Below, piece after piece: positions 1 to 32,000 of a DNA stretch of 32,000 nt. Under the pieces are notes generated by a model, which had not been told where the DNA came from, searched no databases, and worked only from the letters and a program-made list of their open reading frames with translations. Made by a program: the position numbers and the translations under genes. The DNA is from an uncultured Planctomycetia bacterium (GTDB taxonomy: Bacteria > Omnitrophota > Gorgyraeia > Duberdicusellales > 4484-171): assembly GCA_964536865.1 (NCBI GenBank), contig CAZHYN010000008.1, positions 1 to 32,000 on the forward strand, written 5' to 3'. The number at the start of each line of letters is the position of its first letter. Position 1 is the stretch's first letter.

Positions 1-366
1 CTTATTAAATATAAAGATAACATCTTTGCTCACTTAAAAACACCTTTCCTTCCCTCCACAAACAATCAATTAGAAAATCTTATAAAACAGTATGAAAGAA
101 GATTAAAAACAATAGAAGGATTTGGGAAAAATAAACAGGCAATAGAAGGTTATCTCAATCTAATGGCTATCTGTTATTGTTTTTCCGCCAGAGGCGGATC
201 TGCCTTGGGCAGAAAGCCCCATACAGATTGCAAGGATAGAAACAAATATAAAAATGGCAAATCTCCTTTTCCACCAAAGGTTCCACCCGAGGTGGATTCG
301 CCTCAGGCGAAGGATCTGCCTCGGGCAGAAGAATTGGCTGGCGTCTCTATAAAGGGGTTAGATTGA
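1..366 (+). mobile_element. DDE transposase, C-terminal fragment (5' part lies outside the window)
   Basis: Frame 1 is open from base 1 to the TGA at 364-366. The translation LIKYKDNIFAHLKTPFLPSTNNQLENLIKQYERRLKTIEGFGKNKQAIEGYLNLMAI shows the TNNxxEN...R...GF pattern I associate with the C-terminal catalytic-E region of ISL3/IS256-type transposases. The tracked ORF 163..366 is only the tail of this frame, and the true stop may be effectively earlier. Confidence 0.45.
185..329. repeat. Cluster of five GC-rich mini-hairpins (5-6 bp stem, 3-nt loop) arranged as two related double-hairpin modules
   Basis: The hairpins are CCGCC-aga-GGCGG (185-197), TCTGCC-ttg-GGCAGA (199-213), CCACC-cga-GGTGG (283-295), TTCGCC-tca-GGCGAA (297-311) and TCTGCC-tcg-GGCAGA (315-329). 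They are strongly GC-rich islands in AT-rich DNA, directly after the transposase motif. Confidence 0.7.
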
Positions 367-423
367 GTAGGATTTGCTCTTAAAAATAGACCCAGTTAAT
401 ATAACGCTTCAGGAATTTATGTA

Positions 424-452
424 TTGACAAAGAGGTAATTGTTTGATAAATT
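424..452 (+). promoter_or_regulatory. Putative sigma70-type promoter: TTGACA-N17-TAAATT with TGn extended -10
   Basis: TTGACA is at 424-429, TGa at 444-446 and TAAATT at 447-452. The predicted start falls about 459-461, on or next to the ATG at 461. This conflicts with the TTG start at 443. Confidence 0.35.
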
Positions 453-961
453 ACTTTCCTATGTTAGCTATTCTTCTTATAATTATAGGGATTATTTCTA
501 GGGCTATTCCTCATCTTCCTAACTTCTCTCCTTTAGTGGCAATAGCTTTATTTTCTGGAGTCTATATTAAAGAACGTTATGCTTTCTTGATTCCTCTGTT
601 TGTATATATAATTTCTGATTTAATTGTAGGGTTTCATGATATAGTATTTTTTACTTGGTCTTCTATTTTACTTATTTATTTTATAGGTTATTTCTTGAAA
701 AAAAGAACTTTTTGGACTGTTTTTGTCTGCACAGTTTTTTCTTCAATCTTATTCTTTGTACTTACTAACTTGGGAGTATGGATTGTGGGGTGGTACCCTC
801 CTGCTTTTAATGGCTTGGTTCAATGCTATACTCTTGCTATTCCCTTTTTTAGAACCTCTTTAATTTCTGATTTGATATATGTAGGGGTACTCTTTGGAGT
901 GTATGAGCTGATATTGAGAAAGTATAATGCAGTTTTAGAGAAGCCCATCCTCCTCTTTTAA
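443..961 (+). CDS. DUF6580-like putative transport/membrane protein
   Basis: This 172-aa protein is almost entirely hydrophobic with about 5 TM segments. The N-terminal motif RAIPHLPNFSPLVAIALFSG matches my memory of the DUF6580 family. An AGAGG SD lies 7 nt before the TTG at 443. An alternative leaderless ATG lies at 461. Confidence 0.6.
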   Translation: MINYFPMLAILLIIIGIISRAIPHLPNFSPLVAIALFSGVYIKERYAFLIPLFVYIISDLIVGFHDIVFFTWSSILLIYFIGYFLKKRTFWTVFVCTVFSSILFFVLTNLGVWIVGWYPPAFNGLVQCYTLAIPFFRTSLISDLIYVGVLFGVYELILRKYNAVLEKPILLF

Positions 962-974
962 TATTTTCTTTAAA

Positions 975-3158
975 ATGCACACCTACGCTTACGGTTTTCC
1001 TCGTCTAGGAAGAAAAAGAGAATTTAAAACAACGATAGAAAGCTTTTGGTCAGGAAAGATAAATCAAGATCAGTTCATTGAATCCATGGAAAATATTGAG
1101 AAGGAGCGAATATATACTTATAAAAAGTATGTTGATTTTTTTCCTTTAGGAGAGTTCACCTATTACGATAATTTATTTGATACAGCTTTAATTTTTGGTG
1201 TATATAAGGTTAAGAATCTTACTGATTATTTTGAATATGCTCGAGGAAAAAAGGCTTTAGAATTAAAAAAATACTTTAATACCAATTATCATTATTTAGT
1301 TCCTCAAATTTCCTCTCATAGAAGATTTTATTTAAATTGGAATAAACCGTTATTCTATCTAAACAATTTTTTTTCTTTCCACAGTCAACCTTTATATGTT
1401 ATTGGACCTTATACCTTTCTTAAGCTAAGTAGAATTGAAGGAAATTTTAAGTCTCTGCTTTATCAACTAGTTCAGGTTTACAAACTTCTTTTGGAAAAAC
1501 TTTACACTAAAGGAGCAAAGCTGATTCATTTAGAAGAACCAGCTTTTGTTTTGGATATTTCTTATCCAGAGAGGAAAGTGATCATAGATGTGTACCAGAA
1601 TATCTTAAGGGCTAAAGTAAGAGTAAATCTTATTACTTATTATGAAAGTATAGATTTTCTAAAGAGTCTATATGATCTACCTTTTCATGCTTTAAGTTTA
1701 GATTTTGTTGCAGGAACAAATAATCTTGCTCTTTTGAAAAAATTTGGTTTTCCTAGAGATAGATATTTAATCTGTGGAGTAGTAGATGGTAGAGGGATAA
1801 GGCGGAGTGATATCTTTAAGAAAGTAAGACTGGTAGAAAATATTAGAAGAGTTACTCATATAGATTCTGAGAAAATTATTCTTGCTCCCAGTTGTCCTTT
1901 GTTTCACCTCCCACTTACCTTAGAGGATGAATTAAGATTAGATGAGAAGATAAAATGCAGGATAAGTTTTGCTCAGGAGAGGTTGTACGAGTTGAGTTTG
2001 ATAAAGAAAGTATTTTTCAAAGAGACTAAAGAAGCAAAACTATGGTATCGAGATGATGAGAAGTCTAGTTTTAAGAAGAGAAATAAAGAATTTGTTACCT
2101 TTTCTTGGAAGGAGAGTAGACTTAAAGAAAGAAGAAGAATTCAAAAAGCTAAACTTCCTCTTCCTTTATTTCCTACAACAACTATTGGCAGTTTCCCTCA
2201 AGACAAGCAGCTTCGTAAGATAAGAAGAGATTATAAAAAAGGAAATATTTCTATAGGAGTCTATAAGAGTTTTATAAAAGATAAGATAAAAAAACTGATA
2301 GGATTTCAAGAGAAATTAGGTTTGGATGTTTTAGTTCATGGGGAGTTTGAAAGATCTGATATGGTTGAATTCTTTGCTCAGGGTCTAGAAGGATTCCTAA
2401 CTACTGAGAATGGATGGGTTATTTCTTATGGAACAAGAGTATACAGACCGCCTATAATTTATAAAGAGGTTAAAAGAGTGATTCCTCTTACTGTGGAAGA
2501 GATATCCTACGCTCAAACACTTACATCAAAGCCAGTAAAAGGTATAATTACTGGGCCAGTTACAATTGTTGCTTGGAGCTATAATTTAAGAGACCTACCT
2601 CCTTATGTGATTGCTTTCGAATTGGCATCTGCTTTGAATCAAGAAGCTAAAGATTTAGTAAAGAAAGGAGTAAAAATTATCCAAATCGATGAACCAGCGT
2701 TTAAGGAGTTTTCTCCCTTAAAGAGAACTAAGAGAGATTTCTATTTTAGCTGGGCAGTACGTGCCTTTAACATTACCACCAAACTTCCCAAAGAAGTTCA
2801 GGTCCATACTCATATGTGTTATTCTCAATTCCAGGATATAATTAAATGGTTGGTTAAGATGAACTTTGATGTCATTACTATAGAGGCTGCAAGAGAAGGA
2901 GGGCAGATAATAGACTATTTTAAAAGAGTAAGATTTAAAAAAAGTATTGGTCCAGGTGTATGGGATATTCACTCCCGTTATCCTGCTAGCAAAAAAAGTA
3001 TAGAAAGTATTTTAGAGAAAGCGATTAGTGTTTTTGGTAAGGATAGAGTTTGGGTTAATCCTGATTGCGGGCTAAAGACCAGGGATTGGCCTGAAGTGGA
3101 ACTTTCTCTTCAGAGAATGGTTGATGTAGCTAAAAAGTACCGTAGAAAATTTCAGTAG
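975..3158 (+). CDS. metE: 5-methyltetrahydropteroyltriglutamate--homocysteine S-methyltransferase (cobalamin-independent methionine synthase)
   Basis: This 727-aa protein has a two-domain MetE layout. The N-terminus reads YGFPRLGRKREFK..ESFWSG. The C-terminal half has TTTIGSFPQ, VLVHGEFERSDMVEFF, IQIDEPA and the HTHMCYS and NPDCGLKTR zinc-site motifs. Confidence 0.95.
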   Translation: MHTYAYGFPRLGRKREFKTTIESFWSGKINQDQFIESMENIEKERIYTYKKYVDFFPLGEFTYYDNLFDTALIFGVYKVKNLTDYFEYARGKKALELKKYFNTNYHYLVPQISSHRRFYLNWNKPLFYLNNFFSFHSQPLYVIGPYTFLKLSRIEGNFKSLLYQLVQVYKLLLEKLYTKGAKLIHLEEPAFVLDISYPERKVIIDVYQNILRAKVRVNLITYYESIDFLKSLYDLPFHALSLDFVAGTNNLALLKKFGFPRDRYLICGVVDGRGIRRSDIFKKVRLVENIRRVTHIDSEKIILAPSCPLFHLPLTLEDELRLDEKIKCRISFAQERLYELSLIKKVFFKETKEAKLWYRDDEKSSFKKRNKEFVTFSWKESRLKERRRIQKAKLPLPLFPTTTIGSFPQDKQLRKIRRDYKKGNISIGVYKSFIKDKIKKLIGFQEKLGLDVLVHGEFERSDMVEFFAQGLEGFLTTENGWVISYGTRVYRPPIIYKEVKRVIPLTVEEISYAQTLTSKPVKGIITGPVTIVAWSYNLRDLPPYVIAFELASALNQEAKDLVKKGVKIIQIDEPAFKEFSPLKRTKRDFYFSWAVRAFNITTKLPKEVQVHTHMCYSQFQDIIKWLVKMNFDVITIEAAREGGQIIDYFKRVRFKKSIGPGVWDIHSRYPASKKSIESILEKAISVFGKDRVWVNPDCGLKTRDWPEVELSLQRMVDVAKKYRRKFQ

Positions 3159-3163
3159 ATTGA

Positions 3164-3880
3164 ATGCAAGTAAAGCTCCTTTCTTATACTCAAAACCCTA
3201 AAGCAGTAATATATGCTTGTGCTCGTCAATGTTATTCTAAGCTTTCCGCTTATAATATTTATGTTAAGAAAGAAAATTTATCTAAAAGATTTAAGGAATT
3301 TATTACTCACCTTATAGAGCGAGGTCACCTAAGTCCCCTAGAGCATGTAAGTTTTACTTTCTCTATAGAAGGTATTTCTCGTGTTTGTACTCACCAGCTG
3401 GTTAGACATCGTATTGCTTCATACTCTCAACAGAGTCAGCGCTATGTAGACATGGAGAATTTTAATTATATTGTTCCTTTAGCAATAAAGAAGAATAAAA
3501 AGGCAAAAAAAATTTTTTTAGAAATAATAGCTACCGTTAAAGAGAAATATCGAGAGTTAAAAGAAATTTTAGAGAAAGATAAGACACTTAATAAAGAAAA
3601 GCTTAATCAAGATCTAAGATTTATTTTACCCCAAGCAGTAGAGACAAAGATAGTAGTAACTATGAATTGCCGAGAACTCTTGCATTTTTTCTCGGAGAGA
3701 TTATGTTTACGGGCTCAGTGGGAGATAAGAACGTTGGCTTATAAAATGTTTTCTTTGTGTAAACGAATTCTTCCTGAAGTGTTTTCTCTTGCTGGACCAA
3801 AATGCAAAAGAATGGGATTCTGTCCTGAGAAGGCGTTTGATTGTCCACTTTTTCCAGATAAACTTGACAAGAAAAAATGA
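3164..3880 (+). CDS. thyX: FAD-dependent thymidylate synthase
   Basis: The ThyX signature RHRIASYSQQSQRY (RHRxxSxxxxSxRY) is present, together with LEHVSFTF. Length is 238 aa. Confidence 0.95.
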   Translation: MQVKLLSYTQNPKAVIYACARQCYSKLSAYNIYVKKENLSKRFKEFITHLIERGHLSPLEHVSFTFSIEGISRVCTHQLVRHRIASYSQQSQRYVDMENFNYIVPLAIKKNKKAKKIFLEIIATVKEKYRELKEILEKDKTLNKEKLNQDLRFILPQAVETKIVVTMNCRELLHFFSERLCLRAQWEIRTLAYKMFSLCKRILPEVFSLAGPKCKRMGFCPEKAFDCPLFPDKLDKKK

Positions 3881-3892
3881 ATCTGATATACT
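3864..3892 (+). promoter_or_regulatory. Near-consensus promoter for the B12 riboswitch-btuB transcript: TTGACA-N17-TATACT with TGn
   Basis: TTGACA is at 3864-3869, TGa at 3884-3886 and TATACT at 3887-3892. It overlaps the thyX stop. The predicted start lies about 25 nt before riboswitch P1. Confidence 0.5.
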
Positions 3893-3923
3893 CAAAAAGT
3901 TCTTTTATAATAAAAGTTAACTT

Positions 3924-4191
3924 CTTTGTGGTGCCTTTTAAGGCTTAATAGGGAACCTTGTGGAAGTCGAGGACACTCCCGGTGCTGTGATGGGGGACGA
4001 AAGGTGCTATTTCTCCGACATTCGTCGGAGTGAAGTGTTACTATCCCGCCCTTTCTATTGAATTTCTATTGAAAGGGCGGGATGGGGAGACGCACCGAGC
4101 TCGCCAAAGGTAGCAAACTTACCAAAAGTAGGCAAGCCCGCGGAAGGCGAGCAAGTAGGATGATCCCAGAATCAGAAGACCTGTCACAGAG
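3924..4191 (+). promoter_or_regulatory. Cobalamin (B12) riboswitch aptamer, with a large internal insertion
   Basis: P1 pairs CUUUGUGG (3924-3931) with UCACAGAG (4184-4191). The conserved UUAAUAGGGAAC core lies near 3945-3956. A B12-box-like AUCAGAAGACCUGUC lies at 4171-4185. Extra hairpins are CTCCGAC-attc-GTCGGAG (4013-4030) and a 13-bp stem at 4043-4083. It sits directly upstream of a TonB-dependent receptor, the classic btuB context. Confidence 0.85.
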
Positions 4192-4259
4192 ATCAGTTTA
4201 GGTTTTAACGAGGATTAAAACCTAAAAATTCATTTGGGGCTAAAGAAAATCAGGGTGCA

Positions 4260-4292
4260 CCCCCTATACCGTAAGGGTATAGGGGGTTTTTT
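4260..4292 (+). terminator. Intrinsic terminator (riboswitch expression platform)
   Basis: An 11-bp stem CCCCCTATACC / GGTATAGGGGG with a 5-nt loop is followed by T6 (4287-4292). Upstream, GGGG (4235-4238) could pair with the terminator's C-run as an antiterminator. The RBS AAGGAGGGGG follows. Confidence 0.8.
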
Positions 4293-4321
4293 ATTGATAA
4301 CTTTAAGGAGGGGGTATCCTT

Positions 4322-6142
4322 ATGAAGAAATGGATAATAGGGTGTATTCTAATTATCTTGGTTAATAAAGTTTCTTACGCTCAGGAGATAGAGTTAGGAC
4401 AAATAGTAGTGACTCCTCACCGCACAGCAACCAGTCTAGATGTTGAACCTTTCTCGTTAGAAGTTCTCAATATTAAAGAAGCTAGCAAAAAAGGTGAATT
4501 TACTCTCCAAGAGGTTCTTAAAGGGATTTCTGATTTAGGATATGCTACAACTTCTCAAATGGGGGAGGCGAGCATATTTATAAGGGGGACAGATGCTCGT
4601 CATACCCAAGTACTTTTAGAGGGAATAAAACTTTATGATCCTGTTTCTACTACTGGTTATTTTTACGCTTATAATTATATAGACTTATTTCCTTTTCAAA
4701 GAGTAGAAGTAGCTAAAGGTCCTTTTAGTTCCTTGTACGGTTCAGATTCTATAGGAGGAACGATTAATTTGATAACTAAAAAAGGAAAGGGTAAACCTAG
4801 TCTTTCTTATCTTCAGGAGTTAGGAAGCTATGCTACCTTTAAAGAAGCATTTATTTATCAGGGAGAGATAAATACGTTTTCTTATTTTCTTTCTCTCTCA
4901 AGGACAGATGTAAACTCTTTTTATGCTCAAAGATATAAGGAGGGGAATCACGAGAAAGACCCTTATCATAATTTTAACTCTTCCTTGAGACTAGATTACA
5001 ACTTTGACGACGATCTAGATATAACTCTTCTTAATCATTACATCTATTCAAAATACGAATATGATGCCACTAATTCAGATGATGACGATAATATTGCTCA
5101 TTTCTATCAGGGAGTGAGTGGAATCAAAATTCAAAGTGTTCCTTCTGAGAAGGTATCCCAGGAGTTTCAAGTGGGTTTTACTAGGACTTATCGCAAACAT
5201 TGGGAAAGTTCTTCTGTCAATTACTGGTATGATGGAAAGAGTTATCAGATTAAATATAAATTAGACTATCAACTTCTTAACTTTTATAAAATTATATGGG
5301 GAATGGACTACTTAAGAGAAAAAGGGGAAGGAAAGTATTCTGGTTCTTCTAATCCTGATAAATCCACAGCTAATAGTAAAGGTTATTACCTTGAGAATAT
5401 ACTTACTCCTTTTCCTACACTCTTTATTTCAACTTCTTACCGCTTAGAGGACCATTCTAACTTTGGTACTACAGGGGTATTTAATACTTCAGCAAGTTAT
5501 ATAATAGAGAATACTTCTACCAAGATAAAATCTTCTTTTGGGAAGGGTTTTAAAGCCCCTTCCTTATATCAACTCTACAGTTCTTATGGAGATCCTAATT
5601 TAACTCCCGAGAAATCAGAAAGTTATCAGATAGGGATAGAGCAGAGCCTGTTTAAAAGATTAAAGTTTTCATCAACTTATTTTCATATCCATCTTTCTAA
5701 TCTCATTGATTTTAATATGACAACTTGGAAGTACTACAATACCGGTAAAGCTAAAATTGAAGGGTGGGAGAATAAATTAGAATATAGTCTATCAAAGGAA
5801 ATCAGACTTAAATTATCCTATGCTAATATAGATGCTGAGAAGAAGGAAGATGGCTCAAGACTTTTAAGGAGACCAAAGAATAAAGCAATTTTAGCATTAG
5901 ATGTGTTAAAAGATAGGCTTAAAATTTATCCTGAGCTTACTTATGTAGGGAACCGGATTGATAGTGGAGGAGAAAAATTAAAAGCTTATCTTTTAGTTAA
6001 TCTTTCTTTAAACTTTGAACTCTATAAGGATTCGCATTTTTTTATTCGTCTGGAAAATCTTTTAGATAGAGACTATGAATTGGTTAATGCTTATCAGAGT
6101 AAAAAATTCTCTTGGTACATAGGGGCAAAATTCAGATTCTGA
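4322..6142 (+). CDS. btuB: TonB-dependent outer-membrane receptor, BtuB-like (vitamin B12 uptake inferred from the riboswitch)
   Basis: A signal peptide is followed by a TonB-box-like QIVVTPHR. Plug-domain motifs are IRGTDARHTQVLLEGI and LYGSDSIGGTINLITK. The barrel ends in a terminal aromatic (..GAKFRF). A strong SD is present. Confidence 0.85.
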   Translation: MKKWIIGCILIILVNKVSYAQEIELGQIVVTPHRTATSLDVEPFSLEVLNIKEASKKGEFTLQEVLKGISDLGYATTSQMGEASIFIRGTDARHTQVLLEGIKLYDPVSTTGYFYAYNYIDLFPFQRVEVAKGPFSSLYGSDSIGGTINLITKKGKGKPSLSYLQELGSYATFKEAFIYQGEINTFSYFLSLSRTDVNSFYAQRYKEGNHEKDPYHNFNSSLRLDYNFDDDLDITLLNHYIYSKYEYDATNSDDDDNIAHFYQGVSGIKIQSVPSEKVSQEFQVGFTRTYRKHWESSSVNYWYDGKSYQIKYKLDYQLLNFYKIIWGMDYLREKGEGKYSGSSNPDKSTANSKGYYLENILTPFPTLFISTSYRLEDHSNFGTTGVFNTSASYIIENTSTKIKSSFGKGFKAPSLYQLYSSYGDPNLTPEKSESYQIGIEQSLFKRLKFSSTYFHIHLSNLIDFNMTTWKYYNTGKAKIEGWENKLEYSLSKEIRLKLSYANIDAEKKEDGSRLLRRPKNKAILALDVLKDRLKIYPELTYVGNRIDSGGEKLKAYLLVNLSLNFELYKDSHFFIRLENLLDRDYELVNAYQSKKFSWYIGAKFRF

Positions 6143-6175
6143 CTTTATAAATATTTCAAAGATAGTTTAAATCAC

Positions 6176-6203
6176 TTGTAAAAGCGAAAGAATTCTGTAT
6201 AAT
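6176..6203 (+). promoter_or_regulatory. Putative promoter TTGTAA-N16-TATAAT immediately upstream of tonB
   Basis: TTGTAA is at 6176-6181 and TATAAT at 6198-6203. Only 9 nt separate the -10 from the ATG at 6213, and there is no SD. This implies a leaderless or near-leaderless transcript. Confidence 0.3.
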
Positions 6204-6212
6204 ATTCTTAAG

Positions 6213-6833
6213 ATGAGAGATTTATGGGGTTTGTCTTTAGGAGTTTCTTTAGCAGTACATCTTTTGATTCTTACTGGTCTACCAACCGTCCGTGATTTTA
6301 ATATCCAGAGAAAGAAGAAGAAAGAAATCAGAATTTTTCCTAAAGAATTTAAAAAAATTCCTAAAATAGATAACTTTACTAGACAAGAGGCATTTTTAAA
6401 GAGAATACCTCCTTACATAGAGGAGAAAGCTAAAAAAACAATCCTCGATAGTCGAAGAAAATTCTTTTTAGAGAAACCAAGAATCAACCCTTCCCTTAAA
6501 AAGATAGTTTTTACTAATAGTAGTGATGATGAAGAGATAAAAAAGAGTCCTGTGTACTTAAATTACTATAGAATGATAAGAGAAAAAATTAGGGAGAAGG
6601 CTTACTCTTACTACAATAGTGAAGAGAGCGGAATGGTTCATCTCTCTTTTGTTATTTTTAAGAATGGCATTCTTAAAGGATTAAATCTTGTAGATGCTTC
6701 CACAGCTAGTAAAGATTTAGTGATGATTGCTGTAAAAAGTATAAGAGAGGCTGCCCCCTTCCCACCTTTTCCCGAAGAACTCAATTATTCTCAGCTTCAT
6801 TTCAATGTTTCTATTCATTTTAAAAGCAATTGA
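6213..6833 (+). CDS. tonB: Energy transducer TonB family protein
   Basis: An N-terminal TM anchor (LSLGVSLAVHLLILTGL) is followed by a charged linker. The C-terminal TonB-like domain reads GMVHLSFVIFKNGILKGLNLV...AAPFPPFPEEL. It lies next to the receptor gene. Confidence 0.75.
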   Translation: MRDLWGLSLGVSLAVHLLILTGLPTVRDFNIQRKKKKEIRIFPKEFKKIPKIDNFTRQEAFLKRIPPYIEEKAKKTILDSRRKFFLEKPRINPSLKKIVFTNSSDDEEIKKSPVYLNYYRMIREKIREKAYSYYNSEESGMVHLSFVIFKNGILKGLNLVDASTASKDLVMIAVKSIREAAPFPPFPEELNYSQLHFNVSIHFKSN

Positions 6834-6857
6834 CAGGGGTTATTATAGTGGTATAGT
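6830..6857 (+). promoter_or_regulatory. Promoter TTGACA-N16-TATAGT with TGn, positioned for a leaderless amrB mRNA
   Basis: TTGACA is at 6830-6835, TGg at 6849-6851 and TATAGT at 6852-6857. Exactly 6 nt separate the -10 from the A of the ATG at 6864. There is no SD. Confidence 0.45.
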
Positions 6858-6863
6858 AGTTAA

Positions 6864-7667
6864 ATGGTAAGAAAACCCGCGGTTAGTGGTCAATTTTATC
6901 CTAAAACTTCTAAGGGAATAAAAGATTTCATCTCTCAGTGGGTGAGTTCTTCTCCAGTTAAAGTTTCAGCAAAAGGAGTAATTCTGCCCCATGCGGGGTA
7001 TATATATTCTGGTAAGGTAGCAGTTGTTACGTGTGCGAGGATCCTTCCTCGTAAGCGAGTAGTTATCCTTGGTCCCAACCATACTGGATTGGGAGTTGAG
7101 TTTAGTATTTATCCCAAGGGGCTATGGGAGATACCTCAAGGGAATGTAGAAATAGATGAGGAATTAGCCCAGGAGATTCTTCATGAAGGAAACTTCATAG
7201 AAGAGGATTTTTTAGCTCATAAATTTGAACATTCCATTGAAGTAGAACTTCCTATTTTAAAATATTTTTTTAACGAGTTTAAATTCGTTCCTATCATATG
7301 TGCGACAGCTTCTCTAGATACTTACAGAAAAGTAGCTCAGCAGATTTATCGAGGGATAAAAGAAAAAAAAGAAGAGATATTAATTGTAGCTAGCAGCGAT
7401 ATGACTCATTACGAAGAGGATGCCCAAGCGAGAAAAAAGGATAGTTTAGCTATTGAGGCTATTATTAATCTAGATGAAGTAGAACTCCTTCAGAGGATAA
7501 GGAAGGAGAATATCTCTATGTGTGGAGCAGCGCCTGTTTCTATAATGCTTATTTTAACTAAACTTCTTGGTGCTAAGAAAGTGGAGGTCGTTAGTTACCA
7601 AACCAGTGGAGAAGTGAGTGGTGATTATAGTGCAGTTGTAGGGTATTTAGGGGCTTTAATAATTTGA
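6864..7667 (+). CDS. amrB: AmmeMemoRadiSam system protein B (Memo-like)
   Basis: The N-terminus reads RKPAVSGQFYP. Other motifs are ILPHAGYIYSG, LGPNHTG, SSDMTHY and CGAAP, typical of the Memo/AmrB family. Length is 267 aa. Confidence 0.85.
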   Translation: MVRKPAVSGQFYPKTSKGIKDFISQWVSSSPVKVSAKGVILPHAGYIYSGKVAVVTCARILPRKRVVILGPNHTGLGVEFSIYPKGLWEIPQGNVEIDEELAQEILHEGNFIEEDFLAHKFEHSIEVELPILKYFFNEFKFVPIICATASLDTYRKVAQQIYRGIKEKKEEILIVASSDMTHYEEDAQARKKDSLAIEAIINLDEVELLQRIRKENISMCGAAPVSIMLILTKLLGAKKVEVVSYQTSGEVSGDYSAVVGYLGALII

Positions 7668-7679
7668 GGGGGGATAACA

Positions 7680-8024
7680 GTGAGTGAAGAGAACAGAAAA
7701 AAAGTAGATGAAGAATGGAAGGCTCAAGTAGAGAAAGAAAAGAGAGAAGCAAAGGCTAAAAACGAATCTTATCATGAGCCAACTTTTACCATCTTTCTTT
7801 CTTCCATAAGCATGCAAGCAATGATTGCTTTAGGTAAATTAGAAAACCCTGTTACTAAGAAATTAGAAAAGAATATGGAGCAGGCAAGGTTTTTAATAGA
7901 CACCCTAAGTATTCTCAAAGAGAAGACAAAGGGAAACCTAACCTCTGAAGAGGAAAAATTGCTGGAAGAGTCTTTGTTTAATTTAAGATTAATGTATGTA
8001 CAGACAAAGGAGGAGGAAAAATGA
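7680..8024 (+). CDS. DUF1844 domain protein
   Basis: This 114-aa protein has an acidic/basic N-terminus followed by PTFTIFLSSISMQAMIALG, as remembered for DUF1844. It uses a GTG start with a GGGGGG SD. Confidence 0.65.
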   Translation: MSEENRKKVDEEWKAQVEKEKREAKAKNESYHEPTFTIFLSSISMQAMIALGKLENPVTKKLEKNMEQARFLIDTLSILKEKTKGNLTSEEEKLLEESLFNLRLMYVQTKEEEK

Positions 8025-8203
8025 TTGATGAAGAGTTATTAAAGATTTTAGTTTGTCCTGCTTGCAAAGAAGAGGTAGTATTAAAAAATAATAAATTGGT
8101 ATGTAAGAAATGTCGAAGAGCTTACCCTATAAAAGATGGAATACCGATAATGTTGATAGAGGAGGCGCAAATTGAAGAAGAAGAAGAAGAAGAAGAAGAG
8201 TAG
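8021..8203 (+). CDS. Trm112/YcaR-like zinc-ribbon protein with a poly-Glu tail
   Basis: The sequence LLKILVCPACKEEV...CKKCRRAYPIKDGIPIMLIEEA matches the UPF0434/Trm112 pattern. The C-terminus is E9, encoded by the GAA repeat. Confidence 0.8.
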   Translation: MIDEELLKILVCPACKEEVVLKNNKLVCKKCRRAYPIKDGIPIMLIEEAQIEEEEEEEEE

Positions 8204-8642
8204 AATCTTGGTGATCCATGGACCTAATCTTCATTTGCTAGGAAGAAGAGAGACTAAAGTGTATGGGAAGTTCACTCTTAAGGAGTTAAATAATGAGCTT
8301 AAAGTGAAAGCTTCAGCCTTAAGAGTAGAGCTGGAATGTTTTCAATCAAATTCTGAAGGGGAAATAGTTAATAGAATCACTAATAGTGATTATGATTTTT
8401 TGATAATCAATCCTGCAGGCTATACTCATACTTCTATAGCCATAAGAGACGCTATCCTTGCTGCAGGTATCCCCACTATAGAAGTCCATATTTCTAACAT
8501 CTATAAGCGTGAAGATTTCCGAAGAAAGTCACTTATTTCCGATGTGGTTCAAGGAATGATTACTGGTTTAGGTAAGTATAGTTACTATCTTGCTTTAGAA
8601 GCGGCGGTTTACTTTCTAAGTGGAAGAAAGAGGAAGAATTAA
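8172..8642 (+). CDS. aroQ: Type II 3-dehydroquinate dehydratase
   Basis: The sequences ILVIHGPNLHLLGRRE..YG, FQSNSEGEIV, IINPAGYTHTSIAIRDA and EVHISNI are the AroQ signature. The poly-K N-terminus from the TTG at 8172 is doubtful. A TTG at 8208 or GTG at 8211 would give a canonical N-terminus. Confidence 0.9.
   Translation: MKKKKKKKKSRILVIHGPNLHLLGRRETKVYGKFTLKELNNELKVKASALRVELECFQSNSEGEIVNRITNSDYDFLIINPAGYTHTSIAIRDAILAAGIPTIEVHISNIYKREDFRRKSLISDVVQGMITGLGKYSYYLALEAAVYFLSGRKRKN
8174..8200. repeat. (GAA)8+GAG trinucleotide microsatellite spanning a gene junction
   Basis: GAA x8 at 8174-8197 is followed by GAG. It reads as poly-E in the Trm112-like frame and as poly-K in the tracked aroQ frame. 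Confidence 0.95.
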
Positions 8643-9684
8643 AGATTGTTTAAAATCTATAGAAAGAGCAGGCTTAGACGCCCTCCTTATCTCCAATCCC
8701 TATAATATAAAATATCTAGCAGGATTTAGAGAAGCTGATGGCTACCTACTAATATCTCCGAAGGGAGTAGTATATTTTACCAATTTTATTTATGCTCAAG
8801 AGGCTAAGAAAATAAATTTATGGAAGACCGAGGTTGTTGATTATAATTTATTTGAATCTATAACAAAAAAAATTTATGCTTTAAAAATCCATAACTTAGG
8901 ATTCGAGTCTAAGCATCTTCCTTTTCTAGAATACAAAGAGTTCAAAAAGAATTTGAGTGTGAGAGGGATCAATTTTATTAAGACTGTCGATATGGTGGAA
9001 AATTTAAGAGCAGTTAAAACTCGAAGAGAGATTGCTTTCATTAAAAAAGCAGTAAGTATCACTTTAGAGGGATTCAAGTTTGCTAAAGAATTATTAGATC
9101 CTGCTATTACTGAGAAAAAACTTGCTTTAGAGCTAGAAAGATTCCTTCGTATTAAAGGAGATAACGAAGTTGCCTTCTCTCCTGTAATAGGATTTGGGGA
9201 AAATTCTGCTTTTCCTCATCATCTTCCTAATTATGAGATTTTAGGAGAAAAAAAAATGATCATAATTGATTTAGGGGCAAAGTATTACGGATACTGTGCT
9301 GACTTGACAAGGGTATTTTTTTTGGATAAAATGCCTCTTTATTTAAGGAAAATTTATGATATTGTAAGAGGAGCAAAAGATCTAGTTTTAAAAAAAATAA
9401 AACCAGGACTTAAAGCTAAAGAGATAGATAAAATAGCTCGTCAGTTCATAGAAGAAAAAGGGAAAGGAAAAAATTTTGGCCATGGTTTAGGTCATGGTGT
9501 AGGTTTGTGTGTACACGAAAAACCATTTCTTAATCCTCAAAGTGAGGAGATAATAAAAGAAAATATGGTATTGACTATTGAGCCAGCTATCTATCTTCCT
9601 CATCAAATAGGAATAAGATTAGAGAGTATGGTTGTGGTTACCTCAAAAGGAGCAGAGGTTCTAGATGAGGCTTTCTATCAGTAG
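8620..9684 (+). CDS. pepP: Xaa-Pro aminopeptidase / M24 family peptidase
   Basis: A creatinase-like N-domain is followed by the M24 metal ligands in DLGAKYYGYCADLTR, HGLGHGVG and LTIEPAIY. It shows the classic aroQ-pepP-efp synteny and uses a GTG start. Confidence 0.85.
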   Translation: MEERGRIKDCLKSIERAGLDALLISNPYNIKYLAGFREADGYLLISPKGVVYFTNFIYAQEAKKINLWKTEVVDYNLFESITKKIYALKIHNLGFESKHLPFLEYKEFKKNLSVRGINFIKTVDMVENLRAVKTRREIAFIKKAVSITLEGFKFAKELLDPAITEKKLALELERFLRIKGDNEVAFSPVIGFGENSAFPHHLPNYEILGEKKMIIIDLGAKYYGYCADLTRVFFLDKMPLYLRKIYDIVRGAKDLVLKKIKPGLKAKEIDKIARQFIEEKGKGKNFGHGLGHGVGLCVHEKPFLNPQSEEIIKENMVLTIEPAIYLPHQIGIRLESMVVVTSKGAEVLDEAFYQ

Positions 9685-10225
9685 CTTAAGACCAGGGATA
9701 AGTATAAAGTATAATAACGAAATTTTCACTATCTTAGAGTGTGAGCATGCTAAATTAGGTAGAGGTTCCGCTTTCTGTAGAACAAGGCTAAAAAATCTAA
9801 GAACCTCCCAAGTTATAGATTGTACTCTAAGAGATTCAGATAATATCGAAGAAGCATTTATTGAGAAGAGAGGACTTCAATATCTTTATAGTGATGGGGA
9901 TATATTCCATTTTCTTGATTTGGAAACTTATGAGGATTTAGTGTTAGATAAATTGAGAATTGAGGAAAAAATCGAGTGGTTAAAGGATAATTTAGAGCTT
10001 ATTGGACTTTTCTATAATAATGAGCTTATTAACCTAGAGTTACCTCCCACCTTAGATTTAAAAGTTGTAGAGACAGAGCCTGGTTTTCGAGGAGATACAG
10101 TAAAGTCGGGTACAAAGCCAGCCAAACTTGAGACAGGATTAATTATTCAAGTTCCCCTTTTTATAAATAAAGGGGAAGTAATTAGAGTGGATACACGTAC
10201 AAAGGAATATTTGGGAAGAGTATAA
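9665..10225 (+). CDS. efp: Elongation factor P
   Basis: This 186-aa protein aligns without gaps to E. coli EF-P around the loop (EHAKLGRGSAFCRTRLKNL versus EFVKPGKGQAFARVKLRRL). It carries the C-terminal GDT..G.KPA.LETG..I.VP.F motif. Confidence 0.95.
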   Translation: MRLSISSLRPGISIKYNNEIFTILECEHAKLGRGSAFCRTRLKNLRTSQVIDCTLRDSDNIEEAFIEKRGLQYLYSDGDIFHFLDLETYEDLVLDKLRIEEKIEWLKDNLELIGLFYNNELINLELPPTLDLKVVETEPGFRGDTVKSGTKPAKLETGLIIQVPLFINKGEVIRVDTRTKEYLGRV

Positions 10226-10248
10226 ATAGGATTAAAGGGGGGTGTTAG

Positions 10249-10680
10249 GTGGATTTAGATAAATTAAAGGAACTTATCAAGTTTATGGATGAAAACGAAT
10301 TATGTGAATTGGAGATAGAAGAAGAAGGTAAACGAGTAAAGCTGAAAAAAATTTCTCGAGAACAGCCGCCCATAGTGTCTTCCTTGTCAGAAAGTGGAGT
10401 TAAACAGATTTCACCAGAGAAATTAGAAGAGGGAGAAGCACTTATAGAGATTAAAGCTCCTATGGTAGGGACTTTCTATCGCGCACCTGCTCCAGGAGCT
10501 AAGCCATTTGTAGATATTGGCGATGAGATTCAGCCAGGAGATGTTGTGTGTATTATTGAGGCGATGAAACTTATGAATGAAATTAAAGCAGAAATAGGAG
10601 GAAAGGTTGTTAAGGTTCTAGTAGAGAATGGAGCTCCTGTGGAATTTGGTGAACCACTTTTCTTAGTAAGGCCTTTGTAG
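10249..10680 (+). CDS. accB: Acetyl-CoA carboxylase biotin carboxyl carrier protein
   Basis: The biotinyl-lysine motif [10 protein letters not shown] is present. A Pro/Ala-poor linker precedes the lipoyl-like domain. It uses a GTG start with a GGGGGG SD. Confidence 0.95.
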
Positions 10681-10686
10681 AAGGAT

Positions 10687-12036
10687 ATGTTTTCCAAAGT
10701 GTTAGTAGCTAATCGAGGAGAAATTGCTATAAGGATTATGAGAGCCTGTAAAGAATTAGGAATAACTACTGTAGCGGTTTATTCTGAGGGTGATAAAGAT
10801 TCTCTTCATCTAGAATTTGCTGATGAAGCAGTTTGCATTGGTAAAGCACCTCCCCAGGATAGCTATCTTAATATTTCTAGTATAATAAGTGCTGCTGAGA
10901 TTACTGATAGCGATGCTATTCATCCTGGCTATGGTTTTCTAGCAGAGAATCCTTATTTTGCCGAAATTTGTGAATCATGCGGAATAAAGTTTATTGGCCC
11001 CTCCTCCCAGAGTATCCGACTTATGGGAGATAAAATAAAGGCAAAAGAGACGATGGCTAAAGCAGGTTTACCTCTTGTTCCAGGGAGTAGAAAAGTGCTA
11101 AATTCAAAAGAAGAAGCACTCTCCTTGGCTAACCGTTTAGGTTATCCTGTTATGCTTAAAGCAAAAGCAGGGGGCGGAGGGAAGGGAATGCGTATATGCC
11201 ATAGTGATGTAAGGCTTATTAGTGCTTTTATGACTGCTCAGTCGGAGGCAGAGGCTGCTTTTGGTGATTCGGAAATCTATATGGAAAAATTTTTAGAAAA
11301 GCCACGTCATATAGAGATTCAGATTGCTGCAGATAATTATGGTAATGTAATTCATTTAGGTGAAAGAGATTGTAGTATTCAAAGAAGGCATCAGAAGTTG
11401 ATCGAAGAAGCTCCTTCACCAGTAGTAGATTTAAAGACTAGAAGAAAATTAGGGGAGTTAGTAGTCAGAGCTATTAAAAGTATAAACTATACTAGTGTAG
11501 GTACGGTAGAGTTTATCTTTTTTGAAAATAACTTTTACTTTATAGAAATGAATACAAGAGTTCAAGTTGAACATCCTGTGACCGAGGAACTTACAGGGAT
11601 AGATTTAGTGAAACTCCAAATCCTTATAGCTGCGGGAGAAAAAATAAAGTTAAGACAAGAAGAGATTAATTTTTCAGGAGTAGCTCTTGAATGTAGGATA
11701 AATGCTGAGGATCCGGAAAGAGACTTTGTTCCCTCTCCGGGAAGAGTAGATTTCTGTTACTTCCCTGGAGGTAAAGACATAAGGATTGATACTCATCTAT
11801 ATGGAGGTTATGTTATTCCTCCCTATTACGATTCTCTTATAGCAAAAATAATTTCCAAGGGAAAGACGAGAGAGGAAGCTATTAGGAAGATGGATAGAGC
11901 ACTGTCAGAGACTATAGTGGAACCAATCAAGACAACGGTAGCTTTCTGTCGACAAGTTATAAATGATCCTGATTTTAAGAGAGGCATCTATCATACAGAT
12001 TTTCTTAAGAAATTTATACCTAAGGAGGGTGAGTGA
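10687..12036 (+). CDS. accC: Acetyl-CoA carboxylase biotin carboxylase subunit
   Basis: The sequences KVLVANRGEIAIRI, GYGFLAEN, the ATP-grasp loop KAKAGGGGKGMR, and EMNTRVQVEHPVTE are present. Length is 449 aa. Confidence 0.97.
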   Translation: MFSKVLVANRGEIAIRIMRACKELGITTVAVYSEGDKDSLHLEFADEAVCIGKAPPQDSYLNISSIISAAEITDSDAIHPGYGFLAENPYFAEICESCGIKFIGPSSQSIRLMGDKIKAKETMAKAGLPLVPGSRKVLNSKEEALSLANRLGYPVMLKAKAGGGGKGMRICHSDVRLISAFMTAQSEAEAAFGDSEIYMEKFLEKPRHIEIQIAADNYGNVIHLGERDCSIQRRHQKLIEEAPSPVVDLKTRRKLGELVVRAIKSINYTSVGTVEFIFFENNFYFIEMNTRVQVEHPVTEELTGIDLVKLQILIAAGEKIKLRQEEINFSGVALECRINAEDPERDFVPSPGRVDFCYFPGGKDIRIDTHLYGGYVIPPYYDSLIAKIISKGKTREEAIRKMDRALSETIVEPIKTTVAFCRQVINDPDFKRGIYHTDFLKKFIPKEGE

Positions 12037-12383
12037 GTAAGGAAATAACATCTGAATACGGAGAGATTAAAATACATCGTAAGGTAATCTCAGAAGTGGT
12101 AGAGTTAGCAGCTAAAGAAGTAGAGGGAGTGAAAAAAGTTGGACTTGATTGTTACGGTATAGTAGGTAAAATACTAAAATTGTTCAGGGTTTCGGCGGTT
12201 AGAGTAAGTATGGAGTCTACTAGAGAAGTAAAAGTTTCTCTCCCTATAATAGTGGAGTATAATTTCAATGCTGTTGATGTGGCCTGTCAAGTTCAGAGGA
12301 AAGTGGCTACTAAGCTGCTCCAAACTCTAAATATAGATTTTTTAAATGTTGATGTTAAGGTAAAGAGAATAGAGAGGGGGTAA
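12033..12383 (+). CDS. Asp23/Gls24 family envelope stress protein
   Basis: This 116-aa protein has the sequence GEIKIHRKVISEVVELAAKEVEGV, typical of Asp23. It is coupled to the accC stop. Confidence 0.8.
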   Translation: MSKEITSEYGEIKIHRKVISEVVELAAKEVEGVKKVGLDCYGIVGKILKLFRVSAVRVSMESTREVKVSLPIIVEYNFNAVDVACQVQRKVATKLLQTLNIDFLNVDVKVKRIERG

Positions 12384-12384
12384 G

Positions 12385-12957
12385 ATGGGTATTATAAGTA
12401 TAGTGATCTATGTGATAGTTTCTTTTCTTGTAGGGATTCTTTTCATTTCTTTATGGTTAAATATTATTACACCTTCAGTTATCGCTCACTATCTTGAAAG
12501 ATTTCTTTCTGATCCTTTGAATCAGTTAAACTTGGGCTTAATTGGATTAGTGGTGATCTTTGCTTGTTTAGCTTTTCTTGCAAGGTTGTCTAAAGGGAGA
12601 AGAGAGAAAGCTATTATTATTCAAACACCACAAGGAGTGTTAACTATAGGACTTGCTGCTATAGAAGATATGATCAAAAAAATGTTTGAGAGTAAGGAAG
12701 AGTTAGTTTATGTTAAACCTAAGGCATTTCTTACTAGGAAAGGTTTAGAGATTCTGATAAGAGGAAGCCTTAATTCTGAAATTAATTTAGCGGATTTCAG
12801 CTTACAAGTGCAGGAAGAGATAAAAAGGAAGATCGAACATATTTTGGGAGGAGCCACAGAAATTAAGGTTAATCTAGAAGTAAAGAAGTTTTCTTTCTCT
12901 CCACGAAAGGAGAGAAAAGAAGAGCCTCAGCCTCAAGTACCTTTTAGAAATTATTAG
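12385..12957 (+). CDS. amaP: AmaP-like alkaline shock response membrane anchor protein
   Basis: Two N-terminal TM helices are followed by a soluble domain. It lies directly after asp23, the usual asp23-amaP pairing. The call rests mostly on context and architecture. Confidence 0.5.
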   Translation: MGIISIVIYVIVSFLVGILFISLWLNIITPSVIAHYLERFLSDPLNQLNLGLIGLVVIFACLAFLARLSKGRREKAIIIQTPQGVLTIGLAAIEDMIKKMFESKEELVYVKPKAFLTRKGLEILIRGSLNSEINLADFSLQVQEEIKRKIEHILGGATEIKVNLEVKKFSFSPRKERKEEPQPQVPFRNY

Positions 12958-12980
12958 TTAAAAGAAGGGAGGGTGGATCT

Positions 12981-14006
12981 ATGAAGATTGGCATTCTCAC
13001 TGGAGGAGGCGATTGTCCTGGGTTGAATCCAGTAATAAGAGCTATAGTAAGAAAAGCATCGAGCTTTAATGATACAGTGGTAGGCATAAGATATGGATGG
13101 AAAGGGCTTTTAGAGAAAGATTACCTTATGTTAGATTTAAATTCCGTTTCCGGAATACTTCCTAAGGGGGGAACGATTTTGGGTACCTCTCGGACTAATC
13201 CTTATAAGAAAGAAAATGGTCCCCAAATAGTTAAGAATAATTTTAAAGAGTTAGTTTTAGATGCTCTCATTGTTATAGGAGGAGAAGATACTTTAGGAGT
13301 AGCAAATAATTTATATAAGGAAGGTCTTAATATTGTGGGTGTTCCTAAGACTATCGATAATGATCTATCTGCTACTGATTTTACTTTCGGATTTGATACA
13401 GCAGTGAATATTGTGATGGAATGTATTGATCGGTTGCACACTACTGCAGAGTCTCATAATCGTATTATAGTTGTAGAGGTAATGGGAAGGCATGCAGGAT
13501 GGATTGCTACCTACGCAGGGATGGCAGGAGGCGCAGATTATATTCTTATTCCAGAGATCCCTATAGATTTAAATGAGGTGTGTACTTCTATAAAAAATAG
13601 ACATGAAAGGGGTAAGAATTTTAGTATCATAGTGGTAGCTGAAGGAGCACGTTTTAAAGACGAATCTCTCTTTGTGCAAGAGAAGAAGGTTGATGAATTT
13701 GGTCATGTACGACTGGGTGGCATTGGTCATGCTTTAGGGAAGCTTATTGAGAAGAAAACAGGTTTTGAGACAAGAGTTACTGTGCTGGGATATATTCAGC
13801 GAGGAGGGAGTCCTACTGCTTTCGACAGAATCCTTGGTACTCGCTATGGAGTAAAAGCTTACGACTTAGTGAAAGAGGGTAAGTTTGGGAAGATGGTAGC
13901 TTTAAGAGGAAATCAGATTGTTGACGTTTCTTTAGAAGAGGCTACAGCTAAGCTAAAGACTGTTGATTTAGAACTCTACGAGATAGCGAAGATATTTTTT
14001 GGTTAA
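12981..14006 (+). CDS. pfkA: 6-phosphofructokinase (PfkA family, with PPi-type signature residues)
   Basis: The motifs GILTGGGDCPGLN, IGGEDTLGVA, VGVPKTIDNDL, MGRHAGW and LGYIQRGG are present. Length is 341 aa. Confidence 0.9.
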   Translation: MKIGILTGGGDCPGLNPVIRAIVRKASSFNDTVVGIRYGWKGLLEKDYLMLDLNSVSGILPKGGTILGTSRTNPYKKENGPQIVKNNFKELVLDALIVIGGEDTLGVANNLYKEGLNIVGVPKTIDNDLSATDFTFGFDTAVNIVMECIDRLHTTAESHNRIIVVEVMGRHAGWIATYAGMAGGADYILIPEIPIDLNEVCTSIKNRHERGKNFSIIVVAEGARFKDESLFVQEKKVDEFGHVRLGGIGHALGKLIEKKTGFETRVTVLGYIQRGGSPTAFDRILGTRYGVKAYDLVKEGKFGKMVALRGNQIVDVSLEEATAKLKTVDLELYEIAKIFFG

Positions 14007-14009
14007 TCT

Positions 14010-14591
14010 ATGGAGAAGATAATTAAGATTGCTATAGATTTCCACCGTCAAGCTCTTCTCTCTCTAGAAGACCAGACAGAGAAGTTAAAGGAGATTGCCA
14101 ATCTTTTTATTAGTTCTCTTAAAAAGAAGGGGAAGATTATATTTTTTGGTAATGGGGGAAGCTGTGCAGATGCTCAACATTTAGCTGCTGAGCTGGTAGG
14201 TAGATTTAAGAGAAATAGAGCTTCTCTAGCCGCCTTAGCTTTATCTACTAATCCTTGCATTCTTACTGCATTAGGAAATGACTACGGTTTTGAAGAAGTA
14301 TTTTCCAAGCAGATAGAGGCTTTAGTGGATTCTAAGGATGTAGTTGTAGGAATTTCTACTTCTGGGGTCTCCAAAAATGTTATAGAGGCGATAAAGAAGG
14401 CAAAGGAGATAGGAGCTTACACAGTAGGATTGTTAGGTAGAGATGGAGGAGAGCTTAAAGATTTGGTAGATATAGCCTTGATAGTTAAGGCTTACGAAGT
14501 ACCTAGAATTCAAGAAATGCATATTCTTATAGGTCATATCTTGTGTGAGATTGTAGAGGAGGCTTTGTTTGGCGAAGGTAAAGAAACTTAA
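14010..14591 (+). CDS. gmhA: D-sedoheptulose 7-phosphate isomerase (SIS domain)
   Basis: The motifs FGNGGSCADAQHLAAELVGRF, LSTN and GISTSG are present. Length is 193 aa. Confidence 0.85.
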   Translation: MEKIIKIAIDFHRQALLSLEDQTEKLKEIANLFISSLKKKGKIIFFGNGGSCADAQHLAAELVGRFKRNRASLAALALSTNPCILTALGNDYGFEEVFSKQIEALVDSKDVVVGISTSGVSKNVIEAIKKAKEIGAYTVGLLGRDGGELKDLVDIALIVKAYEVPRIQEMHILIGHILCEIVEEALFGEGKET

Positions 14592-15033
14592 TGAACTTAA
14601 AAAAATTCTGAATAGATTGAAAAAAGAGGGTAAAAAAATCGTTTTTACTAATGGGTGTTTCGACATTCTCCATCCTGGACACATAAAAGTGATAAAAGAA
14701 GCTAAAAGTAAAGGTGATATCTTAGTAGTAGGGATAAATTCTGATAGTTCGGTAAGAAAAATAAAAGGTCCTCAAAGACCTATTTTAGATGAGAGAGCAA
14801 GAGCCAAAGTAGTTTCTGCTTTAGAAGATGTGGATTTTGTAATAATTTTTAAACAATCTACACCTCTAAATTTAATAAAGGCGATTAAACCACATTACTT
14901 AGTGAAGGGTTCTGACTGGGAGAAGAAAAATATTGTAGGAAGAGACTTAGTGAAAAAAGTGTTTACAGTAAAGATTCTCAAAGGATATTCTACAACAGAG
15001 ATAGTTAATAGAATAAAAGAAAGTGTCAATTAA
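14569..15033 (+). CDS. rfaE2: D-glycero-beta-D-manno-heptose 1-phosphate adenylyltransferase (RfaE domain II type)
   Basis: The cytidylyltransferase motif FTNGCFDILHPGHI is present, followed by LVVGINSD.S. Length is 154 aa. It is adjacent to gmhA. Confidence 0.85.
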   Translation: MAKVKKLNELKKILNRLKKEGKKIVFTNGCFDILHPGHIKVIKEAKSKGDILVVGINSDSSVRKIKGPQRPILDERARAKVVSALEDVDFVIIFKQSTPLNLIKAIKPHYLVKGSDWEKKNIVGRDLVKKVFTVKILKGYSTTEIVNRIKESVN

Positions 15034-15457
15034 GTTTGATATCTTTAAGATAATAGATGTTAACTTTAATCGAGCCAAGGAAGGTCTCAGGGTTATAGAA
15101 GATACTTTTCGTTTTATCTTAAGAAACGACCGCTTAAGAAAAAGAACTCGTAAAGTTAGGCATTCTTTAGATAGAATTGTGGAGGGGGGATTCTTTAAGG
15201 GTAAACTAATAAAGGCACGTAATGTAAAAGAAGATTTAGGTAAGGATTATGACTTTTTAGAGAAGAAAAGGAAAAACGTAGAGGAAATTCTTTATGTTAA
15301 TCTTCAGAGAGTAAAAGAGTCCTTAAGAGTCTTAGAAGAGTTTCTTAAACTAATAGATGAGAAGAAAGCAGGAGTTATAAAAAAGACTAGGTTTAAGGTT
15401 TATGAGTTGGAAAAATGTACTTTCTCGAAATGGCCTTCTCTACGCAATACTGGATAA
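15023..15457 (+). CDS. ThiE N-terminal-extension-like domain protein (possibly the 5' half of a split or frameshifted thiE)
   Basis: The sequence IIDVNFNRAKEGLRVIEDTFRF resembles the extra N-terminal domain fused to thiamine-phosphate synthase in several anaerobes (from memory). It overlaps the thiE ORF by 56 nt in another frame. Confidence 0.5.
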   Translation: MSIKFDIFKIIDVNFNRAKEGLRVIEDTFRFILRNDRLRKRTRKVRHSLDRIVEGGFFKGKLIKARNVKEDLGKDYDFLEKKRKNVEEILYVNLQRVKESLRVLEEFLKLIDEKKAGVIKKTRFKVYELEKCTFSKWPSLRNTG

Positions 15458-16052
15458 GGGAATTATAGAACAGAAGCAATTAGATATGTTTTCTCTTGCA
15501 GAAAGACTCCTTGATTACGGTGTAGATATTCTTCAATTTCGATTTAAGGATCTCTCTGATAATTTAGCTTTACACCTCGCCAAAAGGCTTTCTAAGATAG
15601 TTTATAATAGAGAAGCAATTTTCCTTGTTAATGACCGTGTAGATATCGCTTACCTCTCTGGAGCTAATGGGGTGCATTTAGGGAGGGATGACATTCCTCC
15701 TGGTGAGGCCCGCAGGATTTTAGGGAAGAAGAGAATTATTGGCAAAACCATTCACTCTTTGGAAGAATTCAATAAATTTAAAAGTGAACCTGTGGATTAC
15801 TTTAGTTTTGGTCCTGTATTCAAATCTTCAATAAAACCTTATCTCCCTCTCTGGAGCAAAGATTCCTTGAAGAATACTATAAGGAAAGTAAAGAAGAAGT
15901 ATTTTGTTGTAGGAGGAATAAGTTTAAGAAATGTAAATTCGGTGGTAAGAATGGGCATCAAGAATATAGCTGTATGCAGGGGGTTAATCTTGAGTAAAGA
16001 TTTGAAAAAAACCGTAAGGAGCTTTAAGAAATGTTTAGAAAAAGTATCTTAA
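15402..16052 (+). CDS. thiE: Thiamine-phosphate synthase
   Basis: LYAILD is followed by VDILQFR.K, NDRVDIA...GANGVHLG..D, SFGPVF.S and GGI, typical of the TMP-TENI fold. Confidence 0.85.
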   Translation: MSWKNVLSRNGLLYAILDKGIIEQKQLDMFSLAERLLDYGVDILQFRFKDLSDNLALHLAKRLSKIVYNREAIFLVNDRVDIAYLSGANGVHLGRDDIPPGEARRILGKKRIIGKTIHSLEEFNKFKSEPVDYFSFGPVFKSSIKPYLPLWSKDSLKNTIRKVKKKYFVVGGISLRNVNSVVRMGIKNIAVCRGLILSKDLKKTVRSFKKCLEKVS

Positions 16053-17287
16053 AAGAAATTGCCAAAAAAGAAGGGGTATCACTTTCTCATTTAGAGAATA
16101 ATTTTAAGAAAGGGAGGATAGTGATTCCTCACAATAATAAAAGAGAAATAAAGAAAATCATTGCCATAGGTAAGGGGTTAAAAGTAAAAGTGAATACTAA
16201 CTTGGGGACTTCTACGGAGAGAAGAGAGTTCAAAGATGAATTAGAGAAGTTAGCTATAGCAGTTAAGTACGGTACAGATACAATTATGGACTTAAGTGTA
16301 GGAGGTAACTTAAGAAAAATTAGAAAAGAAATAATAAAAGCTTCTCCAGTTCCTGTTGGAAGTGTTCCTATATATGAGGTAGCTTCAGAAGTAGAGAGAA
16401 GGAGAGGAAATTTTGAAAAGATGACCAATGATGATATTTTTGCCGTTTTAGAGGAACAGGCCAAAGACGGTATAGATTTTTTTACTATTCATGCTGGGAT
16501 ATTGAGAAACTTTCTGGATATTTTGCAGAGGGAAAAGAGAACGTCGGGAATTGTAAGTAGAGGAGGAGCGATTTTAGCAAGGTGGATGTACGTAAACAAG
16601 AAAGAAAATCCTCTCTATGAGGAGTTTGATACTGTTTTAGATATTGCCAAAAAATACCGAATTACAATAAGCTTAGGGGATGCATTAAGGCCAGGAGCCA
16701 TAGCCGATTCTACTGATAAGTTACAAATATATGAACTTTTTACTCTAGCACAGCTAGTAAAAAAATGCCGAAAAAAGAATGTTCAGGTAATGGTAGAAGG
16801 TCCTGGACATATTAGGATAGATGAGATAAGGTTCAATATGTGGATAGAGAAAAAACTTTGTGATCAAGCTCCATTCTATGTTTTAGGTCCTTTAACTACC
16901 GATATAGCTTGCGGTTACGATCATATTGTTTCTGCTATAGGAGGGGCTCTAGCAGCATTATGGGGGGCAGATTTCTTATGTGTAGTAACCCCCGCTGAGC
17001 ATCTAAGACATCCCTCTGTAGAGGATGTAAAATTAGGAGTAATTGCTTCAAAGATTGCTGCTCACAGTGTAGATTTAATAAGATTTAAAGATGAATGGGA
17101 AAGGGATAAGGTGCTTTCTTTAGCAAGAGCAAAAAGAAAATGGAGAGAAGTTTTTAAATATTGTTTGGATAGAGAAAAGGCAGAAAACTATAGAGAACAA
17201 AAGAAAGTTTCTTTAGATGATATTTGTACTATGTGTGGTAAGTTTTGCTCTTTAAGGTTAATTGATAAATGTGACCTTCTAAAGTGA
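16031..17287 (+). CDS. thiC: Phosphomethylpyrimidine synthase (short form)
   Basis: The sequences NTNLGTS, DTIMDLS.GG, TIHAG, GIVSRGG, MVEGPGH and LGPL.TDIA.GYDHI are present. The C-terminal Fe-S motif is CTMCGKFCS. Confidence 0.95.
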   Translation: MFRKSILKEIAKKEGVSLSHLENNFKKGRIVIPHNNKREIKKIIAIGKGLKVKVNTNLGTSTERREFKDELEKLAIAVKYGTDTIMDLSVGGNLRKIRKEIIKASPVPVGSVPIYEVASEVERRRGNFEKMTNDDIFAVLEEQAKDGIDFFTIHAGILRNFLDILQREKRTSGIVSRGGAILARWMYVNKKENPLYEEFDTVLDIAKKYRITISLGDALRPGAIADSTDKLQIYELFTLAQLVKKCRKKNVQVMVEGPGHIRIDEIRFNMWIEKKLCDQAPFYVLGPLTTDIACGYDHIVSAIGGALAALWGADFLCVVTPAEHLRHPSVEDVKLGVIASKIAAHSVDLIRFKDEWERDKVLSLARAKRKWREVFKYCLDREKAENYREQKKVSLDDICTMCGKFCSLRLIDKCDLLK

Positions 17288-17355
17288 TTATAACTACCGC
17301 TCAGAGTTGAGAATAAAGTTTATGTTTTTTGATAGATTTTGTAAATAATACTAAT

Positions 17356-17426
17356 GCGGGCGTAGTTCAATGGTAGAACACAGGCCTTCCAAGCCTGATA
17401 TGGCGGTTCGATTCCGCTCGCCCGCT
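17356..17426 (+). tRNA. tRNA-Gly (anticodon UCC)
   Basis: A manual cloverleaf folds as follows. The acceptor is GCGGGCG/CGCCCGC. The D-arm is GTTC-aatggta-GAAC. The anticodon arm is CAGGC-cTTCCaa-GCCTG. The T-arm is GGCGG-ttcgatt-CCGCT. The discriminator is T and no CCA is encoded. Confidence 0.95.
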
Positions 17427-17684
17427 TTGTTAAGCTTATTATTCAATGCTTAAGATGAATTATTCAATGTATAGCTCTTTATTAATATCTAAAGGCATGC
17501 GGGTAAAACTAAACAGAGAATTCTTTTTAAGAATAGTTTTATCCGCTCGCCCGCTTTGTTAAGCTTATTATTCAATGCTTAAGATGAATTATTCAATGTA
17601 TAGCTCTTTATTAATATCTAAAGGCATGCGGGTAAAACTAAACAGAGAATTCTTTTTAAGAATAGTTTTATCCGCTCGCCCGTT
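17427..17684. repeat. Two tandem 129-bp direct repeats, each ending with a copy of the last 14 nt of tRNA-Gly
   Basis: Units 17427-17555 and 17556-17684 differ at a single base (the penultimate C becomes T). TCCGCTCGCCCGCT occurs at 17413-17426, 17542-17555 and 17671-17684. Confidence 0.95.
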
Positions 17685-17726
17685 TTATGTGGCAGGTTTA
17701 GATTCAGTGTTCTATATAGATAAGCC

Positions 17727-19283
17727 ATGGAAGATAAATGCATAAAATTAGCGGTAATAGAACTCACTAAGAAGAGAATTACTTCATTCTTAGAAGGTTA
17801 TCGGCAGAATATTGCTCTCTTGGGAAAGAATAAAGAAGAGGTTGCTTTTTTATTAGAAAATTTTATTTTAAATAGTAAACATTCTGATACTATACTTTTA
17901 AAAATTAACGGTTCTTATTTAGAAGGAAAAGATATATTCAAGAGTGTAGCTTATGATGTCTTGAGCCAATATTTAGATTTCCACAGTCATCTTGATAAAT
18001 TAATAATTGAAAGTAGTAGTTCTCTTCCCTTAACTGTTAACTATATAAAAGAAATATTAAAAAAGAGTAATCTCTTCTTTTTAGATATTTTAGAGCTAAT
18101 TAATAAGTTTATAAATGAAAGTAAAAAGAAATGTATTTTAATAGTAGAGGAATTTCAAGAATTGGCAGCAATATTTGAACGTTTCTACGCCGACTTTTCA
18201 AAATTTATTATTCTTCAAAGAAGATGCATGATTATTTTGACCAGTTCTAAGTTAAGAGAAGCAAAGAGGATATTAGGTACAAAGTTAAGTCTTCTTTTTG
18301 GTGGTTTTGAGATAGTTTACTTAGAAGAAGAATCTACCTTAGAAAGTTATTTATTTTTGTCTAATCTACTTAAACCTTTAACTCCAAAGCCTTATTTCAT
18401 AGGTTTCTTTCTTAACTTATTGTCTTCAAATACTATTTATTATGAAATATTTTCTAATGTGATTAAGCAGTTTTATAAAGAAAGTAATGAAGATTCGATA
18501 ATGGATATTATCGAAAATACTCTCTATGTAAGTTCTTCTTGTATTTTTCAAAAATTTATAAATAGAATTGAATTGATAAAGGAAAGGTACAGAGACTTTC
18601 GTCAACTTTTAAAACTTCTTATTCTTATAAGTGAAGGTTATATTCGTAAGAGTGATTTAGCTTTTTTTCTACATTGGGATCAAAAAACTCTTACGTTAAA
18701 GTTACAAAAGCTTATAGATTCGTCTAATCTAGAAAATTTAGGAAATATATATAAAATTTCTGATTCGTTATTTTCTTTTTGGTTATCAAAAGTTTTTAAG
18801 TTCTATTTATATTATCCTTCTAATAGAGAGAGGAGATATCTTGCTTTTAAAGAGGCTGTTTATGAGGAGATAGCCCTTTTTAAGGAAGAATTTGCTAAAG
18901 AGAAAGTGCAAAGAATTCTTAACTTGTTTTCGTCTTTTAGGGGAGATACTCTTTTAATCGGAGATGTTAGAGTCCGCCTTCCTCGTTTGGATAAGATAAG
19001 GACAATAAGTTATCCTGAGAAAAGATTTAACATATTAATAGGAGAAGGTGAAGAGATTGCTTTTGTAGGAGTTAAGGAAGACGTAACGCAAGAGAAAGAT
19101 ATTTTAGATTTTGGAAAGATTACTGATCCTATCAGAGTTAGAAATTTAAAAAAAATATTTATCTCTTTAGGTATGCTCGATAATTCTGCACGTTTGGTGG
19201 CTAAAGAGAGTAAAATCCTTCTATGGGATTCTGAAGTTATAAATAAGATATTGAAACTTTATCACAGACCAATCCTATTATGA
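17727..19283 (+). CDS. Arch_ATPase/DUF234-like protein with a degenerate Walker A (function unknown)
   Basis: This 518-aa protein has the overall layout of PF01637-type ATPases. A Walker-B-like CILIVEEFQEL is followed by ILTSS...LSLLFGGFEIVYLEE, a wHTH-like segment and a DUF234-like tail. Where GxxxxGK(T/S) is expected it reads ALLGKNKEE. Confidence 0.45.
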   Translation: MEDKCIKLAVIELTKKRITSFLEGYRQNIALLGKNKEEVAFLLENFILNSKHSDTILLKINGSYLEGKDIFKSVAYDVLSQYLDFHSHLDKLIIESSSSLPLTVNYIKEILKKSNLFFLDILELINKFINESKKKCILIVEEFQELAAIFERFYADFSKFIILQRRCMIILTSSKLREAKRILGTKLSLLFGGFEIVYLEEESTLESYLFLSNLLKPLTPKPYFIGFFLNLLSSNTIYYEIFSNVIKQFYKESNEDSIMDIIENTLYVSSSCIFQKFINRIELIKERYRDFRQLLKLLILISEGYIRKSDLAFFLHWDQKTLTLKLQKLIDSSNLENLGNIYKISDSLFSFWLSKVFKFYLYYPSNRERRYLAFKEAVYEEIALFKEEFAKEKVQRILNLFSSFRGDTLLIGDVRVRLPRLDKIRTISYPEKRFNILIGEGEEIAFVGVKEDVTQEKDILDFGKITDPIRVRNLKKIFISLGMLDNSARLVAKESKILLWDSEVINKILKLYHRPILL

Positions 19284-19780
19284 GAATTCTTGTACTTTCC
19301 GATACCCATATTCCTTTTACTGGTAGAAAGTTACCCTCAGAAGTAGTAGAGGAGGCTAAAAAGAGTAACCTGTGTATTCATGCAGGTGATTTTGTGGAAT
19401 ATTCCGTATTTGAGGAGTTGTCCTCTTATGTTAGAACTTACGGAGTATGTGGGAATATGGACAATAGTGAAGTAAGTGAGAAGTTGCCTTATCGTCAAAT
19501 TATAGAGATAGATAAAATTTGCATAGGAGTTATACATGGTAGAGGAGCACCTTATAATTTAATTTCTTTTGTTAACGATAATTTTAAAGACGTTTGGAAT
19601 AAAATTGATATTTTTATTTTTGGACATTCTCATTCTCCTCTAAATAAAAAGATAGGAGATAAAATTTATTTTAATCCAGGTTCGGTTATGGATAAATTGT
19701 TCGCTCCTTACAATTCTTATGGAATTTTAGAGATAAAAGCAGGAAAAGTTAATCCTAAGATTGTGAAATTGAATACCTAA
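19280..19780 (+). CDS. yfcE: YfcE/MJ0936-family metallophosphoesterase
   Basis: The motifs ILVLSDTH, HAGD, GNMD, IFGHSH and NPGS are present. Length is 166 aa. It has an ATGA overlap with the upstream gene. Confidence 0.8.
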   Translation: MRILVLSDTHIPFTGRKLPSEVVEEAKKSNLCIHAGDFVEYSVFEELSSYVRTYGVCGNMDNSEVSEKLPYRQIIEIDKICIGVIHGRGAPYNLISFVNDNFKDVWNKIDIFIFGHSHSPLNKKIGDKIYFNPGSVMDKLFAPYNSYGILEIKAGKVNPKIVKLNT

Positions 19781-19787
19781 CTATAAT
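19761..19787 (+). promoter_or_regulatory. Weak candidate promoter TTGTGA-N15-TATAAT just before the HIT gene
   Basis: TATAAT at 19782-19787 lies 7 nt before the ATG at 19795, and there is no SD. The 15-nt spacer is short, so the call is tentative. Confidence 0.25.
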
Positions 19788-19794
19788 TTAAGAT

Positions 19795-20286
19795 ATGAAT
19801 CGACTTTGGGCTCCTTGGAGGATAAAATATATTCAAAAAGATCTAAAGAAAAAAAGAAGATGTATCTTTTGTTATGCTTACAAAAGTAAAAAAGATAAAG
19901 ATAACTTTTTGATTTTAAGGACCCCTTACACTTTAACTATTCTTAATATTTTTCCTTATAATAACGGACATCTTATGGTTGCTCCGAGGCGTCATGTCGC
20001 TGACCTAGAAAAATTGAATAGTGAGGAATCTTTAGATCTTGTGAGGGTAATAAAGATTATGATTTCTATTTTGAGAAAAGTTTTAAAGCCTGATGGTTTT
20101 AATATAGGGATAAATATTGGAAAATCTGCAGGAGCAGGAGTAGAAAAACATCTTCATATTCACATAGTTCCTAGGTGGGTAGGAGATACTAATTTTATGT
20201 CTGTATGTAGTAATAGTAAAGTTATTTCTCAAAGTTTAAATGAGCTCTACTCTAAAATTAAGAGATGCTTACGAGAAAAGAGATAG
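19795..20286 (+). CDS. HIT family protein (Ap4A phosphorylase/GalT-like branch)
   Basis: The histidine triad is HLHIHIVPR. The N-terminus reads LWAPWR..Y, and NNGHLMV is present. Length is 163 aa. Confidence 0.85.
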   Translation: MNRLWAPWRIKYIQKDLKKKRRCIFCYAYKSKKDKDNFLILRTPYTLTILNIFPYNNGHLMVAPRRHVADLEKLNSEESLDLVRVIKIMISILRKVLKPDGFNIGINIGKSAGAGVEKHLHIHIVPRWVGDTNFMSVCSNSKVISQSLNELYSKIKRCLREKR

Positions 20287-21434
20287 AAAACTGGGAAGAA
20301 AATATGCTTGCTCCCTACGCTATGAAAAGTAGTCACTCTAAGGGACGTAAGTACAAGGAGGAAGAGCATCCTTATCGATCAATTTATCAGAGGGATAGAG
20401 ATAGAATTATTCACTGTGCAGCTTTTAGAAGATTAGAATATAAAACTCAGGTTTTCGTTTATCACGAAGGAGATTATTACCGTACTCGATTGACTCATAC
20501 CTTGGAGGTTTCTCAGATTGCTCGCACAATAAGTAAAGCCCTTAAGTTAAATGAGGATCTCACCGAAGCTATAGCCCTAGCCCACGATTTAGGTCATACT
20601 CCCTTTGGTCATGCAGTAGAAGATACTTTAGATGAGTTGATGCGTGAAGAAGGAGGATTTAATCATAATATTCAAGGGTTAAGAGTAGTGGACATTTTAG
20701 AGGAAAGATACCCTCACTTTAAAGGACTCAATCTTTCATGGGAGACTCGAGAAGGTATTCTCAAGCATTCTACAGATTTGTCTAAGAAAGATCTTTTAAG
20801 AGAGTTTTCTGAATTGGAACCAGAAACCCATCCTACTTTGGAGGCTCAAGTTATGGATGTTGCTGATGAGATTGCCTATGATAGTCACGATTTAGATGAC
20901 GGTGTAAAATCAAGAATGCTTATGCGAGAGGAGTTAAAAAACATAAAGTTATGGCGGTACAATGAAGAGAAGGTTAATAAAGAATATTCTAATCTTCCTC
21001 GTGAACTTAAAGACTATCTTATAATTAGAAATTTTATAAATTTACAGGTAACTGATCTTATCAAAAACAGTCTTAAAAATATTAAGAAGATGGGGATAAA
21101 TTCTCCTAATGATGTAAAGAAGATTCCTATACGACTAATCTCATTTAGTAAGAGTATGCAGGCAGATAGAGAAGAATTAAGACGGTTCCTTTTTGAAACT
21201 CTTTATTGTCACTGGAGAGTTTTGAGAATGTCAGATAAAGCTAAGCGGTTTATTAAAGCTCTTTTTTATGTGTATTTAAATAATCCTGAGATTATCCCTC
21301 CAAGCTTTAGAAAAAAAGTAAGAAAAGATTCCAAAGGTTTAAAGAGGATAATATGTGATTATATAGCAGGAATGACTGATCGTTATGCTTTAGAGGAATA
21401 TAAGAAATTATTCGATCCTTATGAAAGGGTATAA
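20265..21434 (+). CDS. dgt: dGTPase-like deoxyguanosinetriphosphate triphosphohydrolase family protein (HD domain)
   Basis: The sequences RSIYQRDRDRIIH..AFRRL..KTQV, RLTHTLEVSQIAR, AHDLGHTPFGH and DVADEIAYDSHDLDD are present. Length is 389 aa. Confidence 0.85.
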   Translation: MLTRKEIENWEENMLAPYAMKSSHSKGRKYKEEEHPYRSIYQRDRDRIIHCAAFRRLEYKTQVFVYHEGDYYRTRLTHTLEVSQIARTISKALKLNEDLTEAIALAHDLGHTPFGHAVEDTLDELMREEGGFNHNIQGLRVVDILEERYPHFKGLNLSWETREGILKHSTDLSKKDLLREFSELEPETHPTLEAQVMDVADEIAYDSHDLDDGVKSRMLMREELKNIKLWRYNEEKVNKEYSNLPRELKDYLIIRNFINLQVTDLIKNSLKNIKKMGINSPNDVKKIPIRLISFSKSMQADREELRRFLFETLYCHWRVLRMSDKAKRFIKALFYVYLNNPEIIPPSFRKKVRKDSKGLKRIICDYIAGMTDRYALEEYKKLFDPYERV

Positions 21435-22449
21435 ACAGATTTTTTCATCTTTCCATGCACTCTATCGATTAACAGCCTCTTTCACTAAAATTGAGGAGTT
21501 TGTTATGGGAATAGCTAAAGTGTATGCACATACTTTCAAAGCAAACACAGTAATTTTAGTTTGTAAATCTTTTAATTCCTCAAAATTGCTAAAAGTAAAA
21601 TTTTATAATGAAAGATGGAGTATCAAAAAAGGGGGACTTTCCATTTTGACTGAGAGAGAGAAGAAAATCATTGAAGGTGAAGAAGAAATTTTATTAGAGC
21701 ATAGATTGATATCTCCTTTTATATTCGTAGATACATTAGGGGCAATCTATGTTAAGAATAGAAATGCTCCCTTTACTGAGATAGAAAAAAGGTTATTTGT
21801 AGCCCTTACAGAACAAGTAGGCGTTTCTCTTAAGCTCGTTAGTTTGTTTATAGAAGAGAAGAAGAACGTACTAACTTATATTAAAGCTTTTTCTCAACTT
21901 TTAACCCAACATGTACCAACATCTTATATTCATTATAAAAGGATATCTAAACTTATAAGAGAACTAGCTAAGGATATGCATCTAACTGAAGCAGAAAGGA
22001 AATCTTTAGAATTTGCTTCTTTACTTCACGACGTAGGGAAGATAAATCTTCCTGTGAATATCCTGAAAAAACAGGAGCCTCTCACTGAAGAGGAATTTCG
22101 TATGATCACGAAACATCCACGGAGAGGTGTAGAACTCATAAAAGATTTAAAGATTTTAAAACCAGTTATTCCTATTATCTTGCATCATCATGAAAGATAC
22201 GATGGCAAAGGCTATCCTTCTAAGTTGAAGAAAGAAGAAATTCCTTTGGCTGCTCGGATACTGGCGGTGATAGACGCTTTTGATGCTATGTTTTTTGGGC
22301 GTCCTTATAAAAGGAAGATGAGTCTGGAAGAAATTGAAAGAGAATTAAAAAAGCAGGAGGGAATCCAGTTTGATCCTCGTGTAGTAGAAACTTTTCTTAA
22401 TATATTGAAAAAGAGACGGATTAGAAAATACTTGAATTCGTTAGAGTAG
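21421..22449 (+). CDS. GAF-like / HD-GYP domain protein (predicted c-di-GMP phosphodiesterase)
   Basis: The HD-GYP signatures LLHDVGK, HHHERYDGKGYP and DAFDAM are present. They follow a roughly 150-aa N-terminal sensory-like domain. Confidence 0.85.
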   Translation: MKGYKQIFSSFHALYRLTASFTKIEEFVMGIAKVYAHTFKANTVILVCKSFNSSKLLKVKFYNERWSIKKGGLSILTEREKKIIEGEEEILLEHRLISPFIFVDTLGAIYVKNRNAPFTEIEKRLFVALTEQVGVSLKLVSLFIEEKKNVLTYIKAFSQLLTQHVPTSYIHYKRISKLIRELAKDMHLTEAERKSLEFASLLHDVGKINLPVNILKKQEPLTEEEFRMITKHPRRGVELIKDLKILKPVIPIILHHHERYDGKGYPSKLKKEEIPLAARILAVIDAFDAMFFGRPYKRKMSLEEIERELKKQEGIQFDPRVVETFLNILKKRRIRKYLNSLE

Positions 22450-22459
22450 TTTCTATAAT
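22432..22459 (+). promoter_or_regulatory. Promoter TTGAAT-N16-TATAAT directly upstream of the SPOR gene start
   Basis: TTGAAT is at 22432-22437 and TATAAT at 22454-22459. The start codons TTG 22465 and ATG 22468 lie only 5 and 8 nt downstream. There is no SD. Confidence 0.45.
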
Positions 22460-22464
22460 ATAAA

Positions 22465-22989
22465 TTGATGAGAGGCGAACAATTAAAACTCTTCAATTTT
22501 CAGGAAGATAAAAGAGGAAAGTTGTCTTTTAATATATCTTTAGATACTTTGATTATTTTTCTTGTCATTATAAGTTTTGTTGTAGTTTTTTCGTATATTC
22601 TAGGTGTGGAGAAAGGTAAAAAAATATCTTTTTCTAGAAAGGAAAGAGATAATTCAGTCCTAGTTTTGAAATCAGTAAAAAATTTGCATGAAGATGCTCA
22701 GAATGTTAAAAAAAGCTTAGGAGAGCATGAAAAGATTTTAAAGAGAGAAAATGAGGAGAAAAAAATTTTATCAAGTAAATACGTGATTCAAGTAGCTACC
22801 TATAAAAATAGAGATATTGCAGAGAAAGAGAAGAAGAAGTTAGAAGAAAACGGTTACCCAGTTATTATTTCCCAAAGAGGTAACTACTTAGTAATTTTCG
22901 TAGGAGAGTATTCTACCCAAGAAGAAGCTAAGAAACACTTACGATACTTAAAAAATAGATATAAAGATTGCTTTATTAGGAGGTTATGA
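22465..22989 (+). CDS. SPOR domain protein with an N-terminal membrane anchor
   Basis: A TM helix (LIIFLVIISFVVVFSYIL) is followed by a C-terminal SPOR-like repeat, YVIQVATYKNRDIAEKEKKKLEENGYPVIIS..GNYLVIFVGEYSTQEEA. Confidence 0.75.
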   Translation: MMRGEQLKLFNFQEDKRGKLSFNISLDTLIIFLVIISFVVVFSYILGVEKGKKISFSRKERDNSVLVLKSVKNLHEDAQNVKKSLGEHEKILKRENEEKKILSSKYVIQVATYKNRDIAEKEKKKLEENGYPVIISQRGNYLVIFVGEYSTQEEAKKHLRYLKNRYKDCFIRRL

Positions 22990-23207
22990 TGGGGTTACAC
23001 TCTTCTTTAAGAAGGGCTGGGAAATCAGGTAAGTTTCGTTCGGTGTTAAAGAGAACAGAAAGAATAAAATGGCTTATGGAGAAAGGGTTATGGAAGAGTG
23101 AATCCAGAGTTTACGGTCTACCTAAAGTGAAGGTAGTAAAGTTAAAAGCAGCTAAAAAAGAGAAGCCTAAAGAAGAAAAGAAAGAAGAAGGTGAAAAGAC
23201 AAGTTAA
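22986..23207 (+). CDS. Small basic protein family (TIGR04137 as I recall)
   Basis: The sequence HSSLRRAGK...RSVLKRTERIKWLMEKGLW....VYGLPKVKV closely fits the conserved pattern of this short PVC-associated family. Length is 73 aa and the tail is very basic. Confidence 0.7.
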   Translation: MMGLHSSLRRAGKSGKFRSVLKRTERIKWLMEKGLWKSESRVYGLPKVKVVKLKAAKKEKPKEEKKEEGEKTS

Positions 23208-23962
23208 TGGTTACCAAGATAAAAAAGCTAGTTTTTCTGAAAGTAGCAATCAATCTCGTCCTATTTTTTCTTTTATTCTCAGGAATTGCCTTTCCATTTA
23301 AAGGTATAGTAAAGGAAAATGGAGTAAATGTAAGAGCAGATTCTACGGTTAATGCTCCTTCTTTAGGAAAATTATATAAAGGAGAAGTTATAGATATTGT
23401 AAGGGAAAAGTATAGTTGGTATAAGTTTAAACTACCATTAAGATTTAAATGTTATGTGGCTTCTAAATACTTAACTAAAATATCTTCTAAAGGAGCAAGA
23501 GTAATACCTTCTTCTCTTAATGTTAGAATTTCCCCTTCTTTAGAAGCTCCTATAATAGGAAGGTTAAATAAAGGTCAAGTTGTTTTGGTTTTAGGGGAGT
23601 CTGACGGATGGACACAGATAAGATGTTACCCTTATACTTGGGGTTGGGTACATAAAAAATTTATTAAAATATTACCTTCTGAGAGCCAGGAAAAGAATAA
23701 TGCTATTTCTTCTACATCTTTGCAGAAAAAAAATCAAATTGCTCTCCCACCCCCTCTAGCCAAGGGTATTTTAAAGAGACTTCCTAAAAAATTTAAAAAA
23801 TGTAAAGCTAACTATTTTCTGAAAAACGAAGGAGGAATTATTCTTCTCCAGATAAATAGCATCAATGTAGAAAACCTTATCAATAAGAAAGTAGCAATCT
23901 GGGGTAAGTCGAGAGATAATAAGTGTATATATGTAAAGGTCGAAAAAATTTTGAAGCTGTGA
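23207..23962 (+). CDS. Membrane-anchored tandem SH3 (SH3_3-like) domain protein
   Basis: A signal-anchor is followed by two repeats of the pattern GVNVRADSTVNAPSLGKLYKGEV / LNVRISPSLEAPIIGRLNKGQVV...GWTQI. Confidence 0.65.
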   Translation: MVTKIKKLVFLKVAINLVLFFLLFSGIAFPFKGIVKENGVNVRADSTVNAPSLGKLYKGEVIDIVREKYSWYKFKLPLRFKCYVASKYLTKISSKGARVIPSSLNVRISPSLEAPIIGRLNKGQVVLVLGESDGWTQIRCYPYTWGWVHKKFIKILPSESQEKNNAISSTSLQKKNQIALPPPLAKGILKRLPKKFKKCKANYFLKNEGGIILLQINSINVENLINKKVAIWGKSRDNKCIYVKVEKILKL

Positions 23963-24576
23963 TAACTCTTTTTATAATCGCTATTCTTTTCTTTTCTATA
24001 ATTATCCATGAATATGCTCATGGTTGGGTAGCTTATAGATTAGGAGATATCACCCCAAAGATTTCAGGTAGATTAACTTTAAACCCTTTAGCTCATATTG
24101 ACGTGTTTGGTACCATATTGCTTCCTATCTTTTTGTTAATTATAAGTAGAGGAGCGTTCGCCTTTGGTTATGCTAAACCAGTTCCTATAAATCCTTATAA
24201 TTTCCGTAACCCCAAAAAAGATATAATGTGGGTTGGTATTGCTGGCCCTTTGAGTAATTTTATCCTAGCTATTATCTTTATATTATTAATCAAACTCCGT
24301 CTCTTTGTAGGTTTTCTCTATGACATTTTTATATACGGAATACTTATAAATTTAATTCTGTGTATTTTTAATCTACTTCCTTTACCTCCTTTGGATGGTT
24401 CAAGAGTAGTGGCAGCTTTCCTTCCTTATAGACAGGCTCTTCAGTATTTAAAGTTAGAAATGGTAGGGTTCATCGTTATTGTGGGACTTATCTCTTTGGG
24501 ATTTTTGCATTGGTTTATCTTTCCTATTATCCGAATTATATTCTATCTTTTTAGGATAGAGTTTCCTTATTTATGA
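23923..24576 (+). CDS. Site-2 protease (M50) family membrane metalloprotease
   Basis: It has the HExxH motif (HEYAHGW), multiple TM helices and NLLPLPPLDGS. The likelier start is the in-frame GTG at 23959, which forms a GTGA overlap with the SH3 gene stop. Confidence 0.8.
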   Translation: MYICKGRKNFEAVITLFIIAILFFSIIIHEYAHGWVAYRLGDITPKISGRLTLNPLAHIDVFGTILLPIFLLIISRGAFAFGYAKPVPINPYNFRNPKKDIMWVGIAGPLSNFILAIIFILLIKLRLFVGFLYDIFIYGILINLILCIFNLLPLPPLDGSRVVAAFLPYRQALQYLKLEMVGFIVIVGLISLGFLHWFIFPIIRIIFYLFRIEFPYL

Positions 24577-25661
24577 AAGTGATTAATTTAAAGCTTAAAG
24601 AAGATTCTTACAATATTTATTTGGGTAACAATACCGTAGAGAAAATACCTTCTTATCTTCGTCGTTCTAACATAGGAAATTTCTGCGTAATTATTACTAA
24701 CCGAAAAATCTTTCATCTTCACAAGAATAAGATTAAAAAAATTATCCAAAGTATCCCTCATAGAGTTATAGAAGTTCCGGATGGTGAGAGATGTAAATCA
24801 AAGAAATGGGTCTTTAAAATAATAGATGAGCTTGTGAAAGTAGATGGTATAAAAAAGAGAATTTTTATAACATGTGTAGGAGGGGGAACCATTGGTGATT
24901 TAGGAGGATTTGTAGCCTCAATTTATAAAAGAGGCATTCCTTATATTCAGGTACCTACTACTCTTTTGGGATGTGTAGATGCTAGTATTGGGGGTAAGAC
25001 AGCGATAAATTTGAAAGAAGCAAAGAATATAGTAGGGACATTTTATCAGCCTAAATCAGTCTTTGTTGACCTCAATTTCCTACATACCTTACCTTTTAGA
25101 GAGCTTAAACAGGGATTTGCAGAAGTTATTAAGTATGCAGTAATTGAAGATAAGGAGTTGTTTAACTTTCTTGAAGCTAACTACCAGAGAGTAAGGAAGT
25201 TAGACCGCAGATTTATTGCCCCAGTTATAGAAAAGTGTATAAGGATAAAAGCTAAAATAGTAGAGGGAGACGAAAAAGAAAAGAGAGGAGTAAGAACTAT
25301 TTTAAATTTTGGTCACACCTTAGGTCATGCCTTAGAGGCTTCCTTAGGATATCAGAGAAAGCTCACTCATGGAGAGGCGATAGCCTTAGGAATGATTTGT
25401 GCCAGTTTTATTTCTTCCTCTTTAGGGTTATGCTCTAGAGAGGAAAGAGAGAGGATAAAGAGATTAATAGAGTTGTATTCTCTTCCTACTGAGTTTTCCT
25501 TCTTACCGGAAAAAGTACTTAAGAGTCTCTCTTTAGATAAGAAATTCGTTGGGGGTATCCGAATGGTACTCTTAGAAAGAATAGGGAAAACAAAAGTTTG
25601 CAAAGATGTCTCTTTAGATTTGATAAAGAAGAGCTTACGAATAATTAGGAGATCAGGGTAG
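24573..25661 (+). CDS. aroB: 3-dehydroquinate synthase
   Basis: The motifs GGG.IGDLGGFVAS.Y.RGI..IQVPTTLL..VD.S.GGKT.IN, NFGHT.GHA.E and HGEA...GM are present. Length is 362 aa. It has an ATGA overlap with the upstream gene. Confidence 0.92.
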   Translation: MKVINLKLKEDSYNIYLGNNTVEKIPSYLRRSNIGNFCVIITNRKIFHLHKNKIKKIIQSIPHRVIEVPDGERCKSKKWVFKIIDELVKVDGIKKRIFITCVGGGTIGDLGGFVASIYKRGIPYIQVPTTLLGCVDASIGGKTAINLKEAKNIVGTFYQPKSVFVDLNFLHTLPFRELKQGFAEVIKYAVIEDKELFNFLEANYQRVRKLDRRFIAPVIEKCIRIKAKIVEGDEKEKRGVRTILNFGHTLGHALEASLGYQRKLTHGEAIALGMICASFISSSLGLCSREERERIKRLIELYSLPTEFSFLPEKVLKSLSLDKKFVGGIRMVLLERIGKTKVCKDVSLDLIKKSLRIIRRSG

Positions 25662-25662
25662 T

Positions 25663-25691
25663 TTGACAAATAGATAAAAATATGTTATACT
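25663..25691 (+). promoter_or_regulatory. Near-consensus promoter of the PilZ/radical SAM operon: TTGACA-N17-TATACT with TGn
   Basis: TTGACA is at 25663-25668, TGt at 25683-25685 and TATACT at 25686-25691. A roughly 55-nt leader with the strong SD AAGGAGAAGGG follows. Confidence 0.6.
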
Positions 25692-25718
25692 AAAATTCCT
25701 AAATTTTAGAGATAGGTC

Positions 25719-25732
25719 TGAAAACGTTTTCA
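25719..25732. promoter_or_regulatory. Perfect 14-bp palindrome TGAAAACGTTTTCA (LacI/CcpA cre-like operator) in the operon leader
   Basis: It reads identically on both strands. It lies between the predicted start and the SD. It fits the cre-type consensus TGNAANCGNTNNCA from memory. Confidence 0.4.
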
Positions 25733-25752
25733 AAATATCTCAAGGAGAAGGG

Positions 25753-26079
25753 ATGAAGGAAAGAAGGAAGGATTTACGAGTAAAGGTTTCTTTTCCTGTA
25801 GAGTGTATAGTTCTACCTGAAAGAAGGAGTTTCTTTTACACTGTAAGTAAGGATTTAAGTTTAGGAGGAGTAAGAATTTTGAGCGAAAATTTCCTTCCTA
25901 AGAATCAAGAGGTGAGGGTAAATATTAACCTAATAGAAGAGATGGTCTTGATTAAAGCTAGAGTAGTGTGGTGTAGCAAAGAGCGATGCTCGGAAAGGTA
26001 CTCCGCAGGTTTAAGGTTTTTAGAGATTAATGAAAAAGATAGAACTAATTTGAACAACTTTATAAGAAAGGTATCCTAA
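25753..26079 (+). CDS. PilZ domain protein (single domain)
   Basis: It carries RRKDLR (RxxxR) and DLSLGG (DxSxxG). Length is 108 aa. Confidence 0.85.
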   Translation: MKERRKDLRVKVSFPVECIVLPERRSFFYTVSKDLSLGGVRILSENFLPKNQEVRVNINLIEEMVLIKARVVWCSKERCSERYSAGLRFLEINEKDRTNLNNFIRKVS

Positions 26080-26081
26080 CA

Positions 26082-26228
26082 ATGGGGAAGAGCGAGGATA
26101 AAAGGAGAAATTGTTTAAACTGTAACAAGTCCTTGAGAAGAATAGATTGGTATTATAGAAACGGAGGATATTTCTGTAGTAAGAAGTGTTTTAAAACTTA
26201 TATTTCTAATAAAAAACAAATCTCTTAA
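26082..26228 (+). CDS. Unlisted 48-codon ORF: TRASH/zf-FCS-like zinc-ribbon protein
   Basis: The translation is MGKSEDKRRNCLNCNKSLRRIDWYYRNGGYFCSKKCFKTYISNKKQIS. It shows C-x2-C-x17-C-x3-C with the YFCSxxCF core. It starts 2 nt after the PilZ stop, and its TAA overlaps the next ATG (TAATG at 26226-26230). Confidence 0.5.
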   Translation: MGKSEDKRRNCLNCNKSLRRIDWYYRNGGYFCSKKCFKTYISNKKQIS

Positions 26229-26584
26229 TGCTAAAAGAAAAAAGGAGATATCCTCGCTTTACCTTCGCCCTCCCTATAAAGATATCTAATCAGGAGTTTG
26301 ATGTAGTTACTGAAACAAAAAATATAAGTGGCAACGGCGCCTACTGTTCTGTAGATAGAGAAATTCCTGTTATGACTAAGTTAAAAATCGTTCTTTTGAT
26401 TCCTTTAATTAAAAAAGGAAAAAGATTTTTGAAAAAGATAAATTGTAAAGGAGTAGTAGTAAGGTCCCAACCGATTCGTGACAATGGTAAAAATTTTTAT
26501 AATATAGGAATATTTTTCTCTGAGATAAATGAAGCTTATAGAAAAGTTTTACTTTCCTATATAAATTCTGCAGTTAAAAACTAA
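26228..26584 (+). CDS. PilZ domain protein (single domain)
   Basis: It carries RRYPR (RxxxR) and NISGNG (NxSxxG). Length is 118 aa. Confidence 0.85.
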   Translation: MLKEKRRYPRFTFALPIKISNQEFDVVTETKNISGNGAYCSVDREIPVMTKLKIVLLIPLIKKGKRFLKKINCKGVVVRSQPIRDNGKNFYNIGIFFSEINEAYRKVLLSYINSAVKN

Positions 26585-26599
26585 AGTACCATCCTTAAA

Positions 26600-27142
26600 A
26601 TGCTTAAACTTTCTTTACCTAAAAAAGTTAAGTTTATATGTGGGTTTATCTATTCGAACGAGGAAGATTTCTCTAAAATCAAGAAAATAATGGAGAAAAA
26701 GTACAAAGGTATAGATTATGAAAGTAAAGCAATAAAATTTGACTTTACTGATTACTATGCTAAGGAAATGGGAAGAAATTTAATAAGGAAGTTTTTATCT
26801 TTTAAAGTATTAATTAACCCTTCAGCTTTACTAAGGATTAAGCTATACACTCTTAAACTGGAGAGAAAATTTTCTTACCAGGGAAAGAGAAAGGTTAATA
26901 TAGATCCAGGATATTTGAATGATGCCAAGTTAGTTTTAGCCACTACTAAAAATTTTTCTCATCGTATATATTTAGGTAAGGGTATTTATGCTGAAGTTAC
27001 TCTTACTTATAGGAAAGGAGAATTTACTGATTTTTCCTGGACCTATCCTGATTATAGGATCCCTCAGTATAAGGATATTTTTTTAAAGATTAGAAATTTA
27101 TACCTTACTCAAATTAGATATGTTTCAAAGAAACAAAGATAA
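26600..27142 (+). CDS. DUF4416 family protein
   Basis: This 180-aa protein has the sequence NIDPGYLNDAKLVLATTKNFSHRIYL. It contains the GYL motif I recall as the hallmark of DUF4416. Confidence 0.55.
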   Translation: MLKLSLPKKVKFICGFIYSNEEDFSKIKKIMEKKYKGIDYESKAIKFDFTDYYAKEMGRNLIRKFLSFKVLINPSALLRIKLYTLKLERKFSYQGKRKVNIDPGYLNDAKLVLATTKNFSHRIYLGKGIYAEVTLTYRKGEFTDFSWTYPDYRIPQYKDIFLKIRNLYLTQIRYVSKKQR

Positions 27143-28052
27143 GATATATAAAATTAAAAAAAGATTAGATTATTTTTTGGCTCAATGGAGGAATTGCCAA
27201 TTATGCCCTCGTAAGTGTGGAGTAGATAGGTCAAAAGAAGTGGGTTTTTGCCAGATAAAGAATCTTTCTGTCTATACTGCCTTTATCCATAGGGGAGAGG
27301 AGCCTCCTTTAGTAGGAAAAAATGGAAGTGGTGCGATTTTTTTTTCAGGGTGTAACTTAAGATGCATTTACTGCCAAAATTTTAAGTTTTCTCATCTTTG
27401 CCAGGGTAAGATCATGAATGAACACCAATTAGCTAGTCTTATGCTTAAATTACAGGCTCAGGGAGCAGAAAATATTAATCTTGTAACTCCTACACATTTC
27501 CTACCACAGATTATAAAAGCTCTCCTTATAGCTTACCACCAAGGTTTAAATATCCCTATAGTTTATAATTCTTCAGGGTATGAGAGAACAGAAATTATAA
27601 AAGCTTTAGAAGGAATGGTGGATATATATTTGGTAGATATGAAGTATTTTACTTCTTCTGCTTCCTGGTTGGGTTCACATACTAAAGATTATCCTTTCTA
27701 TAATAGAAGGGCGGTAAAAGCAATGTATCAGCAGATAGATATTCCTTTCTGGGAAGATGGGCTTTTAAAAAGAGGTATAATTATAAGGCACTTACTTCTT
27801 CCTACTATGGTTAAGGAAGCTAAGCGTATTCTTTGGTGGATAAAGGAAAATACCCCTAAGGCTTATATAAGTATTATGTTTCAGTATCGTCCTTATTTTA
27901 AAGCATCATCCGTGCCAAGGTTAAATAGGCCCCCTAATTATGAAGAGTATTTAGAAGTAAAAAAGCTGGTGGAAGAGATAGAGCTAGAAGGATGGATCCA
28001 AGAGTTTAACCCTCCCGAAGAGTTAGCCGGTGTTTACTTTAACCCTTTTTAG
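27120..28052 (+). CDS. Radical SAM protein, PflX-like (COG1313-type homolog of PFL-activating enzymes)
   Basis: The radical SAM motif is CNLRCIYCQN (CxxxCxxC). It is preceded by the N-terminal cysteine cluster CQLCPRKCGVDRSKEVGFC. Length is 310 aa. Confidence 0.85.
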   Translation: MFQRNKDKIYKIKKRLDYFLAQWRNCQLCPRKCGVDRSKEVGFCQIKNLSVYTAFIHRGEEPPLVGKNGSGAIFFSGCNLRCIYCQNFKFSHLCQGKIMNEHQLASLMLKLQAQGAENINLVTPTHFLPQIIKALLIAYHQGLNIPIVYNSSGYERTEIIKALEGMVDIYLVDMKYFTSSASWLGSHTKDYPFYNRRAVKAMYQQIDIPFWEDGLLKRGIIIRHLLLPTMVKEAKRILWWIKENTPKAYISIMFQYRPYFKASSVPRLNRPPNYEEYLEVKKLVEEIELEGWIQEFNPPEELAGVYFNPF

Positions 28053-28077
28053 TTTTCACTTCTCAAATTTGAGTTTT

Positions 28078-28106
28078 TAGGTAAATTTTAGGTAAATTAG
28101 GTAAAT
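28078..28106. repeat. Three direct copies of TAGGTAAAT
   Basis: The copies lie at 28078-28086, 28089-28097 and 28098-28106, right after the radical SAM stop. They are preceded by the palindrome CTCAAATTTGAG (28062-28073). Confidence 0.7.
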
Positions 28107-28301
28107 ATAAGGAAGAATACATTACTAAGAGTAAATATCCCTTTTCTTATTCACAGGTTTTTATAGTCTTTATATAATTTTTTGATTTTCAATTAGTTAC
28201 AGAGAAAAAAGGTTATAATAAAAGTTTACATAAGATATATTATCGGAAGTAACAGAAGAATAAAAAGGGATTATTCGGTAGGATAAGATTTATGAATAAA
28301 G

Positions 28302-28467
28302 GCCGATAAGGGCCTTCTGTCTCGGCAGCTCAGCCACCCTAGTAGTCTCCAGGTGCCTAACTTGCTCACTATCTGGGGGCTAATAATTTAGTGAGCAACG
28401 GCTTCCTTAACTACCTTAGGTCTGTAGCTTTGCGTCCTCTGATTTCTCAGAGTTTGCCCTTATCGGC
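28302..28467 (-). ncRNA. c-di-GMP-I (GEMM-I) riboswitch-like RNA with no downstream ORF
   Basis: The minus strand reads GCCGAUAAGGGCAAAC-UCUGA-GAAA-UCAGA-GGACGCAAAGC-UACAGA-CCUAAG-GUAG...AGCUGCCGAGACAGAAGGCCCUUAUCGGC. It shares AGGGCAAAC, the GAAA-capped hairpin, GGACGCAAAGC, the CCUAA receptor half and 3' GCCGA with the Vc2 aptamer as remembered. A 12-bp closing helix pairs 28302-28313 with 28456-28467. Confidence 0.8.
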
Positions 28468-28474
28468 GTTATTA

Positions 28475-28504
28475 ATTATACAATATTTTTGTTCCTAATT
28501 TCAA
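28475..28504 (-). promoter_or_regulatory. Promoter of the riboswitch-like RNA: TTGAAA-N18-TATAAT
   Basis: On the minus strand, TTGAAA spans 28504-28499 and TATAAT spans 28480-28475. Seven nt (taataac) then precede the first G of the closing helix at 28467. Confidence 0.6.
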
Positions 28505-28530
28505 CCTTGCTTGAGAGAAATTTTACTATT

Positions 28531-28546
28531 TGTGAATTCATTCACA
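28531..28546. promoter_or_regulatory. Perfect CRP/FNR-type site TGTGA-N6-TCACA
   Basis: TTTGTGAATTCATTCACAAA has 9-bp inverted arms. The centre at 28538/28539 is about -71.5 relative to the predicted start at 28467. Confidence 0.45.
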
Positions 28547-28711
28547 AAGTTTTAACTAAGTTTATTAATTTAATTTTTATTTTTCTCTTTTTATTTTTTA
28601 GGGAGCTTATTTCTCCTGAGGTAAGTAGTGATATCCAGAGGTAGTACCCCCTAAAAAATTTAGAAAGATAGTTTTCATGTATTGGAATTCCTTCCTTTCA
28701 GGCCAAGGAGA

Positions 28712-29115
28712 CTAAAAGTATACTAAATGCAAGAATCTGGTGCAATTTCTATCTATTTTAGTCTTCAGAGAATCCACGAAAGGACTTCCTACTACTTCAT
28801 TATTTTGATTTTTCAAGATTATTCTATTCTTACAATGGATAACTCGGCCGCTAGGGGAGACGAAGGTCTCTTCCTCCCCTACTCCACTTGTAAGTATGTT
28901 GCCTACTTTTTAAAAGCCATGCGAGAAATATCAATTGCTTTATCCTTGGCTAAGGTAGAAATATTAAATAGATGAGATAGTACATTTTTCTCTTTTTCCA
29001 TTAATTGGATCAACTGAGAGGAGGAACTCTTTATAGTTATATCTTTAAACTCTGCCCAGGCAAATCTTGCTTCTGGCAACAATTTCCTAAGACGAGCACC
29101 TATTCTTATCTCCAT
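28712..29115 (-). pseudogene. Decayed B3/4-domain (COG3382-like) gene: N-terminal and C-terminal pieces in different frames, middle missing
   Basis: The ORF 28903..29115 (..LLPEARFAWAEFKDITIKSSSSQL...DKAIDISRMAFKK) resembles the N-terminus of solo B3/4 proteins. The next frame, from about 28906 to the stop at 28712-28714, reads VGNILTSGVGEEETFVSPSGRVIHCKNRIILKNQNNEVVGSPFVDSLKTKIDRNCTRFLHLVYF, which resembles the C-terminus. This is a recollection-based call. Confidence 0.4.
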
Positions 29116-29656
29116 CTTTTAATGTAGTTTTTAACTTTTTTAGAGTATTTTGATAAACTTCTAAATCAGTTTCAGAATAAAGCACAAGACGGATTCTTTT
29201 CACTTCTCTAAGTTCCTCAGCCACTTCTATTAAAGTTTGTAGAGAAATTTTAGCTGCTTCCTCTATAGGATAGCCAAAAGCACCGGTAGATATAGCAGGA
29301 AAAGCTATAGAGGTTACTTTATTCTTTTCAGCAAGAATTAGAGCATTTTTATAGCAGGAAGCCAAAAGTTTATCCTCAGGTCTATCTATTTTGTACCTTG
29401 GTCCTAAGCAATGGATTACATATTTATTAGGAAGGTTATAAGCTTTAGTAATTACAGCCTGACTTACCTTTATAGGGGCAAGTTTTTTGCATTCCTGATA
29501 AAGCAAGGGACCGCTAGCCTTATGTATCGCTCCTGCTACTCCTCCACCAGGAGCAAGATAAGCGTTAGCAGCATTTACTATAGCATCAAAACCAATTTGT
29601 TTAGTGATATCACCTTTTACACATTCCAGAGTTACATTTTTAATATTGATTATCAT
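29087..29656 (-). CDS. Macro domain protein (O-acetyl-ADP-ribose deacetylase/YmdB-like)
   Basis: The motifs GDITKQ..DAIVNAAN, GGGVAGAIH and IAFPAISTGAFGYP are present. Length is 189 aa. Confidence 0.88.
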   Translation of the reverse strand: MIINIKNVTLECVKGDITKQIGFDAIVNAANAYLAPGGGVAGAIHKASGPLLYQECKKLAPIKVSQAVITKAYNLPNKYVIHCLGPRYKIDRPEDKLLASCYKNALILAEKNKVTSIAFPAISTGAFGYPIEEAAKISLQTLIEVAEELREVKRIRLVLYSETDLEVYQNTLKKLKTTLKDGDKNRCSS

Positions 29657-29658
29657 CT

Positions 29659-30378
29659 TTAAATATCTTGGGAATATGTTAGATGTTTATTTATAAATTC
29701 TAAAATCTCTTTCTGTATTTCGTGATCGATGTTATAGAATTCCAAACCCATTCCTGGATACTCCAGAGGCTGGATTTCCCTATCTGCTACCCAGATTACT
29801 CTAGTGTCAATTTCTATAATGCCAGGTTTAGGAGATAAATTTATACGGGTTGAGAGTATCTCCCCTACAGAAAATATCTTCTTGGCTACGATAAATACTC
29901 CTATGGCGCTCAGATTCAAAACCTTTCCTTTATAGAAGAGATCTTTGGAAGAAAATTTTTGTTTATATTCAATAATGGCGTGGAAAGGAATCCTTCTAAA
30001 ACGTCTTCTAAGTTTTTTCTTTAGTATTCGGTAAATGCTTTCCTCCTCTTTTAGATACCTAATTGCCTCTTCTTCGTTACTATGGAAATTAAATACTTTA
30101 TTCAGTCCTACGAGAGTAAATATATTCTTAATGTGCGTAGGTACGTTACATATTTCCATCCTTCCTTTATGATTAAGAATATTTTTATATACTACAGCAA
30201 GAATGGAAATACCAATATAGTCTATTATATTTACCTTATTAAAGTTACATACAATATTTTTAGATTTATACTTAAGAACCCAACCAGCGGTTTCTACAAA
30301 ATTAGAAGCATTAATATCAATATTTCCTGCTAAATCAAGAATAGCCACACCATCTTTATCTCTCACATTAATCGTCAT
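29659..30378 (-). CDS. STAS (anti-sigma-factor antagonist-like) - PilZ fusion protein
   Basis: The N-terminal STAS fold reads VAILDLAGNID...NFNKVNIIDYIGISIL...ICNVPTHIKNIFTLVGL. The C-terminal PilZ carries RRRFRR (RxxxR) and NLSAIG (NxSxxG). I place the start at the ATG at 30378-30376, which forms an ATGA overlap with the uppP stop. The tracked start at 30411 lies inside uppP. Confidence 0.8.
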   Translation of the reverse strand: MTINVRDKDGVAILDLAGNIDINASNFVETAGWVLKYKSKNIVCNFNKVNIIDYIGISILAVVYKNILNHKGRMEICNVPTHIKNIFTLVGLNKVFNFHSNEEEAIRYLKEEESIYRILKKKLRRRFRRIPFHAIIEYKQKFSSKDLFYKGKVLNLSAIGVFIVAKKIFSVGEILSTRINLSPKPGIIEIDTRVIWVADREIQPLEYPGMGLEFYNIDHEIQKEILEFINKHLTYSQDI

Positions 30379-31109
30379 AAGAATACTGTTAGCACAGCTA
30401 ATACCAAACAATAATAGCCAAATTTATAAAGTTTACTCTCTTCTAAAAACTTTCTTAGAATACTTAGCGAACCTACTCCTACTAAGAAAGTTAGAATAAA
30501 GCTAAATATTAAAAGAGGACTACCCAATTTATATTGGAAAAGACTATTTGCTTCTACTAAGAAGGCTGCTAAGATTACAGGAATTGCTAGTAAGAAAGAA
30601 AAATTGAATGCCTCCCTTTTGCTAAGTCCTCTCCCCAAAGAAGCCACTATAGTTACTCCTGAGCGAGATATTCCTGGTAAGATTGCCAATCCTTGGAGAA
30701 TCCCTATCAAGATACACTCTTTAATAGAAAGTTCCTTAGCAAGTTTTTCGTCTCCTTTCTTAAAAAATAAAAGGATTAAGCTAGTAAAGAGAAAACCTAT
30801 TGCGATAAGTATTTTTTCTCCAAAGTAAACTTGAGCACTGATCATTATTAGATAGGCTAATAATAAAGTAACTAAAGAAGTTATAGTCAAATTTATGAGA
30901 ATTTTTCTATCTTGGATATAAGATATAATTTCTTTACGAAGATATACAATAATAGCTAATAGCGTAGCTAAGTGAAGATAAGTAAAAAAAGGTAGTGATT
31001 CGGATCTTACTTGAAGAATTCTCTCAGCAAGAAATAGGTGTCCACTACTACTTATTGGAAGAAACTCTGTGATCCCTTGAATTAGACTAAAAATAAAAAC
31101 TTCTTTCAC
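30375..31109 (-). CDS. uppP: Undecaprenyl-diphosphate phosphatase (BacA/UppP)
   Basis: The sequence GITEFLPISSSGHL is present, along with PGISRSG and multiple TM helices. Length is 244 aa. Confidence 0.93.
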   Translation of the reverse strand: MKEVFIFSLIQGITEFLPISSSGHLFLAERILQVRSESLPFFTYLHLATLLAIIVYLRKEIISYIQDRKILINLTITSLVTLLLAYLIMISAQVYFGEKILIAIGFLFTSLILLFFKKGDEKLAKELSIKECILIGILQGLAILPGISRSGVTIVASLGRGLSKREAFNFSFLLAIPVILAAFLVEANSLFQYKLGSPLLIFSFILTFLVGVGSLSILRKFLEESKLYKFGYYCLVLAVLTVFL

Positions 31110-31387
31110 TTTCCCATAGAGCTAGGGAATTTTACAAATAAAAATACTAAATAGGTAACTAGGATTATTCCTATTCCTAAAATAAAGTAAACTACAAGAC
31201 TATATGAATCTCTTTTGTAATGATAAGATGGGGATTGGTAATCGGTTTCTTTGTTTAAAAGTTGATTTAGTTTATTTCGACAATCTTCGCATATACACAA
31301 ATGTTCTTCTATAATCTGTACTAAATTTTGAGGTATGCTATGATTTATATAACCAGGAAAATTTTTTCTTATTTTCTGGCAATCCAT
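31106..31387 (-). CDS. ZAS-type (zf-HC2) anti-sigma-factor-like membrane protein
   Basis: The sequence HLCICEDC fits HxxxCxxC, and an upstream Cys3 is present. A single C-terminal TM helix follows. Length is 93 aa. It is coupled (ATGA-type overlap) to uppP. Confidence 0.55.
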   Translation of the reverse strand: MDCQKIRKNFPGYINHSIPQNLVQIIEEHLCICEDCRNKLNQLLNKETDYQSPSYHYKRDSYSLVVYFILGIGIILVTYLVFLFVKFPSSMGK

Positions 31388-31390
31388 CTT

Positions 31391-31425
31391 AAAAAGGAGG
31401 CACTTTTTTAGTGCCTCCTTTTTTT
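31391..31425 (-). terminator. Intrinsic terminator after the RRM gene (symmetric, potentially bidirectional)
   Basis: The stem AAGGAGGCAC / GTGCCTCCTT (31394-31403 with 31411-31420) has a 7-nt loop. It is flanked by an A-run and a T-run, which gives a U-tract on either strand. Confidence 0.75.
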
Positions 31426-31726
31426 ACCTTGAAAATCGAGGGTGTCTACCTCTTTCAAACCTTGGTTTGGGCTTTCTTGCCCTGCTTACCCTCAACTTTC
31501 TTCCTTTGAGTTCTTCGCCGTCTAAGGAATCTATCGCTTGTTGGATTATTTCTTCATTTTCAACTTCTACAAATCCAAAACCTTTGGATTTTCCTGTATA
31601 TTTATCTTTTATTATTTTTAGATCTTTAGTAGGTATCCCTTTGTTTTCAAAAGTTTTTTTAAGTTCCTCTTCACTTACGCTATATTCTAAATTTCCTACA
31701 TAAATTTTATTTTTTTCCTCTTCCAT
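31424..31726 (-). CDS. RRM-type RNA-binding protein
   Basis: RNP2 is IYVGNL and RNP1 is KGFGFVEV. The C-terminal tail is basic. Length is 100 aa. Confidence 0.9.
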   Translation of the reverse strand: MEEEKNKIYVGNLEYSVSEEELKKTFENKGIPTKDLKIIKDKYTGKSKGFGFVEVENEEIIQQAIDSLDGEELKGRKLRVSRARKPKPRFERGRHPRFSR

Positions 31727-31776
31727 TTACTTCACCTCTCGTTAAATGAACCCTACTTTCAACAATAGCCCTTTTT

Positions 31777-31938
31777 TTATCTTTTTTTCTTTACATTTCT
31801 CCTCCTTCTTTGAGACGGTTTCGTATAGTATTGCCTTTCCCGATATTCTTTAAGGATTCCCTCTTTTTTACATTGCATTTTAAATCTCTTCAGTGCTTTT
31901 TCAAAGTCTTCTTTCTTGTCTATTCTTACCTCTGCCAT
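31777..31938 (-). CDS. rpsU: 30S ribosomal protein S21 (not in the ORF track, 53 aa)
   Basis: Manual minus-strand translation gives MAEVRIDKKEDFEKALKRFKMQCKKEGILKEYRERQYYTKPSQRRRRNVKKKR. The SD TAAGGAGGTA lies 4 nt upstream of the ATG at 31938. Confidence 0.9.
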   Translation of the reverse strand: MAEVRIDKKEDFEKALKRFKMQCKKEGILKEYRERQYYTKPSQRRRRNVKKKR

Positions 31939-31963
31939 TTTACCTCCTTATAAAAACAGAACT

Positions 31964-31991
31964 ATTTTATCACAATTACTTGATATCACAA
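31964..31991 (-). promoter_or_regulatory. Candidate rpsU promoter TTGTGA-N16-TAAAAT with TGn
   Basis: On the minus strand, TTGTGA spans 31991-31986 and TAAAAT spans 31969-31964, with TGa just upstream of the -10. Confidence 0.35.
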
Positions 31992-32000
31992 AGAAATATT

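Follow-up and report, generated by a model that had tools for sequence, protein, structure and literature searches.

The window, the whole 32,000-nucleotide stretch of DNA that was analysed, holds several predicted c-di-GMP receptors between positions 25,663 and 30,378, where plus-strand genes meet minus-strand genes. The features that bear on their interpretation, including one gene further upstream, are as follows.

21421-22449, plus strand: HD-GYP-type phosphodiesterase (Pfam HD_5, E 1e-43; HHERYDGKGYP readable)
25663-25691, plus strand: sigma-70-like promoter of the PilZ cassette (TTGACA-17-TATACT, TG-extended; an 11/12 consensus match only)
25753-26079, plus strand: PilZ protein 1, stand-alone, 108 aa (Pfam PilZ, E 4e-16; RKDLR, DLSLGG)
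26082-26228, plus strand: four-cysteine zinc-ribbon protein, 48 aa (CxxC...FCSxxC)
26228-26584, plus strand: PilZ protein 2, stand-alone, 118 aa (Pfam PilZ, E 3e-11; RRYPR, NISGNG)
26600-27142, plus strand: DUF4416 protein (Pfam, E 9e-62; 6070 homologues)
27120-28052, plus strand: radical SAM protein, activase-like, the left replichore's last gene (Pfam Radical_SAM, Fer4_12)
28223-28250, plus strand: predicted dif site, the XerC/D chromosome-dimer resolution site (28 nt, AGTTTACATAAGATATATTATCGGAAGT)
28292-28467, minus strand: c-di-GMP-I riboswitch RNA, apparently self-contained, ~175 nt (Rfam; predicted start and terminator)
28475-28504, minus strand: predicted promoter of the riboswitch RNA (TTGAAA-18-TATAAT, 11/12 match)
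28607-29115, minus strand: B3_4-domain pseudogene (70-aa N-terminal ORF plus remnant)
29087-29656, minus strand: macro-domain protein (Pfam Macro, E 1e-40)
29659-30378, minus strand: STAS-PilZ fusion protein (Pfam STAS, E 5e-14, and PilZ, E 3e-13; RRRFR, NLSAIG)
30375-31387, minus strand: UppP (BacA) and a zf-HC2 anti-sigma-like protein (Pfam BacA, E 5e-56; zf-HC2, E 5e-5)

Both promoters are consensus matches, and the promoter scan overall gave no enrichment over shuffles. The gene calls of the initial annotation largely hold. All three PilZ proteins are intact, with Pfam matches and readable RxxxR and (D/N)xSxxG motifs; the DUF4416, radical SAM, macro, uppP and ZAS-like assignments are borne out by Pfam matches to DUF4416, Radical_SAM, Macro, BacA and zf-HC2; and the window indeed lacks a GGDEF cyclase, the pattern G[GSA][DE]EF being absent from all six frames. 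The upstream phosphodiesterase keeps its HD-GYP assignment, but the GAF part once ascribed to it was not detected with Pfam. Its gene belongs to a HIT-dGTPase-HDGYP-SPOR-SH3-M50-DHQS block that is present in most loci with the PilZ cassette.

The PilZ-zinc ribbon-PilZ-DUF4416-radical SAM gene set is an uncharacterised cassette of genuine conservation, present in dozens of Omnitrophota genomes and almost never together with the RNA. Under strict criteria the full cassette was found in 30 of the 62 anchor loci with enough flank, while a PilZ gene abuts DUF4416 in 47 of 66 loci and the zinc-ribbon gene lies between both PilZ genes in 45 of 66; the cassette is absent from the non-Omnitrophota loci of the DUF4416-anchored set. 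An orthologue of PilZ protein 1 is present in cassette loci, with both motifs kept in 28 of 30 orthologues, as they are in 56 of 57 for PilZ protein 2. The 48-aa ORF between them has no Pfam or NCBIfam match, though its CxxC...(F/Y/W)Cx3-4C pattern is conserved in 57/57 orthologues. The AlphaFold model of the DUF4416 protein (pLDDT 94) found no match in a PDB fold search, and the radical SAM protein has only activase matches in NCBIfam, all sub-threshold, with no match in a PDB sequence search. Like known PilZ receptors, the two small proteins have Pfam PilZ domains with intact RxxxR and (D/N)xSxxG motifs; unlike them, they are members of a fixed gene cassette that also includes a zinc ribbon, DUF4416 and radical SAM. 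Presumably they would inform the DUF4416/radical SAM pair of c-di-GMP status.

Right of dif lies a separate conserved operon, zf-HC2-UppP-STAS-PilZ-macro-(B3_4 pseudogene). Its upstream part is formed by the uppP and zf-HC2 genes, a block conserved in relatives, and in five related loci (L007-L011) STAS-PilZ always follows zf-HC2 and BacA. The STAS-PilZ start overlaps the uppP stop (ATGA) and is probably at 30378 rather than at the ORF's 30411, since homologues are 239 aa long. There are 158 of these, typically of that length and all from Omnitrophota where named, and both PilZ motifs are kept in 8/8 orthologues. Downstream, the macro-domain protein resembles O-acetyl-ADP-ribose deacetylases in NCBIfam, under the cut-off. 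The B3_4 gene is intact in L007 (222 aa); in the window it is disrupted by an internal deletion of 160 nt and by an in-frame stop. STAS-PilZ shares the Pfam STAS domain with anti-sigma-factor antagonists and differs from them in being a PilZ fusion, fixed behind zf-HC2 and UppP; it is presumably a c-di-GMP-sensitive anti-sigma antagonist.

Between the B3_4 pseudogene and dif, 250 nt from the radical SAM stop and convergent to that gene, sits the RNA. It had been described as GEMM-I-like, and Rfam agrees, placing a c-di-GMP-I aptamer on the minus strand from 28468 to 28321 (73.2 bits, E 1e-12; gathering score 35). The predicted -10 element ends 7 nt ahead of the first base, and the RNA can be divided into a 5' strand (28467..28456), the aptamer (to 28321), a 3' strand (28313..28302) and a U-run (28301..28292). 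The first 12 nt are complementary to the 12-nt 3' segment directly before the U-run, and the minimum-free-energy fold contains this 12-bp closing helix (z = -4.7). The U-run itself (CUUUAUUCAU) is weak compared with relatives. On the same strand, no ORF of >=20 aa follows the RNA up to the radical SAM gene, and the ORF list has a single entry in that stretch, of 32 aa (28271-28369), which partly coincides with the RNA itself. Judged from these sequence features, the riboswitch RNA appears to be a self-contained gene with its own sigma-70-like promoter and no protein gene to control.

Compared with c-di-GMP-I/GEMM-I (RF01051, V. cholerae Vc2), the RNA has the full aptamer at 73 bits, the GAAA tetraloop hairpin, the CCUAAG-type receptor hairpin and the conserved GGCAAAC, GACGCAAAGC and GCUGCC segments, with the ligand-contacting G, A and C residues named in PMC4744006. 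It differs from Vc2-type riboswitches in lying outside any 5' UTR, without an ORF after it, in a second hairpin extended at its tip by a 63-nt insertion, and in an expression platform formed by long-range pairing of the first 12 nt with the 3' segment, so that the aptamer lies inside the ‘loop’ of the terminator.

On the mechanism that we propose, the closing helix would serve as the stem of the terminator, and its uppermost 3-4 pairs would draw on G10, G11 and C12. These are the ligand-contacting G and the closing base pair of the first aptamer hairpin; G10 is presumably Vc2 G20, by our own reading of the Rfam alignment. Because these residues are shared, full closure and a c-di-GMP-bound core should be mutually exclusive, and ligand occupancy would determine how much transcription ends as a ~175-nt c-di-GMP-binding RNA and how much reads through. 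Transcripts that read through in the window would cross dif and extend, in antisense, over the 3' end of the radical SAM/PilZ operon. Alternative closing forms of 8 bp and 12 bp both abut the U-run, so termination may be ligand-independent, and any ligand dependence might run in either direction. The RNA is thus most likely either a ligand-gated terminator or a stand-alone c-di-GMP-binding RNA.

Metagenomes contain no fewer than 47 distinct RNAs of the same promoter-to-terminator design. All 47 family members examined share the promoter layout; in 44 of them the -10 ends 6-8 nt ahead of the RNA start. The closing helix is conserved in 47/47, with its 5' strand fixed by the search pattern; support for it therefore consists of complementarity and wobble changes only, and covariation is seen at position 12 alone in the family alignment, from which RNAalifold recovers the closure, P2 and P3. 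About two-thirds of the informative members (27 of ~41), in several lineages, have no downstream ORF and only a convergent gene. In 18 of these 27 that gene codes for an RR-GGDEF-MshEN cyclase, with the RNA terminator in antisense to its final ~10 codons. Another 11 family members precede a gene (an M48 protease, GH1 or others).

Riboswitches acting in antisense have precedents, for example the SAM riboswitch at ubiG-mccBA (C. acetobutylicum) and the B12 riboswitch/AspocR (Listeria), and a computational survey found antisense-located c-di-GMP-I riboswitches, a class among the commonest (PMC9943018). The RNA resembles these in being convergent to a gene's 3' end within 500 nt (250 nt in the window), and relatives in its family overlap the cyclase gene at its 3' end; it differs in that dif separates the RNA from the convergent gene, and regulation by read-through is a prediction here. 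The RR-GGDEF-MshEN cyclase pairing does not appear in the main text or the text-format supplementary files of that survey.

Alternatively, the RNA could be a pure c-di-GMP sponge or store that terminates constitutively and has no gene-control output, as proposed for the merRNA of Bdellovibrio bacteriovorus. That RNA, of 445 nt, is massively expressed, is reported to be restricted to Bdellovibrio, and is proposed to act by binding c-di-GMP instead of controlling a gene in cis (PMC3627812). By description, both are non-coding RNAs with a c-di-GMP riboswitch and no conserved downstream ORF; the window RNA differs in its length of ~175 nt, its Omnitrophota-wide family and the members that precede genes. 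A strong-looking promoter and 3' structures that both end at the U-run would also suit a sponge. We nevertheless consider it unlikely: the same expression platform stands before real genes in 11 members, where gating of read-through is required, and the exact placement of 18 members over the cyclase gene's 3' end points to an antisense link, not to buffering of a kind that could operate from any location.

A still less plausible reading makes the RNA a decaying remnant of a conventional riboswitch, with no present function and with its regulated gene lost by rearrangement at dif: the pseudogene directly beside it, the variable gene content next to dif, the gene-preceding relatives and a U-run degraded relative to L007 would fit, but the promoter (92%) and RNA (91%) are far closer to L007 than the flanks are (66% in the spacer upstream of the promoter, 53% in the 43 nt after the RNA), one stem change, in the inserted hairpin, is a compensatory G-C to A-U, and the ORF-less layout recurs across the family.

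The convergent junction itself is the replication terminus, marked by dif and a flip in GC skew. The reverse complement of B. subtilis dif matches the 28-nt site at 25 of 28 positions, and a similar site, with inverted arms, a 6-nt centre and one copy per locus, recurs with <=4 mismatches in 32 loci. GC skew flips at 28223-28250 in the window and, when loci are oriented by dif, its left-hand value exceeds its right-hand value in 14/14. As in B. subtilis (PMC3025954), a 28-nt site sits where GC skew switches and the two replichores converge; the window site, in contrast, is a predicted Xer target. A terminus with dif is by itself enough to account for two conserved blocks pointing at one another and for gene content that varies exactly at the junction. 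A second conserved motif, ATTCACAGGTTTTTATA, occurs ~68 nt left of dif in several genomes.

We therefore read the 4.7-kb region as the meeting point of two replichores rather than one system, with the RNA as an independent gene, at a probability of roughly 0.6. The initial annotation had instead seen the co-localised receptors as one undescribed c-di-GMP sensing module, with a shared output such as DUF4416/radical SAM or envelope functions. Conservation of the neighbourhood in relatives, which it proposed as a check, is largely missing: the adjacency of the cassette genes is upheld, but the RNA and STAS-PilZ are not joined to it. Two related loci, L003 (85% nucleotide identity) and L004 (65%), keep the whole plus-strand block and then differ beyond dif, with a glycoside hydrolase and DUF7575 after the cassette and neither riboswitch nor STAS-PilZ beside it; homology between the window and L003 stops at 28252, at dif. 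Of the 80 DUF4416-anchored loci, just 3 have an RNA of this design anywhere: in L017 and L029 it is no more than ~1.5 kb from the cassette 3' end or from dif, and in L025 it is 6 kb away. Most family RNAs adjoin GGDEF, M48, GH1 or DUF2062 genes, contexts unrelated to the cassette. The best case for a module is that the RNA adjoins the cassette 3' end in three lineages (window/L007, L017 and the L029 group) and that STAS-PilZ lies 3-6 kb from the cassette in L008 and L029. The orientation of the RNA varies, however, being convergent in window/L007, co-directional in L017 and after DUF2062 in the L029 group, and the adjacency fits inherited terminus synteny, with a functional link as the less likely reading. 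With the cassette mostly lacking the RNA, STAS-PilZ in the other block and homology breaking at dif, a single module is improbable. The three PilZ proteins would then be ordinary, independently encoded receptors; PilZ-type ORFs outside the cassette number ~2.3 per 100 kb across 53 related loci, so a third one within a few kb is not rare.

All of the parts that the initial annotation had assigned to a single, undescribed c-di-GMP sensing module are present in the window, as can be confirmed with Pfam and Rfam. These include three PilZ proteins.

PilZ proteins of the window
25753-26079, plus strand: PilZ protein 1, matching Pfam PilZ
26228-26584, plus strand: PilZ protein 2, matching Pfam PilZ
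29659-30411, minus strand: STAS-PilZ protein, matching Pfam STAS plus PilZ

Both the RxxxR and the (D/N)xSxxG motif can be read in each of the three, as had been claimed, and are kept by nearly all orthologues; with the domain and both motifs in place, these are three predicted c-di-GMP receptors. Other open reading frames match DUF4416, Radical_SAM, Macro, BacA, zf-HC2 and the HD-GYP-type HD_5. The last of these bears out one half of the proposed GAF/HD-GYP protein, in which no GAF domain was detected by Pfam, while the reported lack of a GGDEF cyclase agrees with the absence of a GGDEF-like motif from all six frames of the window. The small zinc ribbon encoded between the PilZ genes gave no match in a family search, and its four cysteines are retained in 57 of 57 orthologues. 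The RNA described as GEMM-I-like is a full-length c-di-GMP-I aptamer in Rfam (28468..28321, minus strand).

While the components were correctly observed, their interpretation as one module is not supported. Conservation was scanned in 80 loci drawn from a genome collection and anchored on DUF4416. The five-gene cassette of PilZ, zinc ribbon, PilZ, DUF4416 and radical SAM enzyme (rSAM) is conserved, but its grouping with the RNA and STAS-PilZ is not, as adjacency of the three is not kept in relatives. The RNA is missing from 77 of the 80 loci; L003 and L004, loci with about 85% and 65% nucleotide identity to the window, carry the cassette with neither the RNA nor STAS-PilZ beside it, and in the related locus L008 the cassette and STAS-PilZ blocks lie 6 kb apart and the RNA is absent. 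A neighbourhood without conservation, the outcome named beforehand as speaking against the proposal, is largely what was found. PilZ-type ORFs also occur outside the cassette at about 2.3 per 100 kb of the related loci, so that three PilZ genes in 4.7 kb are a weak signal. In a phylum rich in PilZ genes, the ‘dense neighbourhood’ amounts to a junction at the terminus and not to a new multi-receptor system.

The cassette belongs to a longer recurrent order in Omnitrophota-type loci, HIT-dGTPase-HD-GYP-SPOR-SH3-M50-DHQS-PilZ-zinc ribbon-PilZ-DUF4416-rSAM. A PilZ gene adjoins DUF4416 in 47 of the 66 loci with enough flank, the full cassette is found under strict criteria in 30 of 62, and these neighbours are absent around the DUF4416 genes of other phyla. 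STAS-PilZ sits in a separate conserved block, zf-HC2-UppP-STAS-PilZ. Its conservation, seen in four or more lineages, suggests a partner-switching element that responds to c-di-GMP and is linked to an anti-sigma-like protein. In the window and its relative L007, cassette and block lie on opposite sides of the terminus and converge on it; in L029 the gap between them is 3.4 kb. Named homologues of DUF4416 and STAS-PilZ are almost all from Candidatus Omnitrophota, and an ENA metagenome contig matches the window exactly from 17536 onward. Within the block (29659-31387, minus strand), the start of STAS-PilZ overlaps the uppP stop (ATGA, 30375-30378). The AlphaFold model of the DUF4416 protein has a pLDDT of 94; comparing its fold with the PDB returned nothing significant (best E 0.018, TM 0.34-0.38), a search of NCBIfam gave no match, and a literature search found no paper naming DUF4416. 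The cassette is a concrete starting point for giving this family a role. For the radical SAM enzyme there was no PDB sequence match, and the NCBIfam activase matches were all sub-threshold. It also scores 27 bits against the AmmeMemoRadiSam radical SAM family (cut-off 220), a match that is probably without meaning; a Memo-like protein is encoded at 6864-7667 on the plus strand.

The junction between cassette and block contains a 28-nt sequence, AGTTTACATAAGATATATTATCGGAAGT, at 28223-28250, which is predicted to be the dif site marking the replication terminus. Copies with no more than four mismatches occur in 32 loci, some of them from genomes that share only about 50% protein identity with the window. 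In reverse complement, the experimentally defined dif of B. subtilis (PMC3025954) is identical to the 28-mer at 25 of 28 positions, and both the 28-nt similarity and the inverted arms around a 6-nt centre that characterize a dif site are found. The site also lies at a switch in local GC skew, both in the window, where positive skew over the first 28 kb or so gives way to negative skew (cumulative maximum at about 28 kb), and in 14 independent loci oriented by the site, where skew is higher on the left than on the right in all 14 and negative on the right in 12. All genes of the window are on the plus strand up to 28052 and on the minus strand beyond, and nucleotide homology to L003 ends at 28252, two bases beyond the site. 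Convergent genes and variable adjacent content can both be understood because the junction is dif at the terminus; in L003 and L004, for instance, dif comes next after the cassette, with a glycoside hydrolase and a DUF7575 gene beyond it. The idea that the riboswitch lies upstream of these two genes in L003 and L004 and that the window has lost them was rejected. Within reach of the contigs of L003 to L005, Rfam did not find the riboswitch and tblastn found neither B3_4 nor macro. This assignment provides a terminus marker that can be used for Omnitrophota MAG assemblies.

Other features can be seen near dif. A second conserved motif, ATTCACAGGTTTTTATA, occurs at 28155-28172 on the plus strand, about 68 nt left of the site, and also in distant genomes (L004, L025, L029, L017, L106); its window copy falls on a promoter-like plus-strand site directed at dif (28150-28178, 11/12). 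Just past dif in the L029 group lies a gene for a NikA-like mobilisation protein (L029 12545-12757, minus strand; also L106, L128 and L137), which may be part of a dif-integrated element. The 1-kb ‘non-coding’ stretch on the right of the junction is mostly a pseudogene: L007 has an intact gene for a 222-aa B3_4-domain protein after macro (3106-3774), and the window copy (28607-29115, minus strand) has lost 160 nt internally and carries an in-frame stop, leaving a 70-aa ORF at 28903-29115 and a remnant to 28607. A permissive search of this stretch for other Rfam families returned c-di-GMP-I alone.

New here are the variant form in which a known riboswitch is packaged and a conserved, uncharacterised PilZ cassette. 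The RNA of the window is a self-contained gene as judged from its sequence, with a predicted discrete non-coding transcript, its own promoter and terminator, and no ORF.

Elements of the riboswitch RNA
28504..28475, minus strand: predicted promoter TTGAAA-18-TATAAT, ending 7 nt before GCCGAUAAGGGC
28467..28456, minus strand: 5' strand GCCGAUAAGGGC, the perfect complement of GCCCUUAUCGGC
28313..28302, minus strand: 3' strand GCCCUUAUCGGC, followed by CUUUAUUCAU

In the minimum free energy fold a 12-bp helix encloses the whole aptamer (-69.9 kcal/mol, z = -4.7), to which this closing helix contributes about 10 kcal/mol. A scan of 25.5-30.6 kb for intrinsic terminators returned none, the scan being one that needs a short local hairpin and is blind to long-range closure. 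The RNA lacks one defining feature of c-di-GMP-I riboswitches, a place in the 5' leader of a gene under their control. Between it and rSAM, its strand carries no ORF of 20 aa or longer other than one of 32 aa overlapping the RNA itself, and rSAM, which is convergent, ends 240 nt beyond the RNA (U-run end 28292, rSAM stop 28052); L007 likewise has no ORF downstream. A hidden small ORF in this spacer was also considered and rejected, since nothing outside the RNA reaches 20 aa and conservation of the spacer is only 53%. Identity between window and L007 is 92% in the promoter, 91% in the RNA and 100% in dif, against 66% in the spacer 5' of the promoter and 53% in the 43 nt from the U-run to dif. 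One change in the stem of an inserted hairpin is compensatory between the two, and the U-run is better in L007 (CUUUUUAUUUU) than in the window.

The aptamer scores 73.2 bits against RF01051 (gathering threshold 35, model positions 1-87), its L007 orthologue 66.8 bits against c-di-GMP-I, and ten relatives 51-68 bits. In the Vc2 riboswitch the ligand is contacted by G20, A47 and C92 (PMC4744006). At the ligand-contact positions, mapped by reading the Rfam alignment, AAGGGCAAAC, GACGCAAAGC and GCUGCCGAG agree with the consensus, and G11-C12 are paired with the GC of GACGC. We take G10 of the RNA to correspond to Vc2 G20, the G that contacts the ligand. The RNA can be regarded as a standard member of c-di-GMP-I that is predicted to bind its ligand. 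Its second hairpin is extended at the tip by a 63-nt insertion, and the 17-nt apical loop of this inserted hairpin (28375-28392, minus strand) contains AGCCCCCA, which is conserved in L007, the remainder of the loop being variable. Many genes of the window have G-rich Shine-Dalgarno sequences (GAGGGGG), and because of this we speculate that the loop could be an anti-Shine-Dalgarno-like seed. Most family members also share an internal loop, AAGCCGU / AGU(G/U)AGGCA, in the second-hairpin extension, outside the Rfam consensus (alignment columns ~82-90 and ~143-153, or about 28395-28403 and 28352-28362 on the minus strand of the window). A K-turn reading of it was set aside on inspection, the bulged strand lacking GA.

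RNAs of the same design are found elsewhere. A loose motif search of the anchored loci gave the same layout in L017, L025 and L029 and a conventional riboswitch in one locus, L061. Scanning metagenomes with a pattern made of the 5' strand and the core returned 92 stretches, among them 47 non-identical RNAs with promoter, closure and U-run. The -35 element is TTGAAA in 39 of the 47, and in 44 the -10 element ends 6-8 nt upstream of the first base. Closure positions 1-11 are paired in 45-47 of the 47 and position 12 in 37 (C-G, U-G or U-A), with positions 13-16 unpaired. RNAalifold recovered the closure and both aptamer hairpins from 36 members, with compensatory changes in 16 pairs, all within the hairpins; covariation of the closing helix cannot be judged from this set because the search pattern fixed the 5' strand, and complementarity far beyond chance is what argues for the helix. 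Ten members were confirmed with Rfam, two of which match best to the c-di-GMP-I-GGC variant model (L129 5787-5925 and L136 1901-2036), with GGCGCAAAG in place of GACGCAAAG. This change is common to many cyclase-convergent members, the window RNA being of canonical type.

The surroundings of these RNAs vary. Eleven members have a co-directional gene 10-134 nt downstream, encoding an M48/Ste24-like protease in five cases, GH1 in four, a GreA-like protein in one and another protein in one. The M48/Ste24-like protease and GH1 genes could be new additions to the c-di-GMP regulon of the phylum. The RNA directly precedes the protease genes in L025 (11748-11957, minus strand), L121, L148, L160 and L177, and the GH1 beta-glucosidase genes in L127, L129, L159 and L175. 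Eight members follow a DUF2062 gene and are directed at dif some 230 nt off; the window and L007 RNAs are directed at it from the opposite side. For twenty-seven members the only downstream gene is convergent, and in 18 of these it is a response regulator-GGDEF-MshEN gene. The RNA terminator overlaps the end of the cyclase gene in 18 relatives, as illustrated by L123, a layout seen in about 18 metagenome loci.

Layout of locus L123
3317-3491, plus strand: riboswitch RNA
3468-4928, minus strand: response regulator-GGDEF-MshEN cyclase
2209-3267, minus strand: DUF3187 outer-membrane protein

Here, the last ten codons of the cyclase (KKEKADKGL*) are antisense to the 3' strand and U-run of the RNA, and the ribosome-binding site of the DUF3187 gene lies under the RNA -35, so that the RNA is antisense to the spacer of the cyclase-porin pair.

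The boldest reading of these RNAs, tentative and with roughly one chance in three of being right, is that free-standing c-di-GMP-sensing sRNAs, each a unit from promoter to terminator, form a family in Omnitrophota, with the closing helix of the aptamer as the terminator. Rather than working as 5'-UTR switches, these would be ligand-gated regulators, cis-antisense or trans, or else buffers, mostly wired against the 3' end of a response regulator-GGDEF-MshEN operon and, in this genome, placed at the terminus facing dif and the PilZ-DUF4416-rSAM operon. The top of the closing helix would use G9-C12 and thus overlap G10 and G11-C12 of the ligand core; with G9-C12 shared by both structures, full closure and a ligand-bound core would be mutually exclusive. 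Once c-di-GMP is bound, about 8 bp (GCCGAUAA/UUAUCGGC) would be left beside the U-run. Such competition has the logic of an expression platform and, where genes follow, would have to gate read-through. Both forms of the helix end at the U-run, which would allow a response of either sign, and structural logic favours a terminator that is weakened by ligand. In the window, one output would be a c-di-GMP-binding RNA of about 175 nt and the other read-through across dif, antisense to the rSAM/PilZ operon; ligand control of such antisense action would come from the inferred competition between closure and ligand-binding core.

The closest functional precedents, by analogy, would be merRNA and the antisense-acting riboswitches. 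The merRNA of Bdellovibrio is an ORF-less c-di-GMP riboswitch RNA proposed to act as a sponge (PMC3627812), and for the window RNA a discrete transcript of this kind is predicted from its putative promoter and terminator and its lack of an ORF. Two antisense-acting riboswitches are known experimentally and 292 more have been proposed computationally, with c-di-GMP-I frequent among them (PMC9943018); the window RNA has the arrangement used there, being convergent with the other gene and no more than 500 nt from its 3' end. The main and supplementary texts of that study make no mention of a riboswitch-GGDEF gene pairing. The ORF-less c-di-GMP-I RNAs described here form a family of complete genes, in many cases overlapping a diguanylate cyclase gene at its 3' end. 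If they are ligand-gated antisense or sponge RNAs, the single case of Bdellovibrio merRNA would extend to a whole phylum, and a compact test system of about 175 nt would be available for closing-helix terminators. Wiring against the cyclase operon would, if true, amount to RNA-level feedback on c-di-GMP synthesis. Omnitrophota have been reported to include host-dependent nanobacteria.

Elsewhere in the window, positions 1-269 are 96% identical to 19314-19582 (reverse) at the far end of contig L001, a match that could reflect either a repeat or a join made in assembly. A cobalamin riboswitch (57 bits; 3912-4202, plus strand) lies upstream of a TonB-dependent receptor gene (4322-6142, plus strand), a classical BtuB-type arrangement.

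Follow-up and report, generated by a model that had tools for sequence, protein, structure and literature searches.

Organization of the locus

The window (here, the whole stretch of 32,000 nucleotides that was analyzed) carries on its minus strand a predicted free-standing RNA gene of ~176 nt (28292..28467), which reads, 5' to 3', as the 5' strand of a closing helix, an aptamer, the 3' strand of the closing helix, and a U-rich tail. The gene is delineated by its fold and by a covariance model built here from the RNA family (R1), and its ends are inferred from a promoter and the tail. An earlier note on this DNA had taken the minus strand of 28302-28467 for an orphan c-di-GMP-I (GEMM-I) RNA, and the letters that it quoted are those of the window; that interval is bounded exactly by the outermost bases of the 12-bp closing helix. 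The note had not seen the U-rich tail after the closing helix, the conserved family to which the RNA belongs, the dif site 51 nt downstream, or the pseudogene upstream.

The RNA is preceded by a sigma-70-type promoter (TTGAAA-N18-TATAAT; 28475..28504, minus strand) with 11/12 matches in a scan, and 7 nt (28474-28468) lie between its -10 hexamer and G28467, the first base of the closing helix, just as the earlier note had read it. The promoter is kept in 13/13 variants of the RNA (see below) as TTGAAA (TTGAAT in L092), a spacer of 17 to 18 nt, and TATAnT 6 to 7 nt before GCCG, and from it we infer that transcription starts within a few nucleotides of the closing-helix 5' strand. Centered ~70 bp upstream of the predicted RNA start is a CRP/FNR-type palindrome (TGTGA-N6-TCACA, 28531..28546), which matches nowhere else in the 32-kb window (0.01 matches expected by chance). 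The relative L003 retains it as TGTGAATAAATTCACA, the L008-type copies lack it upstream, and it is possibly an activator site for the RNA promoter.

Directly upstream of the promoter lies a pseudogene of a B3_4-domain protein (28610..29115, minus strand). A tblastn search with the intact 222-aa L003 protein, which matches Pfam B3_4, recovers residues 1-70 in frame -3, ending at a stop, and residues 124-222 in frame -2, interrupted by a further stop; ~42 residues are missing. That this neighboring gene has decayed in the source genome while the RNA has stayed intact argues for selection on the RNA.

The absence of a gene for the RNA to control, which the earlier note had reported, is borne out both in the window and in related loci. 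No minus-strand ORF of at least 20 aa lies wholly inside the interval from the RNA to the radical SAM gene (28053-28301). The latter (27120..28052, plus strand; Pfam PF04055) is convergent and is the next gene along the direction of transcription of the RNA, so that a read-through transcript would enter it, as had also been pointed out. The only nearby minus-strand ORF (28271-28369; 32 aa, GTG start) starts within the aptamer and has no conserved counterpart in the closest relative. As candidate small proteins, a downstream 19-codon ORF was rejected because its ATG is lost in L003, and the ORFs overlapping the aptamer were rejected because they differ between lineages. No locus with enough flanking sequence has a co-directional ORF of at least 60 aa starting after the RNA, and the few such ORFs further downstream in L008-type loci overlap opposite-strand genes; a conserved downstream ORF, which would have removed the orphan status, was sought in these homologous loci and none was found. 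The next gene is convergent in all three contexts that we see, encoding a radical SAM protein in the window, a NikA-like protein in the L008-type loci, and an alanine racemase in L085, where the gene ends 5 nt after the closing helix. The RNA does not meet the criterion for a cis-regulator (a position in a 5' UTR and an expression platform that controls the gene). Three PilZ proteins and one HD-domain protein (HD_5, PF13487) are encoded within 7 kb, and judged from these genes the source genome is one that uses c-di-GMP.

A c-di-GMP-I aptamer fold

A cmscan search matches the RNA to the Rfam c-di-GMP-I aptamer RF01051 at 28468..28321 on the minus strand with 73.2 bits, far above the gathering score of 35 (E 9.6e-13); the full model (positions 1-87) is covered. 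Family model R1 scores 157.5 bits on the minus strand at 28288-28467 and 17.2 bits on the plus strand of the same interval, and the fold has a z score of -3.1 versus shuffles. Both the family assignment and the strand given in the earlier note are upheld by these scores. A permissive Rfam scan of 27800-29300 (E≤10) gave no other credible match; a second RNA in this region, such as a group I intron or sRNA, was dismissed, as the remaining matches were noise (CRISPR-DR6, 15.6 bits; snoU82P, 11.9 bits).

The motifs on which the earlier note had relied can all be found, namely the 6-bp CUCUGA/UCAGAG hairpin P1a with its GAAA loop, a GNRA tetraloop (28437..28452, minus strand), the GGACGCAAAGC motif, the CCUAAG receptor half, and a 3' GCCGAG. 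According to the Rfam alignment the ligand-contact equivalents are G20 at 28458 (G), A47 at 28431 (A), and C92 at 28325 (C), of which the note had already identified the first and the last; that these three are ligand-contact nucleotides (in Vc2 numbering) we take from the Vc2 crystal structures. All three are invariant in 13/13 variants, and C93, adjoining C92, is A or U in L008-type copies. The two arms that form the tetraloop-receptor fold are similarly preserved, with GAAA invariant and CCUAA(G/A)G conserved across the variants; the receptor 3' half is UAUGG in L085, L094, and L097, and UA(G/A/C)GG in the remaining variants. By these sequence criteria 28302-28467 is a genuine c-di-GMP-I (GEMM-I) riboswitch fold on the minus strand, with ligand binding inferred, and the G at position 20 predicts selectivity for c-di-GMP rather than 3'3'-cGAMP, for which there are no binding data.

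The 63-nt insertion that the Rfam alignment places in the P1b loop of the window RNA (28346..28408, minus strand) is a lineage-specific extension, composed of two short helices, a conserved GCC/GGC clamp, an asymmetric G / GNNA internal loop, and a variable terminal hairpin; within it, AAGCCGUU and AGGCA are invariant.

Conservation of the RNA family

At least 13 members of the family are known, as we identified 13 distinct variants in Omnitrophota metagenome contigs that can be aligned over their full length. These homologues score 41.6 to 66.8 bits against RF01051, all above the gathering score, and are ~150-190 nt long with receptor-arm extensions of ~45-100 nt. In the 13-variant alignment the paired fraction of pair cells is 99.1%, and both sides have changed at 11 pairs; the earlier note had proposed such a covariation check on homologous regions. 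When pairing partners were slid by one to three columns no more than 53% of cells were paired, and none of 500 shuffles reached the observed values. Compensatory changes occur in three of the five P1a pairs counted and in five pairs of helices 6 and 7 of the family structure, which lie in the P1b extension. The spacer beyond the tail is unconserved between distant variants.

The family spans considerable divergence, with radical SAM proteins of variant-bearing genomes only ~52% identical. A genome-contig scan with radical SAM alignment gave a best identity of 54%, had the RNA at one locus only (L008), and revealed no close relative; two scans of viral contigs were negative and give no indication of a phage-borne element. 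We discarded one locus from the metagenome scan (L086) as a false positive lacking aptamer context, as well as weak R1 matches (L087 3027, L088 1380, and L089 5275), which include unrelated ordinary terminators.

The closing helix and the 3' end of the RNA

In the minimum-free-energy fold the 5' strand of closing helix P1 (GCCGAUAAGGGC; 28456..28467, minus strand) pairs with the 3' strand (GCCCUUAUCGGC; 28302..28313, minus strand), and the last four bases of the 5' strand are the pocket nucleotides G19-G21 together with C22. Across the family an 11-bp helix, GCCGAUAAGGG/CCCUUAUCGGC, is almost invariant: CCCUUAUCGGC is identical in 13/13 variants, all 11 pairs are 100% paired, and the sole change is from A-U to G-U at one pair. 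The closing helix has zero covariation, whereas the other helices covary, and its pairing rests on perfect complementarity alone. Its invariance points to some additional constraint, for which the model of a stand-alone RNA does not account. A purine-rich linker of 8-17 nt separates the closing helix from the pocket; no other part of the RNA is so poorly conserved, whether in length or in sequence.

Directly after the closing helix is a U-rich tail (CUUUAUUCAU; 28292..28301, minus strand), a putative intrinsic termination tract. A U-rich tail is found at the same place in all variants (for example, CUUUUUAUUU in L003 and CUUUUUUAUU in L008), and ordinary terminators of the same genomes carry the same kind of tail (GGGGUUUUUAUUUUC). 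Because the tail follows the closing helix, the transcript probably ends right after the aptamer, with the closing helix probably serving also as an intrinsic-terminator stem; that so long-range a helix can terminate transcription is unproven. A terminator scan allowing only loops of 3-8 nt finds nothing at the closing helix, since this stem encloses ~140 nt. A local hairpin in the window (AAGGCC-CUUAUC-GGCCUU) was ruled out as the terminator of the family, since L003 has only an imperfect equivalent and the L008-type copies have none. With a U tract as weak as those of the window and L085 (UCCUCUAUUU), read-through is possible at these two loci. In L094 a canonical bidirectional terminator lies 20 nt beyond the helix, and no read-through function is needed at this locus.

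The extended-helix fold is the minimum-energy state in 8/8 variants tested, and by nearest-neighbor energies a pocket-competent fold costs 9-15 kcal/mol, a cost of about the size of the free energy that follows from the c-di-GMP Kd of roughly 1 nM quoted in PMC3627812. G19-G21 have two mutually exclusive pairings, from which a two-state switch can be inferred. An alternative proximal P1, in which a 5' CCGAU pairs with AUCGG just after C92, could form in the L008-type copies, L094, and L097, and is impossible in the window, L003, L085, and L092; this pairing may be no more than the CCGA motif carrying 2 inserted nt.

The RNA usually adjoins dif

The dif site (XerC/D target) of the window, ACTTCCGATAA-TATATC-TTATGTAAACT (28223..28250, minus strand), shows the 11-6-11 layout, matches B. 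subtilis dif at 25/28 positions (reference sequence from PMC3025954), and is unique in the window, with no matches in 100 shuffles. It sits where GC skew changes sign and gene orientation switches. The skew is positive throughout 1-28,500 (+0.18 to +0.32 over ~6,000-28,500) and drops to +0.03 and then -0.08 in the two final sliding windows, and among ORFs of at least 150 aa, 27/27 to the left of dif are on the plus strand and 3/3 to the right are on the minus strand. The site is nearly invariant in 12 related loci, three of which lack the RNA.

The RNA usually adjoins dif at the replication terminus, at a distance of 51-265 nt in two of the three contexts; in L085 the RNA is present with no dif in 4.2 kb. 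In two lineages it lies on opposite sides of dif, and dif is read in opposite orientations in these two arrangements. No published connection of dif with a riboswitch-like RNA is known to us. The block downstream of the RNA (28100-28255) had been considered as an expression platform or a controlled sRNA, and was rejected, being dif and its flanking block; in L008-type loci this block is inverted with respect to the RNA, and L005, L012, and L020 carry it without having the RNA.

What the RNA may do

The explanation that we favor, with confidence only modestly above even, is that the locus encodes a free-standing c-di-GMP-binding sRNA of ~170-180 nt, whose closing helix is probably its terminator; binding, transcript ends, and function are inferred. 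The sigma-70-type promoter would start transcription at, or within a few nucleotides of, the closing-helix 5' strand, and the RNA would fold as a GEMM-I aptamer, with its GAAA-capped hairpin docking on a receptor-bearing second arm that has the lineage-specific extension. The closing-helix 3' strand, followed by the U-rich tract, would then direct intrinsic termination, ending the RNA at ~170-180 nt. The free RNA may bind c-di-GMP and act as a buffer or sponge, as proposed for Bdellovibrio merRNA; action as a free RNA is suggested because no gene follows, with only dif and the opposite-strand gene beyond. Ligand binding would probably also alter the conformation of the RNA or its lifetime, since G19-G21 are able to pair with the invariant 3'-strand CCC, which the ligand must displace. 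A function as ligand buffer or trans actor, which the earlier note had floated, is only an inference, and two points count against the sponge role: it needs a high RNA abundance, for which there are no expression data, and it leaves unexplained the persistent proximity to dif in two arrangements.

A less probable, but not implausible, alternative is that the RNA operates as a riboswitch with transcription itself as its output, c-di-GMP setting the balance between a stop at the helix and U tract and read-through over dif, antisense into the facing gene. If so, the second messenger would be coupled to antisense silencing of the facing gene or to dif events. It is consistent with this that the RNA always faces a convergent gene, that dif is close by in two of the three contexts, that the alanine racemase gene in L085 ends so near the helix, and that G19-G21 have alternative partners; the weak U tracts of the window and L085 would permit partial, tunable termination. 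A riboswitch-controlled antisense RNA has a precedent in AspocR, which is under a B12 riboswitch in Listeria. One case of riboswitch control over an antisense RNA is cited in PMC3627812. However, both folds keep a GC-rich helix of at least 7-8 bp against the U tract, so that how ligand would affect termination is unclear, and the facing gene is different in each context. Moreover, a strong canonical terminator lies right after the RNA in L094, and the orientation of dif is opposite in the two arrangements.

We regard as more doubtful a ligand-gated, trans-acting RNA, in which c-di-GMP frees the purine-rich linker and CCC (28314-28324) for mRNA pairing or protein binding. Such RNAs derived from riboswitches are known (SreA/SreB of Listeria; EutX/Rli55). 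Ligand binding must indeed free the 3' CCC together with the adjacent linker of 8-17 nt, and the near-invariance of both closing-helix strands, when other helices covary, suggests sequence-specific recognition. But the linker that would be exposed is the least conserved segment of the RNA, and no conserved protein-binding motif is recognizable. GGA motifs occur in some variants only, and a CsrA-type linker motif was dropped for this reason.

It seems improbable that the locus is primarily a DNA element tied to dif, in which the 11-bp inverted repeats GCCGATAAGGG/CCCTTATCGGC are sites for a recombinase or terminus protein and the likeness to an aptamer is secondary. The inverted repeat is nearly invariant and has CCGATAA in common with the XerC-side arm of the window dif and GCCGATAA in common with a F. 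alni dif arm listed in PMC3025954, and the RNA is on opposite sides of dif in two lineages. Against these, the interior shows RNA-type covariation and a strong, strand-specific match to the covariance model, the L085 RNA has no dif within 4.2 kb, the L008-type dif arm is CCTATAA while the helix stays GCCGRTAA, and the common 7-mer could be due to chance. Least credible of all is a decaying relic of an ordinary 5'-UTR riboswitch that has lost its gene at the terminus, for even though the adjacent B3_4 pseudogene shows gene decay at the locus and terminus regions tolerate junk DNA, 13 variants from genomes with radical SAM proteins only about half identical keep the promoter, compensated helices, and ligand-contact bases with no downstream gene.

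Relationship to known systems

Riboswitch aptamers are defined by the genes that they control, and aptamer-only RNAs with their own promoter and terminator are, to our knowledge, very rare. The Omnitrophota RNA has the same aptamer as RF01051 and Vibrio cholerae Vc2, with the GAAA hairpin, the CCUAAG-type receptor arm, and the G20/A47/C92 equivalents. It differs in lying outside a 5' UTR, without a downstream gene or separate expression platform, in having a nearly invariant 11-12-bp closing helix, a linker, and a directly following U tract, and in the conserved extension of ~45-100 nt on the receptor arm.

The Vc2-containing sRNAs of V. cholerae are similarly noncoding RNAs whose 3' ends fall immediately after a c-di-GMP-I aptamer, and c-di-GMP binding protects them from degradation (Pursley and Waters, bioRxiv 10.1101/617340). 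It is plausible by analogy that ligand stabilization offers a way for the ligand to control the abundance of an aptamer-only RNA. In V. cholerae, however, the aptamer is also upstream of tfoY and the 3' ends are reported not to arise from termination (bioRxiv 10.1101/617340), whereas the Omnitrophota RNA has no downstream gene and has a U tract after the helix.

The window dif resembles that of B. subtilis in its near-identical 28-mer, 11-6-11 layout, single copy, and position at the GC-skew shift point; what sets the locus apart from chromosomal dif sites is that here dif is a neighbor of the RNA and not a part of it. The family provides a dif site and terminus marker for Omnitrophota genomes, and adds an RNA receptor to c-di-GMP signaling in an uncultured, ultra-small, and possibly predatory phylum.

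A broader proposal, which we advance only tentatively, is that Omnitrophota have a minimal c-di-GMP RNA gene, with the closing helix as its terminator, that is retained as the final transcription unit ahead of dif on either replichore. Such a gene would be either an independent second invention of the merRNA type of sponge, in a lineage that is host-dependent or predatory, or, as the more radical option, a means of linking c-di-GMP levels with transcription over dif and, by this route, with the resolution of chromosome dimers and with cell division. Because the RNA is compact and has 13 natural variants, with invariant and covarying positions and a two-state design opposing closing helix and ligand pocket, the family makes buffering or storage of a second messenger by a free RNA directly testable in bacteria.

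The closest parallel is the merRNA (massively expressed riboswitch RNA) of Bdellovibrio bacteriovorus, which the earlier note had named as precedent for a gene-less GEMM-I RNA. The precedent is real: merRNA is a c-di-GMP-I aptamer in a noncoding RNA with no conserved ORF downstream, for which a role in c-di-GMP storage, or as a sponge, was proposed (PMC3627812). It is the only c-di-GMP example that we found, is long (445 nt), and was reported to be unconserved outside Bdellovibrio, with the sponge role unvalidated at publication (PMC3627812). The hosts of both RNAs belong to lineages with predatory or host-dependent traits (for Omnitrophota, PMC10066038). In contrast to merRNA, the Omnitrophota RNA is ~150-190 nt long and essentially aptamer only, has at least 13 variants, and is usually beside dif. 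The c-di-GMP-I aptamer and the gene-less, merRNA type of RNA were thus already known, and what is new is the Omnitrophota RNA family.

A gene-less c-di-GMP-I aptamer

The minus strand at positions 28302-28467 encodes a real and conserved c-di-GMP-I (GEMM-I) aptamer RNA that has no gene to control and adjoins a dif site, and whose function is inferred. An earlier note, made from the sequence alone, had described an orphan RNA of this class with its own promoter, and that observation is confirmed in every detail. The quoted minus-strand sequence matches the window exactly, and Rfam family RF01051 scores 73.2 bits on this strand (28468..28321; E 9.6e-13), well over its gathering score of 35, with the full model covered. 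This match is among three in an Rfam scan of the whole window at the gathering threshold, and a permissive scan of 27800-29300 gave only noise beyond RF01051. The alignment places a 63-nt insertion in the second-arm loop. In the minimum-energy fold a 12-bp helix (GCCGAUAAGGGC/GCCCUUAUCGGC) closes the entire aptamer, and its outermost bases are positions 28302 and 28467.

Conservation in related loci

This region is identical to an ENA metagenome contig, and the radical SAM protein of the window is 89% identical to that of a Candidatus Omnitrophota MAG (locus L003), where the same RNA (66.8 bits) is in the same position with the same promoter. A protein-anchored scan of GTDB species genomes gave no close relative; one Omnitrophota genome from that scan (L008) has an RF01051 match beside the same gene, with a 52% identical radical SAM protein. 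A metagenome scan using a pattern drawn from the aptamer interior identified 14 loci, 13 of them true homologues. With duplicates removed there are 13 distinct RNA variants, 146-188 nt from helix to helix, and all pass the RF01051 gathering score. Each starts with GCCG(A/G)UAAGGG and ends with CCCUUAUCGGC, and a U-rich tail comes immediately after (window, CUUUAUUCAU; L003, CUUUUUAUUU; loci arranged like L008, CUUUUUUAUU; and, in two further relatives, L092, AAUUUUUUUA, and L085, UCCUCUAUUU, the weakest).

Covariation was assessed on an alignment of the 13 variants, under a structure made up of the Rfam helices together with the closing and extension helices. Standard pairs fill 99.1% of pair cells, both sides have changed at 11 pairs (27 cells), and no shuffle reached the observed values of pairing and change; when partners were slid by 1-3 columns, pairing was only 22-53%. 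The compensatory changes lie in the tetraloop hairpin, the receptor arm, and both lineage-specific extension helices. The GAAA loop and the extension motifs AAGCCGUU and AGGCA are invariant, as are positions 28458, 28431, and 28325, which we take to be the equivalents of G20, A47, and C92 in the numbering of the Vibrio cholerae Vc2 structure, mapped via the Rfam alignment. The closing helix is fully paired and unvarying save one A-U to G-U change, so its pairing lacks covariation support; this invariance is odd when the other helices covary, and is unexplained. A family covariance model built from the variants found a single copy of the RNA at each locus and none elsewhere in the 758 kb of related sequence scanned, with antisense scores of ~17 bits against 136-178 bits for full-length sense copies. 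By every testable criterion the aptamer is a member of RF01051.

Promoter and absence of a downstream gene

The promoter-like TTGAAA-18-TATAAT at 28504..28475 ends 7 nt before G28467 as had been proposed, matches the consensus at 11 of 12 positions, and is among the region's two best in a promoter scan. All 13 variants carry it, with TTGAAA (TTGAAT once), a 17-18 nt spacer, and TATAnT ending 6-7 nt before GCCG. A perfect TGTGA-N6-TCACA palindrome (TGTGAATTCATTCACA, 28531-28546), the sole such match in the 32-kb window, has its center ~70 bp before the point where the RNA is predicted to begin. This CRP/FNR-type site is kept in L003 but missing from L008-type loci, and it suggests that a CRP/FNR-family regulator controls the window-type RNA.

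The interval from the RNA to the radical SAM stop codon at 28052 contains no ORF of at least 20 aa, and the orphan status claimed from the window extends to relatives: where loci had enough flank to be surveyed, no co-directional ORF of at least 60 aa starts after the RNA. L008-type loci have a few co-directional ORFs of that size further downstream, overlapping opposite-strand genes. The next real gene is convergent with the RNA in each context, coding for the radical SAM protein in the window, L003, and a further related locus (L098), a 70-aa NikA-like ribbon-helix-helix protein in L008-type loci, and an alanine racemase in L085, where 5 nt separate the stop codon from the helix. The RNA fails the defining test of a functional riboswitch, control of a downstream gene.

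A probable free-standing RNA

Judged from promoter and tail, the predicted transcript would consist of the aptamer alone. The tail resembles ordinary terminator tails of related genomes (e.g., GGGGUUUUUAUUUUC in L087), and another relative, L094, has a canonical bidirectional terminator (CCGCAGG-loop-CCTGCGG, L094 865-884), flanked by T runs, 20 nt past the closing helix of the RNA and ahead of dif; the spacer past the tail is unconserved between distant variants. Together these features favor a constitutively terminated, free-standing RNA. The weak U tracts in the window and L085 leave room for the main rival, in which ligand tunes how often transcription continues past dif and into the facing gene, but a stable helix abuts the U tract in both folds, the facing genes differ from context to context, and read-through is blocked in L094. 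That the RNA is instead a relic riboswitch is very unlikely, as it is intact beside a decayed gene: the B3_4-domain gene directly upstream is intact (222 aa) in L003, whereas in the window (28610-29115, minus) it is a pseudogene with stops, a frameshift, and ~42 residues lost, its first 70 residues followed by a stop and its C-terminal 99 residues in another frame with an internal stop. Unselected sequence thus does decay at this locus, yet the RNA has not. The gene caller annotated only a 70-aa stub of the pseudogene.

How the free-standing RNA could respond to ligand is inferred from its folds. The invariant CCC of the closing-helix 3' strand (plus a G in the window) is complementary to pocket nucleotides G19-G21 (plus C22). 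All eight variants tested have the extended helix as their minimum-energy state; nearest-neighbor energies, which ignore tertiary contacts, put the cost of a pocket-competent fold at 9-15 kcal/mol. A Kd of roughly 1 nM, as quoted in PMC3627812, implies a binding energy of comparable size, so a ligand-driven switch is plausible. Binding, itself inferred, would plausibly switch the RNA from a closed rod to a docked aptamer, freeing the CCC and a variable purine-rich linker. The output could be an effect of ligand on RNA stability, which has been shown for Vc2-ending sRNAs, the unmasking of a trans-acting segment, or c-di-GMP sequestration, as proposed for the gene-less merRNA of Bdellovibrio bacteriovorus (PMC3627812).

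The replication terminus

From the RNA to the radical SAM gene, the window and L003 show striking conservation. This stretch is neither an expression platform nor a controlled sRNA: its core is dif. This core, ACTTCCGATAA-TATATC-TTATGTAAACT (28223-28250, minus), is identical at 25 of 28 positions to the experimentally confirmed B. subtilis dif (PMC3025954), is single in the window, and was not found in 100 shuffles. GC skew stays above zero all the way through 1-28,500, with values of +0.18 to +0.32 from roughly 6,000 to 28,500; the final two sliding windows drop to +0.03 and then -0.08. ORFs of at least 150 aa are on the plus strand left of dif (27/27) and on the minus strand to its right (3/3). 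The dif match lies exactly where the skew changes sign and ORF orientation flips, which identifies it as the chromosomal dif, and the window takes in the terminus of replication of an Omnitrophota chromosome. The site is present in the window and in L003, L005, L008, L012, L020, L087, L091, L093, L094, L096, and L097; across 12 related loci the 28-mer hardly varies, with radical SAM identity between the genomes at only about 50%.

Window-type loci place the RNA 51-58 nt right of dif, directed leftward, and L008-type genomes place it 221-265 nt left of dif, directed rightward. Nothing follows the RNA because in both arrangements it is the last transcription unit of its replichore. The L085 copy occupies a different convergent junction, on a 4.2-kb contig that lacks dif, and L005, L012, and L020 have dif without the riboswitch. 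The association is recurrent, not obligatory, and with only three independent arrangements, selection and inherited synteny cannot be distinguished. The closing-helix DNA, an 11-12-bp inverted repeat (GCCGATAAGGG...CCCTTATCGGC; 28456-28467 and 28302-28313), shares CCGATAA with the XerC-side arm of the window dif (ACTTCCGATAA, 28240-28250) and GCCGATAA with a Frankia alni dif arm (listed in PMC3025954). This likeness is probably chance, since in L008-type genomes the dif arm is CCTATAA and the closing helix is unchanged.

Other features of the region

A ~110-bp block (28110-28222, plus) is kept at a fixed distance left of dif in the window, L003, L005 (without the RNA), L008, L087, L091, L093, L094, L096, and L097, is weaker in L020, and is not evident in L012. 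It contains two GTAAGAA-like direct repeats ~21 bp apart, ATTCACAG(G/C)TTTTTAT, and a conserved TTG ~30 bp on. In the window it scores as a plus-strand promoter (TTCACA-17-TATAAT, 28150-28178, 11/12) whose transcripts would cross dif and run antisense to the RNA gene; possible roles for the block are as a promoter, as the target of a regulator, or as a site for a terminus protein. Just past the radical SAM stop codon, a CTCAAATTTGAG palindrome and TTTTT (28062-28078) precede three direct copies of TAGGTAAAT (28078-28106, plus), of which L003 has a single degenerate copy, TAGCCAAAT.

The conserved ribbon-helix-helix protein (68-71 aa) is encoded convergently ~100 nt beyond dif in L008-type genomes and L005 (minus strand; L005 5731-5937, L008 6019-6231, L087 8797-9012, L091 794-1006) and is absent from the window. 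Its Pfam match to a NikA-like mobilization protein is barely over the cut-off (27.6 bits), and the gene may be a remnant of an element integrated at dif. Elsewhere the window has a cobalamin riboswitch (RF00174, 57.3 bits, 3912-4202, plus) upstream of a 606-aa ORF (4322-6142) and a tRNA gene (74 bits, 17356-17426, plus).

c-di-GMP context and comparison with merRNA

c-di-GMP is clearly in use in this genome. Clustered around the terminus, all within 7 kb of the RNA, are genes for two single-domain PilZ proteins (25753 and 26228; 25753-26584, plus), a STAS-PilZ protein (29659-30411, minus), and an HD_5 (PF13487) HD-domain protein (21421-22449, plus), possibly an HD-GYP-type c-di-GMP phosphodiesterase. 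The L008 copy, too, has a STAS-PilZ homologue nearby. A 48-aa Cys-rich ORF (26082-26228) lies between the two PilZ genes.

The earlier note's interpretation is supported and extended, the function of the RNA being inferred. In function, merRNA, which the note had invoked, is the closest precedent (PMC3627812). We found no literature report tying Omnitrophota to such a gene-less c-di-GMP aptamer RNA. Ultra-small size and host-dependent or predatory traits have been reported for the Omnitrophota (PMC10066038), an intriguing parallel to Bdellovibrio, but a parallel only. As reported, merRNA is 445 nt long and confined to the genus Bdellovibrio, and its sponge hypothesis is unvalidated (PMC3627812). 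In contrast to merRNA, the Omnitrophota RNA consists of the aptamer alone, is likely terminated by its own closing helix, has a conserved extension on one arm, and is located at the terminus.
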